64,000 nt of DNA from Macrostomum lignano. Taxonomy: Eukaryota. This document shows, one piece after another, positions 1-64,000 of this stretch (its first letter is position 1; each line of letters opens with the position of its first letter). Below the pieces are notes generated by a model, which saw only the letters and a program-made list of their open reading frames with translations, made no database searches and was not told where the DNA came from. The stretch is taken from contig NIVC01000109.1 in the NCBI GenBank assembly GCA_002269645.1, positions 418,016-482,015 on the forward strand, in the 5' to 3' direction. A program made the translations under genes and the position numbers.

Positions 1-120
1 CCTCTGTCCCTCTACCCCTCCCCTTCTATCCCTCTGTCCCTCTACCCCTGCCCCTCTATCCCTCTGTCCCTCTACCCCTGCCCCTCTATCCCTCTGTCCC
101 TCTACCCCTGCCCCTCTATC
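1..120. repeat. 30-bp pyrimidine-rich tandem repeat, 4 copies, cut by the window edge
   Basis: Unit CCTCTGTCCCTCTACCCCTGCCCCTCTATC with period 30. Confidence 0.9.
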
Positions 121-271
121 TTAGCCTATTCATCCCCTTTTGTTATGTCTTTCTATTAGAAAAGCCCCCTCACAATTCTAACCTATTTAGCTCATTAATT
201 GCAATCTCGATGTCCATCTTTACCATTATAAATGGCAAACGGCACAACCCGCAGGTCAGTGGCCAGCAGCA

Positions 272-502
272 ATGTTGTCTCTACTCAAACCCGACGCCGC
301 TGTTCGAGCCAGCGCGCTCACCTTTCGCCTGCTGACAACGTCTGCGCCTTTGCATCGGCCGCCCGCCGCCGCTGCCGACGCCGCTCCGCAGGCAGCCGCC
401 GAGCCGGTCCGCGGTATCGCCTACAGCCAGCTGACCATCGGCGTGCCCAAGGAGTCCTGGCAGAATGAGCGCCGGGTGGCGCTGAGCCCCGCCGCTGTCC
501 AG
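272..502 (+). CDS. NNT: NNT coding exon 1 (presequence and start of domain I)
   Basis: ATG at 272, acceptor cgcag ending at 254, donor CAG|gtgggg at 503, phase 0. Confidence 0.9.
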
Positions 503-3500
503 GTGGGGAGTTGCCGCAGGTTTTATTAGCTCTGCGTTGATCTGCGATATTCTTCTATACAGTTTTCTAGGAATCGCCCGTGAATATTGTGCTCGTAATA
601 ATCACATTCTAGGGGTGTTAGAACCCCTTCGAAATCTCCATAATGATAATAATTGATTACACCTGCCCTAATGGCCAGATGTGCAACAGACAGCTCAGCT
701 GCAGCTATTGCGGCTGTGCAGTCCATGGAGACATGGACACACCATCAATTACCCCAGCTAACGCGGGCACCCATTTTTCAGCTGGGTGAACTAAAGTAAT
801 GCAGAGTTAAGTGTCTTGCTCAAGGACACAAATTGTTCGAGTTGGTTAATAATCTTGATAATTGTTCTTCAATAACATTCAACAGTGTATTGAGAACCGG
901 TTTTTAAAGGCTTGCTGAGAACCAGCCTTCAAAACTTCATTAAGAGCCGGCCTTCAAAAGTTTATTGATAACCGGCCTTCAAAACTTTATTAAAAATCGG
1001 CCTTCAAAACTTCATTAGGAACTGGCCGTTAAAAGTTTATTGAGAACCGGCCTTCAAAAGCTTATTGAGAACCGGCCCTCAAAACTCCATTAAGAACCTG
1101 CCATAAAAACTCCATTAAGAACCTGCCATAAAAACTCCATTAAGAACCTGCCATAAAAACTCCATTAAGAACCGGCCTTCAAAACTTCATAAAAAACCGG
1201 CCTTCAAAACTCCATTAAGAACCTGCCATAAAAACTCCATTAAGAACCTGCCATAAAAACTCCATTAAAAACCGGCCTTCAAAACTCCATTAAGAACCTG
1301 CCATAAAAACTCCATTAAGAACCGGCCCTCAAAACTCCATTAAGAACCGGCCATAAAAACTCCATTAAGAACCGGCCTTCAAAACTTCATAAAAAACCGG
1401 CCTTCAAAACTCCATTAAGAACCGGCCTTCAAAACTTCATAAAAAACCGGCCTTCAAAACTCCATCAAGAACCTGCCATAAAAACTCCATTAAGAACCGG
1501 CTATCAAAACTTCATAAAAAACCGGCCTTCAAAACTTCATAAAAAACCGGCCTTCAAAACTCCATCAAGAACCTGCCATAAAAACTCCATTAAGAACCGG
1601 CTATCAAAACTTCATAAAAAACCGGTCTTCAAAACTCCATTAAGAACCGGCCATAAAAACTCCATTAAGAACCGGCCTTCAAAACTCCATCAAGAACCTG
1701 CCATAAAAACTCCATTAAGAACCGGCTATCAAAACTTCATAAAAAACCGGTCTTCAAAACTCCATTAAGAACCGGCCATAAAAACTCCATTAAGAACCGG
1801 CCTTCAAAACTCCATTAAGAACCTGCCATAAAAACTCCATTAAGAACCGGCCTTCAAAACTCCATTAAGAACCTGCCATAAAAACTCCATTAAGAACCGG
1901 CCTTCAAAACTTCATAAAAAACCGGCCTTCAAAACTCCATTAAGAACCGGCCTTCAAAACTTCATAAAAAACCGGCCTTCAAAACTCCATCAAGAACCTG
2001 CCATAAAAACTCCATTAAGAACCGGCTATCAAAACTTCATAAAAAACGGCCTTCAAAACTCCATTAAGAACCTGCCATAAAAACTCCATTAAGAACCGGC
2101 CTTCAAAACTCCATTAAGAACCTGCCATAAAAACTCCATTAAGAACCGGCCTTCAAAACTTCATAAAAAACCGGCCTTCAAAACTCCATTAAGAACCGGC
2201 CTTCAAAACTCCATTAAGAATCGGCCATAAAAACTCCATTAAGAACCTGCCATAAAAACTCCATTAAGAACCGGCCTTCAAAACTCCATTAAGAACCTGC
2301 CATAAAAACTCCATCAAGAACCGGCCTTCAAAACTCCATTAAGAACTGGCCTTCAAAACTTCATCAAGAACCGGCCTACAAAACTTCATTAAAAATCGGC
2401 CTTCAAAAGTTTATTGAGAACCGGAATTCTAAAGTTTATTGAGAATCGATCTTAAGAGCATATTCAAAATCACTCTAGCAGTCGCCGTTTAACCAGCGTT
2501 ATCTTAATGCTTGTTATGACCTAAAGTGCATCTCAGTCCTTAAAAAGTTGCTTCTTGACCCCTGCCCGCCAGCTGCTGTCTAAAAAAGGCTTTCGCATCA
2601 ACGTGGAGAAAGGCGCCGGAGTTGGCGCCGAATTTCTCGACGGCGACTTTCAACAGAACGGCGCCAGCATCGTCGACCAGATGGCCGCTTTCCAATCGGA
2701 CATTGTGCTGAAGGTTAGGGCTCCGTCAACCTCGGAGGTCGACTTGCTGAAGCCCGGCAACACTCTGGTTTCGTTTCTGTACCCGGCGCAGAATACCGAC
2801 CTGATCAAGGCGCTGCAGACCAAAGGCGGCAACGTCATCGCCATGGACTGCGTGCCCAGGATCTCCCGAGCCCAGGTGTTCGACGCCCTGTCCTCCATGG
2901 CCAACATTGCCGGTGAGAGCTGTGCGGATTATATTGGCCCCAATTCTACTTGAGAATCGCCCCCAATTCTACCTGAGATTCGCCTCCAAACCTACCTGAG
3001 AATCGCCCCCAATTCTACCTGAGAGTCGCCTCCAAACCTACCCGAAAATCGCCCCCAATTCTACCTGAGAATCGACCCAATTCTACCTGAGAATCGACCC
3101 AATTCTACCTGAGAATCGCCCCAATTCTACCTGAGAATCGCCCCCAATTCTACCTGAGAATCGCCCCCAATTCTACCTGAGAATCGCCCCCAATTCTACC
3201 TGAGAGTCGCCTCCAAACCTACCCGAGAATCGCCCCCAAACCTACATGAGCATCGTCACTAAACCCACCTGAGAATCGCCCCCAAATCTATCTGAGAATT
3301 GACCCAAACCTACCTGAGTATCGTCACTACTCCTACCTGAGAATCACCACTAAATCGTTACCTCTTATCCCACGCAGGCTACAAGGCGGTCGTCCTCGCC
3401 GCCAACAATTTCGGCCGATTTTTCGCCGGCCAGATCACTGCGGCTGGCAAGATCCCGCCGGCCAAAGTGCTGGTCATTGGCGGCGGCGTGGCCGGCTTGT

Positions 3501-6500
3501 CATCCATTGGCGCGGCCAAAAATATGGGGGCTATTGTCAGGGCCTTCGACACCAGGGCTGCCGTTAAAGAGCAGGTGCGTTTGTATTGTCTTGGGGTATG
3601 TTATGTTGTGTGTAGGTAAAAAAATTGTTGGCAATATTCTTAGTTCAAATAGAGATTTGTACAGTTTGAATGAGGATTTTTACAGTTTAAATGGGGACTT
3701 GTACAATGTGAATGGGGATTTGTACAGTTTGGATGGGCATTTGTACAGTTTGAATGGGGATTTGTACAGTTTGAATGGATATTTGTACAGTTTGACTGGA
3801 GATTTGTACAGTTTGAATGAAGATTTGTACAGTTTGACTGGAGATTTGTACAGTTTGAATAGGGATTTGTACAGTTTGACTGGAGATTTGTACAGTTTGA
3901 ATGAAGATTTGTACAGTTTGACTGGAGATTTGTACAGTTTGACTGGAGATTTGTACAGTTTGACTGGAGATTTGTACAGTTTGAATAGAGATTTGTACAG
4001 TTTGAATAGGGATTTGTACAGTTTGAATGGAGATTTGTACAGTTTGAATGGGGATTTGTACAGTTTGAATAGGGATTTGTACAGTTTGACTGGAGATTTG
4101 TACAGTTTGAATAGGGATTTGTACAGTTTGAATGGGATTTGTTCAGTTTGAATGGGATTTGCTCAGTTTGAATGGGATTTGCTCAGTTTGAATGAGGATT
4201 TTTACAGGTTTAGAGGGGATTTGTACAGTTTGAATGATGATTTTTTGCAACTAAAACTAACCCATTCCCCGCAGGTCGAGTCATTCGGCGCGCAGTTCCT
4301 GGAGGTGTCGCTGAAGGAGTCGGGCGAAGGCACGGGCGGCTACGCCAAGGAGATGTCACCGGAGTTCATCAAAGCCGAGATGGAGCTGTTCGCCAAGCAG
4401 TGCCGCGAAATCGACATCCTCATCACCACCGCGCTGATCCCCGGCAAGCCGGCTCCCAAGCTCATCTCCCGCGAGATGGTCGAGTCCATGAAGCCTGGCT
4501 CCGTCGTGGTGGACCTGGCCTCCGAGGCCGGCGGCAACATCGAGACTACGAAGCCTGGCGAGCTGTATAAGTACAAGGATGTGGTGCACATCGGCTACAC
4601 CGACCTGCCGTCTCGTCTGCCCACTCAGGTTTCTTTACTGATAGAATTCTAATCCCCTTGCTCAGAATCCTAATCCCCTTGCTCAGAATCCTAATCCCTT
4701 TGCTCAGAATCCTAATCCCTGTGCTCAGAATCCTAATCCCTTTGCTCAGAATCCTAATCCCTGTGCTCAGAATCCTAATCCCTGTGCTCAGAAGCCTAAT
4801 CCCTTTGCTCAGAATCCTAATCCCTCTGCTCAGAATCCTAATCCCTGTGCTCAGAATCCTAATCCCTTTGCTCAGAACCCTAATCCCTGTGCTCAGAATC
4901 CTAATCCCTGTGCTCAGAATCTTAATCCCTGTGCTCAGAATCCTAATCCCTTTGCTCAGAAGCCTAATTCCTATGCTCAGAATCCTGATCACTATGTTTA
5001 GTATCATGATCCCTATGCTCAGAATGCTGATCCCTATGTTCAGAATCGTAGCTAATCTCTAAGCTCAGAAACTAATCACTAACCTCATAATGCTGATCGC
5101 TAAGCTCAGAATTTTATAATCCCTAAGCTTAGGGTACTAATCCTTAGCTCAATCTCAATCCCAAAGATGATGATAAATTCTACTCCAGGACTCAATTAAA
5201 ATCCCTGATTCCCCTATTGCTCAGGCTAGCACTCTGTACGCCAACAACGTGTCCAAACTGCTGCTGTCCATGGGAGCCAAGGACCACTTTTATTTGGACA
5301 TGAACGACGAAGTTGTCCGTGGCTCCTGCGTCATCGACTCCGGCAAGCTCATCTGGCCGCCGCCGCCGCCGCCGGCTCCGCCCGCTGGCGCTGCAGCTCC
5401 AGCAGCCAAGGCGCCCACACCGAAGGAGCTGGAAGCCAAGGAGCCCGACTACTTTGGCGACACGTTGAAAAGTGCAAGCGCCTACGGTGCTGGGTTGGGC
5501 ACCCTGCTCGGTCTGGGCTACGTGTCACCCAATGCCGCCTTCTCTGGAATGGTGAGTCGGTTAGAAGGGTTTTTCACTAGCTTTGTCCCTGAAGTTATCA
5601 GTGTCCCTGAAGTTATCAGTGTCCCTGAAGTTATCAGTGTCCCTGAAGTTTTAAGTGTCCTCTGAAGTTTTTAGTGTCCCTGAAGTTATCAGTGTCCTCT
5701 GAAGTTTTTAGTGTCCTCTGAAGTTTTTAGTGTCCCTGAAGTTATCAGTGTCCTCTGAAGTTTTTAGTGTCCCTGAAGTTATCAGTGTCCCTGAAGTTAT
5801 CAGTGTCCTCTGAAGTTTTTAGTGTCCCTGAAGTTATCAGTGTCCCTGAAGTTATCAGTGTCCTCTGAAGTTTTTAGTGTCCTCTGAAGTTTTTAGTGTC
5901 CTCTGAAGTTTTTAGTGTCCTCTGAAGTTTTTAGTGTCCCTGAAGTTATCAGTGTCCTCTGAAGTTATCAGTGTCCTCTGAAGTTATCAGTGTCCTCTGA
6001 AGTTTTTAGTGTCCCTGAAGTTATCAGTGTCCTCTGAAGTTTTTAGTGTCCCTGAAGTTATCAGTGTCCCTGAAGTTATCAGTGTCCTCTGAAGTTATCA
6101 GTGTCCCTGAAGTTATCAGTGTCCCTGAAGTTATCAGTGTCCTCTGAAGTTTTTAGTGTCCTCTGAAGTTTTTAGTGTCCTCTGAAGTTTTTAGTGTCCT
6201 CTGAAGTTTTTAGTGTCCTCTGAAGTTTTTAGTGTCCTCTGAAGTTTTTAGTGTCCTCTGAAGTTTTTAGTGTCCTCTGAAGTTTTTAGTGTCCTCTGAA
6301 GTTTTTAGTGTCCTCTGAAGTTTTTAGTGTCCTCTGAAGTTATCAGTGTCCTCTGAAGTTTTTAGTGTCCTCTGAAGTTTTTAGTGTCCCTGAAGTTTTT
6401 AGTGTCCTCTGAAGTTATCAGTGTCCCTGAAGTTATCAGTGTCCCTGAAGTTATCAGTGTCCCTGAAGTTATCAGTGTCCCTGAAGTTATCAGTGTCCCT

Positions 6501-9500
6501 GAAGTTATCAGTGTCCCTGAAGTTATCAGTGTCCCTGAAGTTATCAGTGTCCCTGAAGTTATATTTCCCTGAAGTTTAAAAAAATTAATTAGTGTTATAC
6601 TTACATTATATACGAAAATACTCTTGCATTTCTACTTTTAAGTAGTCACTAAACGTCAATTAAAAAGCGCCAAAACTTTCTTCAATTTCGCCTCAGCTGA
6701 CCACATTCTCGCTGTCGACCCTCGTTGGCTACCACACTGTCTGGGGCGTCACCCCGGCCCTGCACAGCCCCCTGATGAGCGTGACCAACGCCGTTTCCGG
6801 CATCACGGCAGTTGGCGGCCTCCTGCTGATGGGCGGCGGCCTGACGCCATCGAATGTGCCGCAGTCGCTCGGCGCAGTGGCTGCCTTCATCTCCAGCATC
6901 AACATCGGCGGCGGCTTCTTGGTTACCCAGCGAATGTTGGACATGTTCAAGCGGCCTACTGATCCGCCCGAGTTCAACTATCTGTACCTGGTGCCCGGGG
7001 CCACGCTGGTTGGCGGCTACGGCGCTCTGCTGTACCAGGGCGGCGGTCACGACCTGCACCAGTTGGCTTATCTGGGCTCCTCGCTCTGCTGCGTTGGGGC
7101 GCTGACCGGACTGAGCTCGCAGAAGACCTGCCGCCTGGGTGAGCGGGATTGCTGTTGATCTGTTGGCAGGTAGGGAATGGTTGATTGACGGGTAAAGAAT
7201 ATTGATTGACAGGTAGGGAATGGTTGATTGACATGTTGGGAATTATTGATTGTCAGGTAGGGAATCGTAGATTGTCAGGTAGGAATGGTTGATTGACGAG
7301 TAGAGTATTATTGATTGACAGGTTGATTAATTGACAGGTTGATAGGTTGATCTCAAATGGTTGATTGACAGGTCGGGAATGGTTGATTAATAAAGGTAGA
7401 TCATAATTGACAGTTGAGAATTGATGAATTGATAGATGATTGATTGACAGATAGGAATGATTAATTGGCAGGTAGGGATAGTTGATTGACAGGTCGGGAA
7501 TGGTTGATTAATAAAGGTAGATCATAATTGACAGTTGAGAATTGATGAATTGATAGATGATTGATTGACAGATAGGAATGATTAATTGGCAGGTAGGGAT
7601 AGTTGATTGACAGGTAGGGATGGTTGATAGGTACGCTAGTTCAGATTGGCAGTCTGCAAGCAAGCCCTAACACCCCGCTCCCACCCCACCCGCAGGCAAC
7701 GCACTCGGCATGATCGGCGTGTCTGGCGGAGTGACGGCCACCCTTGGCATCCTGCAGCCCGAGCCGTCCGTGCTGGCCCAGATGGGCGCCGTCTGCCTGA
7801 CCGGCGCCAGCATCGGCGGAGTCATGGCCAAGCGGATGGAGGTGACGGACCTGCCGCAGATGGTGGCCCTGTTCCACAGCCTGGTGGGCGCCGCCGCTGT
7901 CATCACCTGCGTGGCCACCTACATTCACGAGCAGCCGCACTTTGCCGCTGGCGACACCGCCGCTGCCAACCTGTTGAAGACTGTCGCCTTTCTTGGTACC
8001 TACATTGGCGGCGTGACCTTCACCGGCTCCCTGGTGGCATTCGGCAAGCTGCAAGGCCTGCTGAAGTCCGAGCCGCTGATGCTGCCCGGTCGCAACGCCC
8101 TGAATGCCTCCATGTTCGGCGCCAGCCTGGCTTCTGGCGGCGCTCTGGTGGCCCTGCCCGAGATGAGCTCCGGCCTGGCTGCCCTGGCCGCCACGACTGG
8201 CCTGTCCTCCGTGATGGGCGTCACCCTCACCGCTGCCATCGGAGGTGAGTCTGGGGATCCAAGGGCATCCCAGGGTTCGATTCCTGGCGCGTCCTGTCGT
8301 TAATTTGAGACTTGTGAATTATCATTTAGCTTGTGCAATGTGCGATGTACAAGGGGTGTGCAATAAGTTTCCGGATGTGTAAAGAAATAGTTAGAGAGCA
8401 ACTGACAGTCATTTTTTCAAGGTACTCTCCAGAAGAGTCTATATGCAGCCGGACCACTCTGAACTTGGCACTTGACCCCATTGACATGCTTGATGAAGGC
8501 CTTGACTGCAGCTTCCGGCGATGAATAGCGAATGCCACGCATCTTCCGCTTGATTTGCGGAAACTAAAAGAAGTCGCACGGGGCCGAGTTCTTGAATGTG
8601 TTTTGTAGCCAGGAATTCGACCACTTGCCTGGACTTGTGGGCGCCCAGTCAGTCGATCGACAACAAAAGTGGTAACTCGGACCAATATTCAACCAAATTT
8701 CATCGTCTCAGAAGGACGCCATAATCTGATCGATTTTTAACTGAAAATTTAACACACACAAACAAACAAACCAGATGAAATTCTAAACGATAACAGTCGT
8801 CATACGACTTTTATCTGTTTTAGTCGACCGATTTTTTCAAATCAAATCATTTTTTGTACGTAATTCAACGATTTTAAGGGTAAACCGTAACGACAACTCA
8901 GATATTTACTCGTCAGAACTCCGACTTTCATCTGTAGAAAATCGTGCCGAAAAAATGAAGCGTTTTTGCCCAATTTTTCTCCGCAAATGAAGGACCGAAT
9001 TTCAACTATTTTCAACGCCTTTGTCTCATCGATTAATGTCCGCTTTTCTCCGCAAATGAAGAACCGAATTTTAACGATTTTCAACGCCTTTGTCCCATCG
9101 ATTAATGTCCGCTTTTCTCCGCAAATGAAGAACCGAATTTTAACGATTTTCAACGCCTTTGTCCCATCGATTAATGTCCGCTTTTCTCCGCAAATGAAGA
9201 ACCGAATTTTAACGATTTTCAACGCCTTTGTCCCATCGATTAATGTCCGCTTTTCTCCGCAAATGAAGAACCGAATTTTAACGATTTTCAACGCCTTTGT
9301 CCCATCGATTAATGTCCGCTTTTCTCCGCAAATGAAGAACCGAATTTTAACGATTTTCAACGCCTTTGTCCCATCGATTAATGTCCGCTTTTCTCCGCAA
9401 ATGAAGAACCGAATTTTAACGATTTTCAACGCCTTTGTCCCATCGATTAATGTCCGCTTTTCTCCGCAAATGAAGAACCGAATTTTAACGATTTTCAACG

Positions 9501-12500
9501 CCTTTGTCCCATCGATTAATGTCCGCTTTTCTCCGCAAATGAAGAACCGAATTTTAACGATTTTCAACGCCTTTGTCCCATCGATTAATGTCCGCTTTTC
9601 TCCGCAAATGAAGAACCGAATTTTAACGATTTTCAACGCCTTTGTCCCATCGATTAATGTCCGCTTTTCTCCGCAAATGAAGAACCGAATTTTAACGATT
9701 TTCAACGCCTTTGTCCCATCGATTAATGTCCGCTTTTCTCCGCAAATGAAGAACCGAATTTTAACGATTTTCAACGCCTTTGTCCCATCGATTAATGTCC
9801 GCTTTTCTCCGCAAATGAAGAACCGAATTTTAACGATTTTCAACGCCTTTGTCCCATCGATTAATGTCCGCTTTTCTCCGCAAATGAAGAACCGAATTTT
9901 AACGATTTTCAACGCCTTTGTCCCATCGATTAATGTCCGCTTTTCTCCGCAAATGAAGAACCGAATTTTAACGATTTTCAACGCCTTTGTCCCATCGATT
10001 AATGTCCGCTTTTCTCCGCAAATGAAGAACCGAATTTTAACGATTTTCAACGCCTTTGTCCCATCGATTAATGTCCGCTTTTCTCCGCAAATGAAGAACC
10101 GAATTTTAACGATTTTCAACGCCTTTGTCCCATCGATTAATGTCCGCTTTTCTCCGCAAATGAAGAACCGAATTTTAACGATTTTCAACTTCTTTTTGAA
10201 AATAAAATGAGACCGGACATGAAGAACTGCTTTCTTTATACAAAGAAGTCTAAACGCATGGACTTGCGTTACGTAGAATAATATAGGCGAACTGGGTGTA
10301 TTTACTGTACGTTCGTAAGTGCCGTATAAAAGCAATAACTGTGCTTTTACATGAATTGCAAATACATGAACAGCTATAGAAAAAATTATTGAGCAAAGTA
10401 GTTTTATAAACAATTGTAACTGCTGAATGAACGCTAGAACGATAACTGCTAAAAAGAATTGCATCGCTTGCTAATACATGGATATAAAAAGTTTAGTAAG
10501 CAAAACTAGCAATCAGCGCCGCTGCTTGGTCTGCCCCGCTTTGCGGTTGCCGGCGACTTGGCTTTCTGCTGTCGCTTTCGACGCTGTGAAATAGCGTCAA
10601 CGCAGCGTGCGAAAGCGATGCCAAGGTCTTTTCGCGCAATCTCAATTCCGTTGTTGGTCAGATTACTAATTATTATGTCAATTTTAACTTCATCTGCGGC
10701 ATGGCGAATCTCGTCCCCGTTGTAGTGAAAGCATTCGAATAAAGCCACGTAGAAGCAAGCCCATTTTCTTTGCTTTCGTATCAGCGCCGTGAGCCTCTTT
10801 ATATTCCTTGATGTTCTTCGACAGCGTGTTGCGATCTACCGAGCGCACGTGCACGCCAGACAAGCTCTCGGATAGTGGCACGAGAAAATTGGTGACTTAA
10901 TTTTTCAATCTGGACGGTCTTGCTTTTGGCAGAAAAGCTGCCGCAAAAGCCACTTGCAGATGCCACCGTCGAACTGGTGCAGGAAGCAGGGAGGGCATCC
11001 AGCAGTGAAATCGAAGCCGTTTAACTGCTCCAAAGGTGATACGGCATACACCTGTAACAAATTTCAAAGAGGAAACTTTAAAATAACATAAAGCTAGGGC
11101 GAAAAGCTCAATAAAATTCCTGTGTGCGGGAATATTAGGGGCTAATTGAAGTGTGTCTCTTTTGGTGCGAACACCGGGTGAAGTGCAACCAGCTCGCTGT
11201 GCTGCCCGCTTCATGCGGTCGGTGACTTGAACAGAATAGTAGCGGCCTCCTGCAGTCGGTTGCGCTTCGTTTGTACATAACATTTATCGCAGCCATAGGT
11301 GGCGTTGTAACGCTTCACTCCGATTACATCGGCGCGAACTGGGGCATCAAAAATTGCGATCAACGGATGCAAATGCAGACGCCGCGGTAGTCCCTTTTCG
11401 TCAACAACTGTAATTCCCACCTCGCGAAAATCGTTTAGCACAGGAACAACCATCTGGAGAAATTGCGAAGCTTTTAGTTTACGTTTTCCCGTCCACAAAG
11501 CGCATCTTAAATTTGTCATTAACTTTGTTTATGACAAGATAAACGGGATAGACTTCGGCAGGGGATGTCCTCGAAATAGAGAAACCGTCCGTACACAAAG
11601 TTTAACTTAATCGCGGCGGTCTTGCGGTTTAATTGTCTGCAGAAACCGCTAATATGCTATGCTTCCAGCAAAACTTAGACAACCAGGCTTGTACACTAGA
11701 TCGCAAGCAAATGTTACAAACCGCAGCATATTATATTCTTTGATCATCGTAAGCAATTGCGTGCGAACGTCCAGAACCCAAAACTTAACAACCGCCGAAT
11801 GACAATCTGGACAGCACTCGTCAGCTGCTACTGCTTCAACGCGGCTCACATTAAACGTACTACACACAAAGTCGCACGTAGCATTCTTCGGACGAAATGG
11901 GCTTTTGCAAGGTTGAATTCCGATAACTTTATCAAGTTGGCGCAGACTTATGGGGACGGAGTTTGCCCTGGTCAGAAGACGTTGCAACAGATCAAGCAAT
12001 CGCTTTTTTGGTTGTCGGCGCAACTTGCTTTTTATGGCGAATTCTTAAATCTCGGTAGCAGCCTGCTTAATGCTTAGACAGGCACCCAAAAAAATGGATT
12101 CTCTAGCAGCATGGCATCGTCATCCGATTCATGGTTGGAGTCATCAGTCTCGGATTCGTCAGCGTTGGACTCAATATCGCTGATGGGGGGGGGCTTGCTC
12201 ATGATTGGCGTCAGAGTCATCGCTGGACTCATCGCTGATGGGGGGCTGCTGCTCATGATTGGCGTCGGAGTCATCGCTGGACTCATCGCTGATGGGGGGC
12301 TGCTGCTCATGATTGGCGTCAGAGTCATCGCTGGACTCATCGCTGATGGGGGGCTGCTGCTCATGATTGGCGTCGGAGTCATCGCTGGACTCATCGCTGA
12401 TGGGGGGCTGCTGCTCATGATTGGCGTCAGAGTCATCGCTGGACTCATCGCTGATGGGGGGCTGCTGCTCATGATTGGCGTCGGAGTCATCGCTGGACTC

Positions 12501-15500
12501 ATCGCTGATGGGGGGCTGCTGCTCATGATTGGCGTCAGAGTCATCGCTGGACTCATCGCTGATGGGGAGCTGCTGCTCATGATTGGCGTCAGAGTCATCG
12601 CTGATAGGGGGCTGCTGCTCATCATTGGCGGCGGCGTCATCTCTAGACTGCTGCCTCATTTTCTTTTTAGATTCCCTGAGTCGCTTTTTTGCCGCTTTCT
12701 GTTCGTCTGTGGCATCACGGAAGCTGAAGGTATTGAGGAGTAATGTTGCATCATGATTAAAAAATAAATTATATTACGCAACAATCTAAGTGCCGACTTT
12801 TATACAGGAATGCTATGGACACCTAAGTTACCCAACTACCAACTTATTTAACCGTAGTCGATAAAAAAACAAAGTAACAACTCGAAATTAAGTTCAACAT
12901 TCATCATTTTTATAATTTAATGAAATTCGGAGGAACACGGATAAACAACGGATCAACACAACTCAAGATTCAGTTCGACTTTCATCGTTTTTTAAATGGG
13001 CGGCAACTGGGGAGAGCACTTAGAACTTCTGGCAGGCAGTAGTCGGTACACCAGTTGCCAATGACTGCGCTGCTGCACAAGTGAGACGGTCACAATACAT
13101 GTAGATGATCAGCTTTCGTCACAAAAACGGCCAACATCTGCTTTGCAACGCTGCGCTCTCACTGCAGCTTCAATGATGGGGCGCCTCCAACTGGTGTCCA
13201 CTGGGCCGACTGCTGCTTGGTCTCTGGGTCAAAACTGTAGATCCAGGATTCGTCACCACTGACGATTTCCCAGACCGAGTTTGAGCGGCCATCATCGAAT
13301 CTGTAGAGCATGGCATGGCACCAAGCCACCCGAGCCTCCTTTTGCTCCTCCGTCAGGTGATGAGGCACCCAGCGTGCAGAAATCTTGCTCAGGTTGAGCC
13401 TTGAGTGCAGGAATCGTGCGGATGGCTGCCGATGAGATGCCGCTTCTGCCTCTATCTGGGCCACAGTTGCCCTGGCATCATCCTCAATCATGGCCCGAAT
13501 AGCAGCAACATTCTCATCCCTTGCTTCTGCAGTCATCATCATCCAGACTCCGTCGGCCATGTCGAAATTCAGCAAACCACTCAAAAACTGTGGACCTGGA
13601 AGGTGCTTCATTACCAAAGTTCCAAAGCTTAAAGTTCCTCAAAGCTATTCTGATTGCCTTAAACAGCAGCGCAGGCTTTATAGAGTGAATTTGTCTGAAA
13701 TTGCACAACTGTAATCACAAGATAATTGTACATAATATCTGCTATGCCGAATTGTATACATCTCCTTCCCAATTTGTGCCTCCGAAAGCTTATTGCATAC
13801 CCCTCGTAGCCTACTGAAGGATTAGGGATAGCCTACTGAAGGATCAGGGATAGCCTACTGAAGGATCAGGGGTAGCCTACTGAAGGATCGGGGTAGCCTA
13901 CTGAAGGATCGGGGTAGCCTACTGAAGGATCGGGGTAGCCTACTGAAGGATCGGGGTAGCCTACTGAAGGATCGGGGTAGCCTACTGAAGGATCGGGGTA
14001 GCCTACTGAAGGATCAGGGATAGCCTACTGAAGGATCAGGGGTAGCCTACTGAAGGATCGGGGTAGCCTACTGAAGGATCGGGGGTAGCCTACTGAAGGA
14101 TCGGGGTAGCCTACTGAAGGATCGGGGGTAGCCTACTGAAGGATCAGGGATAGCCTACTGAAGGATCAGGGGTAGCCTACTGAAGGATCAGGGATAGCCT
14201 ACTGAAGGATCGGGGGTAGCCTACTGAAGGATCAGGGATAGCCTACTGAAGGATCGGGGGTAGCCTACTGAAGGATCAGGGATAGCCTACTGAAGGATCG
14301 GGGGTAGCCTACTGAAGGATCAGGGGTAGCCTACTGAAGGATCAGAGATAGCCTACTGAAGGATCGGGGGTAGCCTACTGAAGGATCGGGGGTAGCCTAC
14401 TGAAGGATCAGGGGTAGCCTACTGAAGGATTGGGGTAGCCTACTGAAGGATCAGGGGTAGCCTACTGAAGGATCAGGATAGCCTACTGAAGGATCGGGGT
14501 AGCCTACTGAAGGATCGGGGTAGCCTACTGAAGGATCAGGGTAGCCTACTAAAAGATCGGGGGTAGCCTACTGAAGGATCGGGGTAGCCTACTGAAGGAT
14601 CGGGGGTAGCCTACTGAAGGATCAGGGATAGCCTACTGAAGGATCGGGGTAGCCTACTGAAGGATCGGGGGTAGCCTACTAAAGGATCAGGGTAGCCTAC
14701 TGAAGGATCAGGGGTAGCCTACTGAAGGATCGGGGTAGCCTACTGAAGGATCGGGGTAGCCTACTGAAGGATCGGGGATAGCCTACTGAAGGATCAGGGG
14801 TAGCCTACTGAAGGATTGGGGTAGCCTACTGAAGGATCAGGGATAGCCTACTGAAGGATCGTGGGTAGCCTACTGAAGGATCGGGGGTAGCCTACTAAAG
14901 GATCAGGGGTAGCCTACTGAAGGATCAGGGGTAGCCTACTGAAGGATCAGGGGTAGCCTACTGAAGGATCGGGGTAGCCTACTGAAGGATCGGGGGTAGC
15001 GTACTGAAGGATCAGGATAGCCTACTGAAGGATCGGGGTAGCCTACTGAAGGATCAGGGATAGCCTACTGAAGGATCGGGGGTAGCCTACTGAAGGATCG
15101 GGGTAGCCTACTGAAGGATCGGGGTAGCCTACTGAAGGATCGGGGTAGCCTACTGAAGGATCGGGGTAGCCTACTGAAGGATCGGGGTAGCCTACTAAAG
15201 GATCGGGGTAGCCTACTAAAGGATCGGGGTAGCCTACTAAAGGTCTACGGAAAGATCAGTGAGCATTGGAAGTCTGACCCGATTCCCCTCGTCGCCACTG
15301 CACCGCAGGCGCGGACATGCCCGTCGTAATCACGGTGCTGAACTCCTACTCTGGCTGGGCCCTGTGCGCCGAAGGCTTCATGCTGGACAACAACCTGATG
15401 ACCGTGGTTGGCGCCCTCATCGGGTCCAGCGGTGCCATCCTGTCCTACATCATGTGCAAAGCTATGAACCGCAGCCTGCCCAATGTCATCTTCGGCGGCT

Positions 15501-16767
15501 ACGGCACTAGCTCTTATGCCGGCGGCAAAGCTATGGAGATCACCGGTACTCATACTGAGGTGAGGCGATTCTTGTCTTGTCACAGAGTTCTTTGACCTCG
15601 AATGACCCGCTTTGATCTCAAATTACCCACTTTGACCTTAAATCACCCATTTTGACCTTAAATGACCCCTTTGACTTCAAAGAGCCCAGTGGCTTAAGAT
15701 GACATACTTTGACCTCAAATGACCCACTTTGACCTCTGATAAGCCATTTTGACCTTAAATCTAGTTTGAACTCAAATGATCTATTTGACTTCAAAGAACC
15801 CAGTGTGGCTTTAAATGACATACTTTGACCTCAAATGACCCACATTGACCCCAAATGACCCAATTTGACCTCAAAAAACCAACCTTGACCTTTTGACTCA
15901 ATTTCATCTCAAATAGCCAATCTTGACTTGAGCCTCAAAGTTACTTGTTACTTGGTAACAAAGTACGACTATGCTGGTATAATCGATCTTTTGTAACCCG
16001 AATGACCCTAAATGACCCTTATTATATTATCGCCGGTTGTCATCAGGTTAACGTCGACCAAGTGGCCGACTGGGCGGTGAACGCTCGCAACGTGATCATC
16101 ACTCCCGGCTACGGCCTGTGCGTGGCCAAGGCCCAGTACCCCCTGGCCGAGCTGGTCACCCTGCTGCGCAAGAAAGGCGTCAACGTTCGCTTTGGAATCC
16201 ACCCGGTGGCCGGCCGCATGCCCGGACAGCTCAACGTGCTGCTGGCCGAGGCCGGCGTCCCCTACGACATTGTGCTGGAGATGGACGAGATCAATCACGA
16301 CTTCCCGGAGACAGACCTGGTACTGGTCATCGGCGCCAACGACACGGTGAACTCAGCCGCTGAGGAGGATCCCAACAGCATCATTGCGGGTGAGCCCTGA
16401 CTGTCAGTGCATTAATTTGCACTTCGTGGCACTCGCAAGTGTACAGTGTAGGAATGTAAAATATGTACACTGTAGGATATACAATTTTGTGTACAGCGTA
16501 GGAACGTAAAAAGTGTTGGCGACCATAAGTCAGTACAATGCCTAACCTGCACCCCCATTAACCCGCCACCCACACTCAGGCATGCCGGTGCTTCGCGTGT
16601 GGAACTCCAAGCAGGTGGTGGTCGTCAAGCGCACCCTTGGCGTTGGCTACGCCGCCGTGGACAACCCGATTTTCTTCAAGGAGAACACCGGCATGCTGCT
16701 CGGCGACGCCAAGAAGATGTGCGACGGCCTGCTGTCCAAGGTCAAGGAGTACTATGGCGACAACTGA
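272..16767 (+). CDS. NNT: Mitochondrial NAD(P) transhydrogenase, gene model join(272-502,2573-2912,3378-3574,4275-4628,5225-5551,6697-7138,7696-8244,15309-15559,16047-16389,16580-16767), 3222 nt, about 1073 aa
   Basis: All junctions are GT-AG with matching phases. Motifs: [25 protein letters not shown] (NAD binding), [70 protein letters not shown]. Order dI-dII-dIII with an N-terminal presequence-like segment. Confidence 0.96.
895..2440. repeat. 25-bp minisatellite filling NNT intron 1, about 60 copies
   Basis: Unit CCGGCCTTCAAAACTCCATTAAGAA with variants; degenerate at both edges. Confidence 0.93.
2573..2912 (+). CDS. NNT: NNT coding exon 2
   Basis: [16 protein letters not shown]...ALSSMANIA; ag at 2571-2572, gtgag at 2913. 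Confidence 0.95.
2945..3350. repeat. 22-24 bp minisatellite in NNT intron 2
   Basis: Unit CTGAGAATCGCCCCCAATTCTAC. Confidence 0.88.
3378..3574 (+). CDS. NNT: NNT coding exon 3 (Rossmann GxGxxG)
   Basis: [40 protein letters not shown]...DTRAAVKEQ; not shown in this frame in the ORF track. Confidence 0.95.
3650..4240. repeat. 21-bp minisatellite in NNT intron 3
   Basis: Unit GATTTGTACAGTTTGAATGGG and variants. Confidence 0.92.
4275..4628 (+). CDS. NNT: NNT coding exon 4
   Basis: [11 protein letters not shown]...[12 protein letters not shown]...DLPSRLPTQ; phase 0/0. Confidence 0.95.
4645..5060. repeat. 21-bp minisatellite in NNT intron 4
   Basis: Unit GCTCAGAATCCTAATCCCTGT. Confidence 0.92.
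5225..5551 (+). CDS. NNT: NNT coding exon 5 (end of dI, Pro/Ala linker, first TM helix)
   Basis: [13 protein letters not shown]...WPPPPPPAP...FSGM; donor gtgagt at 5552. Confidence 0.93.
5585..6575. repeat. 18/19-bp minisatellite in NNT intron 5
   Basis: Interspersed units GTCCCTGAAGTTATCAGT and GTCCTCTGAAGTTTTTAGT. Confidence 0.93.
6697..7138 (+). CDS. NNT: NNT coding exon 6 (dII)
   Basis: [35 protein letters not shown]...SSQKTCRL. Confidence 0.95.
7155..7630. repeat. Degenerate minisatellite of about 22 bp in NNT intron 6, with an internal duplication of about 121 bp
   Basis: Recurrent TTGATTGACAGGTAGGGAATGG; about 7362-7482 is repeated at about 7483-7603. Confidence 0.75.
7696..8244 (+). 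CDS. NNT: NNT coding exon 7 (dII)
   Basis: NALGMIGV...[18 protein letters not shown]...[17 protein letters not shown]...TAAIG. Confidence 0.95.
8975..10190. repeat. Highly homogeneous 69-bp tandem array, about 17.5 copies
   Basis: Period 69; only the first unit is visibly diverged. Confidence 0.95.
10500..12745 (-). mobile_element. Degenerate EnSpm/CACTA-like (Transposase_21-type) transposase remnant
   Basis: Minus-strand fragments [23 protein letters not shown] (about 11600-11525) and [23 protein letters not shown] (11211-11519) match TDG...WP and DxPARA...NGxxGCxxC motifs; several frameshifts; termini not found. Confidence 0.65.
12175..12645 (-). repeat. 54-bp tandem repeat, about 8 copies, encoding acidic [18 protein letters not shown] at the N-terminal side of the transposase remnant
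   Basis: Period 54; variants GTCAGA and GTCGGA alternate. Confidence 0.9.
13807..15240. repeat. 20/21-bp minisatellite, about 70 copies, in NNT intron 7, directly next to the mariner TIR
   Basis: Unit TAGCCTACTGAAGGATCGGGG; the first TA is the mariner target site. Confidence 0.94.
15309..15559 (+). CDS. NNT: NNT coding exon 8
   Basis: [23 protein letters not shown]...[12 protein letters not shown]...GTHTE. Confidence 0.96.
15590..16020. repeat. Degenerate TTTGACCTCAAATGACCC repeat in NNT intron 8
   Basis: Recurrent motif of about 19 bp, highly diverged. Confidence 0.7.
16047..16389 (+). CDS. NNT: NNT coding exon 9 (dIII, NADP binding)
   Basis: [14 protein letters not shown]...[23 protein letters not shown]...GANDTVN. 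Confidence 0.96.
16580..16767 (+). CDS. NNT: NNT final coding exon
   Basis: [29 protein letters not shown]...GDAKK; TGA at 16765-16767. Confidence 0.96.
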
Positions 16768-16854
16768 GCTCTTGGACTGCGCTTTGGGGTGGGATACCGT
16801 CTGACCTGTGCTGCCGTTTGTTGGGGACTTCGGTTTCGGATTTTATCGGTTGCC

Positions 16855-17280
16855 ACCCTGAGAATCGCCCTAAATCTCACCCTGAGAATCGCCCATATTC
16901 CAGTCTGAGAATCGCCCCAAATCTCTTACCCTGACAATCGCCCCGAATCCAACCTGAGAATCGCCCTAATCTCACCCTGAGAATCGCCCCGAATCCAATC
17001 TGAGAATCGCCCCAATTTCACTCTGAGAATCGCCTCAAATCTCACCCTGAGAATCGCCCCGAATCCAACCTGAGAATCGCCCCAATTTCACTCTGAGAAT
17101 CGCCTCAAATCTCACCCTGAGAATCGCCTTAAAACTCACCCTGACAATCGCTCTGAATCTCACCCTGACAATCGCCCTAAATCTCACCCTGACAATCGCC
17201 CTAAATCTCACCCTGACAATCGCCCTAAATCTCACCCTGAGAATCGCTCCAAATCTCACCCTGAGAATCGCTCTAAAATC
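16855..17280. repeat. Minisatellite of about 24 bp downstream of the NNT stop, same core as the intron 2 array
   Basis: Unit CTGAGAATCGCCCCAAATCTCACC. Confidence 0.88.
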
Positions 17281-18112
17281 CACACAGCTGTGGCTGAACT
17301 TTGCCCCTATTCGCTGCCAGACGTTCTCTATCAACAGGGTCTAGAATTGATTGGCACCTGAAGTTCTGAAAACTGTTTTTTGTTGTATGATAAGCCGGTT
17401 AAATTGTAACACGTGTTCAAGGTGCCGCTAGTTTAGTAGACACTTAGATAGGCTCATTTTCTATGGTTCTAATATTCTCATATCTGGGTCTCTGAACTCT
17501 GTCCCTTCCCCTGTTTGTTTATGATAAACCCAGTAAAATCGTGCTGTCTGTCAGATCATACTATATTTATTAATAATTAGTATTGTTCAAGTGTGTGTTT
17601 CACTTGCTTTAGCTTATTTTTAGATTTTTTTTATAGTTAGGCGTGTTCGAATTTGCCCAAAATATCAAGATAGCAAATTTATTAATTCAATGTGCTTTTG
17701 TATCTCAGAATCAAGCACTCAAAAAAACCATTGATTCGTTCGGCTGTTAAACAAAAATTTAAATTATGAAGCAAAAATTTTCTCTGGTTTTTTCACGCTA
17801 CTGTAAGTAGCTTTCAAATTCTACGTCTGCGTATAGAAAAATAGTGTACGTGTTTCTATTTATCCAAGTGATGAAATAAACTTGGCTTGGCCTTATTAAC
17901 TCTCTAATTTCTCTGCTTCCTGCTCTAACTATCAGATAGACACTTCAGTTCAATTACACTAATCCCTGTCATTGCTGGGCTCTCATCATCACCTGGCTAA
18001 GTTAGAAAATGGAAGACTTGAAATCCATAACAATACATTTGCTGTGTTTCTTCTGCATTGCTTATTTGGGTTTGTTATTATTCCACCGCTTGCAGATGAT
18101 TCCTATGCCCTA

Positions 18113-19662
18113 TCCCTCAGTTGCTGGGCCAGCCTCCCAGATCCTCAGTTGCTGGGCCATTCAGCCTCTCAGGTCCTTAGTTGCTGGGCCAGCCTCCCAG
18201 ACCCTCAGTTGCTGGGCCATTCAGCCTCTCAGGTCCTTAGTTGCTGGGCCAGCCTCCCAGACCCTCAGTTGCTGGGCCATTCAGCCTCCCAGATCCTCAG
18301 TTGCTGGGCCAGCCTCCCAGACCCTCAGTTGCTGGGCCATTCAGCCTCTCAGGTCCTTAGTTGCTGGGCCAGCCTCCCAGACCCTCAGTTGCTGGGCCAT
18401 TCAGCCTCCCAGATCCTCAGTTGCTTGGCCAGCCTCCCAGATCCTCAGTTGCTGGGCCAGCCTCCCAGACCCTCAGTTGCTGGGCCATTCAGCCTCTCAG
18501 GTCCTTAGTTGCTGGGCCAGCCTCCCAGACCCTCAGTTGCTGGGCCATTCAGCCTCCCAGATCCTCAGTTGCTGGGCCAGCCTCCCAGACCCTCAGTTGC
18601 TGGGCCATTCAGCCTCTCAGGTCCTTAGTTGCTGGGCCAGCCTCCCAGACCCTCAGTTGCTGGGCCATTCAGCCTCCCAGATCCTCAGTTGCTTGGCCAG
18701 CCTCCCAGATCCTCAGTTGCTGGGCCAGCCTCCCAGATCCTCAGTTGCTGGGCCAGCCTCCCAGACCCTCAGTTGCTGGGCCATTCAGCCTCCCAGATCC
18801 TCAGTTTCTGGGCCAGCCTCCCAGACCCTCAGTTGCTGGGCCATTCAGCCTCTCAGGTCCTTAGTTGCTGGGCCAGCCTCCCAGACCCTCAGTTGCTGGG
18901 CCATTCAGCCTCCCAGATCCTCAGTTGCTTGGCCAGCCTCCCAGATCCTCAGTTGCTGGGCCAGCCTCCCAGATCCTCAGTTGCTGGGCCAGCCTCCCAG
19001 ATCCTCAGCTGTTGGGCCAGCCTCCCAGATCCTCAGTTGCTGGGCCATTCAGCCTCTCAGGTCCTTAGTTGCTGGGCCAGCCTCCCAGACCCTCAGTTGC
19101 TGGGCCATTCAGCCTCTCAGGTCCTTAGTTGCTGGGCCAGCCTCCCAGACCCTCAGTTGCTGGGCCATTCAGCCTCCCAGATCCTCAGTTGCTTGGCCAG
19201 CCTCCCAGATCCTCAGTTGCTGGGCCAGCCTCCCAGATCCTCAGTTGCTGGGCCAGCCTCCCAGACCCTCAGTTGCTGGGCCATTCAGCCTCCCAGATCC
19301 TCAGTTTCTGGGCCAGCCTCCCAGACCCTCAGTTGCTGGGCCATTCAGCCTCTCAGGTCCTTAGTTGCTGGGCCAGCCTCCCAGACCCTCAGTTGCTGGG
19401 CCATTCAGCCTCCCAGATCCTCAGTTGCTTGGCCAGCCTCCCAGATCCTCAGTTGCTGGGCCAGCCTCCCAGACCCTCAGTTGCTGGGCCATTCAGCCTC
19501 TCAGGTCCTTAGTTGCTGGGCCAGCCTCCCAGACCCTCAGTTGCTGGGCCATTCAGCCTCCCAGATCCTCAGTTGCTGGGCCAGCCTCCCAGATCCTCAG
19601 TTGCTGGGCCAGCCTCCCAGATCCTCAGTTGCTGGGCCATGCAGCCTCCCAGATCCTCAGTC
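18113..19662. repeat. Composite 28/33-bp minisatellite between NNT and the SLC16 gene
   Basis: Units CAGTTGCTGGGCCAGCCTCCCAGATCCT and CAGTTGCTGGGCCATTCAGCCTCTCAGGTCCTT. Confidence 0.93.
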
Positions 19663-20371
19663 CTATGACTGGTAAAGATTTCCGAGTTAAAGAACTCCAA
19701 AGCCTGACAGACACCCAACCTGTTAAAGAGCAATCTTATTTAGATAAAACTATCGCTACATGTGGGTCATTGTGTCAGCACTTCATTTTTAACCTTTGAA
19801 CCCAGCTAGTATAGGGAAAAAAGGAGATTTATAATTTGCATGAGTATAGTTTTGTTGCCTGGGGAATGCCTAATTTTAATTGTAGTAATTATCGCCTGTC
19901 GAAACAAAGTCTGACTGTAAACACACATATAAACACATAGCAACAGATTGGAGACGGCTCTACAGTTGGCAGTTGCTAAGAGGTCAGGCTAGTAGGAAGC
20001 GAAGACTTGCACCAGCTGATAAGGGCTAAATTGTGTTTCACACTTGCGCTCCGGTTGACCCCGAAATTCCCCGTGTCATGCTGGGCCGCCGTGGCCCGCG
20101 GCCTACTTCAGGGCTTGTTAATCGTAATTGAACAAATGATTAACAATCTGTGCCGGCAGACTCTGCTACGCCACTCGGCACAAAGGCTCAATTGTTTCTG
20201 AGCGCTAAGGCTGTAAACTGTTTATAATTGTTACTTATCTGTCTATGCCTTGGACTCCAGGCCCTTGTGTGCTCAAATGCCTGGGCCCCGGCCTCTCCGC
20301 TAAGACTGCCTGCAGTGCACAGGAGGTGGGGTGAGCGAGTATAATGGAGAGACAGACAGTGGCGGCAGCCA

Positions 20372-20378
20372 TATAAAA
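20372..20378 (+). promoter_or_regulatory. Candidate TATA box upstream of the SLC16 gene
   Basis: TATAAAA about 165 nt before the ATG; motif match only. Confidence 0.25.
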
Positions 20379-20539
20379 AGACCATTTTTCAGACCGAAGT
20401 GACGTACCTCAGTCAGCTGTTATTGGCTGTCTTTTATCCCGAGCTGGAGGAATTTTCTTACAGAGCCACAGTCTCCGGTCTTAGACAGATGCAGCCTGGC
20501 TGCTGACTTCGCTTAAACATTTATGAAACATAATTAGCT

Positions 20540-20825
20540 ATGGCGTCTAAGGCGCTTCAAAAAGCCACCGTTGCCAATGGCAACGCGAATGGCAATAACA
20601 ACAACAGTAACGGCTGCAACGGTGTCAAGGATGAGGACGCGGAGGCTGTCCCGGATGTCGAGGCGGAGCTGCTGGAGTTCGTGCCAGCGGATGGCGGGCT
20701 GCGAGCCTGGCTGGTGTGTTTCACATCCTTCTGCACCAACGGCACCATCTTCTCCATCATCAACAGCTTCGGCATCATCAGCGACTGGCTGATCACCACC
20801 AGGGGCATCTCGAAGTCCGTGGCGG
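20540..20825 (+). CDS. SLC16 exon 1
   Basis: MASKALQ...PADGG...KSVA; donor gtgag at 20826. Confidence 0.88.
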
Positions 20826-23800
20826 GTGAGCGAGCTGTTAAAAGTGCATGGAATCCTTCCTACCTTTCTTTATCTACCCTACCTACCCTGTCTACCCTGC
20901 CTACCCTACCTATCCAACCTACCCTGCCTACCCTACCTATCCAACCTACCCTGCCTACCCTACCTATCCAACCTACCCTGCCTACCCTACCTATTCAGCC
21001 TACCCTGCCTACCCTACCTATCCAACCTACCCTGCTACCCTACCTATTAAGCCTACCCTGCCTACCCTACCTATCCAACCTACCCTGCTACCCTACCTAT
21101 TAAGCCTACCCTGCCTACCCTACCTATCCAACCTACCCTGCCTACCCTACCTATTCAGCCTACCTGCCTACCTATCCAACCCACCCTGCCTACCCTACCT
21201 GGTCTACCTACTCTACCCTGACCACTCTATCTACTCTGTCCACTCTGCCTACCTATGCTCGACCTACCCTGCCTATCCTATACCTACATGTACTGACCGT
21301 ATAACAACCAACCTACAGTATTTAGGTCTACTCAACATACTCAGTCTACTTACACTTGCAAGCCCACCCAACACAATATACCCACCAAAGCAGTCTAACA
21401 AAACTCCGAACACATTTTAAAAGCATTTCCAAAATTTTCCAGGGATTTTCCAGTACCGAATCCGCGGGCCCCCTCAAACCATCCATCCAATGTTCTATAT
21501 TTAGCATCAATTGTTTTGAGACCACATAGTACAGTGCGCATAAAATTCTCACCACTTGACTCAGAGTTTGTCTGCCCCAGAGCATTGGCCTCTGTGCACT
21601 CTTTTAAGTGCAGCAGAGTTTCGTCACAAGCCTCAGCGAGGTGGACGGCGGCCCACGCCTAAGTTGTGTGAACAAGAAGCTGAAGAAATACAGTAGACTG
21701 AGAAACTTGCTTTCTTTCAAAAGTGCAAAACGTTGCTTTTGAGTAGATAACAGTGGTTGATAAATTTAATTTTTGCATCTTAGAGAACTCTAAGGGGTTA
21801 ACAACCATGAAAATATTACAATGAAGCGGCTCGCGTGCGGCGACATGAAGACCGCTTGTCCTTTAATAAAGTGCTGCGGCTGGGCCTGTTACGGCTCTAG
21901 TATATTTGGGCCATAGACAGTTTGAGCAGGAAGTGGCTGGCTCTGTCAAAAGTACATGTGTCCGCTACGACAAAACGTTTTTAAAGTTTTTTTACAAATT
22001 ATTTTATGCTTGTACAATTGCTATCAAATAGACATTTTCTGTCCAAAAAGCCATCACAACCTACCCAACCTACTCAACCAATCCAACCTACTCAACCAAT
22101 CCAACCTACTCAACCAATCCAACCTACTCAACCAATCCAACCTACTCAACCAATCCAACCTACTCAACCAATCCAACCTACTCAACCAATCCAACCTACT
22201 CAACCAATCCAACCTACTCAACCAATCCAACCTACTCAACCAATCCAACCTACTCAACCAATCCAACCTACTCAACCAATCCAACCTACTCAACCAATCC
22301 AACCTACTCAACCTACTCAACCAATCCAACCTACTCAACCAATTCAACCTACTCAATCAATCCATCCTACTCAATCAACCCAACCTACCCAACCTTCATA
22401 AGCTACCCAACCTACCCAACATACCCAACCTACTTTATCTAGCCAACCCTACCAAATCTTCCTAAACCTACCCAATCTACCCAATCTACCCAATATACCC
22501 AATCTGCTCAGCCTACCCAACCTACCCAACTTACTCAAACCTACCCTACCTACCAAACCTACTCGAACCTACCCAACCAACCCAACCTACCCAACCTGCC
22601 CAACAAATCCAACCTACCCTACCTACCAAACCTACCCAACCAACCCAACCTACCCAACCTGCCCAACAAATCCAACCTACCCTACCTACCCTACCTACCC
22701 AACCTACCCAACCTACCCAACCGCAGGCTCGATCGGCTCGGCCACCATCGGCTGCGTGTTCTTCTTCTCCTTCCTCGGCAGCATCGTGATGGACCGGGTC
22801 GGCCTCCGCCGCTGCGCCTTCGCCGGCGGCCTCATCGCCGTTTGCAGCTTCATGGCGAGCTCCTTCGTGCCGCCAGAGAACGCCACCGTCCTGTTCTTCA
22901 CCCACAGCTGCCTGTTCGGCTTCGGCGCAGCCCTGGTGTACACCCCCAGCCTGGTGATCCTCGGGCACCATTTCGACAAGCGGCTGGGCCTGGCGAACGG
23001 CATCGTCACCCTGGGCAGCGGCGTCTTCTCCGTGGTGCTGTCCCGATCGCTCAAGCCGCTGCTCCTCGATCGCATCGGGGTGCACAACACCTTCAGAGTG
23101 TACTGCGGCATGGCGGCCTTCATGCTGGTGTACTCATTCACCTGGAAACCGCTGAGACCTGTCAGGCACGCAGAGCTGGATCACTACCTGTCGCAGGCGT
23201 CCCTCACCGAGCGCTTGGCCGGTGTGCGAGCTTTTCTTACCAAGTTTCTCAACGTCAGCATCTGGCAAAATCGCGGCTTCTTGATCTGGATTGTCGGCTG
23301 CCCGTTCGCCCTGTTTGGCTACTTTGTGCCCTTCATGTTTCTGGTGAGCTCCGCGGCTTTTCCGTGTCTCCCCTCCCCTCTGTGCCCTTCATGTTTCTGG
23401 TGAGCCCCGCGGCTTTTCCGTGTCTCCCCTCCCCTCTGTGCCCTTCATGTTTCTGGTGAGCCCCGCGGCTTTTCCGTGTCTCCCCTCCCCTCTGTGCCCT
23501 TCATGTTTCTGGTGAGCCCTGCGGCTTTTCCGTGTCTCCCCTCCCCTCTGTGCCCTTCATGTTTCTGGTGAGCCCTGCGGCTTTTCCGTGTCTCCGACTC
23601 TACCTCCTCTCCCTATCTCCCTCTCTCCCTCTGCTTCTCCCTCTGTCTCCCTCCCTCCTTCCCTCTGCCTCTCCCTCTGTCTCCCTCCCTCTCTCTCCCT
23701 CTACCTCTCCCTCTATCTCCCTCCCTCTCTCCCCTCTCTCTTACTCTATCTCTCTTCGACGTTTTTTTTATTAAAAGGAAGTCTGCTACGCTCAGACAGA

Positions 23801-26800
23801 AGCATTTACTGCTGCTTGGGTCACCGGGTGCCCCAAGTTATTCTATCAATAGTTAGACTTCCTCACTGCCCACTCTGAAGTTCCCTAACTTAATTTTCCC
23901 CAACCCTAACCCCAACTCCAGTCATTCGTAAACAATGGTGTGCTGGTAATGAGTTTTACTTTTGTGGCAGGTCTGTGAAGAGTTTCTAATCTAATTGGCT
24001 CACTGCACAGTTATTGTCATTAGCTGGCGTTGTTCTTGTCTTCATATATTCTTTACATATTACTGTTCACCAACTCTCTCCGGCTACCCCATTTTCCACC
24101 TCTCTGTCTACCCACTGTCCACCTCTCCGTCTACCCCACTGTCCACCTCTCCGTCTACCCCACTGTCCACCTCTCCGTCTACCCCACTGTCCACCTCTCC
24201 GTCCAGCCCACTGTCCACCTCTCCGTCTACCCCACTGTCCACCTCTCCGTCTACCCCACTGTCCACCTCTCCGTCTACCCCGCTGTCTCCCTCCACCCCC
24301 TGACTCCATCCTCCGTCTGCACCCTCTGCCTCCATCCTCTCTCAACTCTCTCCCTTCACCCCGAGCCCGGTCACCCAGCGCAGCACCCTATCATGCAGCC
24401 TCCCGTCCCCCGCCATCCCGCAGCCCAACTTCGTGCAGGAGCGGGCCCTGGAGCTGGCCAACCTGACCCTCGCCGACATCGACACGGCCCTCGCTGCCTC
24501 AGCCAGCAACGCGACCTCCGCAGGAGCAGCCGAAGCCGCCGCAGCGATCCTGGCTGTCCAGGAGCAGGCCCAGACAGACTCCGCCGTGCTGCTCATCTGC
24601 ATCAACGTGGCCAGCGGAGTCTGCAGAATCGTCACCGGCCGTCTGGCAGATTTTCGCTGCGTCAACCGCGTCCGCCTGCAGCAGGCCGCCTTCTGCATCC
24701 TTGGCGTCAGCATCTGCCTGTTCCCGCTGTGCAGCCACCGGGTGCCCATGATCCTGCTGGCGCTGCTGTTCGGCGCCTGCGACGGCACCTTCGTCTGCAT
24801 GATCGGCCCCATCGCCTTCGACTTGGTTGGCCCGACCGGCGCCTCGCAGGCCATCGGCTTCTTGCTGCAGATGATCTCCATACCCACCACCACCGGCCCG
24901 CTCATCACTGGTGCGCCTTTGGCTCGTTTAGTGGCCTCTGCCAGTGTATTGCTTGCACTTTTATCTCTGTGCTCTTATATCGGCTCACTCCTGCCTCCAC
25001 TATCCATTTCCCCCCTTCTCTTCTCTCGCTCTTCTCTCTCTCTTCTTTCTCGCCTTTATCCCATCCCTCTCTTCTCTCTCTCCCTCCTCCCCCTCTCTTC
25101 TCTCTCTTCCCTCTCTCTCCTCTCTTCCCTCTCTTCCCACTCTCTTCCCACTCTCCCCTCTCTCCTCTCCCTCCCCTCTCTTCCCTCTCTCCCTCTCTCT
25201 CTCCCTTCTCTTCCCCCTCTCTCTCCCTTCTCTCTCCTACCTCTCTCTGATGTATCTTCCTGCTCCCCTCTTTTTCTGCAATGTCCACTTTGCCCCTGAC
25301 AAGAAATATGTTTCTAAATCGGCAACCACACCACTTTTACGTGCTGTTGTTTAGGTTTACTCCTTCTCTGCTTTTGTTTTTCTTACTCTCTGCTTACTTA
25401 CTTTTCCTACTTTCCCAGGCTACATCAACGACTGCACCGGTCGCTGGGACCTGCCGTTCTACATATCGGGGGCGTCTCCCATTATTGGTAGCCTCGTCAT
25501 GTTCTTCATTCCGCCAACAAAGCAGGTGAGAAAGGGGTGGTAATGTGTAAAAGTACATTTGATAATTTTTCCCAAGAATAACCTTTAATTCTGCTGTTCA
25601 CTCAAGAATTTCTGAGTAGTTTGCAGCGCGGTTTGATTGACAGCTGCCCAGAATCTCTAGCTGCATCAGTCCAGTGGCGCTAAATAGATCTCATTGGCGC
25701 TAAATCGATCTAATTGGCGCTAAATAGATCTCATTGGCGCCAAATAGATCTCAGTGTGACTAAATAAATCTCATTGGCGCCAAATAGATCTCAGTGGCGC
25801 TAAAAAGATCTCATTAGCGCTAAATAGATCTCAGTGTGACTAAATAAATCTCATTGGCGCCAAATAGATCTCAGTGGCGCTAAAAAGATCTCATTAGCGC
25901 TAAATAGATCTCATTGGCGCCAAATAGATCTCAGTGTGACTAAATAAATCTCATTGGCGCCAAATAGATCTCAGTGGCGCTAAAAAGATCTCATTAGCGC
26001 TAAATAGATCTCATTAGCGCTAAATAGATCTCATTGGCGCTAAATAGATCTCATTGGCGCCAAATAGATCTCAGTGTGACTAAATAAATCTCATTGGCGC
26101 CAAATAGATCTCAGTGGCGCTAAAAAGATCTCATTAGCGCTAAATAGATCTCATTAGCGCTAAATAGATCTCATTGGCGCTAAATAGATCTCAGTGGCGC
26201 CAAATAGATTTCACTGGCGCTAAAAAGATCTCATTTCCGCTCCCTCGCAACAGATTGAGTCACCACAGTCTAAAAAATGTATTTGGTTTGTTTTACTGTG
26301 GTGTATTGACCTCTGCTCATCCTGCATGTCTCTTGACTTGGGGATCGATTTTCAAATCATGCTAAATCGATATAGCACTCGCGAAAGTACTTTAAATATA
26401 AAAAATTGAGTTAATTTTTCGCTGCTATTGTATCAATGAATTCTACTAGTACAAGAGCCACTCTTCAAGCCGGGACATCCGGTGCAGTTGTCCCTGCCCT
26501 CCGGTCTTATCCAGGGCATTAAAAAAGGACAGCTCGAACCAGTTAGTTAGTGTTTATCGCGCACATCTCCCAGCTGGCCTTGGCTTCCGTCCTTCCCTTT
26601 TTCCTGATAGCGGATTTCTCTACAGTCTTCCAGCTGAATGTACGCTGCAGTCCCCGCCCTCCTGCATCCCCTGACTGACCATCCCCCAGACTCTCCAGCC
26701 ACCAACCCCTATCCAGGCCGGGCCTCCCTCCCTCGCCCCTTCCTGAGCAGCCAAACCGGTCTATATCAAGGGGGGCTTCTTCATCAGGAATTACGGAGCT

Positions 26801-28111
26801 AAGAACTGCGTATAACATAGTAGAAGGTAAGATTTATAATTTACTATTCACAGTAATATTATTTCTTTTGCAACAGGCATATCCTGCAGCTACAGTGGCT
26901 GAAGACTTTGACCAGATGACAAAGTCGAATTTGGATATTCAAGGTGAGTAACTGCTGATGACGACAGCTTTCCACGAGGCGTCTTCTTTGTGGACTTATG
27001 CAATTCGTGTCTTAAATTACAGATATTTAGAGATAGGCGGGCAGATAAGCAGATGTAGGGAGAGATGGCGGAAGAGGGGGAGCGAGGAAACAGAGGGGAG
27101 AGGTTGAAAAGGTTAAGTGAGGCTGAGGAAGGCTGAGGGAGGGTGAGAGAGGGTGAGAGAGGGTGAAAGAGGGTGAGAGGATGAGAGAGGGTGAGAGAGG
27201 GTGAGAGAGGGTGACAGAGGGTGACAGAGGGTGACATAGGGTGAGAGAGGGTGAGAGAGGGTGAGAGGATGAGAGAGGGTGAGAGAGGGTTAGAGAGGGT
27301 GAGAGAGGGTGAGAGAGGGTGAGAGAGGGTGAGAAAAGATGAGAGAGGGTGAGAGAGGGTGAGAGAGGGTGAGAGAGGGTGAGAGAGGATGAGAAAAGAT
27401 GAGAGAGGGTGAGAGAGGGTGAGAGAGGGTGAGAGATGGTGAGAGAGGGTGAGAGAGGATGAGAAAAGATGAGAGAGGGTGAGAGAGGTCGAGAGAGGGT
27501 GACAGAGGGTGACAGAGGGTAGGAGAGGATGAGAGAGGGTTAGAGATGGTGAGAGAGGGTGAGAGAGGCCGAGAGGTTGAGAGAGGGTGAGCGATGGTGA
27601 GAGAGGGTGAGAGAGGGTGAGAGAGGGTGAGAGAGGGTGAGAGAGGGTTAGAGAGGGTGAGAGAGGGTGAGAAAGGGTGAGAGATCCCCAGAACCGCGAA
27701 CCCAGCAACGGCCCTGCAGCAGCTGCCTCCCCTCTCTCACTACCCTCAGCCTACGACGAAGCGCTGACCGACCCGGACGGCATCTGGCAGAAGGCGCCCA
27801 GCGTGATGTCGCTCACTCGGTCCAACGCCAGCCTGGCCGCCTCCGGTGGCAACATTGTCGCCGGCCATCTTCGTCGCCGGCGCCTGAACACGTCGGAGAC
27901 GAGTGGCACGGCTGTTGCGATAAGCGAGACGGCGCCGCTCACGTCGCCGGAGGCATTGTCGGGTGACGAGCTGACCGAGGCGGCTGGAGACGAAGCTGCA
28001 GCTGAAGCCGCCCCCGGCTCTTCACCTCCGTCATCGCCGCAGTCGCCTCCGCGACCGACGCAGAACGGCAAGACCTGCACGGAGATCACGATTCGAGAGT
28101 CGACAATTTGA
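20540..28111 (+). CDS. SLC16A10: SLC16 transporter, MCT10/MCT8-like, join(20540-20825,22727-23343,24424-24910,25419-25525,26877-26943,27750-28111), about 641 aa
   Basis: PADGGLRAW and [12 protein letters not shown] in TM1; [28 protein letters not shown] closely resembles MCT8/MCT10 [28 protein letters not shown]; splice phases consistent (1,0,1,0,1). The symbol means family-level likeness, not proven orthology. Confidence 0.85.
20860..21350. repeat. CCTAC-based repeat (about 27-bp unit) in SLC16 intron 1
   Basis: CCTACCCTGCCTACCCTACCTATCCAA. Confidence 0.85.
22055..22722. repeat. 18-bp CAACCTACTCAACCAATC array and degenerate CCTAC/CCAAC repeats up to the exon 2 acceptor
   Basis: Period 18 over about 22070-22340. 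Confidence 0.88.
22727..23343 (+). CDS. SLC16 exon 2
   Basis: [13 protein letters not shown]...GYFVPFMFL. Confidence 0.92.
23326..23595 (+). repeat. 56-bp tandem repeat spanning the exon 2 splice donor, about 5 copies
   Basis: CTG|GTGAG donors at 23344, 23400, 23456, 23512 and 23568. Confidence 0.95.
24095..24290. repeat. 24-bp repeat in SLC16 intron 2
   Basis: Unit CCCACTGTCCACCTCTCCGTCTAC. Confidence 0.9.
24424..24910 (+). CDS. SLC16 exon 3
   Basis: [10 protein letters not shown]...[12 protein letters not shown]...GPLIT. Confidence 0.9.
25419..25525 (+). CDS. SLC16 exon 4 (TM12)
   Basis: [35 protein letters not shown]; not in the ORF track. Confidence 0.88.
25675..26235. repeat. 20-bp minisatellite in SLC16 intron 4
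   Basis: Unit TGGCGCTAAATAGATCTCAT with variants recurring in blocks. Confidence 0.92.
26877..26943 (+). CDS. SLC16 exon 5 (67-nt, predicted)
   Basis: Strong acceptor ttcttttgcaacag and donor AG|gtgagt; needed to convert phase 0 to phase 1 for the last exon. Confidence 0.6.
27140..27685. repeat. 10-bp GAGAGAGGGT repeat in SLC16 intron 5
   Basis: Direct observation. Confidence 0.9.
27750..28111 (+). CDS. SLC16 final exon (cytosolic tail)
   Basis: GC-rich, [18 protein letters not shown]...ITIREST I stop; acceptor ccctcag ending at 27749. Confidence 0.7.
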
Positions 28112-28912
28112 AATCTTGTAAATGAAAATTAATTTGTTACAAAAGCGTCCTTCCGTATCCTACAGTTCGTGTCCATGAAAATGATGACTGCTTTATCAAC
28201 ATTTATCCTTCTGCTTTATAATTTCCCCTTCATTTTGTGAGGCTCCCCAGCCTGTGACGATTAATTTAAGAGTAAAAAAATTGACAAAATAAGAACTAAC
28301 AGCTGCTGTTTCCTCGGCCTTGATTCATCACGTGACCCCGCTATGCATACACTGAGCTCGTATCGATTCGCTTGCGAGTGCAACTTCTGAAGTGAATTTA
28401 TAGTTTAACACTCAGTTACTCATGTTTTAACTTATTTATATGTATTTATTAGTGTCATTCATCTTTGGCTTAATTAATTTTGCTTCTATAGCAAAATGCA
28501 CGTGCTTCTCAAGCATATGAACAATAAATGTGCATTGTACACAACATTGGATCTTAAAATTAATTTCTACTATTTTGAGACGTTGGGTCCTCTTACTAAA
28601 AGTAGTCCTTATCGTACATGTATGTATATAAGCATTCTGGAGGGCACGTTTGATATATGATCGACTAGGGCCCAATGGGACAGTTCCAAAAAGTAAACCA
28701 AGTGCCAAGTAATGGATCAACTATAAAGGAGATATTAGCTCGTGAAACAAAATTTACGAGTATCTTACTGCTGCTAGGGTTCGAGGTCGAGCTAGGAGAC
28801 TTTATCAAATGAAAATTAACGATATGCTGCCCAATATCCTTCACGTAGCTGAGAATTAGAAGTTTTGCGAGTACGTACATGTAAAGCAGAAAAATGGACC
28901 AAATAAAGCGAG

Positions 28913-30075
28913 CCGTAAAGACGGTCTCTGACTATTTTTACCCTGGCTGCCTCTCTGGTAGCTTGTCTAAGGGTTGTGCGCAATCCGATTGGCCTGGCTT
29001 CGGCTAGCCCAATAACTAAGGGTCCGCCCCGGAGGGGCTGTGCCCATCTAAAAATAACCCTATTCTTTTTCGTACGTTCGTTCCAATAGAATTTCGGCCC
29101 TCGGCCTTGGTTTAGGGGGGGGGGGGTGCCCGGAGTGAGTAGGTACTCTGGACTGCAGTGTGGCTACTAGGACGGGACTGAGCCCCCCCGGTCGTACCCG
29201 CCCTGCAGGAAAGAAAATTACCAATTCACAAAGGTGCACGGTAGACCCAGTAGACTGCCAGCACTGAGGCTGAGCCCCGGGTACAGGTTTGAGGAGGCCT
29301 GTGTGGGTTCAGGTGCTCCTCCAGTTATGTTTTAGTCCCATTACAGTATTGGTTTTATCTAATCCCGGCCTTATGTAGCCGTCCAATCTCTCGGAGTAAT
29401 GAGCTCTGCCCACTGCCCGGTCCACCCTGCTCTGTCCTTGGGTCCATCTACTGGCTCCTGCTGACGGTCCCTGCCAGCGTGTCTCTGGCTCTCATCCTGA
29501 CAGTGGATTGGTGTCCTGGGAAGGATTTTCGTCCCGTACCGGGGACAACCGGCTGAGTCTGATGTCCTCTTGCCCCTGGTGCCTCTTCCCAGGGGCAAGA
29601 GGACATCATACCCCTTGGCCTGGCCCCCAATATTGAGCTTGGGTTGGCAGCAATAGAGGTGTTCCGAGTCCGCCTAGAGTCTCCCCCTCGGATACAAGCC
29701 TTCCAGACTCGCTCCAATAGTTAGCCCTTTCCAAGACTTCTGGGTTTCCCCGCTCCTGGACGGCTTTTTAGCAATATATCCAATTCTGTTTTTCGCGCAC
29801 TCCCGAGGACTTGTCTGCTGGGGGGGGGGTAGCCTGGGTGGACTCGGTCCTAGCACCGTCCCTGATTCCACTGTTGGTTTGGCGGTGTCTTGTACCGTAG
29901 GCTTGGGTCAATTTCGCCCACCCGCGCTTTAAGCCGGGTCCAATCTTCATCTCTCTCGGGGTATCTCAGGCTCTAAAAACAGCTAATGCTGTGCCCCTGG
30001 TAGTGCCCCTCGCGGCAGAGCCCTTCCATGTGGCTGATCCGCGGTCCCCCTTATAGGACCCTTTCGTTTAACAAC
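28913..30075 (+). mobile_element. Non-coding structured SINE-like retroelement, copy 1
   Basis: Colinear homolog of 46624-47454 with the same 5' start CCGTAAAGACGG, AAC-repeat tail, imperfect TSD AAAGCGAG/AAAGCTAG. Confidence 0.75.
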
Positions 30076-30566
30076 AAAGCTAGCTAAAGGGCACCGCAGT
30101 GGAAATCCATTTAATGGCGCCGGTGAAGAATGGAAGTTTAAAAACTATTGAATGGATATAACAGTTAAATTAAAAGACTTGCAGCTGAAAGTAGATGTAA
30201 TATTGTAATATATTATAATATTATGATATTACAATATAATATAACATTACAAAATACATTGTAAAATAAATTGACGGAGTAGATCTTCGGTTTTTATTGT
30301 CGTTATTGTTGACTCGTGTGAGTTCGCGGGGCGTCATGGCGTTAGCAATCCATTTATTCCTCACTGGCTTTCTTATAATATACGTAAGTAATTATATCTG
30401 ACTGAAAATATAAGAAAACCCAACGCCTATACTATACTATACTATACCTATACTATGAGTACATGTAGAACGTACGGGAAACCTCGTTACGGGAAAGTCT
30501 CGTTTCTTAGAAAATTTTAGAAGACAGCTTATTCCGGAAACAATTCAATTGTACATGCGCTGGGCC

Positions 30567-31835
30567 TAATAATAATAATAATCACGCAACACGCCGACCA
30601 CACAAGTGGCCAAAGCGGGGGGCGTCAAATTACGCCGGCTGCCTGGCTGGGGGCTCGCGCATCATTAAAAAGACGGTCGATGTAGCGAGCCGCTCGTCCC
30701 TGTCCGCGCCTGCGTGGTCCCTGCGGAGTCCACAGTAGGACGTCCTGCATCGGCTCTGGGCAGTAGGCTTCGGCCCGGATGACATACCCGGCAAGCCGCA
30801 GCCGTCGCTTGCTCAGCAGGACAGAAGGCCGCGTCAGGCGCGCTCGCTGGTACATCCCGCCCCCCATGTCGTCTCGCTGCCGGGGCCGCGGCGCGGGCGC
30901 CGTAAGCGGCACGAACCAGAGCCGCATGCGCCGCGTCGAGTCGCCTCTCGAGCGCCTCGGTCAGCGTCCAGGTCTCAGTATTTTACAGGAGGGCGGTCTC
31001 AACAACAGCCTGGAACAGCTGGGACCTGGCACTGTCCGACAGGGCCCTCCGAGAGTAGCACCGCCCGAACAGATCGAAAGGCGGGCCAGGCCTTGTCGCT
31101 CACGTTCGGCACCAACCCGTCGAGGTAGAGGAACTGACGAACTGACTGAAAAAAAAAGATCGAAAGGCGGGCCAGGCCTTGTCGCTCACGTTCGGCACCA
31201 ACCCGTCGAGGTAGAGGAACTGACGGCACCTCGGGAGCACCGTCCCAGGGCCATCGCCGTCTCTGAGTCGAATCTCGGCGGGTAGATCGTGGGGCACCAC
31301 GGCAGCACCTCGGTCTCTTTGGCGTTGATGACGAGGCCACCCTCGAAGCCGCCACAGTCAGGCCATCCAGCAGCCGTTGGGCGCCTCGTCATCAGCCGTC
31401 GTGGACAGCAGGGCGAGGTCGTCCGAGGAGGGACAGCCTCTTCTCCGGGTGTCGCCGACTGGTGCGCCTTTGCAGTAGAAAAAAGCCGTCCTCTGCGGTC
31501 GGCAGGCCGGTCCTGAGCACCCAGTCCATCAGCAAAACAAAGAGGAAGGGCGCCAATGTCACTCTGCAGCACTCCGCGGAGCTTGCGCTAAACAGGTCCA
31601 ACGGTCCGTCTGGTGTCGCTTCCGCAGCGGTGGTGTCCTGGTACACAATGATGACGGAGATCAGCTGCTGCAGTACGTTGTAAGGCACGGAGCACGTGAG
31701 GCAACCGCGGGTCACCGAGTCGAAAGCCTTGAGGAAGTCAACAGATGAAAACTATAGGCTTGACTATAGTGGATGCGCGATTCCTCGATGATGTGGCGGA
31801 GGGCCAGGATCTGCGTCACTGTGCCAGGCCTGGGC
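30567..31835 (-). mobile_element. 5'-truncated degenerate RTE-like LINE (RT and C-terminus)
   Basis: QILALRHIIEE, VDFLKAFDSVTR, TLAPFLFVLLMDWVLR, RRLRLAGYVIR...LLWTPQGPRRRG; (ATT)n tail at 30567-30582. Confidence 0.85.
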
Positions 31836-32217
31836 CAAAAAATTATTAAATTTTTTAAATAAATTTTATCATTTTAGTACTATAGCTGACTGTGTGTAAG
31901 ATTAACAGGTGTAACAGCTCGAGATGAAAAAAAAGGCCAACAAAAGGAATGCCTGCGGTGCCGAAAGCTGGAATGTATTCGGCGCTAAAGTGAGTGCCTG
32001 CGGCGCTAAAGAGTGCCTTCGGCGCTAAATGAGTGCCTGCGGCGCTAAATGAGCGCTGACAACACGATTCTCAAAATAATGGAAAATGTAGGAATTTAGT
32101 TATGTACATGTACATGTTGAATTCTTGGCTTTGTCCCCTCCCCACACCATAAAATCCATGGCGACGCCCCTGGCTATGAAAGGCACAACATTAGGTTTGC
32201 TTCCTGGCGAAAGAAAT

Positions 32218-34758
32218 AAAAAGGGGATGTCAACTTAAGGCTCTGGAATGGAGCCCGAAGTTCAGCTCCGGACCAAACCGACTGCAATCGATAACTTGTC
32301 GGCCCAGACGACTAGAATCGCCGAGACATCCCATCCGGCTCCCTTCCTTGGGGTCCCAGGGGATAAAGGGGATAAAATGGGGATCTCATGTCAACTTAAG
32401 GCTCTGGAATGGAGCCCGAAGTTCAGCTCCGGACCAAACCGACTGCAATCGATAACTTGTCGGCCCAGACGACTAGAATCGCCGAGACATCCCATCCGGC
32501 TCCCTTCCTTGGGGTCCCAGGGGATAAAGGGGATAAAATGGGGATCTCATGTCAACTTAAGGCTCTGGAATGGAGCCCGAAGTTCAGCTCCGGACCAAAC
32601 CGACTGCAATCGATAACTTGTCGGCCCAGACGACTAGAATCGCCGAGACATCCCATCCGGCTCCCTTCCTTGGGCTGACTGAAACTCCTCTTGCTGGCCG
32701 CTAGACAGTTGCTCAGTAGGCTTCCGCTGCTGTGGTAAAGCATTTTCTCTGGCATAAAGTCTGGCAACAAGACGGCGTGGAAGAGCGGAATCAACAAAGC
32801 GAAGGCTAGCACCAGACCTTCGATAGCTATCTTGGTGGTAAGCGTAGCAGCCCAGGAGTCTGAGCACTGCCATTACATGACAATGGTGACAATGGCGGCC
32901 TGCAGTCCTACTTCCAGCTTTTGCTGATGAGTAGTAGCCATAAGAAGTTGCAATCCTGGATCTCTAAAACCAAAGCGATTGTCCGCTGCTGTCACACACT
33001 CTAAGAATCACGCGGTAGGATTTCGAATTATGGCGCGAGAAAACGACAGCTAGAAAAATCAAGACGGATGCCACCGACCGAATAGGTTGCTCCAGTTTTC
33101 TAGCGGCGTCTCTTGCCGAAACTTCCAATACTCCCGGCGGCTCGGATGTGTAACTCAAAGTCTCTCCAGGAGTCACCTTCGTAGCTACCGAGAACCTCCT
33201 TGACACGAATGTTTTGAATGTAATAATCGGCTTGATTTAGTTGATACGGACCCACCAAAACCTCTGACAAATTCACTGTGTGAATTCGGGGGAACCCCGA
33301 GCTTTTTGGATCCAGCGGGTTGACAGCAATCCATGCCCTTGTGTTAGCAGGGGGGCACGCTTCAGATCACAGTTGAAGTGCAGCTGCTCAATTTCGTCCA
33401 GTTCGTTGGACAAGAGCACTCGGCGCATGAAATTCTGCCCGAATTCGAACAACGATAGCCCTGTCCATGACGGTGGCAGCTGTTTAAATGATTCAAAACC
33501 TGGATGCGCCAGGTTGTACTTTGCCATCGAGGTCTCGATAACAACGTCTAATCGGCTGGGCTCACTGAAGCCGGCTGACGGCAGCCACTGATACGGTTTG
33601 TGCCTCTCGTTAACACATTTGTCCTGCTTAATGGCAGCAAAGCAGCACTCAATGACATAGCGGAACATAGTGGCACAGCGGATGTCTCGGCGATTCTAGT
33701 CGTCTGGGCCGACAAGTTATCGATTGCAGTCGGTTTGGTCCGGAGCTGAACTTCGGGCTCCATTCCAGAGCCTTAAGTTGACATGAGATCCCCATTTTAT
33801 CCCCTTTATCCCCTGGGACCCCAAGGAAGGGAGCCGGATGGGATGTCTCGGCGATTCTAGTCGTCTGGGCCGACAAGTTATCGATTGCAGTCGGTTTGGT
33901 CCGGAGCTGAACTTCGGGCTCCATTCCAGAGCCTTAAGTTGACATGAGATCCCCATTTTATCCCCTTTATCCCCTGGGACCCCAAGGAAGGGAGCCGGAT
34001 GGGATGTCTCGGCGATTCTAGTCGTCTGGGCCGACAAGTTATCGATTGCAGTCGGTTTGGTCCGGAGCTGAACTTCGGGCTCCATTCCAGAGCCTTAAGT
34101 TGACATGAGATCCCCATTTTATCCCCTTTATCCCCTGGGACCCCAAGGAAGGGAGCCGGATGGGATGTCTCGGCGATTCTAGTCGTCTGGGCCGACAAGT
34201 TATCGATTGCAGTCGGTTTGGTCCGGAGCTGAACTTCGGGCTCCATTCCAGAGCCTTAAGTTGACATGAGATCCCCATTTTATCCCCTTTATCCCCTGGG
34301 ACCCCAAGGAAGGGAGCCGGATGGGATGTCTCGGCGATTCTAGTCGTCTGGGCCGACAAGTTATCGATTGCAGTCGGTTTGGTCCGGAGCTGAACTTCGG
34401 GCTCCATTCCAGAGCCTTAAGTTGACATGAGATCCCCATTTTATCCCCTTTATCTCCTGGGACCCCAAGGAAGGGAGCCGGATGGGATGTCTCGGCGATT
34501 CTAGTCGTCTGGGCCGACAAGTTATCGATTGCAGTCGGTTTGGTCCGGAGCTGAACTTCGGGCTCCATTCCAGAGCCTTAAGTTGACATGAGATCCCCAT
34601 TTTATCCCCTTTATCCCCTGGGACCCCAAGGAAGGGAGCCGGATGGGATGTCTCGGCGATTCTAGTCGTCTGGGCCGACAAGTTATCGATTGCAGTCGGT
34701 TTGGTCCGGAGCTGAACTTCGGGCTCCATTCTGGTGCTTAAGTTGACATCCCCTTTTT
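32218..34758. mobile_element. Foldback-like element: inverted arms of 161-bp tandem repeats (32218-32674 and 33680-34758) around a 1-kb core
   Basis: Perfect 22-bp terminal inverted repeat AAAAAGGGGATGTCAACTTAAG; about 2.8 units left and about 6.7 inverted units right; no TSD seen. Confidence 0.8.
32675..33679 (-). pseudogene. Disrupted coding-like fragment inside the foldback element, product unknown, partly hydrophobic
   Basis: 131-aa ORF 33668-33273 followed by frameshifted segments with TM-like runs (IRSVASVLIFLAVVF; IAIEGLVLAFALLIPLFHAVLL). Confidence 0.4.
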
Positions 34759-35780
34759 GTGCTGAAAAACTGAAAACTCTATCTCCGTAGAGTATTTTTT
34801 CAGAAAAATACAAGGTTTCCCGTCCTTCTACTTAAGTAGTCCTTGAGAAAAACTCGATCTAGCATTTTACATTCCTTTGAGTAATACATTGCCGGTTTTA
34901 ACATTATTTAATGTCAAAACAAATTTAACTTAATATTAGCGTAATTTTAGTTGATTTAAAAATAAATAGTAGCTGTGTGTGAGAAAAATGACTATAAGTT
35001 GTTTAAATCTAGCATGCATTAAAAATAAGTTCCTGCCAAAAGCGAAAAGTGTATTTTTTAATTTCTGTAGAGTACATGTCCAGTGCACACAGTTATTATC
35101 ATCATATCCGAAATCGAAAATTCAACTCAAATTCATACAAAGTAGAACGGTGTTTTAATTAATTGCATAAAAATAAATCAGTTTGAGATCTTGCTCTGCA
35201 TACGTTAAGTATATTAAGGCAACTTGCTTTTATTAGCCGCTTTGTGTCGGAGTTAGTTCCGACACAAAGTTAACTATGGAGAGTGACTCCATAGGCATAG
35301 GCACGGGTGCTAGTGATCAGAGTGTCACAGTGCAATTTAGCATAGGTAAGATCACATTTAAATGATTTTTATGCCTATGAAGCAACTTTTCGCGCCTTTC
35401 TGAAATGTTTCAGTAGGCCTATTGTCTAAATATGTTTTATATATAATTATAAATTTCATTTAGCATTTTTGCCTTTAGCCTAGAATCATAGACTAAATCT
35501 AACTAGTTGCAGTGTCTAAAAGAATTGCAAAAGAGTAGTTTAAAAATTGTTTTTTGGGTGTCTAGACTAACTTTCATTATATATTTGAATTTATTTAGTG
35601 ATACAAATATGATTTAAAGCCATAATCATAGTCAGGAAAGTGGTAGGTTTTGCCCAGGATAGAATTCTTGCTTGGGGGTAAGAAAATGCACGTGCACGTT
35701 TTTGGAGCGTACACACTATTGCTGTTGCAACTTGCAATGTAATGTACATAAACATCGGTATTTTTTAGGAAGTTGCACAA

Positions 35781-35968
35781 TAATTTTAAAAATGGAATTT
35801 ATGTTAGAAATACATTCACTTTAACAAAATATATTCGTATCTATTATTCTATTGAATAATTTTTATATAATTTTAAACAATAATTTTAAAAATGGAATTT
35901 ATGTTAGAAGTACATTCACTTTAACAAAATATATTCCTATCTATTATTGTATTGAATAATTTTTATAT
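35781..35968. repeat. AT-rich tandem duplication with period 100
   Basis: TAATTTTAAAAATGGAATTTATGTTAGAA... at 35781 and 35881. Confidence 0.85.
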
Positions 35969-38882
35969 TCTAATAAAACCTGCTGCTAGAGGCATAATAT
36001 ATATTTTACTTGCTTGCAGTATAATAGGGATATATATAACGTAGGTGTATCTGTATTTAAATTGCAATATGCTCTATTTTTTGTTAACTATTTGTACCTA
36101 TAAGTGGCATACAGTTAGGGAAGGCAGAAAAAAATTGGCATACATTGGATCTATCAAGTTTTAGTTTGGCGTATACCCTGCCATGATCCGGACTATGATT
36201 CTATACCAACGTAAATTAAAAAATTGTACTTCAAGTTTAAAGTAGCTTGAACACAACATTTCTTTTAAGAAAATATTCTTTAAAAATTATAAGAGTTACT
36301 AAACTTTAAAGTAACTGCTTTTGCTTAAAACTATTATTCTTTGTTTTACTTTTGTTTTGAAATTTTCCAGCATAAAAACAACTTTCCAGACTATGAAAAG
36401 TAGGAAATCTTGAGCGCGCATATGCCACATGGCCTATAACCATGTTGAATGCATATAAAAGTCAAATCCTATTTATGATTCTTCGGCAAACAGTTTCTTG
36501 CGTAAGCGCATACAATGGAGCACACACACACACCTTTAAAAGTGTGCAAGTAGGCTCCTTTTCAGCATACAAGTGCGCATAAATTTGACAAGCATGCACA
36601 AATGAATAACAACTTTTGTGCCAGAATTCCATCTTGGGGTTTCACGCTACCACTTTGTATAGATAAGAGAAGTAGGGGGTCAAAAGTATATTTAAAGAAA
36701 AAGATAAGCAATAGACAATCCAGGGGTGATATACATACATGCGCAATAGTCGGCCGAGTTGGCCAATCTGGCCAACCAATTTGGCAATCGCTAAAATGCC
36801 CACCTAAAAAAATACCAAAGTAGTAATACCAAGTAGCTGACAAGGCATTTTGACTTAATAAGGCATTTATAGTTACTCCTGCTGTTTATCAAAAGTTGCG
36901 TTAATTTTGCTTTAGGGTTTTTTACATGTAAGTCGCATTTTTGGCCAAAAACTATGTTGCATTTTTGTTAAAACTAAGTTGCATGGCCGACTGAATTTTG
37001 AAGGTTGCGCATGTATGGTGATATACATGGGGGCTGAGGCAATGATCAATTTAGTGATAGATGGTTAGGTAGATGGTTAGGCAGAGGGGAACAAGTGCAG
37101 GCACACTCATACTGAAATAACAATTTAGTGACAGTGCAAAATATCTTTATGGCAGTTAGTAATAGTTATCTTTGATGCTAAAAATTTTTCATTATTGTTT
37201 TTTCATTTTTTCAAATTGTGCATTTGATAGTAAATTAATGAACAATTGTTGTTTTATTGATTGTGTGCATTTTAGTAAACAATGGACAACTGTTGTCCAA
37301 AGTGTCTATTGTCTACTATAAAACAAGTTGATCTGCAACACCGTTTTATACGGCCATTTTGTCGTGTGGCCATTTTGATGGTGTGGCCATTTTGTCATAT
37401 GGCCATTCTGTATATAGCCATTTTGATGGGCATCTATCCCTAGTTCCTTAAATGCTATAGTCTTGAAAGACATTTGTTGGCTTTATTTTTATTTTAACAA
37501 AGTAAAGTCTTTCAGCCTAATAACAATAGTTTTGGTATTTTTTAAATTTACATTTTTAGCAAAATATTGCAAAACACTATTTTATTAGTCTAAAATTTTG
37601 TCTCTTTAAGTTTTTCTCCCTTTTTAAAATCCTAGCTACACTACTGTTGAAGATTAAGATTATAATTATTAAGATTATTACATGTGCTCAATACAAGATG
37701 CATGTTACTTTTTTCTTGGGCATATGAACTTTTTTACTTTGTACATAGTGCATAATTAAAAATTTGATTAAGGGATTTATAGTGGCATATATGGTGCACT
37801 TTCTTGACCATGGTTCAAATCCACTTTTAACATTTCTAATAGGCTTCAAATATGACTAACTATCATAATATATTTAGAGAAAGCCAAGGAGCCAAGGTAC
37901 CATTGCTATACTCTTTAGCCTAGGTACCATTTTATCAAAAAGCTCTTTTGAAGATTAGATAAGCTTAAATAAAAACTAAAATGAAATAGTAATATAACTT
38001 ATGTCCATGAAAAAATAAGGATTTAATTAAAAGTTAATGCTTTATAGGGCCTAGTTCAATAAAACTATTGTTTCTAAAAATATATTATACAAAGTAGATA
38101 TCTAAACAGGTTTATTTTTAATATTTTTTATTTCTGTCGCCATTTAATAAAAAAAATTGCAATCTGGCATATGCAATGCTGCCATTAACTGTTTTTAATG
38201 TAGCTATATTTTTTATCATTGTATTGTGCTTTGTGTTTTTTGTATTCCTATTACTTGCTTATTGTAGTTTTTGTTTTTTGTGATTTTTTGTGCTATTTGT
38301 ACTAATAATACAACTATAAATTTGTTAAAAAGGGGCAAATTCTGGAAGATAAAGACCTGAGAGAAAGGTAGAAGGATGGTTCTGTTTTTGGAAAAAATTT
38401 ACTTGGTCCCCTTTTGTTTTTTAGGTCTCCACCTAAGGGGGGAAATTGCCCTCCCCTCATTTATGCCACTGATTTGTACCACTTTTGTCTAAAATATATA
38501 TTGCTATTGTGTTGGCCAAGCTAAGCAGCTGCTAACAATTGTTAGTCAAGATAAACTTGACCATCTTTGCCAAGAAGTGCAGCAGCTGTGCCTCTAAGGC
38601 CTTTTAGCTATGGAATCTCCAATATTAACAATCTTTTGGCAATAGGTTAAAGTGCAGGTTTTTTACTTAGTCAGCCTACCCCTGTTGATCAGCTGCCATA
38701 ACATTCTGCCAAACCAATGCTGATCCTAAATATGCCATTGGCAAGTCAAATGACATTGACAACTTCAAGTGCAACTCAATGGCCAATAGCACACATTTAG
38801 TACATTGTTGCATATGTAGCTTCCTCTGCTCAACTAAACAGTCATGCATTGATGTCCATATCAATCAATATCTCTTAAAGCT

Positions 38883-39270
38883 TGGGATCGAAGGGCTTGA
38901 AGCATAAGCAAAGTATGTGCATACCAAGCAAAGAAGAGGAAGCAGAAGGCTTAGGAGACTGCCAGATAGGCGGAAGAAGTAGAGCAATAAGCCAAGCTGT
39001 TAGAAGCTGTACAACAACAAGGGAAGCAACTTAAGAGAGCAACAAAGATTTGAGAGCAAGAGCAATCTGCTAACAATCTGGAGCAGGCTATAGACTAGAA
39101 GGTTTCAGAAGCAGAGATGGCATTGCAAAAGATTGCAGAATGTCTGAGACAGTCTCAGCTTGAATGAGACACTGCATGGAAAGCCAAGCAAGCTATGGAT
39201 AGAGGCCACCATCTTTAGGAGCAGCATGCCCAGGAGACAGCTCTCAACTGACCCTCATGGACTGCATGAA
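38883..39270 (+). pseudogene. Decayed coiled-coil ORF with many in-frame stops and no frameshift
   Basis: One frame reads KKRKQKA*ETAR*AEEVEQ*AKLLEAVQQQGKQLKRATKI*EQEQSANNLEQAID*KVSEAEMALQKIAECLRQSQLE*D. Confidence 0.6.
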
Positions 39271-39943
39271 ACTTGTGCAATGCAATTATATTTTATTGTG
39301 TTAGCAACCTGCACTGTGTCCATTAGTATATTGTGTATTAGTCTACTATATGCAAATACTACATATTCATACAACCTTTTAAATCCATATGCCTAATACA
39401 CAATTGCATGTTAAGCTCAGTTCATGAAGTAAATACCTAAAGGAAGTCAATTTTGTGTGAAATTATATCTTGCATTTTCCCTTTTAGCATTTATTTTTTT
39501 TACAATTTTTGCGTGGCAGCACTGGGAATGTTTGCCATGATCCAGTATATGGGTTGCATGCAGTATGTTGTAGCAGGATACTAAAATTCCTTGTAGGCTC
39601 CCTAGTGCATGTGACATGGCACATGACTACTTAGGATCTTGTTGCAAAAGCTCAAGTGTTTAATATTAATAATATTGTATATAGGTTTAATACATCAATA
39701 GGGTAGCCTTTGCCCCTTGTCAATATTTTTTGTTTATTAGACTTCATGTTTTTAAGCATTACAGAGCCATTTTTGTAACTATTACTCCACAGTAAAATTT
39801 ATTTGGTAAAATTTACTAAGTAGCTACTTTGCTAGTAATGTATAATGGAAAACAGATGTTCTTATATGCTGCTTGTAACAATTCCAAACCAGTGTGCAAC
39901 CATTCTAACAAACTGTTTTCTTTTACATTCATTCAAAATCTAG

Positions 39944-40349
39944 TGCCATATGCGGTTAAGAAGGGTGTCAAGTTCAGCTTACAAGAGTCGGCAATATCCA
40001 AGGCGCTGGACATACTGAATGAGCGGCGCCAAGATCTTGCCGAACTGCTGCAATTCGCTGGTCGGCTGACCGAAATCGAGCTGACGCTCGAGGAGAGCGA
40101 CAGCAACAGCGACGAGGAAGAGGATGAGAATGAGGAGGACCTGAGCCAGCTGTCTAAGATCAACATCAGCGTGGCGTGCCAGCAAACTGAGGGGCTGAAA
40201 CAGCTCAACGAGTTTCTCAAGCCAGACCAAGGCTTAGCCAAATGGATTACTGATAATGTTTCTTCGAACGTGAAGAGTTTCAAGTCTTTTGTTGTGCTAC
40301 TAGAGGAGAATTACTTCAAAGCGGTGCTGAAACGAGTTCGATCAATCGA
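39944..40349 (+). CDS. RNF213-like 5' exon
   Basis: Abrupt start of coding-like, CpG-rich sequence; donor GA|gtaagt at 40350. Confidence 0.65.
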
Positions 40350-43300
40350 GTAAGTAGATGCTACTATTTAGGGCCAGACAGGGTATTGATTAAAAAGATG
40401 TAGAGGATTGTGTACTGTAGGGGAAGGATAGAATGATTGAAGACTGGCGAACTCTGGGGATTTGTTGGGGAGTAATTGGAGAACTGACTCGTACTCGCTG
40501 GTCTTGCCTTGCGAGCTTGTATTATTAGTTTTTGTTACTTTTGCTTTCAGGAAGCAGCTCAAAGACACGTCACCTACGCCGCCACCAGATGCTAGCAAAG
40601 ACGCCAGTGCTAGCACCAAGCCTAAGGAAGAGGCGTCACGCCCGTCCAGTGTCGATTCAGAAGCTGCTAAAGCACCGGTTGCTCCAGACTCCGAAGTCGC
40701 AGCACCGGTTGCTACTGACTCATCAAATGCCGCAGCATCGGTTGCTACTGACTCATCAAATGCCGCAGCACCGGTTGCTATTGACTCATCAAATGCCGCA
40801 GCATCGGTTGCTACTGACTCATCAAATGCCGCAGCACCGGTTGCTATTGACTCATCAAATGCCGCAGCAACGGTTGCTATTGACTCATCAAATGCCGCAG
40901 CATCGGTTGCTACTGACTCATCAAATGCCGCAGCACCGGTTGCTATTGACTCATCAAATGCCGCAGCAACGGTTGCTACTGACTCATCAAATGCCGCAGC
41001 AACGGTTGCTATTGACTCATCAAATGCCGCAGCAACGGTTGCTATTGACTCATCAAATGCCGCAGCAACGGTTGCTATTGACTCATCAAATGTCGCAGCA
41101 TCGGTTGCTATTGACTCATCAAATGCCGCAGCACCGGTTGCTATTGACTCATCAAGTGCCGCAGCAACGGTTGCTACTGACTCATCAAATGCCGCAGCAA
41201 CGGTTGCTATTGACTCATCAAATGCCGCAGCACCGGTTGCACCTGAATCAGACAATACCGCAGATCCAAATCCAGCCAAGGCGGTCAATTCAGACACAGC
41301 AAAGTCAGATACGTCAGGCGCTTTAAAGGATGAAGCAGACGATTCAATTCCGAATGCAGTTACAGAAGCGAGCGGTGATGCTTCCGCTGAATCCTCTAGC
41401 AACTATTCTGGTAAATCTGACACAGTCAATAGTCAGAAGCTAACTGCGCTGCAAAAAGGTAGTGGATTGTCGTTCTTTAAATTTATTGGCAAATTATTTT
41501 ATGCGATAGTGAATGCGATCATTAAATGATCACTTGCTCAGAGTTAGTAAACAAAATCATTTCCAGCCAGTCTGTTTGGTAAATCAAATTCTTATACATC
41601 GGCGGGACGCGCGAGACTGTTTTATAAAGCGTGTCATATAGTAAATAATAGTATAAAATTTTTAGTATAAGTAGTAGTATAATATTGAATAATATTATAT
41701 TATTAAGTTATTTTTAAACTTAACTATTAGATTTAAACTTCATAACATTCGATTAAAACATGTTTCCTAACAACTTAGGTAAAACTGATTGAAAAATATG
41801 CCCATTCGATATAGGCGCCACCAGTAACCAGAAGACCAAAGGCAGTGACGCTAAATCTAGCGCAGCCACTGGGCGCTCCACAGACTCTAGTATACAGCAA
41901 AGCAAAATCACTGCAGCCACGGATGCAAAGGATATTGAAGGATCTGAAAATTCAGGTTTAACTGCAACCACTGAAATTGACGACGTCAAAGTGAAATCAG
42001 TAAACGTGGGAAAGGACTCGAAAAAGACTGCAGCACCTGACGAAGTCAAAGCAGGTGATGCCGACTCGGAAGTTATAAATCTGGTAAGTAAGTTATAACT
42101 AAGCTAAAAAATCCTCGTTTCTTTGAAGACGATGTACTCGTATTTAAGGGATTGACGTATGATTTTTTGTAGTGCTAATCTCGTTATTCGGATTTTATAG
42201 AAAAATGCGTAAGGAACCGTCTAAAAGTTCACTTAATAGGTTTTGTTAAGGCTCCGCCAGGCCAGAAAAAGTCTGGCCCAAGACAGACCCGGAAATTTCG
42301 ACTCTAGCCGGGACGGGCTTTGCGAAATCGGGACAGTTAATGTATAACTGTATATGATCACACATAAATATTTATACAATTACTTTTAGAGTGAATAGAC
42401 TAGGTCTAGCCTGATAAAATAAAAAATACATTTAAAAGCTCACAAAAATGACTTGTCCCGAATTCTCAGCTATTTCGGGCCTCTGAGGCCCCGGACAGAC
42501 CCTAAATTAAAGTTTTAGAAGCCTATAGTAGAAATGTGCCTTTTAAACCCTTAAAACCTTGAAGAGTTCGCTTTAGCACACTAGAGAGAGAGAGAAGAGA
42601 GGTCACGGCGTGTTTAAAAAATATTTAATTTAGTATGGGCTACCGGTTTCGAGCCTCTGGGCTCTTCGTCAGGCCAAAAATCAGTGTTTCATGCAGTGCA
42701 AGTTGGTCTTTTAAGTATTAGTTTTCTCAGTCTAATAAAATCGCTGAGCTGCTGTACATATGAGGGGTGTACATTTAAACTGGGTTCATTCTAGCTCTAA
42801 CTTGTCCCAGAGGCTTTCAACCGGTCAGTTTAAGCGACGGTATATTTGGTATATTAAAAAATTGTTTTTTCGAAGTACGATTAAATAAAATGCGGTATTG
42901 AGGGTGGTAGCATAAAAATCGATATTTGTGCGTACAGTCAATCAGTTTGAATAAAATACACGACAAAGTGAATAAATATTGTAGTTCTATAGGTAAGAAG
43001 AGCGCATTGGTTAAAACGATTCAATGGTTTCCTGGCTGGGACTTAAACTTATTGGGAGCCAGGAGGCTCTGTAAATTTCGTTGCCGTGTAAATGCGGGCA
43101 GTATGCGGGAGCCTGGTTTATTTTGTAGCTTCTCAAAGTTTTTAGCAATCTCGTTGGCAAGCCAGACCGTAGATGGGTGAAAAGGAAGGACCAGAGGGAT
43201 GGGTCGGAGAAGATGATTGTCAACCCTGATGTTCGTACCTGGCGGTTTGTCAGTCCCCAGTTTTTAATCCAAATTTCTTCCCTTAGTTCGATTTTGTTGT

Positions 43301-45174
43301 TATTAAGAACTTGTTCGATAGCAATGGAGACAAAGTTTGCAATCGAGTGATTGGGGGTGAGAAAGTGCTCTGATCCCGAAGTAACGACTCTCCTGTTAAT
43401 ATTTGACCTGTGCTGGTTCATTCTATCTCTCATTGTTCTTCTAGTCATCCCTACATAGAGGATTTTCCCAGGGTGGCACTGGTTGCAGGAGATGCCATAG
43501 ATGATGCTCTTGGAGCCACAGGACAGGCTCTGAGAGATAAAAAAACCGGAAGCCGGTTTCAGCCCCTGGGCGGAGAGAGCAGGCGGTGAGTGGGTGCAGC
43601 ATTTGCAGCGGGATGACCCACAGGGATGGAACCCTTTGGGAAGCAGACCCAGATTGGTCGTTGGTCCCGCAGTCCAGTTCATGAGTTTGAGGACCTACTT
43701 TTTGCAGTTTCTAAGAAAAATCTTCGAGTAGCCTAATTGCTTGAGTTCCGATTTTAAAGAATTGAAAGCATCGTTGAAAGACTTGTAGTCATCACAGATA
43801 CGGGCGTACCGAAGGACTTGGGATTTTACTACCCCCTTGAAGGTGTGTGACGGATGGAAGGACTGTCGGTGCAACAATCTATGGGTGTCTGTTTCTTTTG
43901 AAAACAGTTGTGTTGTGAAGCAGTTTTCAGCTTTCTTGATGGTCATGTCAAGGAAACTGACCTCAGTTGATGAGGAGCTGACGGTGAGTTTGATGTTGGG
44001 GTTGATTGAATTTAGGTGTCGAACAAATTCTGTCAGCTTCAGTCGGGTGGTTCCAGTGAATGAATATATCATCTATGTACCTAAAATAAATGTTCGGCTT
44101 ATAAAGAGCAGTTCTCAGGGCAGTTTCCTCCCAGAGGCTCATGAACAGACAGGCATAGCTGGGCGCAAATATGCGCCCCATGGCTGTACCTCTAAGTTGT
44201 AGGAAAATCATTTTGTTAAATTCAAAGTCATTCCTGTACAAACACAATTCCAGTAGTTTTATTAACTCAGCATCCGGTCTAATGGGATCCGGGTATCGGT
44301 TAAAGAATTCCTGGATCGCTGCAATGCCCTGGTTTATAGGAATCATGGAGTACAGACTCTGGACATCACAAGTTGCCAGAGTCGAACCTTCCGTGCAGCT
44401 TTTATCCATAAGGTGTGCCTTGAAAATCATACGAGCCCTTAACGAAAGTGGGTTGCACTTGGGCAATCGGTTTTAGAAAGAAGTCTATGTACTTTTCTGG
44501 CCCAATTGCTTCAGAGCTGCATCCGCTAACAATAGGTCTGCCTGCTGGGACCCGAAAGGGGATCAGCCAGGTGGCCGGGTCCTTGTGAATTTTTGGGAGC
44601 AGGTAGAAATGCCGGGGACGGAAGTTCTCTCCGGGACAAAGAAAAGAAAACTGTTTCTTAGATATGAACTTTCTGTTACATAAATCGAGGAAGATCCCCC
44701 TGATAAGTTCCGCAGTCTCGTGTTGCAGTGGCTGGTCCAGCTGTTGATAGGCATTAGTGTCAAGCAATTGGTTGTAGGCTGCGAATTCGTAATCCTTGGG
44801 GTGCATGATGACCACTGCGTTACCTTTGTCCGCCTTTTTTATAAGGACGGAGCTGTTTCGCTTGAGCCCCTGAATCGCCCTGGTCTCTGGTGCCTCTAGG
44901 TTGCCTTTGATCTGTACCGTTGTCAAATTCTCTACCAGTTTTTGGTTCTCAAGCACAAACAAGTTGCACTCATCCCTTCTAAGTCTGCGGGGGACCTCCT
45001 TCACTGATTTCCCGGTGAAAGGGGGCGGGCTGGTATTGGCGAGACCCCTCTTTTTGAAAAAGTCTCTAGAAAAGTTTACGATGAAATTCCGACCCTAAAT
45101 TAAAGTTTTAGAAGCCTATAGTAGAAATGTGCCTTTTAAACCCTTAAAACCTTGAAGAGTTCGCTTTAGCACAC

Positions 45175-45256
<82 letters not shown>

Positions 45257-48200
45257 GAAACAGAAACAGAAAGAGAGAGAGGGGCAGAGAGAAAATAACG
45301 TCCAGTGCTAAATGCACGAACTCTTACTTCCAGACCGCAAGTCTGAGAACAGAATTTAGTGATCTGCTCTTCTTATCGGGCAGATTCCTCACGTCTCCTC
45401 AAGTTGTTTTCCCCTTGGTTCGATTTGTCGATTCTGAAGTCGGCCAGAACAACTTTACTGAAGGTATCAATTCGATTCGTCGGCATTAAAGTATTCCTCG
45501 AGCTCCAAACTCAATATCATAATGCACCTCTATAGTAATAAGGTTTTCCAGAAAGGGCGCCTAGAAATAACAAGTCGCATGCCCCTATCTGCTACTGTAG
45601 AGTACCAAAAGTCAATAAACGTCTAAGAGTATCGGAATCGGTCCAATCTCCCCAATCCCTTAGGTATAGGGAGGCCTTTAATTCAAAATTCAATAGAAAT
45701 CACGTGAACGACAACCGCCGATAATAACTCAGCTCGTAAGACGTCTCAGAAGGCTCACAAAACAGCACAGATTTCACTCAGAGATTTAGTCCCGCTCTTC
45801 TCGATAATTTCCAAGTCCTTTAGAACTGCTCCGAGTCTGCAGTTTTTCGGGCTCGCAGAGCGTTTGTATTTATACACGATATTTTGCGAAAACCAGTTTA
45901 TTCCACTTTAGCTAAATGGGTGCAGGAGTCATATATAGTGTAGTAGGGCGTAATTTAGGAGCGGAATCATATTTGCTTTTACACTACTAACAGTATTTTC
46001 CAGAGTAGCGGAAATATCGGTAATTAGGTATTTTCATTTGCATTAGGGTTTTGCGGGATTCATTATTAGTAAAGGGCAGTTGGGCTCTCTGGGTAAGCAT
46101 ACTCGGTTGCAGTCTTACGACTTAAAAATTTCCAAGAGGGAATTCAAGATAAGGGAAATTAGGGGATTAGGGAATAGGAATTAATATCGTACTAGATGAG
46201 TCTTGCCCAAGCACATTCTAGGGGAAACAACCGGGAAATTCAATGTAAAACAACTTTTGTGTATGTTGACAATTTTATTCATTAATATTTGCTTGAAAAC
46301 TAAGATTTATATTGGTGCCCTGTCTCACTTCTTTAATTGCTAAATACTAGGATTAGGGAGTATCAGAAAACCTGGTGGCAGCAACCTAACAAAATCAAAT
46401 CAGTTAAATCCACTAAGAACAATAGCATAGTAACGTGATGATTCAGTTTTAATTTTACTGCGCGTGTTTGCGTTACTCTACTTGCAATAGCATTCAAAGC
46501 ATTTTAGTAATGAAATATACTCTATACCTCTATGCGATATGCAAACGATGGGTTATAGAACGGATATAATCTATAAGAATTTGTCTCGGTAATTTTTTTT
46601 TCAATTTTATTTGCAGTCAATAACCGTAAAGACGGCCTGACTGTTTTTACACTGGCTGCTTCTCTGGCGGCATTTCTCGGGTTGTGCGCAATCCAATTAG
46701 CCTATAGTTCTATAGCCCAATCATTAAGTGTCCTTGCCGGAGGCAATGTGCACATCTAAAAATAACCCTATTTTTTCCAATTATTTCGTCCCTCCGCCTT
46801 GGTTTGGGAGGGGGGTGTACCTGGAGTGAGTTGAAATTCTGGACTGCAGTGTGGGGTGTGGCTAGATCGGGACTTGAGCCCCCGGTTGCACCCACCCTGC
46901 AGGAAAGACGACCATTCACAAAGGTGTACGGTAGAGCCCAGTTGATGCCAGCCCTGAGGCTGAGCCCCAGGTTTAGGGTTCAGGTGCTCCTCCCATTTTG
47001 TTTTATCCCTTTGTGTTTTTAGCTTTGTGTTTTTGTCCCTGGCCTCGAAGCCGCCCAATCTTTGGAGTTATGAGCTCTGCCCTTCCCTGCCTGGTCCATC
47101 CTGCTTTCCTTGGTCCATCTGCTGGCTCCTCTGGTAGTCTCCCTGCTTTTTGTCTCGGCTCTCATCACTGACAGTGGATTGGAGTCCTGGGGTAGATGTT
47201 CGTCCCGAATCGGGGAATACCAGCTGAGTCCGGGTTCCTCTTGCCCCTTGTGCTCCTCTCCAACCCCTTGGCCTGGCCCTTATTGAGCTGGATAGCAAAA
47301 ATAAGGTTTCTTCCCTGGCCATGACGTCAGGTTCCAATCTGGGCTGCTCGGGCTTTATGCCCCTGGTAGATAAGCCCCTGTATTCTAGCGGCAGAGCCCT
47401 TCCCTGGGCTGATCCGCGGGAGCCCCCTAGGCTACCCACCTCGTTTCACAACAACAATAAGCTGATTAAATCGAATTTTCAGGAACCCTGGCTAGAAGCA
47501 GAAGAGTTCCTCAAACTTGATAACGACTTAAGAAAACGCTATGTGAGTAAATCATAATCTATACAATTTATATTTATATGTGGTAATCAATTAGCGGTTT
47601 TCAAATGCTTTGTTTTCATGTGTGCGTATTTTATTGTATTCACCTACTATACCGTGGATTTTAGACGCTTTTTCAATTCCGGCTTTACATCGCGGACATA
47701 GTTAAACTTTTTATGGATGAAGTTTCTAATTCAAAAAAAGGCGTTTCCGACAATTCGCAGTTTATGCAAACGCTTTTGGCTTCAGTCCTTAACGCTAAAT
47801 GTGATGTAACGGTTTCACTTGTGATTTCAAACAGAAATCTGAGCAAATCTTTTTCCGTTCAGCATAAAGTCAATTCTGTAAAAGGTTTTTATACTCTACC
47901 AACTTGGAGGATATTTTTTCGAACAGATCATATCGAAAAGTTTGCCTATAACTATAGTTTGTTTGCCAAAACTCCGACACTGCAGCTTGCAAACTTTAGA
48001 CAGCTTCAGGATTCGCTTAAAAAGCTTGGTCCAGCCTTTCTTTCTCCTGTGGAGCGAACTCTAAATAATTGCAGCAAATTAACTGATACAATCATCAAGT
48101 GCTGCTCAAAAAAATTCAGTGCACCCACTGACAACATAATTAGTGAGCTGCAAACTCGCACTCTCAGCAAAGACCGACTTGTGTGTTTCGACGCACTGCT

Positions 48201-51200
48201 GGAGCCGTACATTGATTCAGTTGTCGGAAAGTCAAACTTTTTTTGGCGGATATTCGCTTCTCATGCCCTTTCGCTGGTTATGACTGATTCAACTTCGATA
48301 TCCTCTAGTACCGATGCTGTTGAAATCCTTGATCAGTGCTACAGCTGCCTTACAGGAAAATGGCTTAGAAATGTCGCAGATCACGATGCAAAAAAAGCTC
48401 TAGAGATAAACACAACAGAGTTCACATCGGTCGTGAAAAGAATTTTGAGTCCTCTTTTCGCAGAGAATTTCCCACTAAAGCCGGTAGGTGGCATTCTGCT
48501 GTGCCGACTGTCGCTCTTCATTCAACGCAAGTTCGCTCCAGAGAACAAATCTTTTTGGAAATCAGACGAAGCCGCTCTGCTTATAGGCTTTTTAGAAAAA
48601 AACGCTTTAAAGGGTATCAGCTCACAGGCCATTCGATTCTTGGATACCTCGCAGGCTTCTTTCTTGATACTCTGCTATTGTGCTAAAGTACTACATCCTT
48701 CTGCCTCGCCGGATGTATTTGTAAAGCTGATAAAAAATCTCGGATTCGTTCAACGGAAAGGAGACCAGTTCAGAACTGAGTTCGCTGATGCCCTACTAAA
48801 GACTGGATTGCTAAGAGGTATCAACTGTATTAACTTTGCAAGCTTTGCAACAGCAATATTTAATGATGCTGAAGATTATTCTAGCTTTAAAAAGTTGTTT
48901 GAAGAATTCCTAACTTTAAAAGACGCTGATGAGGTGCTGAGCGCTTTTGAATCTTTTGAACTTGTAAGCCCTTCGTTGAAGAAGTGGATTCAGGGTTTCG
49001 GATCATCACAGCTGTACAAAAAACATTTGGCTGCTTTGCAGGCAGATCAATGGCAGCGATTTTGTGACATCTATCCAAAAGTAAAGAAGTTACGATGCGT
49101 TGATAATTCTGTGTGGCACGATGAAGTGATTCCTGTTGTTAGAAAGTCCATTATCGCATCGATTAGCTCAAAATATGAAAACGATAATTCTGTTCCAAAT
49201 CGTACTGCATTGACAGATTTACTGGATACGGAAGGTATTGTTGATGAACAATTTGCGATCGCGTTTCTCTCCATCATATTTTCTTCCTCAACAAACTGGT
49301 TGACCAAGCTCTGTCTCGAAAAATTTAAAGAAATATTTTTAAGCCAAATTTTACGTGCTGAAATCACGCAACAGACGACTATTATCTGTCAGTTTATTCG
49401 ATTACACTGCGATTACTTTCACAAGTCAGTGTGTTCAGTTGTTGCATCTCTTCAACAGCAAAACTCTGATGCTTCGCTTCTATGTGTTCTAAAAGAAGCC
49501 ACATTTACTATTTTAAACGACAAAATGTTGACTAGAGAAGTGATCGAACGTAATGTCAACGATGGAAAGGCTGCTGGTCTCACTGAAATTGTTTTTCGAG
49601 TCTGCCTGCACCAAGTGTCGGAAAATAATGGTAATGAAAATCAAAAAGATGATATTCTGAAGTTCTTCCAACAGCCTAACGATTCATTTTGTATGGAAGT
49701 CCTACCAAGGTATAGTTGTCTTTTTTTACTTGGATTCACTCAGCTATGTTTTCTCGAAATGTAGATCAATCTAATATCGTAATTTAATTTTTTCAACTTT
49801 CTATGGAAAATAGGCATCTACGAATGACATGCTCAATATTCACGAGTTATCCGGAAAGTTCTGACACTTTTAGTCTCATAGCAACAACAGCAGCTGCAAG
49901 CAAAACTTTGGTGTCATTTGAAAGCGCACATCTTTTTTTTTCAATGAATTCAGTCGCGTGTACTTCAGTCATTTCATTCAAAAGTTGTGTGAAAAACCAT
50001 CGCAATGCCACTGATAGTCTTACAGTAAAAAGGTTAAGTACATAACTTAGTCAGTTTTTTATGGATCTTGTTTGCAGCACGCAAGTATACGAGCGTACAC
50101 AAAATGGCTCTAATGTACAGTGTATCCCTTTGTTGAGTATTTTGATTATTCACTTGTCAGCAAATCTCAGTTTTGCACCTTGAGAAATTTTGCTTACTCC
50201 AGTGCATTGATTTTTGTGATTTTTGACACCATCATGAGTGTGTAATCGAAAGAATGCCAAAAGGTACGGAATATTCACGCTTTGGAACATCGGAGGAAAA
50301 ACTGGTGCAAAGATCCATTCTTATTTGAGATCAATTCATGGGTCAGATGCAGTGAGCCTGCGTACCGTCTAACGCTGGGTAGCGGAGTTCGAGTCAGGGT
50401 GTACCAATGTCGCTGATCGACCAAGATCAGGTAGCCATGCCATCCTGGGTACGAAAACTTGGCTTATCGAATACTCGATATTCTGGAGGATGACAATCGT
50501 TTCACAGTTCGAAAGATGGCTGACAGGCTGCAGATTCCAAGTTCTACGATCCACTACAATCTACGACAAAACATCGCTTTTTATATTTTTTAACTATTTC
50601 TCTAAGACTATCAGTGGCATTGCGATTTTTTTTACACATTACTTTTGAACGATATGACCCAAATGCACGCGACTGAATTCATTGGAGAGAAGAGATGTGC
50701 TGCTTTAAAATTTCACTAAAGTTGTGCTGCAGCTGCTACTGTTTTTGCTCTGGGATTAAAAATGTTCTTGGAATTCTCTGGGATTAAAAATGACACCCTC
50801 GTACTTTTCTGTCCCACCCCACGTATGTGAGCAGAGTTTTCTCTATCTGAATAAGCTATTTTTATTAATTCGAAGAGCAGTAACTAATCCTGAAAGTTGC
50901 TGTTTAGTGGGACAATGTCACTGAAAGCGTAGCACCAGGGTACTCACAACTCTGAGATTCCTAATTACAATGTTTTTTAGAAACTTTCGTATTCCTAATC
51001 CTGACTCATTGTCTTGAAAATATTTTCAGATCGCTGTGTGAGATTCTCGGCGTCAGTCTGGACCATCTTCTGTCTACAAACCCTTGGCATCGCTCAGTAA
51101 ACGAATTCGAGCTTCTGCCCTTACTGCTGGAGAAGAACTTCATGTGGATGTGGATGACGGACGACTCGGATCCGGAAACCCAGTCGCTTGCAGAGGCTGT

Positions 51201-54200
51201 TCGTCTAAAACTAAGCAGCAAACTGCAATGCATTGCTGACTTTGCCAGGGTATTTTTCGATAGAGATTCTGACAAGGCCCTGACTCTGGCTGACTTCAGA
51301 GAATTCATTGCCATCTTTGACAGACTCGAAAAAGCGGAAAAACTTGTTCGTGGAAGCATTGAATCCAGTTTGTATGACTACTTCGACCTGCTGCTGAAAG
51401 CCTTCTTTGTCAACTTGAATGAAAGTAGACCGACGAAGGATTTTGTAAATTTTTTAGAAGAAAATGAACGAAACTGGACGAAGCAGTCTAGTATAGTTAG
51501 TCAAATTTTCGATTTTTTGTTTCTTATTTCCGGAGAAAACTCTCAACTAAATTTAAAGCTGCTTGACCTGAATGACAAACAGTCTCGACACCAATCATTG
51601 AAGCAGCAGTTTTCAAACTCCATTGGTTCTTTTAGAAGCGATGATTTGGTTTTTCAGATATTCGAAATCAGAAATGTGCAGAACCTTGAATTAATGAAGT
51701 CACTTGTCCAATCGGAGTTGTTCAGGAGAGTGTTTGTCCGATCCAAGCCTGCTTCTGGTGGCTCACATAATTTATTTGAAGCCGAGTCTCCTCAATCTGC
51801 AGTCTTTTCGAGACCAGGAGCTCAGATCACTGTTCAGTGCAGCTATGTGCTTGACAAAATGCTACCTGATGCATTCACTGCTTACAAGCAGTTCTGGGAT
51901 GAGGTACAAAAAGGTAGTTTGCTGATAGGAAGCATAGAAAAGTTTTTATCAGAAGGCTCAAAAATCGACTTTAGTCTTGAGCAGGACATTGTCGCTAAAT
52001 TTGATATCTCCCGTTCAGTTGTCGAAAAACTTCGCAGTATCCAGTTACGTTACATTTGGCGCAGTCGAATGGAGCTACTTCAGTTCTTCCTGACCGAGTT
52101 TTTTGCGTTTAACATTGAATCTGCTGACTCACCGGAAGACTCGTGTGCCTCTGCAAATGAATTTTCTGATGATGAGAATACTAAGAATGTTGCCAGTTTC
52201 TGCAACGAAGCCTTGATCAACCATGAAGACGCAACGGCTCTTATTGAAGAGTTCATCAGCCATTGTGAGAGCACTGCATCACTCAGTGACTATTTAGAAG
52301 TGTTTCATGATGTCCATGGAGCCTTTGGTGGTGTTGATCCGAATGTGTGGGAAGTTTTGGCCAGCATGTATGACTGTAGAAAGGAAACGCTGCCATTCTT
52401 GAGAGAGCAGCAGTCATCCGACTTCCAACAGTTACTTGACAACACAGACGATACTATCGCACAGGACTTGAGTCTTTCCGTGATTAATTCATTAATTTCA
52501 TTGCAGCAAGCACTAAGAAGTTTTTTGTCATCTTCGCCAAGATCTTCTGTTAAGGCACTCGAGCAGTCAGTTCTTCAAGCTTTGAAGTATTTCGAAGCAG
52601 CAGACAATGATGCCAATATACAGAATGAAGTTAACCAGCGACAAAAGGCTGCTAAGAATTTAATTGATCGGATTAAAGAGTGCCATGGGCATATTAATTC
52701 CATAAAAACGCTGCATGCCAGTATGGGCTCTCGTGGAGAGACATCGAAACTGCTTGCTATTGGTATTGCCGGTGAAAAAGAGGTGATCCGGTTTTTTATT
52801 AAAACGCCGCTGTGTACTTGCACACTAAAGAGATCAGTGGGTTCATCAGAATCTGAGTACACTTTACCACAGCTTCGTGATCACAGGAGTAGAATAATTA
52901 TTTCATTAAGCTCTCACAAAGACCGAAGTTCTGTTGAACAGAATGATTCAGTAACGCTTAAGGAGTTCGTCCACTTGATCGATTTACTAGAAAATACATT
53001 CGAGACTGCTGAAAGGCTTTTGAACAAAGGCCATCCTTTGTTTGCAAATCAAGAGCTTAGGGGAAGCCTGTCGACTTGTGAAGACGAGCTTAAAGAATTG
53101 CAGATGAAAGAAGCTTCGTGGGACAAGTTGCTGCAAGACCTACGCCTCACTCATCATTTGGCGAATTACGTATTTGGTTCCAATTTATTGAAATTGTTCC
53201 AGGTTTTCTATCTAGGACACGAAAAACGCGACATTATGAACATTCTGTACTTTATGAAAGTTGACGGTAGCAGTTTCGACGAGGTTCCGCTCAAAAATCT
53301 GAATATAGATGAATTAGACGCCAGTGAACTGTGCCATCTCTTTGACGAAATGTTTTCCACTTTAGATGCCCTGCCTCGTATTGAACCTCGTGTGTTTAAA
53401 GATTTGCCAATACAGAAGACGGACATGTGCGTGAGACCAGGAGAGCTACTAGTCTGCCAAATGAATCCTACGGAAAAGGATGTCATCAGCATATTTCTAA
53501 ACGTCTGGATTAGTACACAGAAAGAGTTTCCTTGGATAAGTGAAGTTGTTTTCTGTTCGCAAGACACTGTTTCAGATGAAGTTGTCCTTGCTCTGAAGAG
53601 GTGCGCAAGAGAAAACACTCGCACGACCTTCCTTGTTGAAGTGCAGAATTTACGCCAAAAAGTACTTCGCGAACTAATTGCTGAATTAATTCAGCAGCAA
53701 TCTCAGCGGAAGTTAGGTAGAGTCGCCATTTTATGCCGAGCTGCTGACTCTCACAGTATCTTTACAGTTTTCCGTGACAACGTAGTGAAAGCAAAATCAT
53801 TGACAGAAGAGAAACTGAAGATAGTCTTAAAGGATTGCTTCAACGACGTTTTCTTTTGTACTTCTGATAGGCCATCCGTTGGTAAATCTGAGCTGATTGT
53901 TACCGCTTCTTGCAAAAGGTCTCAAGATTTCAGCCGAATTCATATCAGTGGTTTTGTTCAGAAGCAAGCAGTAATGGAAAAGATTCAGAAAGCCAGCATC
54001 ACAAAGAATGCGTATATGCACATTGACATCGGCAGTGTGCAAAATGCTGACCTGTTAGAACTCATTCTTTTTGAAGCTGTATTTTGTCAGACTTTATCGA
54101 CAGCTCAGGCTATCGTTCAATTCAGACCTAAAGCGCTGTACTTGGAGATAGCAAACAGCATAGACAAAGAGCTGGAAGACTCGTTCACACTTTTCTCAAG

Positions 54201-57200
54201 CTTGCCTGATGCAAAATGCGAATGGAAGCATTTGAAAAATCTAGAAGTATCAAGTGAACCGACAAGTCCTATTCAAATAGTTTGCAAATATTTGTACTTG
54301 CTGGCTACTAACACTGTTGATGCTACTGAAGTCAACTTGACAGATTGTGTTCCAAGTAACGTCTGCCTAAATCTGCTTGGTCAGTTTTTTAACCATCCCC
54401 TGGAAGATGGCAAACGACCAAGTGAGATCATGTCTTTTCTCGTTTTAGAATCGTGTCTGAAGATTTTAGGAGAGCAGCTTAAAAAGTTCACTGCAAGCGC
54501 CTACTTTAGAGTAAAGAACATCCAGCTTGTATACGGAAGCAACGTAGAAATCCGCGCCAAGATGGTAGGACTTATCATGCAATCGACCTTGAAGCTGACA
54601 TTAAAATCAGTGTCATCAATTAAGTATCAACAAAGCGAGAGCCGCAAGAATGTTTTTGATCACACTGTCCAGCGTTTCAAAGGCCTTATCAATTGGGAAG
54701 ACTCTTCATACGTGCTGCCAGTCTTCATGAACCAAGACATATCCACAGTCGAGCTAATTTACCGAAGGCTAACTGATGTAACCCCTGAAATTCGAGATCT
54801 ATTCTCAGGCGCATCTTCGCAAAAACTAAGAGAATTCAGCACTCTATCTCAAAATGAATTATTTCAAAAGCTGGTAAAAATTGCGTCTAAAGGTCAGATC
54901 GGTTACATACCGGCTTTGAAAAAAGAACTGACAGAAAATTATACATTGACTGCAGACAACTTTTTAAAAATGCTTTTGATTACTTTAAGGATGGACGCTG
55001 ATGTACCTGTCATTATTATCGGCGAGACAGGCTGTGGAAAGACCAGTCTTATCAGGTATCTTGCGGCTGTACAAGAGTGCACACTAGAGGTAATGAATTT
55101 TCATGCCGGAATTTCCGAATCCGACATTATTGAACGTGTCTCTCAAGCAGCCAAAGTTGCAGAAAGCCAGCTTGAGGAGTTCGTTGAGTCATCTGAGCGC
55201 TCTGGAATCGTGTGGATGTTTCTAGATGAAGTTAACACTTGTGAACACCTTGGAATGCTGAAGGAGATTGTGTGCCATCGCAGATTCCTCGACAGAGAAC
55301 TGCCGTGCAACTTGCGTTTCATTGCTGCTTGCAATCCATATGTATTGCGCCCTAAATGTGACAATTCGAAGCATGCTGGATTAGAAATCAAAGAGTTGCG
55401 TAATGACAAAATGATGAATTTAGTATACCGAGTTCATCCTCTGCCTGAGACAATGGTGGAATTGGTGTGGGACTTCGGCCGTCTTACAGACTCGGATGAA
55501 CATGCCTACATTTCACAAATGGTTGCACTGTCAATTCCTCAGAAGATCCTAAGCAAGGAAATAACCGAGTGCCTGTCGATTGTACAGAAATTTATACGAA
55601 AATTAGAAGATTCAGAGTACGCAACGAGTCTGAGAGACGTGCGACGATTTTGTGAATTTTACAAGTTTTTTATAGATTACTTCAAGAAGAAGGTAGCTCT
55701 TGCGGATCCAAAATCGACAGAAAATCCGAGCAAGAAGGCATTCCTATTTTCTCTTTACATTTGCTATTACGTTAGAATTGCAGATTTAAACGATCGCAAT
55801 GAATTTGCTGAGAAAATATGCGGCTTTTTCGATAAAACTGCAGTGCAGATCCAAGACGATTTCATAAAGGAAGAGCTTGACGTTCTCAAGCGAATGCGTG
55901 TTCCACGTAAAACGGCTAGAAATCTTGCCCTTCGAGAGAACGCATTTATTCTTTTCTGCTGTATTTACTGTCAAGTTCCTGTGCTTTTAGTAGGAAAGCC
56001 TGGCTGTTCTAAATCGCTGGCGGTAAATCTGATTCGTAGCAACCTTCGTGGTAAAGATTCAGAAGATCCTTTGTTTCGCCAATACCCATCGCTACGCTTT
56101 TTCAGCTATCAAGGATCAGAGGCTTCAACTTCAGAGGGTATTCGTCGAATTTTCTGTAAAGCTGAGAACAGCATCGACGCATGTAAGGCTGAAGATTCAA
56201 AGCCTATAGTTCTTATTGATGAAATCGGGTTAGCAGAAAAGTCACGATACAACCCTCTTAAAGTTTTGCACAGTCTTCTTGAGCCTGAGTCTTCACTAGA
56301 CTGCAAAAGTCGCGTTTCTGTTGTTGGAATTTCAAATTGGGCTCTTGACCCTGCAAAGATGAACCGAGCTATTCATATTTCGCGACCTGACATGAATGAG
56401 GATGAACTGTGCGAGACAGGAAAGGCTATCTGTGCATCTGACGGAAGCAAATCTGAAAAGTTAATTTCGGATGAAGTACTCAATAGCGTTGCAGTCGCGT
56501 GTCATCGCTATTTTAAAGACCAGCCGTTTGAAAACTTTCACGGCCTTCGAGACTTTTACTATCTGTTAAAGTTCATTTGCGATCGAAAATCGGATAGTGA
56601 CAATCAGATTTCGTCTATTAAAGAGGGCCTTTTAAGAAATTTTAATGGAGACAAGCCATCCCGAAAACAAGTTATGAGACATTTCGAGGATGCATTTCCT
56701 GGTCTAAAAAATGCGGAGATTTTAGATCATTCCATGTCAAGCGAGTCTGTGACTGAAGCACTAATAAACAGAAACTTACGCGATTCTCAAGCAAGACATC
56801 TTATGTTGATATATGAGAGCGAAGGCTGCCTTGATCTTCTGTGTTTTATGCTTTCCCAAAACCATCGAACGTTTAAAGTCATGTACGGCAGTCAATACGA
56901 AAAAGACCAACATTCGGAAGAGTTTACGTACAGAAAGCTAAACGAAGTGATGATGTGCATGGAAACTGGAATGGTTTTGATTCTAAAAGACTTTGATTTG
57001 ATCTACGGCAGTCTGTACGACATGCTGAACCAAAACTACTCGGAATATGCTGGCAGAAAGTACTGTCGAATCGCAATGGGCGTTCAAGCCAATCAGAATT
57101 GTGTTGTCCATAGAGACTTTCGCTGTGTTGTACTGGTGAGCAAGAAGGAAGTTCGGAGACTAGACCCGCCGTTTTTGAATCGGTTCGAGAAACAAGTATT

Positions 57201-60200
57201 TGATTTCGAAGATAAAATATGCAGCATGAGGCTAGAAAAAGCGAGAAACAGTCTCTCATCTTTGATGGATAATCTCTGTCGTGTTGTTTCTGATGATGTG
57301 GTCAGGACATTCAAAAGAACTGAAGTATTTCAAGGATACACTCCCGATCTCGTTGCCAGCTACCTGATCAAAACTGGTCGATCAGATTTGGAAGATCACC
57401 AAGCAATCCGAGAAATTCTTCCTCTGCTATCTCGTCACATGTTTCCTGATGCAGTTCTTCGGACAACGTGTTCCAAGTTTGAGCACAGCCGACAATATCA
57501 GCAAGAATATTTTGCTACATCTGGATTGATGACGGACCTTGGCACTGTCATGCGCCATGTTGCTAGCTCAGAAGAGTTAATTCAGAAGGTATTTGTGTAC
57601 ACAAAATTTTCGCTGTATCTGGACATTGTTAAGCCACTGCAAGGCCTTGAATCTCACTCTGTGAAAGAAATTCGCCTGATGGATTTTAGTCGAGAGATTG
57701 ACCTACTGGACAGCATCGTTCCTTTCTTTAAAGAGAACAAATCTGATGGAATCCTTTTAGTTCGCATCAAACCTTCGATTGATGAGCGCTACATCCTTCA
57801 TGTTCGGTGCATTGTTGACGGACTGTGCCAAAGATACAGCGAAGAGGTTTCGGTTAAGAAAAGCATTGTCTTTATAATTCATGTCCAGCATGAGGACCTC
57901 GACGCGCAAAACTACTCTTGGAATTGGAGTCCTCTAATAGACTGGAAAGCGTATTTTACAGAATCGCTCAATCCAGAATCTGACGTCTGTCTTTCTGAAC
58001 TGGTTTTGAGCGACTGTGCGAGTTTGATATTTGAAAATCCAGAATTGATTGAGGGCTTGCACAAGAGTGTAGTCACCAGCGCCTTTACAGATGCCATTCG
58101 TAGTCCGGAAATGCTCGACAAAGCAGTTAAATTTTTCAGTCGCTCTACTGAACTAGAAAAGCAGATCAGTTGTTTTATTGTGGAAGAAATGCTGACAAAA
58201 TCATCAAAGAATGTACAGCCATTCTCGACGGATCACTGGCTTGTTAAACTCGCACTTGAGACAACGCAACTTGCCAATTTTCTATCTTTTTCAACATTTG
58301 TTATGCACGGTGTAAAAAGCAGCTACAAAGAGAGCCTAATAAAAGTCTTGAGAGCAATGAGTGAATTCGGCATTTTTACCGACGATCTAAGTGACTCCGA
58401 TTTAATCTTAAAGGCTCTTCCTGTCATTTTGCAATATGTGCTTCAGAAAGCTTCGTCAGACAGATTTTCGCGTGTACGCGGTCTTCGAAATTTGTCACTT
58501 CCGTTTAGCACATTTTTGTTTTGCATCGCATATGATGCCTTTTGCCGCCATTTAAACGACAGAAACACTTTTGTAACTGAGATCGAGAACCTTCTCAAGC
58601 AGTTTCTTGAAGAGTCGGAGTTGTCATCTTCGGACAGTTTACTAGGTACCGATCTGTGGAAACTTATAACGACTGCTTTCTGTGGTCGCGATCGCAGTGA
58701 GAATTTGCGCATTGTGTTACACAAACAGATTGACCAGAGCTCTCAACTTATGGAGGCAGTTTTTAATGTTCTGACACACTTCAAACAGCATGAAAAAGAT
58801 CTTGCAGACCTACTTAACGTTCATCATCACATGAGTAAATTGGTCTCCGGTGTTGCTGATTATGTCGTAAAAGAAAGCTTTGTTGATGGCAACGAGTTTT
58901 CAACCACGCTTAACAATCTTCTAAATTTATTGCTACCAACCGAAGAAAATTTAAGAAACTTGAACATCAAGGAATTTAATGATTGGCGCAGAGTGACTGT
59001 TAGCTTTCTCGGCATGCTGAGAGCCCGCAGTGGACTGGAATGTGTGGCTGAATTGGAGGGCATGCTCAAATTTTGCGACTTTTTTCTGGAGCAGAATGGC
59101 GACATTGAAATGTCAAATGTGTTCACTGACCTAAAAGAACGAGGCCTTTTGACTTCTGAAGACAACTCCACACAGCTTCTGCAATGGAGAGCGTTTGCAA
59201 ATGCGCTGACTGAAGGTGAAGACTGTAGCGATCGGTTGATTTCTGCTGAGATTAGCTTTTATTATGCTGTTTTAAGTGGTACTAAGTTGAGTGAAAACCT
59301 GCTAGAAGACGTTGTTAAGAAAATATTTGATAGCATTTTGCCTGTCGGATTTGTTGCTATTCTATGGAGCAAAATTAAGTACGAATCCAAGGAGCTGCTG
59401 CCCTGCTTCGGGAGCTGATGGAGGGCTGCAAGTCATTGGAAAAGCGATGCAGCATTTATTCAATTATCGCCACTTTTCTTACCACCGAAGAACAAGTAGA
59501 CGTAGAAAGTTTAATGGAAACAATAGACTTTATGCGCTCTCAGCTGAATAAATCGCTAGCTATCAGTTTGGCTGAAATGGTTGATATTTCTGACATTTTT
59601 AGTTACTTTGAGGAATCTATTCAAAACTGCACAATCACTCACAATGATTTGGTTTGTTTTGGAGACCATCGAGATGATATGCTTGCTATGATTAACAAGC
59701 TGGTCCAAACAAGCGTCGTGCATCCTCTTTGGTTATCTTTTTTGCGATTTCTTAGACGCCGTTTTTCACTGTCTGAGATGGAAACATTCCTGAAGTTTGA
59801 TCGTGTTACCTCCGTTGTCAGCAGCTTGTTCAGAGAAGATTTTCTAAAGTTTGGGCGTGGCTCGGAGTTCATCGCAGCCTATCCTCTTCGTTTTCCGTTT
59901 GCTATCTGTCTAAGCACTGATGTGTTTCAGCAAGCTCTGTTTGCTTATCAACAGGGTATGGTAATCAAGGATTGGAATGAGTTTCAGAAGTTGCGGCAGC
60001 GGTTAATAAGCTTAAAAAATGACGTACCAACTTTGCGGGGTGTTCTGACCGACTGTATCAGCGCCTACGTAGAAATGGTTGGTCTAAGAAAGGCACTTAG
60101 CAATTTCAAAGTACAAGAGAAACAAGTAACCCGCGAGGTTTTGGGCCTTGTGAATTTAACACCGGCCTCATCAAGCTGTCCAGCAATTGTTCGACTTTTG

Positions 60201-62396
60201 TGTGGTGAAGTCGAGAGCAAATTCAGTTGCTTCAATCTCACAGCCCAATGCAACAATGAAAGTGTGTGCTTAGCTACTCTCTACTATGCAGGACTTCTTG
60301 TGTGCTTACCGAGTGAATTCAAAGAAGGCAGTCTACTGCACGAGCTGGGAAAGATGACTGTAACAAATGCCAGCACTAAGCTTGTTGAGCATTTTGCATC
60401 GCGCGAAAACGACAATAGACAGATTCCAATTCATGTCAGAACATGCTCGTGTTATAATGTGACTATCAGCTCCGAGAATGATGAGAATCCGAATTCTATG
60501 TATCCGTGTCAATTTTGTCAGTCGGAGTGGACGCAGGACTTGTCTTCAAAGATGGTAGAGTTTTCTGAGGAGTTCCTGACCGTCGTAGTGCCCTTGGTAT
60601 CAGAGTTCATATGCATTGTAATGAAGGCTGTGCTGCTTGATATCGAGCGTGTGAAATCTTCGTCCTCTCCTGCCAGTGGCGATCTAAAGATTGAGGAAAA
60701 GTTCAGACAATTACAAAACATTCTGCACCTGTCAAATGAGGAGACAACCTGGTTGTTACATTCGATCATGGAAAACAAAGAGGAATTGTTCTTCAAAGTG
60801 CCGCAGTCTGATAGCAGTGAATTGTTCGAGAATATGGCTTTCTTTGTAGGAAAGCACGTGCTGAAGGCAATGCATAGTATCCGCGAGTTCAAGCACCGTA
60901 GGATGACTGAGCGTCGGGTTGTTGAGAACTTTGCACTGGCTTGTCTTGTTGACAACGTTGATCTGTCAGACGACCAGCTGCCAAGTGAGCTGATGCCACC
61001 AGGTCGTTCGAAGGAGGATGTAAAGGCGATCGCAGCCAATCCGCTTTTCTTCCCAAAGCGCCAAGTGACATTTGATGATGCTTGCATGCTCTTTGACTGC
61101 CAGCTTGCTGAGGGCGAGCGACGTCCACTGATGCATTTGATTTTACGATTTTCCGACAAGCTCGTCGGAATGCGACACGCTTCGAAGCTTGTGCATTGGC
61201 ATCAGACAGTACTCAAAAAGTCAGAGAACGTATTGAGCCAAGAAGAGCTTGAAGCAATGCGAATTGATGATTTTATTCGGCGATTCCGCAACTCAGACAT
61301 TCTGGAATCGGCGGCAACTGCTTATAGAGCGCTGAGGCCTTCAGCAGATGCAAGCCCTGACAACCCGTTTGACAAAACTCGCTCGCTGCTCAGCAGCCTC
61401 TTGACTGACAGAACTGAGGTCACCAAAGTCTTGAAGGAAGCTGTGGATGGTGTCAATGAGTTCTTTGAACATGTTGCCGTGCTGTGCATCGAGGAGAAGC
61501 ATCTCCCAGAGCTGCTCGGCGATGATGGCTCGTGTGTGCTGCCTCTGTGCGACGTAGTGACTCGGCCAGACAGCGTTCCCAGTTGCTCGAAAGAAGAGCT
61601 GGATGAGCTCGTGCGAGTTCTGGCCAGCTGTCCTGGAGGCGGTGACCCCAGCGTCCACTGGGAGCTGCTGGAGGCCGCTCTGGCGAAGCGGCTTCTTGCT
61701 AGCAAAGGATTCGGCTGCGTGGAGCCGTGGGAGGGTCGTCTGAAAGGTGCCACCGAGAGAGACCTGGGCACCCTGGTGTCCGCATTTAGACAGATGTGCC
61801 AGTGTGAGCGGCTGTCCGAGGCAGAGCTGGCTGCGTTCCAGCGTCGGCAGAAGGAGGACTCGAGTCGGGCAGCCCGCACGGCCGCGCTGTGCCGCACGCT
61901 GCTCGGCTTCTGCCATCGAATTGGCGTGCCAAGTGGCGCCTGCACCGTCGCCGAGTTTCTGCAGCAGCACGCGGGCTCGCTGGCTGGAGGCGCTGCGCTG
62001 GCCGAGGCAGAGGCGGAAGGCGCGGGCGGCCTCGCGCTGTCAAAAGTGCCAGCGCTGCTGGAGGCTGCAGAGCAGGAGCAGTTCAGCGTTATCTTCGCCG
62101 ACCTGCAGCGGCGTTTCGGCGGCCACGAGGAAGCGGCGGAGCGGGTGGCGGCCTCCGTGCACGAGGGCGACAAGCCGGCGCTGCTGGCGCTTCTGAAGAG
62201 CGCCTGCGTCCGGCTGCTGATGGCCGACAGCACCCAGTGCGGCCTCACCATGGCCGACCTGCTGGCCGACGCCTCGCTGCTGCCTGTGGGCGCTCCGGAG
62301 CTGCGGCTTCGCAGCGACCCGGCGTTGGACAAACCGGCTATGGAGCTGCTGTTCCCGCTGGCCCACTGCCTGCACAGGAGCGTGAGTGCTGCTTGA

Positions 62397-62437
<41 letters not shown>

Positions 62438-62588
62438 GTCTGTCTGTCTGTCTGTCTGTTTGTCTGCCTGTCTGTCTGTCTGTCTGTCTAGCTATTGAGT
62501 TCACACTCTCCGCCATCAAATTTCACTGCAGGAGCAAAACAAGACCAAAGGACAGCGCAAGTTTCAGAAGCTGCTTAACCGGATGTGA
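39944..62588 (+). CDS. RNF213: RNF213/mysterin-like giant AAA+ protein, join(39944-40349,40551-41410,41815-42083,47483-47542,47665-49709,49814-50032,51030-62381 with a 1-bp frameshift near 59401,62532-62588); at least about 5090 aa; start not located
   Basis: TSDRPSVGKS, IIGETGCGKTSLI, FLDEVN, YRVHPLP, GKPGCSKSLA, LIDEIGLAE..NPLKVLH, SNWALDPAKMNR, GLRDFY, YDMLNQ, PFLNRFEK are RNF213-family motifs in the expected order; splice phases consistent. 5' exons are assigned on phase and composition only. Confidence 0.85.
40551..41410 (+). CDS. RNF213-like low-complexity exon (alternative phase-1 donor at 41459)
   Basis: Acceptor ttgctttcag ending at 40550, phase 2 matches the previous exon. Confidence 0.7.
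40702..41241 (+). repeat. 33-bp coding minisatellite, about 16 copies (APVAIDSSNAA)
   Basis: Unit GCACCGGTTGCTATTGACTCATCAAATGCCGCA, in frame. Confidence 0.92.
41815..42083 (+). CDS. RNF213-like exon, disordered S/T/K/D-rich
   Basis: Open frame ATSNQKTKGS...SEVINL; donor gtaagt at 42084; only the antisense ORF appears in the track. Confidence 0.7.
42498..42595 (+). repeat. Left copy of an 86-bp exact direct repeat plus (GA)6; right copy at 45091-45176 plus (GA)n
   Basis: GACCCTAAATTAAAG...TTTAGCACACTA is identical at both ends of the Penelope element. Confidence 0.93.
42596..45090 (-). mobile_element. 5'-truncated Penelope-like element (Neptune-type RT and GIY-YIG), frameshifted, in an RNF213-like intron
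   Basis: KKADKG, FYLLPKIHK...RPIVS, SLYSMIP, GTAMG, RYIDDIF, FLDM, HxSFHP, CGSSRCKCC linker, IIYGISC...LYVGMT...RMNQH, REEIWI. Confidence 0.92.
42638..42675 (-). ncRNA. Minimal type I hammerhead ribozyme at the Penelope 3' end
   Basis: Minus strand GGC-CUGACGA-A-GAGCC(CAGA)GGCUC-GAAA-CCGGUA-GCC: intact core, 5-bp stem II, palindromic ACCGGU stem III, 3-bp stem I. Confidence 0.85.
45177..45252. repeat. (GA)n microsatellite
   Basis: Direct observation. Confidence 0.97.
46624..47454 (+). mobile_element. Non-coding structured SINE-like retroelement, copy 2
   Basis: Same 5' start and colinear body as copy 1; AAC tail; TSD CAATAA at 46618-46623 and 47455-47460. Confidence 0.78.
47483..47542 (+). 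CDS. RNF213-like 60-nt exon
   Basis: ttttcag|GAA...TAT|gtgagt, phase 0/0. Confidence 0.7.
47665..49709 (+). CDS. RNF213-like N-arm exon
   Basis: 683-aa ORF extended to the acceptor ending at 47664; donor at 49710, phase 2. Confidence 0.8.
49814..50032 (+). CDS. RNF213-like symmetric (phase 2/2) exon
   Basis: Open frame bounded by ag at 49812-49813 and gttaag at 50033; could be skipped without a frameshift. Confidence 0.55.
50088..50803 (+). mobile_element. Internally deleted mariner remnant in an RNF213-like intron
   Basis: VSLRTV*RWVAEFESG...DRPRSG and EDDNRFTVRKMADRL HTH fragments; ends TACGAGCGT and ACCCTCGTA. Confidence 0.65.
51030..59418 (+). CDS. RNF213: RNF213-like giant exon part 1 (stalk, AAA+ core, E3-back region)
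   Basis: 2758-aa ORF; Walker A at about 55020 and 55990, Walker B at about 55220 and 56210. Confidence 0.93.
59401..62381 (+). CDS. RNF213: RNF213-like giant exon part 2 (RZ-like finger and CTD), -1 frame relative to part 1
   Basis: 992-aa ORF whose frame is open from 59379; donor AGC|gtgagt at 62382. Confidence 0.8.
62397..62488. repeat. (TCTG)n microsatellite in the last intron
   Basis: Direct observation. Confidence 0.95.
62532..62588 (+). CDS. RNF213-like predicted last coding exon
   Basis: ctgcag|GAG...EQNKTKGQRKFQKLLNRM stop; phase 0. Confidence 0.6.
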   Translation, partial: EQNKTKGQRKFQKLLNRM

Positions 62589-62625
62589 GCAACAGTCATT
62601 GCAAGCCTGCAATGCACGCTCTATT

Positions 62626-62631
62626 AATAAA
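62626..62631 (+). terminator. Candidate polyadenylation signal AATAAA
   Basis: 38 nt after the predicted stop codon. Confidence 0.5.
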
Positions 62632-63004
62632 CTATGCACTAAAATCGTTTATTTTCGATTTACTTCACGTTGCGTTCCGTACTACTTATATCCTATTGTT
62701 TTTGTGTAAGTTTTGCCAGTGCAAGAAAGACACGATTAACATAATTTCAAGAATATTTATAACAAAAAACAATTTATTAAGAACCTTGAAAAACATTTAA
62801 ATTAAAAGTCTTTGTTTCTTTCTGGCCTGGCTAAACACGTTTCGTATATTTATTTTTAAAAATTCATTTTTTGTTCTTCAAATTCCATACTTTAGTACTT
62901 CTAAATAGTAGTTTAAATCGAATATATCACCAAGCTACCCAATTCTAATAATATCCTTAGGTATTTTATTATAACCAACGCACTGATACGTATATATCTA
63001 GCTA

Positions 63005-63165
63005 GAGGAGGGGAGAGAGGAGAGGGAATAGATATGAGAAATAGAAGAAGAGAGAGGAGGGAGCGAAAAAGAGAATGTAGAGGAAAAAAAGAGATAAGAA
63101 GAGAGGAGAGAGTTGAGGATATGAGGAGAGGAGAGGAGATAAGAAGAAGTGAGAGAAGAGACACA
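63005..63165. repeat. Purine-rich AGAGG low-complexity tract
   Basis: Direct observation. Confidence 0.8.
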
Positions 63166-64000
63166 AACCTTGAGCGGGCCGGATTGCTATTGTGAGTTTT
63201 CAAAGGACCCGAAGGCCCGAGATTGAGGCTTTTGCCCACCCCTTCTCGACAGCCTATCGAAATAAATTCAAGCCTAGCAATCTGTTTTTATGTATGTCTA
63301 GAATCCTCAATTGTTTGTTAATTGATCGCTTAAGCTAACAAATTTAAATTAAAAAACAAATATAATTTACTTTTTTCCCTCGGTGATTTGCTACACTTAT
63401 TATTATTTTTCTATCATTCACTAAAATGAAGTCTAATATATATTTCATAATATTAAATACACGAACACATATTCTAGCTAGTAGCCTTGTACTCTGAGAT
63501 TCATGCGCCCTAGTTTTTTCTCTGTTTAAATAAAAAATAAACCTGTTTACTCCAGTCCTACCGGTCATTTTCCCGTCATTTTCATAACTACGCGTCTTTG
63601 GATTTAGTTGATTTTTATAACTAAAACTATTATGCTAGTTTCAATTAGAAGTATTATAAAATGTCTAAGAATTGCTCAAAGCTCTGACTACTTACTCTAG
63701 TATATAGTAAATACGTAGTGAAGATGCTTGCGATTACGCGAAAAATGAGTTGATGACATGAGACAGGTGCTTTCGCTGTGAGTTGGCAAGTGCATGTGGG
63801 GATGTGGGATTTTCGTTTGCATAGAAAGAGTATAGCTCAATCAGTTGTAACACAAAAATTCTCACCTCTATGCATTCAGACTGTTAACTTAGTTTCTTAT
63901 TATTAAAGACCAAGCAAAAAATCCTTAATGTTCTGGATGGTCCATAAAATGTTTTCTGTTTTTAGCATCTAGCTAGCTAGCTACTTTTGCGGCATAGAGC

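What the first reader, a model, noticed from the sequence alone, without database searches (positions are those of the whole stretch)
28913..30075. Unrecognised large structured-RNA retroelement: two diverged copies with extensive base-pair covariation and a candidate pseudoknot
Seen: 28913-30075 and 46624-47454 are colinear non-coding copies, roughly 70% alike by eye, with the same first nucleotides (hairpin CCGT-AAAG-ACGG), AAC tails and different TSDs. Stems change sequence but keep pairing: CTGGC-TTCG-GCTAG (28994-29007) vs CTATA-GTTC-TATAG; GCCCC-GGA-GGGGC vs TTGCC-GGA-GGCAA; GCTGC/GTAGC vs GCTGC/GCGGC around a conserved loop; CCGGAGT/ACTCTGG vs CTGGAGT/ATTCTGG; and remodelled 3' hairpins. 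A long-range pair ACCCT(28940)/AGGGT(29019) becomes ACACT(46649)/AGTGT(46727) and crosses the GGGTT/AACCC and GTGCGCA/TGTGCAC stems, forming a pseudoknot. The bulge ATCTAAAAAT is invariant. I see no 5' tRNA A/B boxes and could not fit hammerhead, HDV, twister, pistol or hatchet consensus. Inference: a mobile structured RNA under selection for folding (new ribozyme, IRES-like or RT-recruiting domain), mobilised by a LINE.
Basis: partly seen in the sequence, partly recalled or inferred. Interest (0 to 1): 0.85.

Follow-up and report, generated by a model that had tools for sequence, protein, structure and literature searches.

The report
Flatworm retroposon with spliced-leader head
Two diverged copies of a non-coding, LINE-dependent retroposon of the flatworm Macrostomum start with the first 17-21 bases of the host's spliced-leader RNA and keep a few 5' hairpins base-paired despite sequence change; this is a real and apparently unannotated repeat, but an ordinary kind of element rather than a new class of large structured RNA.

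Summary
The two copies are real: A is 28913-30075 and B is 46624-47454, both on the + strand. They are 74% alike, have no ORF over 123 aa, different target-site duplications and AAC-repeat tails.

Compensatory base-pair changes are also real, but only in the first ~150 nt. Six pairs changed on both sides against 0.8 expected (P<2e-4). Most of the rest of the 0.8-1.2 kb body shows no structure signal. The proposed pseudoknot ties with a nested alternative.

No Rfam family, tRNA or HDV-like fold fits.

The window is from Macrostomum, and the element's first 17 nt are identical to the first 17 nt of the M. lignano spliced leader (20 of 21). Partial leaders on LINE/LTR repeats are already reported in flatworms.

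Best reading: a non-autonomous non-LTR retroposon with three parts.
- A leader-derived 5' end.
- A small conserved 5' hairpin module.
- A 3' stem-loop with an (AAC)n tail, used by an unseen partner LINE.

No further copies could be retrieved, so R-scape-grade covariation testing was not possible. Ribozyme function is unsupported.

The parts
28913..30075 (+). Copy A of the retroposon (1163 nt), full length
   Evidence: blastn and nhmmer against copy B. No ORF over 89 aa. GC 56% against ~39% in the flanks.
46624..47454 (+). Copy B of the retroposon (831 nt). It lacks about 330 nt of A's internal region.
   Evidence: No ORF over 123 aa.
28905..28912 (.). 5' target-site duplication of A (AAAGCGAG). 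Its partner is AAAGCTAG at 30076-30083.
   Evidence: Direct reading; 7 of 8 bases match.
30076..30083 (.). 3' target-site duplication of A (AAAGCTAG)
46618..46623 (.). 5' target-site duplication of B (CAATAA). Its partner is at 47455-47460.
   Evidence: Direct reading. The 3' copy abuts the AAC tail, so its exact length (5-6 bp) is uncertain.
47455..47460 (.). 3' target-site duplication of B (CAATAA)
28913..28933 (+). Spliced-leader-derived head of A: CCGTAAAGACGGTCTCTGACT
   Evidence: Nt 1-17 are identical to nt 1-17 of the M. lignano SL, CCGTAAAGACGGTCTCTTACTG... (PMC5173321), and 20 of 21 match. The chance of 17/17 in a fixed register is about 6e-11.
46624..46643 (+). Spliced-leader-derived head of B: CCGTAAAGACGG--CCTGACTG
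   Evidence: The first 12 nt are identical to the SL; 19 of 22 match with 2 gaps.
28913..29062 (+). 5' hairpin module of A (element nt 1-150). It comprises a hairpin at nt 3-29, a hairpin at nt 34-50, a closing stem at 59-65/142-148, a hairpin at 82-95 with a UUCG loop, and a hairpin at 108-133.
   Evidence: MFE fold, RNAalifold and pair counts. z = -2.5 on the + strand and +0.7 on the - strand.
46624..46771 (+). 5' hairpin module of B
   Evidence: z = -1.7 on the + strand and +0.35 on the - strand.
28994..29007 (+). Covarying hairpin CTGGC-TTCG-GCTAG. In B it is CTATA-GTTC-TATAG at 46702-46715.
   Evidence: 2 double changes plus one G.U to A-U change (pairs 84-93, 85-92, 86-91).
29020..29045 (+). 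Covarying hairpin at element nt 108-133, with core GCCCC-GGA-GGGGC. In B it lies at 46728-46753 with core TTGCC-GGA-GGCAA.
   Evidence: 4 double changes under the nested model (pairs 109-132, 114-126, 115-125, 116-124).
29557..29611 (+). A-specific perfect 19-bp hairpin. Its right arm (about 22 nt) is an inverted duplication of the left arm and is absent from B.
   Evidence: It is the only source of the weak miRNA-like Rfam hits.
30012..30042 (+). Invariant 3' stem-loop GCGG-CAG-AGCCC...GGCT-GAT-CCGC. In B it lies at 47388-47417.
   Evidence: RNAalifold. All pairs are identical in both copies, so covariation gives no evidence here.
30043..30075 (+). Terminal hairpin GGTCC-CCCTTATA-GGACC, then CTTTCGTTT and the (AAC)2 tail. 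In B the hairpin is rebuilt as (GG)GAGCC-CCCTA-GGCTA(CC), followed by CGTTTCAC(AAC)2.

Best explanation
These are two independent insertions of one family of non-coding, non-autonomous non-LTR retroposons in a Macrostomum flatworm genome. 'SINE-like' describes the layout, but Pol III is not the polymerase.

The sense RNA (+ strand) has four parts:
1. A head copied from the first 17-21 nt of the host spliced-leader (SL) RNA.
2. About 130 nt of hairpins kept paired by compensatory substitutions.
3. An indel-rich 0.5-0.9 kb body with no structure or coding signal.
4. A ~110-nt 3' module: an invariant stem-loop, a second rebuilt hairpin, then CGTTT[A/C]AC(AAC)n.

Likely life cycle:
- An ancestral transcript acquired the leader. 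This happened by SL trans-splicing, or less likely by RT template switching onto SL RNA or by read-through from an SL gene.
- The leader was then reverse-transcribed into the genome, so it became a heritable 5' end.
- Master copies are transcribed by Pol II from nt 1.
- A partner LINE's reverse transcriptase recognises the 3' stem-loop and AAC repeats. It copies the RNA by target-primed reverse transcription, which makes the 5-8-bp duplications.
- The 5' head and hairpins act in cis, on 5'-end definition, stability or RNP assembly. Lineages of master copies therefore kept the pairing while the sequence drifted 20-26%.

Shown: the copies, TSDs, tails, absence of ORFs, SL identity, compensated pairs, and absence of any Rfam, tRNA or HDV fit.

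Inferred: the polymerase, the partner LINE, how the leader was acquired, and what the hairpins do.
For: COPIES AND ENDS
- establish the copies, and the TSDs and tails can be read directly.
- Non-coding. A search with all six-frame pieces against 5.8e9 proteins found nothing.

HOST
- The NNT exon at 15927-16397 is 96% identical to the Macrostomum lignano protein.

SL HEAD
- The published SL is CCGTAAAGACGGTCTCTTACTGCGAAGACTCAATTTATTGCATG (PMC5173321; PMC8629364).
- Element A nt 1-17 are identical to it and 20 of 21 match.
- The head lies inside the TSDs, so it is part of the mobile unit.
- Precedent: 597 loci with partial leaders in LINE/LTR repeats of parasitic flatworms, interpreted as integrated trans-spliced retrotransposon transcripts (PMC12582326). 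TE transcripts also carry SL in Hydra (PMC12220107).

POL III UNLIKELY
- There is a T5 run at nt 23-27 in A (nt 21-25 in B), with further T runs downstream, and no tRNA.

STRUCTURE UNDER CONSTRAINT
- 6 double-compensated pairs against 0.82 expected, and 5 broken against 13.8.
- 98.8% of cells are paired, against 40-46% when partners are slid by 1-3 columns.
- Paired columns change as often as unpaired ones (17/80 against 16/74).
- 10 G.U cells and z<0 only on the + strand point to sense-strand RNA.

3' MODULE
- The stem-loop is invariant and is followed by a rebuilt hairpin.
Against: - Only two copies exist in the data, so covariation rests on about 3 clustered mutational events and cannot be tested with R-scape.
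- No partner LINE is in the window. The only RT is a Penelope-like element with unrelated ends.
- SL similarity stops at nt 21. The rest of the 44-nt leader is not recognisably present (P = 0.09-0.6). A simple 'trans-spliced then integrated' origin therefore needs later deletion or divergence, shared by both copies.
- Nothing shows that copies are transcribed from nt 1. No promoter was identified.
- With B's MFE as reference the structure signal is weaker.
Confidence: 0.7

Rival explanations
1. The hairpins are not under selection. The 'compensatory' changes are by-products of template-switch (inverted-copy) mutations during replication or reverse transcription. Such events rewrite both arms of a hairpin in one step. 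On this view the element is just a decaying non-autonomous LINE derivative.
For: - Copy A carries a fresh example: a 22-nt inverted duplication, absent from B, that creates a perfect 19-bp hairpin at 29557-29611.
- The double changes are clustered: 8 of 9 consecutive positions at nt 84-92, and 3 adjacent pairs at 114-116/124-126.
- Two of the three changes in the second hairpin are double transversions with no wobble intermediate.
Against: - Template switching makes perfect Watson-Crick arms, yet the kept structure holds 10 G.U cells.
- Three one-sided wobble changes occur in a third hairpin (nt 34-50), and they fit only the + strand.
- Folding z-scores are negative only on the + strand.
- Intact TSDs at 26% divergence imply that the copies come from diverged master lineages rather than from post-insertion decay.
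Confidence: 0.18
2. One reading: the 5' domain is a new catalytic or otherwise autonomous RNA, either a self-cleaving ribozyme that defines the 5' end or a pseudoknotted RT-recruiting domain.
For: - The two diverged copies share an identical 5' terminus.
- Three sites (nt 30, 109, 132) change together, which would fit alternative or pseudoknotted pairings.
- The 10-nt ATCTAAAAAT bulge is invariant.
- The invariant loop CUCUCUGG is complementary to the invariant CCGGAGGG (output).
- There is no Rfam match, so any such RNA would be new.
Against: - The shared 5' terminus is explained by the spliced leader.
- No HDV-like nested double pseudoknot with P1 at nt +1 is common to both copies.
- No hammerhead, hatchet, twister or pistol hit appears even at E<=10.
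- The pseudoknot ties with a nested hairpin.
- Two sequences cannot show invariance.
Confidence: 0.07
3. The family descends from a LINE that lives inside SL RNA genes, site-specific like NeSL or CRE/SLACS, inserted near SL nt 21 and transcribed from the SL gene promoter. On this view the two copies are off-target insertions of that co-transcript or of its deletion derivative.
For: - Only the first ~21 nt of the leader are present, with a fixed junction shared by both copies. That is what read-through from an interrupted SL gene would give.
- SL exons are a known LINE target (PMC4640811).
Against: - Both copies sit in non-SL DNA with ordinary TSDs.
- No SL gene or RLE-type LINE is in the window.
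- NeSL is reported only from nematodes.
Confidence: 0.1
4. These are processed pseudogenes of a trans-spliced host non-coding or coding gene, or a solo LTR.
For: The 5' end is leader-like and the copies are flanked by TSDs.
Against: - There is no poly(A) tail; the copies end in AAC repeats after a conserved stem-loop.
- The leader is partial, and its deviation is shared by both copies.
- 26% divergence with compensations implies evolving master copies.
- The termini are not TG...CA, and there are no inverted termini.
Confidence: 0.04

Closest known systems
Partial spliced-leader sequences on LINE/LTR repeats in flatworm genomes (PMC12582326, 2025)
   Same: Same phylum. A partial leader sits at a retroelement locus and no other SL-RNA feature is present. 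The authors interpret these loci as integration of trans-spliced retrotransposon transcripts.
   Different: That report covers parasitic flatworms and describes loci discarded from an SL-gene screen. It does not describe a defined non-coding family, a conserved junction, or structured RNA next to the leader.
SINEU: SINE-like retroposons with U1/U2 snRNA-derived heads (Kojima 2015, PMC4494074)
   Same: The head comes from a Pol II-transcribed spliceosomal small RNA. Oligo-T runs inside argue against Pol III. The elements are non-coding, LINE-mobilised and flanked by TSDs, and how they are transcribed is unresolved.
   Different: SINEU elements are under 500 bp, occur in crocodilians, and carry long snRNA segments. 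Here only ~21 nt of SL are recognisable and the element is 0.8-1.2 kb.
Non-autonomous LINE derivatives with a conserved 5' signature: RIME/ingi, NARTc/L1Tc and the Pr77 hallmark (PMC3185411, PMC4748587)
   Same: These are non-coding partners of LINEs that share a short conserved, structured 5' end, which defines the RNA 5' terminus.
   Different: Pr77 is an HDV-like ribozyme and promoter. No HDV-like fold was found here, and no partner LINE is known.
Stringent-type LINE/SINE 3' recognition (for example eel UnaL2/UnaSINE1), with a 3' stem-loop plus short tandem-repeat tail. This comparison rests on my own knowledge of the literature.
   Same: A conserved 3' stem-loop is followed by a short tandem-repeat tail instead of poly(A).
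   Different: The partner and the binding are not tested here, and the repeat unit (AAC) differs.
Sadhu (Arabidopsis) and SVA: longer non-coding retroposons that are neither LINE nor SINE (as summarised in PMC4494074)
   Same: About 0.9-2 kb, non-coding, with no recognisable Pol III promoter, and LINE-dependent.
   Different: Unrelated sequence and host. They have no leader-derived head.

Membership tests
Non-autonomous non-LTR (LINE-dependent) retroposon | Dispersed copies flanked by target-site duplications of differing sequence | tested here: met
   A has AAAGCGAG and AAAGCTAG; B has CAATAA and CAATAA. The flanks are otherwise unrelated.
Non-autonomous non-LTR (LINE-dependent) retroposon | 3' end is poly(A) or a short tandem repeat, and the element has no coding capacity | tested here: met
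   (AAC)2 tails (a partial third AAC unit in B). The longest ORFs are 89 and 123 aa. No protein homologues.
Non-autonomous non-LTR (LINE-dependent) retroposon | 3' tail shared with an autonomous partner LINE | not testable with these tools
   No LINE RT is in the window; the only RT is a Penelope-like element. The host genome is not in the searchable collections.
Classical SINE (Pol III; tRNA, 7SL or 5S head) | Head derived from tRNA, 7SL or 5S with internal A/B or 5S promoter boxes | tested here: not met
   ARAGORN found 0 genes. Rfam gave no hit at E<=10 in the head. A T5 run at nt 23-27 would terminate Pol III.
Small-RNA-headed retroposon (SINEU-like) / SL-tagged retroelement | 5' end derived from a spliceosomal small RNA, lying inside the TSDs | tested here: met
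   17/17 and 20/21 identity to M. lignano SL nt 1-21, in register with the element's first base.
Small-RNA-headed retroposon (SINEU-like) / SL-tagged retroelement | Similarity extends through the small RNA (full SL exon, GU donor, Sm-like site) | tested here: inconclusive
   Beyond nt 21 the similarity is not significant (P = 0.09-0.6).
HDV-like self-cleaving ribozyme (as at the 5' ends of R2, RTE and L1Tc) | Nested double pseudoknot (P1-P2-P3-P1.1-P4) with P1 starting at the cleavage site, that is element nt +1 | tested here: not met
   A permissive descriptor search found no candidate with P1 at nt +1 shared by A and B. No Rfam HDV-type hit.
Hammerhead, hatchet, twister or pistol ribozymes | Match to the family covariance model | tested here: not met
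   No hit at E<=10 on either copy, either strand.
SL RNA gene | About 109 nt, full leader followed by a GTAAG donor, Sm-like site between hairpins, tandem or multicopy gene context | tested here: not met
   The element is 0.8-1.2 kb and TSD-flanked, and only 21 nt are leader-like. The rest of the leader is absent from the window. A has GGTAGC at nt 45-50, but B has GGCGGC.
Solo LTR / LTR retrotransposon | TG...CA termini, short inverted ends, 4-6-bp TSD, association with gag-pol | tested here: not met
   The termini are CCGT...AAC with no inverted ends, and no gag or pol lies nearby.
Structured RNA under selection (covariation-supported) | Statistically significant covariation in a many-sequence alignment (R-scape standard) | not testable with these tools
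   Only 2 sequences are available. Permutation and slide controls on the pair are positive for nt 1-152 only.

The most novel reading that the evidence does not exclude
The leader-like head plus the adjacent covarying hairpins form a working mimic of the SL snRNA 5' region. That mimic would give the retroposon an SL-type transcription start, cap or Sm-type RNP identity. Alternatively the domain is a new self-processing RNA. Either way this would be the first retroposon family that uses spliced-leader RNA as its 'SINE head', with alternative pairings (nt 109 with nt 30 or nt 132) acting as a switch.
Probability: 0.12. Interest if true: 0.75.

Novelty: new member of a known kind. Interest (0 to 1): 0.42.

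Why it matters
If the reading holds, Macrostomum carries an unannotated non-coding retroposon family that has made a piece of the host spliced leader its permanent 5' end.

- It would be a concrete, dissectable example of how trans-splicing, or SL RNA itself, feeds sequence into mobile elements. So far this has been reported only as a by-product in parasitic flatworms.
- It extends the small list of retroposons headed by Pol II small RNAs (SINEU).
- Practically, such copies are false positives in SL-gene and trans-splicing screens.
- They may also matter for annotating the repeat-rich genome of this regeneration model.

The structured 5' module is a reasonable target for a covariation study once genomic copies are collected. 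On present evidence it is a small hairpin module, not a new large RNA.

Tried and rejected
MORE COPIES (all attempts failed)
- Exact-pattern scans of metagenome, viral and prokaryote-genome collections gave only chance 18-21-mers or nothing.
- A search of 5.8e9 proteins with all six-frame pieces of both copies, hoping for spurious ORFs called in other copies, found nothing.
- An exact look-up of a window ORF was not on record.
- A contig carrying a 91%-identical NNT exon (L013) is another animal and lacks the element.
- nhmmer and a 154-nt covariance model found only the two copies in the window.

KNOWN RNA FAMILIES
- Rfam at gathering threshold on the whole window, and E<=10 on both copies. 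Only junk miRNA-like hits to A's perfect hairpin appeared.
- ARAGORN found nothing.
- The HDV-like descriptor search gave only permissive chance combinations. Those starting near nt 1 use flanking bases that differ between the copies.

OTHER IDEAS REJECTED
- Coding remnant: indels are not multiples of 3 and there are no protein hits.
- Mobilisation by the neighbouring Penelope-like element: there is no shared sequence, and the insertion style differs.
- Extension of the SL match over the whole leader by a 'loop deletion' alignment is plausible by eye (it keeps the GGUC/GACU stem) but not significant.
- The M. lignano SL RNA gene sequence could not be found in the held papers.
Full report
WHAT IS THERE

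The window holds two + strand copies of one non-coding repeat: A at 28913-30075 (1163 nt) and B at 46624-47454 (831 nt).
- blastn aligns A nt 1-670 with B nt 1-630 at 74.3% identity, and also aligns the last ~70 nt. By alignment the shared 3' part is about 110 nt.
- A carries about 330 extra internal nucleotides.
- Self-BLAST, nhmmer and a covariance model find no third copy in the window.
- Neither copy has an ORF longer than 89 aa (A) or 123 aa (B).
- Indels are not multiples of three.
- A search of 5.8e9 proteins with every six-frame piece of both copies found nothing.
- Both copies are GC-rich (54-56%) in ~39% GC surroundings.

ENDS

Both copies begin at the same base, CCGTAAAGACGG.
- A is flanked by AAAGCGAG (28905-28912) and AAAGCTAG (30076-30083).
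- B is flanked by CAATAA (46618-46623 and 47455-47460).
- A ends ...CGTTTAACAAC and B ends ...CGTTTCACAACAA(C).
- The flanks are otherwise unrelated, so these are independent insertions and not a segmental duplication.
- There are no TG...CA termini and no inverted termini.

These are the marks of target-primed reverse transcription by a LINE that uses a short tandem-repeat tail rather than poly(A).

HOST

Exons of NAD(P) transhydrogenase lie between ~2525 and 16617. The exon at 15927-16397 is 96% identical to the Macrostomum lignano protein. One unnamed ENA protein is 91% identical (its contig, L013, proved to be another animal), and hits from other named animals are mostly ~75-87% identical. 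The window is therefore from Macrostomum, either M. lignano itself or a close relative or homeologue.

THE 5' TERMINUS IS THE SPLICED LEADER

The published M. lignano spliced leader is CCGTAAAGACGGTCTCTTACTGCGAAGACTCAATTTATTGCATG (PMC5173321). The SL RNA gene is 109 bp with a GTAAG donor and an Sm-like site (PMC8629364).
- Copy A nt 1-17 are identical to SL nt 1-17, and 20 of 21 match. Copy B keeps the first 12 nt and 19 of 22 with two gaps.
- In a fixed register, 17/17 has a chance of about 6e-11.
- Beyond nt 21 the similarity is not significant (P = 0.09-0.6). The rest of the leader occurs nowhere in the window.
- The head lies inside the TSDs, so it belongs to the mobile unit. Its deviations from the canonical leader (G18, loss of the 3' half) are shared by A and B, so they are inherited and not re-acquired at each generation.

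This has precedent:
- In parasitic flatworms, 597 candidate SL loci were discarded because they sat in LINE/LTR repeats and had only partial leader sequences. The authors interpreted them as integrated copies of trans-spliced retrotransposon transcripts (PMC12582326).
- In Hydra about 30% of TE Iso-Seq reads carry an SL (PMC12220107).
- SINEU elements carry U1/U2 snRNA heads (PMC4494074).
- A T5 run at nt 23-27 in A (nt 21-25 in B), with further T runs downstream, argues against Pol III. ARAGORN finds no tRNA.

STRUCTURE

Thermodynamically, few windows stand out.
- Nt 1-150 on the + strand stand out (z = -2.5 for A, -1.7 for B). The - strand there gives z>0.
- The only other windows that stand out are A's private perfect hairpin and B's 3' end.
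- The first 154 alignment columns contain only three gap columns, so the alignment is not in doubt.

I folded A alone, mapped its pairs onto B and compared the result with 5000 permutations of B's letters among columns of like A-base.
- Columns 1-152 have 6 pairs changed on both sides and still paired, against 0.82 expected.
- They have 5 broken pairs against 13.8 expected. No permutation reached either value.
- With B as reference the signal is weaker (P = 0.007 for the combined score).
- In the windows tested between columns 153 and 690 there is no consistent signal. One window, columns 301-450 with A as reference, is nominally P about 0.01-0.02, uncorrected and absent with B as reference.

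For an explicit model the numbers are:
- 98.8% of cells pair, against 40-46% when partners are slid by 1-3 columns.
- Paired columns change as often as unpaired ones (17/80 against 16/74).
- Ten cells are G.U, which fits only the + strand.

The model's helices are nt 3-29, 34-50, 59-65/142-148, 76-101 and 108-133. The covariation sits in:
- the tip of hairpin 82-95 (CTGGC-TTCG-GCTAG becomes CTATA-GTTC-TATAG);
- the base of hairpin 114-126 (GCCCC-GGA-GGGGC becomes TTGCC-GGA-GGCAA);
- one further pair, discussed next.

THE PSEUDOKNOT

It can also pair with C132, which extends the 114-126 hairpin and is the RNAalifold and A-MFE solution.
- Both models score 6 double changes and one unpaired cell.
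- Their energies are within ~2 kcal/mol once the 5-bp pseudoknot helix is added.
- A's MFE takes the nested form.

Two sequences cannot decide. Alternative pairing is possible but unproven.

KNOWN RNA CLASSES
- Rfam gives nothing at gathering threshold in the whole window.
- It gives nothing in the 5' domain at E<=10.
- A permissive HDV-like descriptor finds no fold with P1 at nt +1 common to both copies.
- Since the 5' end is accounted for by the leader, a 5'-processing ribozyme is not needed.

THE 3' MODULE

An invariant stem-loop, GCGG-CAG-AGCCC...GGCT-GAT-CCGC, lies at 30012-30042 in A and 47388-47417 in B. It is followed by a hairpin whose base (GG/CC) is kept while the inside is rebuilt with indels, and then by CGTTT[A/C]AC(AAC)n. 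This is the layout used by stringent LINE/SINE pairs (established knowledge, not tested here). It shows no covariation because it does not vary.

A CAUTION ON 'COMPENSATORY' CHANGE

A has a 22-nt insertion that is the reverse complement of the preceding 19 nt. It makes a perfect hairpin at 29557-29611 that B lacks. Template-switch mutations therefore occur in this family and can rewrite both arms of a hairpin at once. The clustered changes at nt 84-92 could in principle arise the same way. Three things argue that RNA pairing is nevertheless under constraint in the master lineages:
- the G.U content;
- the one-sided wobble changes in hairpin 34-50;
- the strand asymmetry.

I put that at about two in three.

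VERDICT

The copies, ends and hairpin compensations are real. 'Large' and 'extensive' are not, and the pseudoknot is unresolved.

It is a LINE-dependent non-coding retroposon with a small conserved 5' RNA module. It is not a demonstrated new ribozyme or large structured RNA.

The most informative feature is the spliced-leader-derived 5' end, which places it among leader- or snRNA-tagged retroelements already noted in flatworms and crocodilians. No partner LINE is in the window; the only reverse transcriptase there belongs to a Penelope-like element with unrelated ends.

All attempts to obtain further copies failed because the host genome is not in the searchable collections. The decisive covariation test must therefore be done on the Macrostomum assemblies.

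Noticed in passing
window 42498-45195, minus strand: A Penelope-like retroelement. One ORF has an RVT_1 domain (43963-44466) and another a GIY-YIG domain (43011-43682), with frame breaks between them. A 105-bp direct repeat (42498-42601 = 45091-45195, 99%) looks like a pLTR. The element is embedded in a (CT)n microsatellite. By eye a minimal hammerhead core, CUGACGA-GAGCC/GGCUC-GAAAC-CGGUA, lies at about 42637-42676 on the minus strand. Rfam did not report it at E<=1.
   Followed up: partly
window 1-35000: A chain of about 25 unrelated minisatellite arrays (periods 9-236 bp, up to 67 copies). Those up to ~17.3 kb lie mostly in the introns of an NAD(P) transhydrogenase gene (exons ~2525-16617); the rest lie downstream, around an MFS-transporter ORF at 22402-23400.
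   Followed up: partly
window 51142-62396, + strand: A giant, almost intron-free ORF pair (2758 aa plus 992 aa) with AAA_5 and AAA domains. The best hits are RNF213-like proteins at only ~40% identity.
   Followed up: partly
window 29557-29611: Copy A has a 22-nt inverted duplication, absent from B, that makes a perfect 19-bp hairpin. This is a template-switch-type mutation, and it causes the only weak Rfam hits (miRNA-like, mraW).
   Followed up: yes
element nt 39-46 and 117-124 (A 28951-28958 and 29029-29036; B about 46661-46667 and 46737-46743): The invariant loop CUCUCUGG of the second hairpin is complementary to the invariant CCGGAGGG at the top of the GGA hairpin, in both copies. This is a possible kissing or alternative pairing. 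There is no variation with which to test it (output).
   Followed up: no
element nt ~230-660 (A 29140-29575; B 46840-47255): Many 13-20-nt blocks are identical between copies that are otherwise ~70% alike, for example TCTGGACTGCAGTGTGG, CCCTGCAGGAAAGA, GGGTTCAGGTGCTCCTCC and CTGACAGTGGATTGG. There is no consistent structure signal and no coding signal. Their function is unknown.
   Followed up: partly
window 47480-47545: About 30 nt downstream of copy B, TTTTCAG|G matches the M. lignano trans-splice acceptor motif [T/C]TNCAG. It is followed ~55 nt later by ATG|GTGAGT, which looks like a donor. The 683-aa ORF at 47713-49764 has no Pfam domain. Copy B may lie in an outron or intergenic spacer.
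   Followed up: no
L013 (ENA ERZ25070786 ctg122443l): This contig carries a compact NNT gene ~70-75% identical at the DNA level to the window's exons. It has none of the minisatellite introns and no copy of the element, so it probably comes from a different animal.
   Followed up: partly
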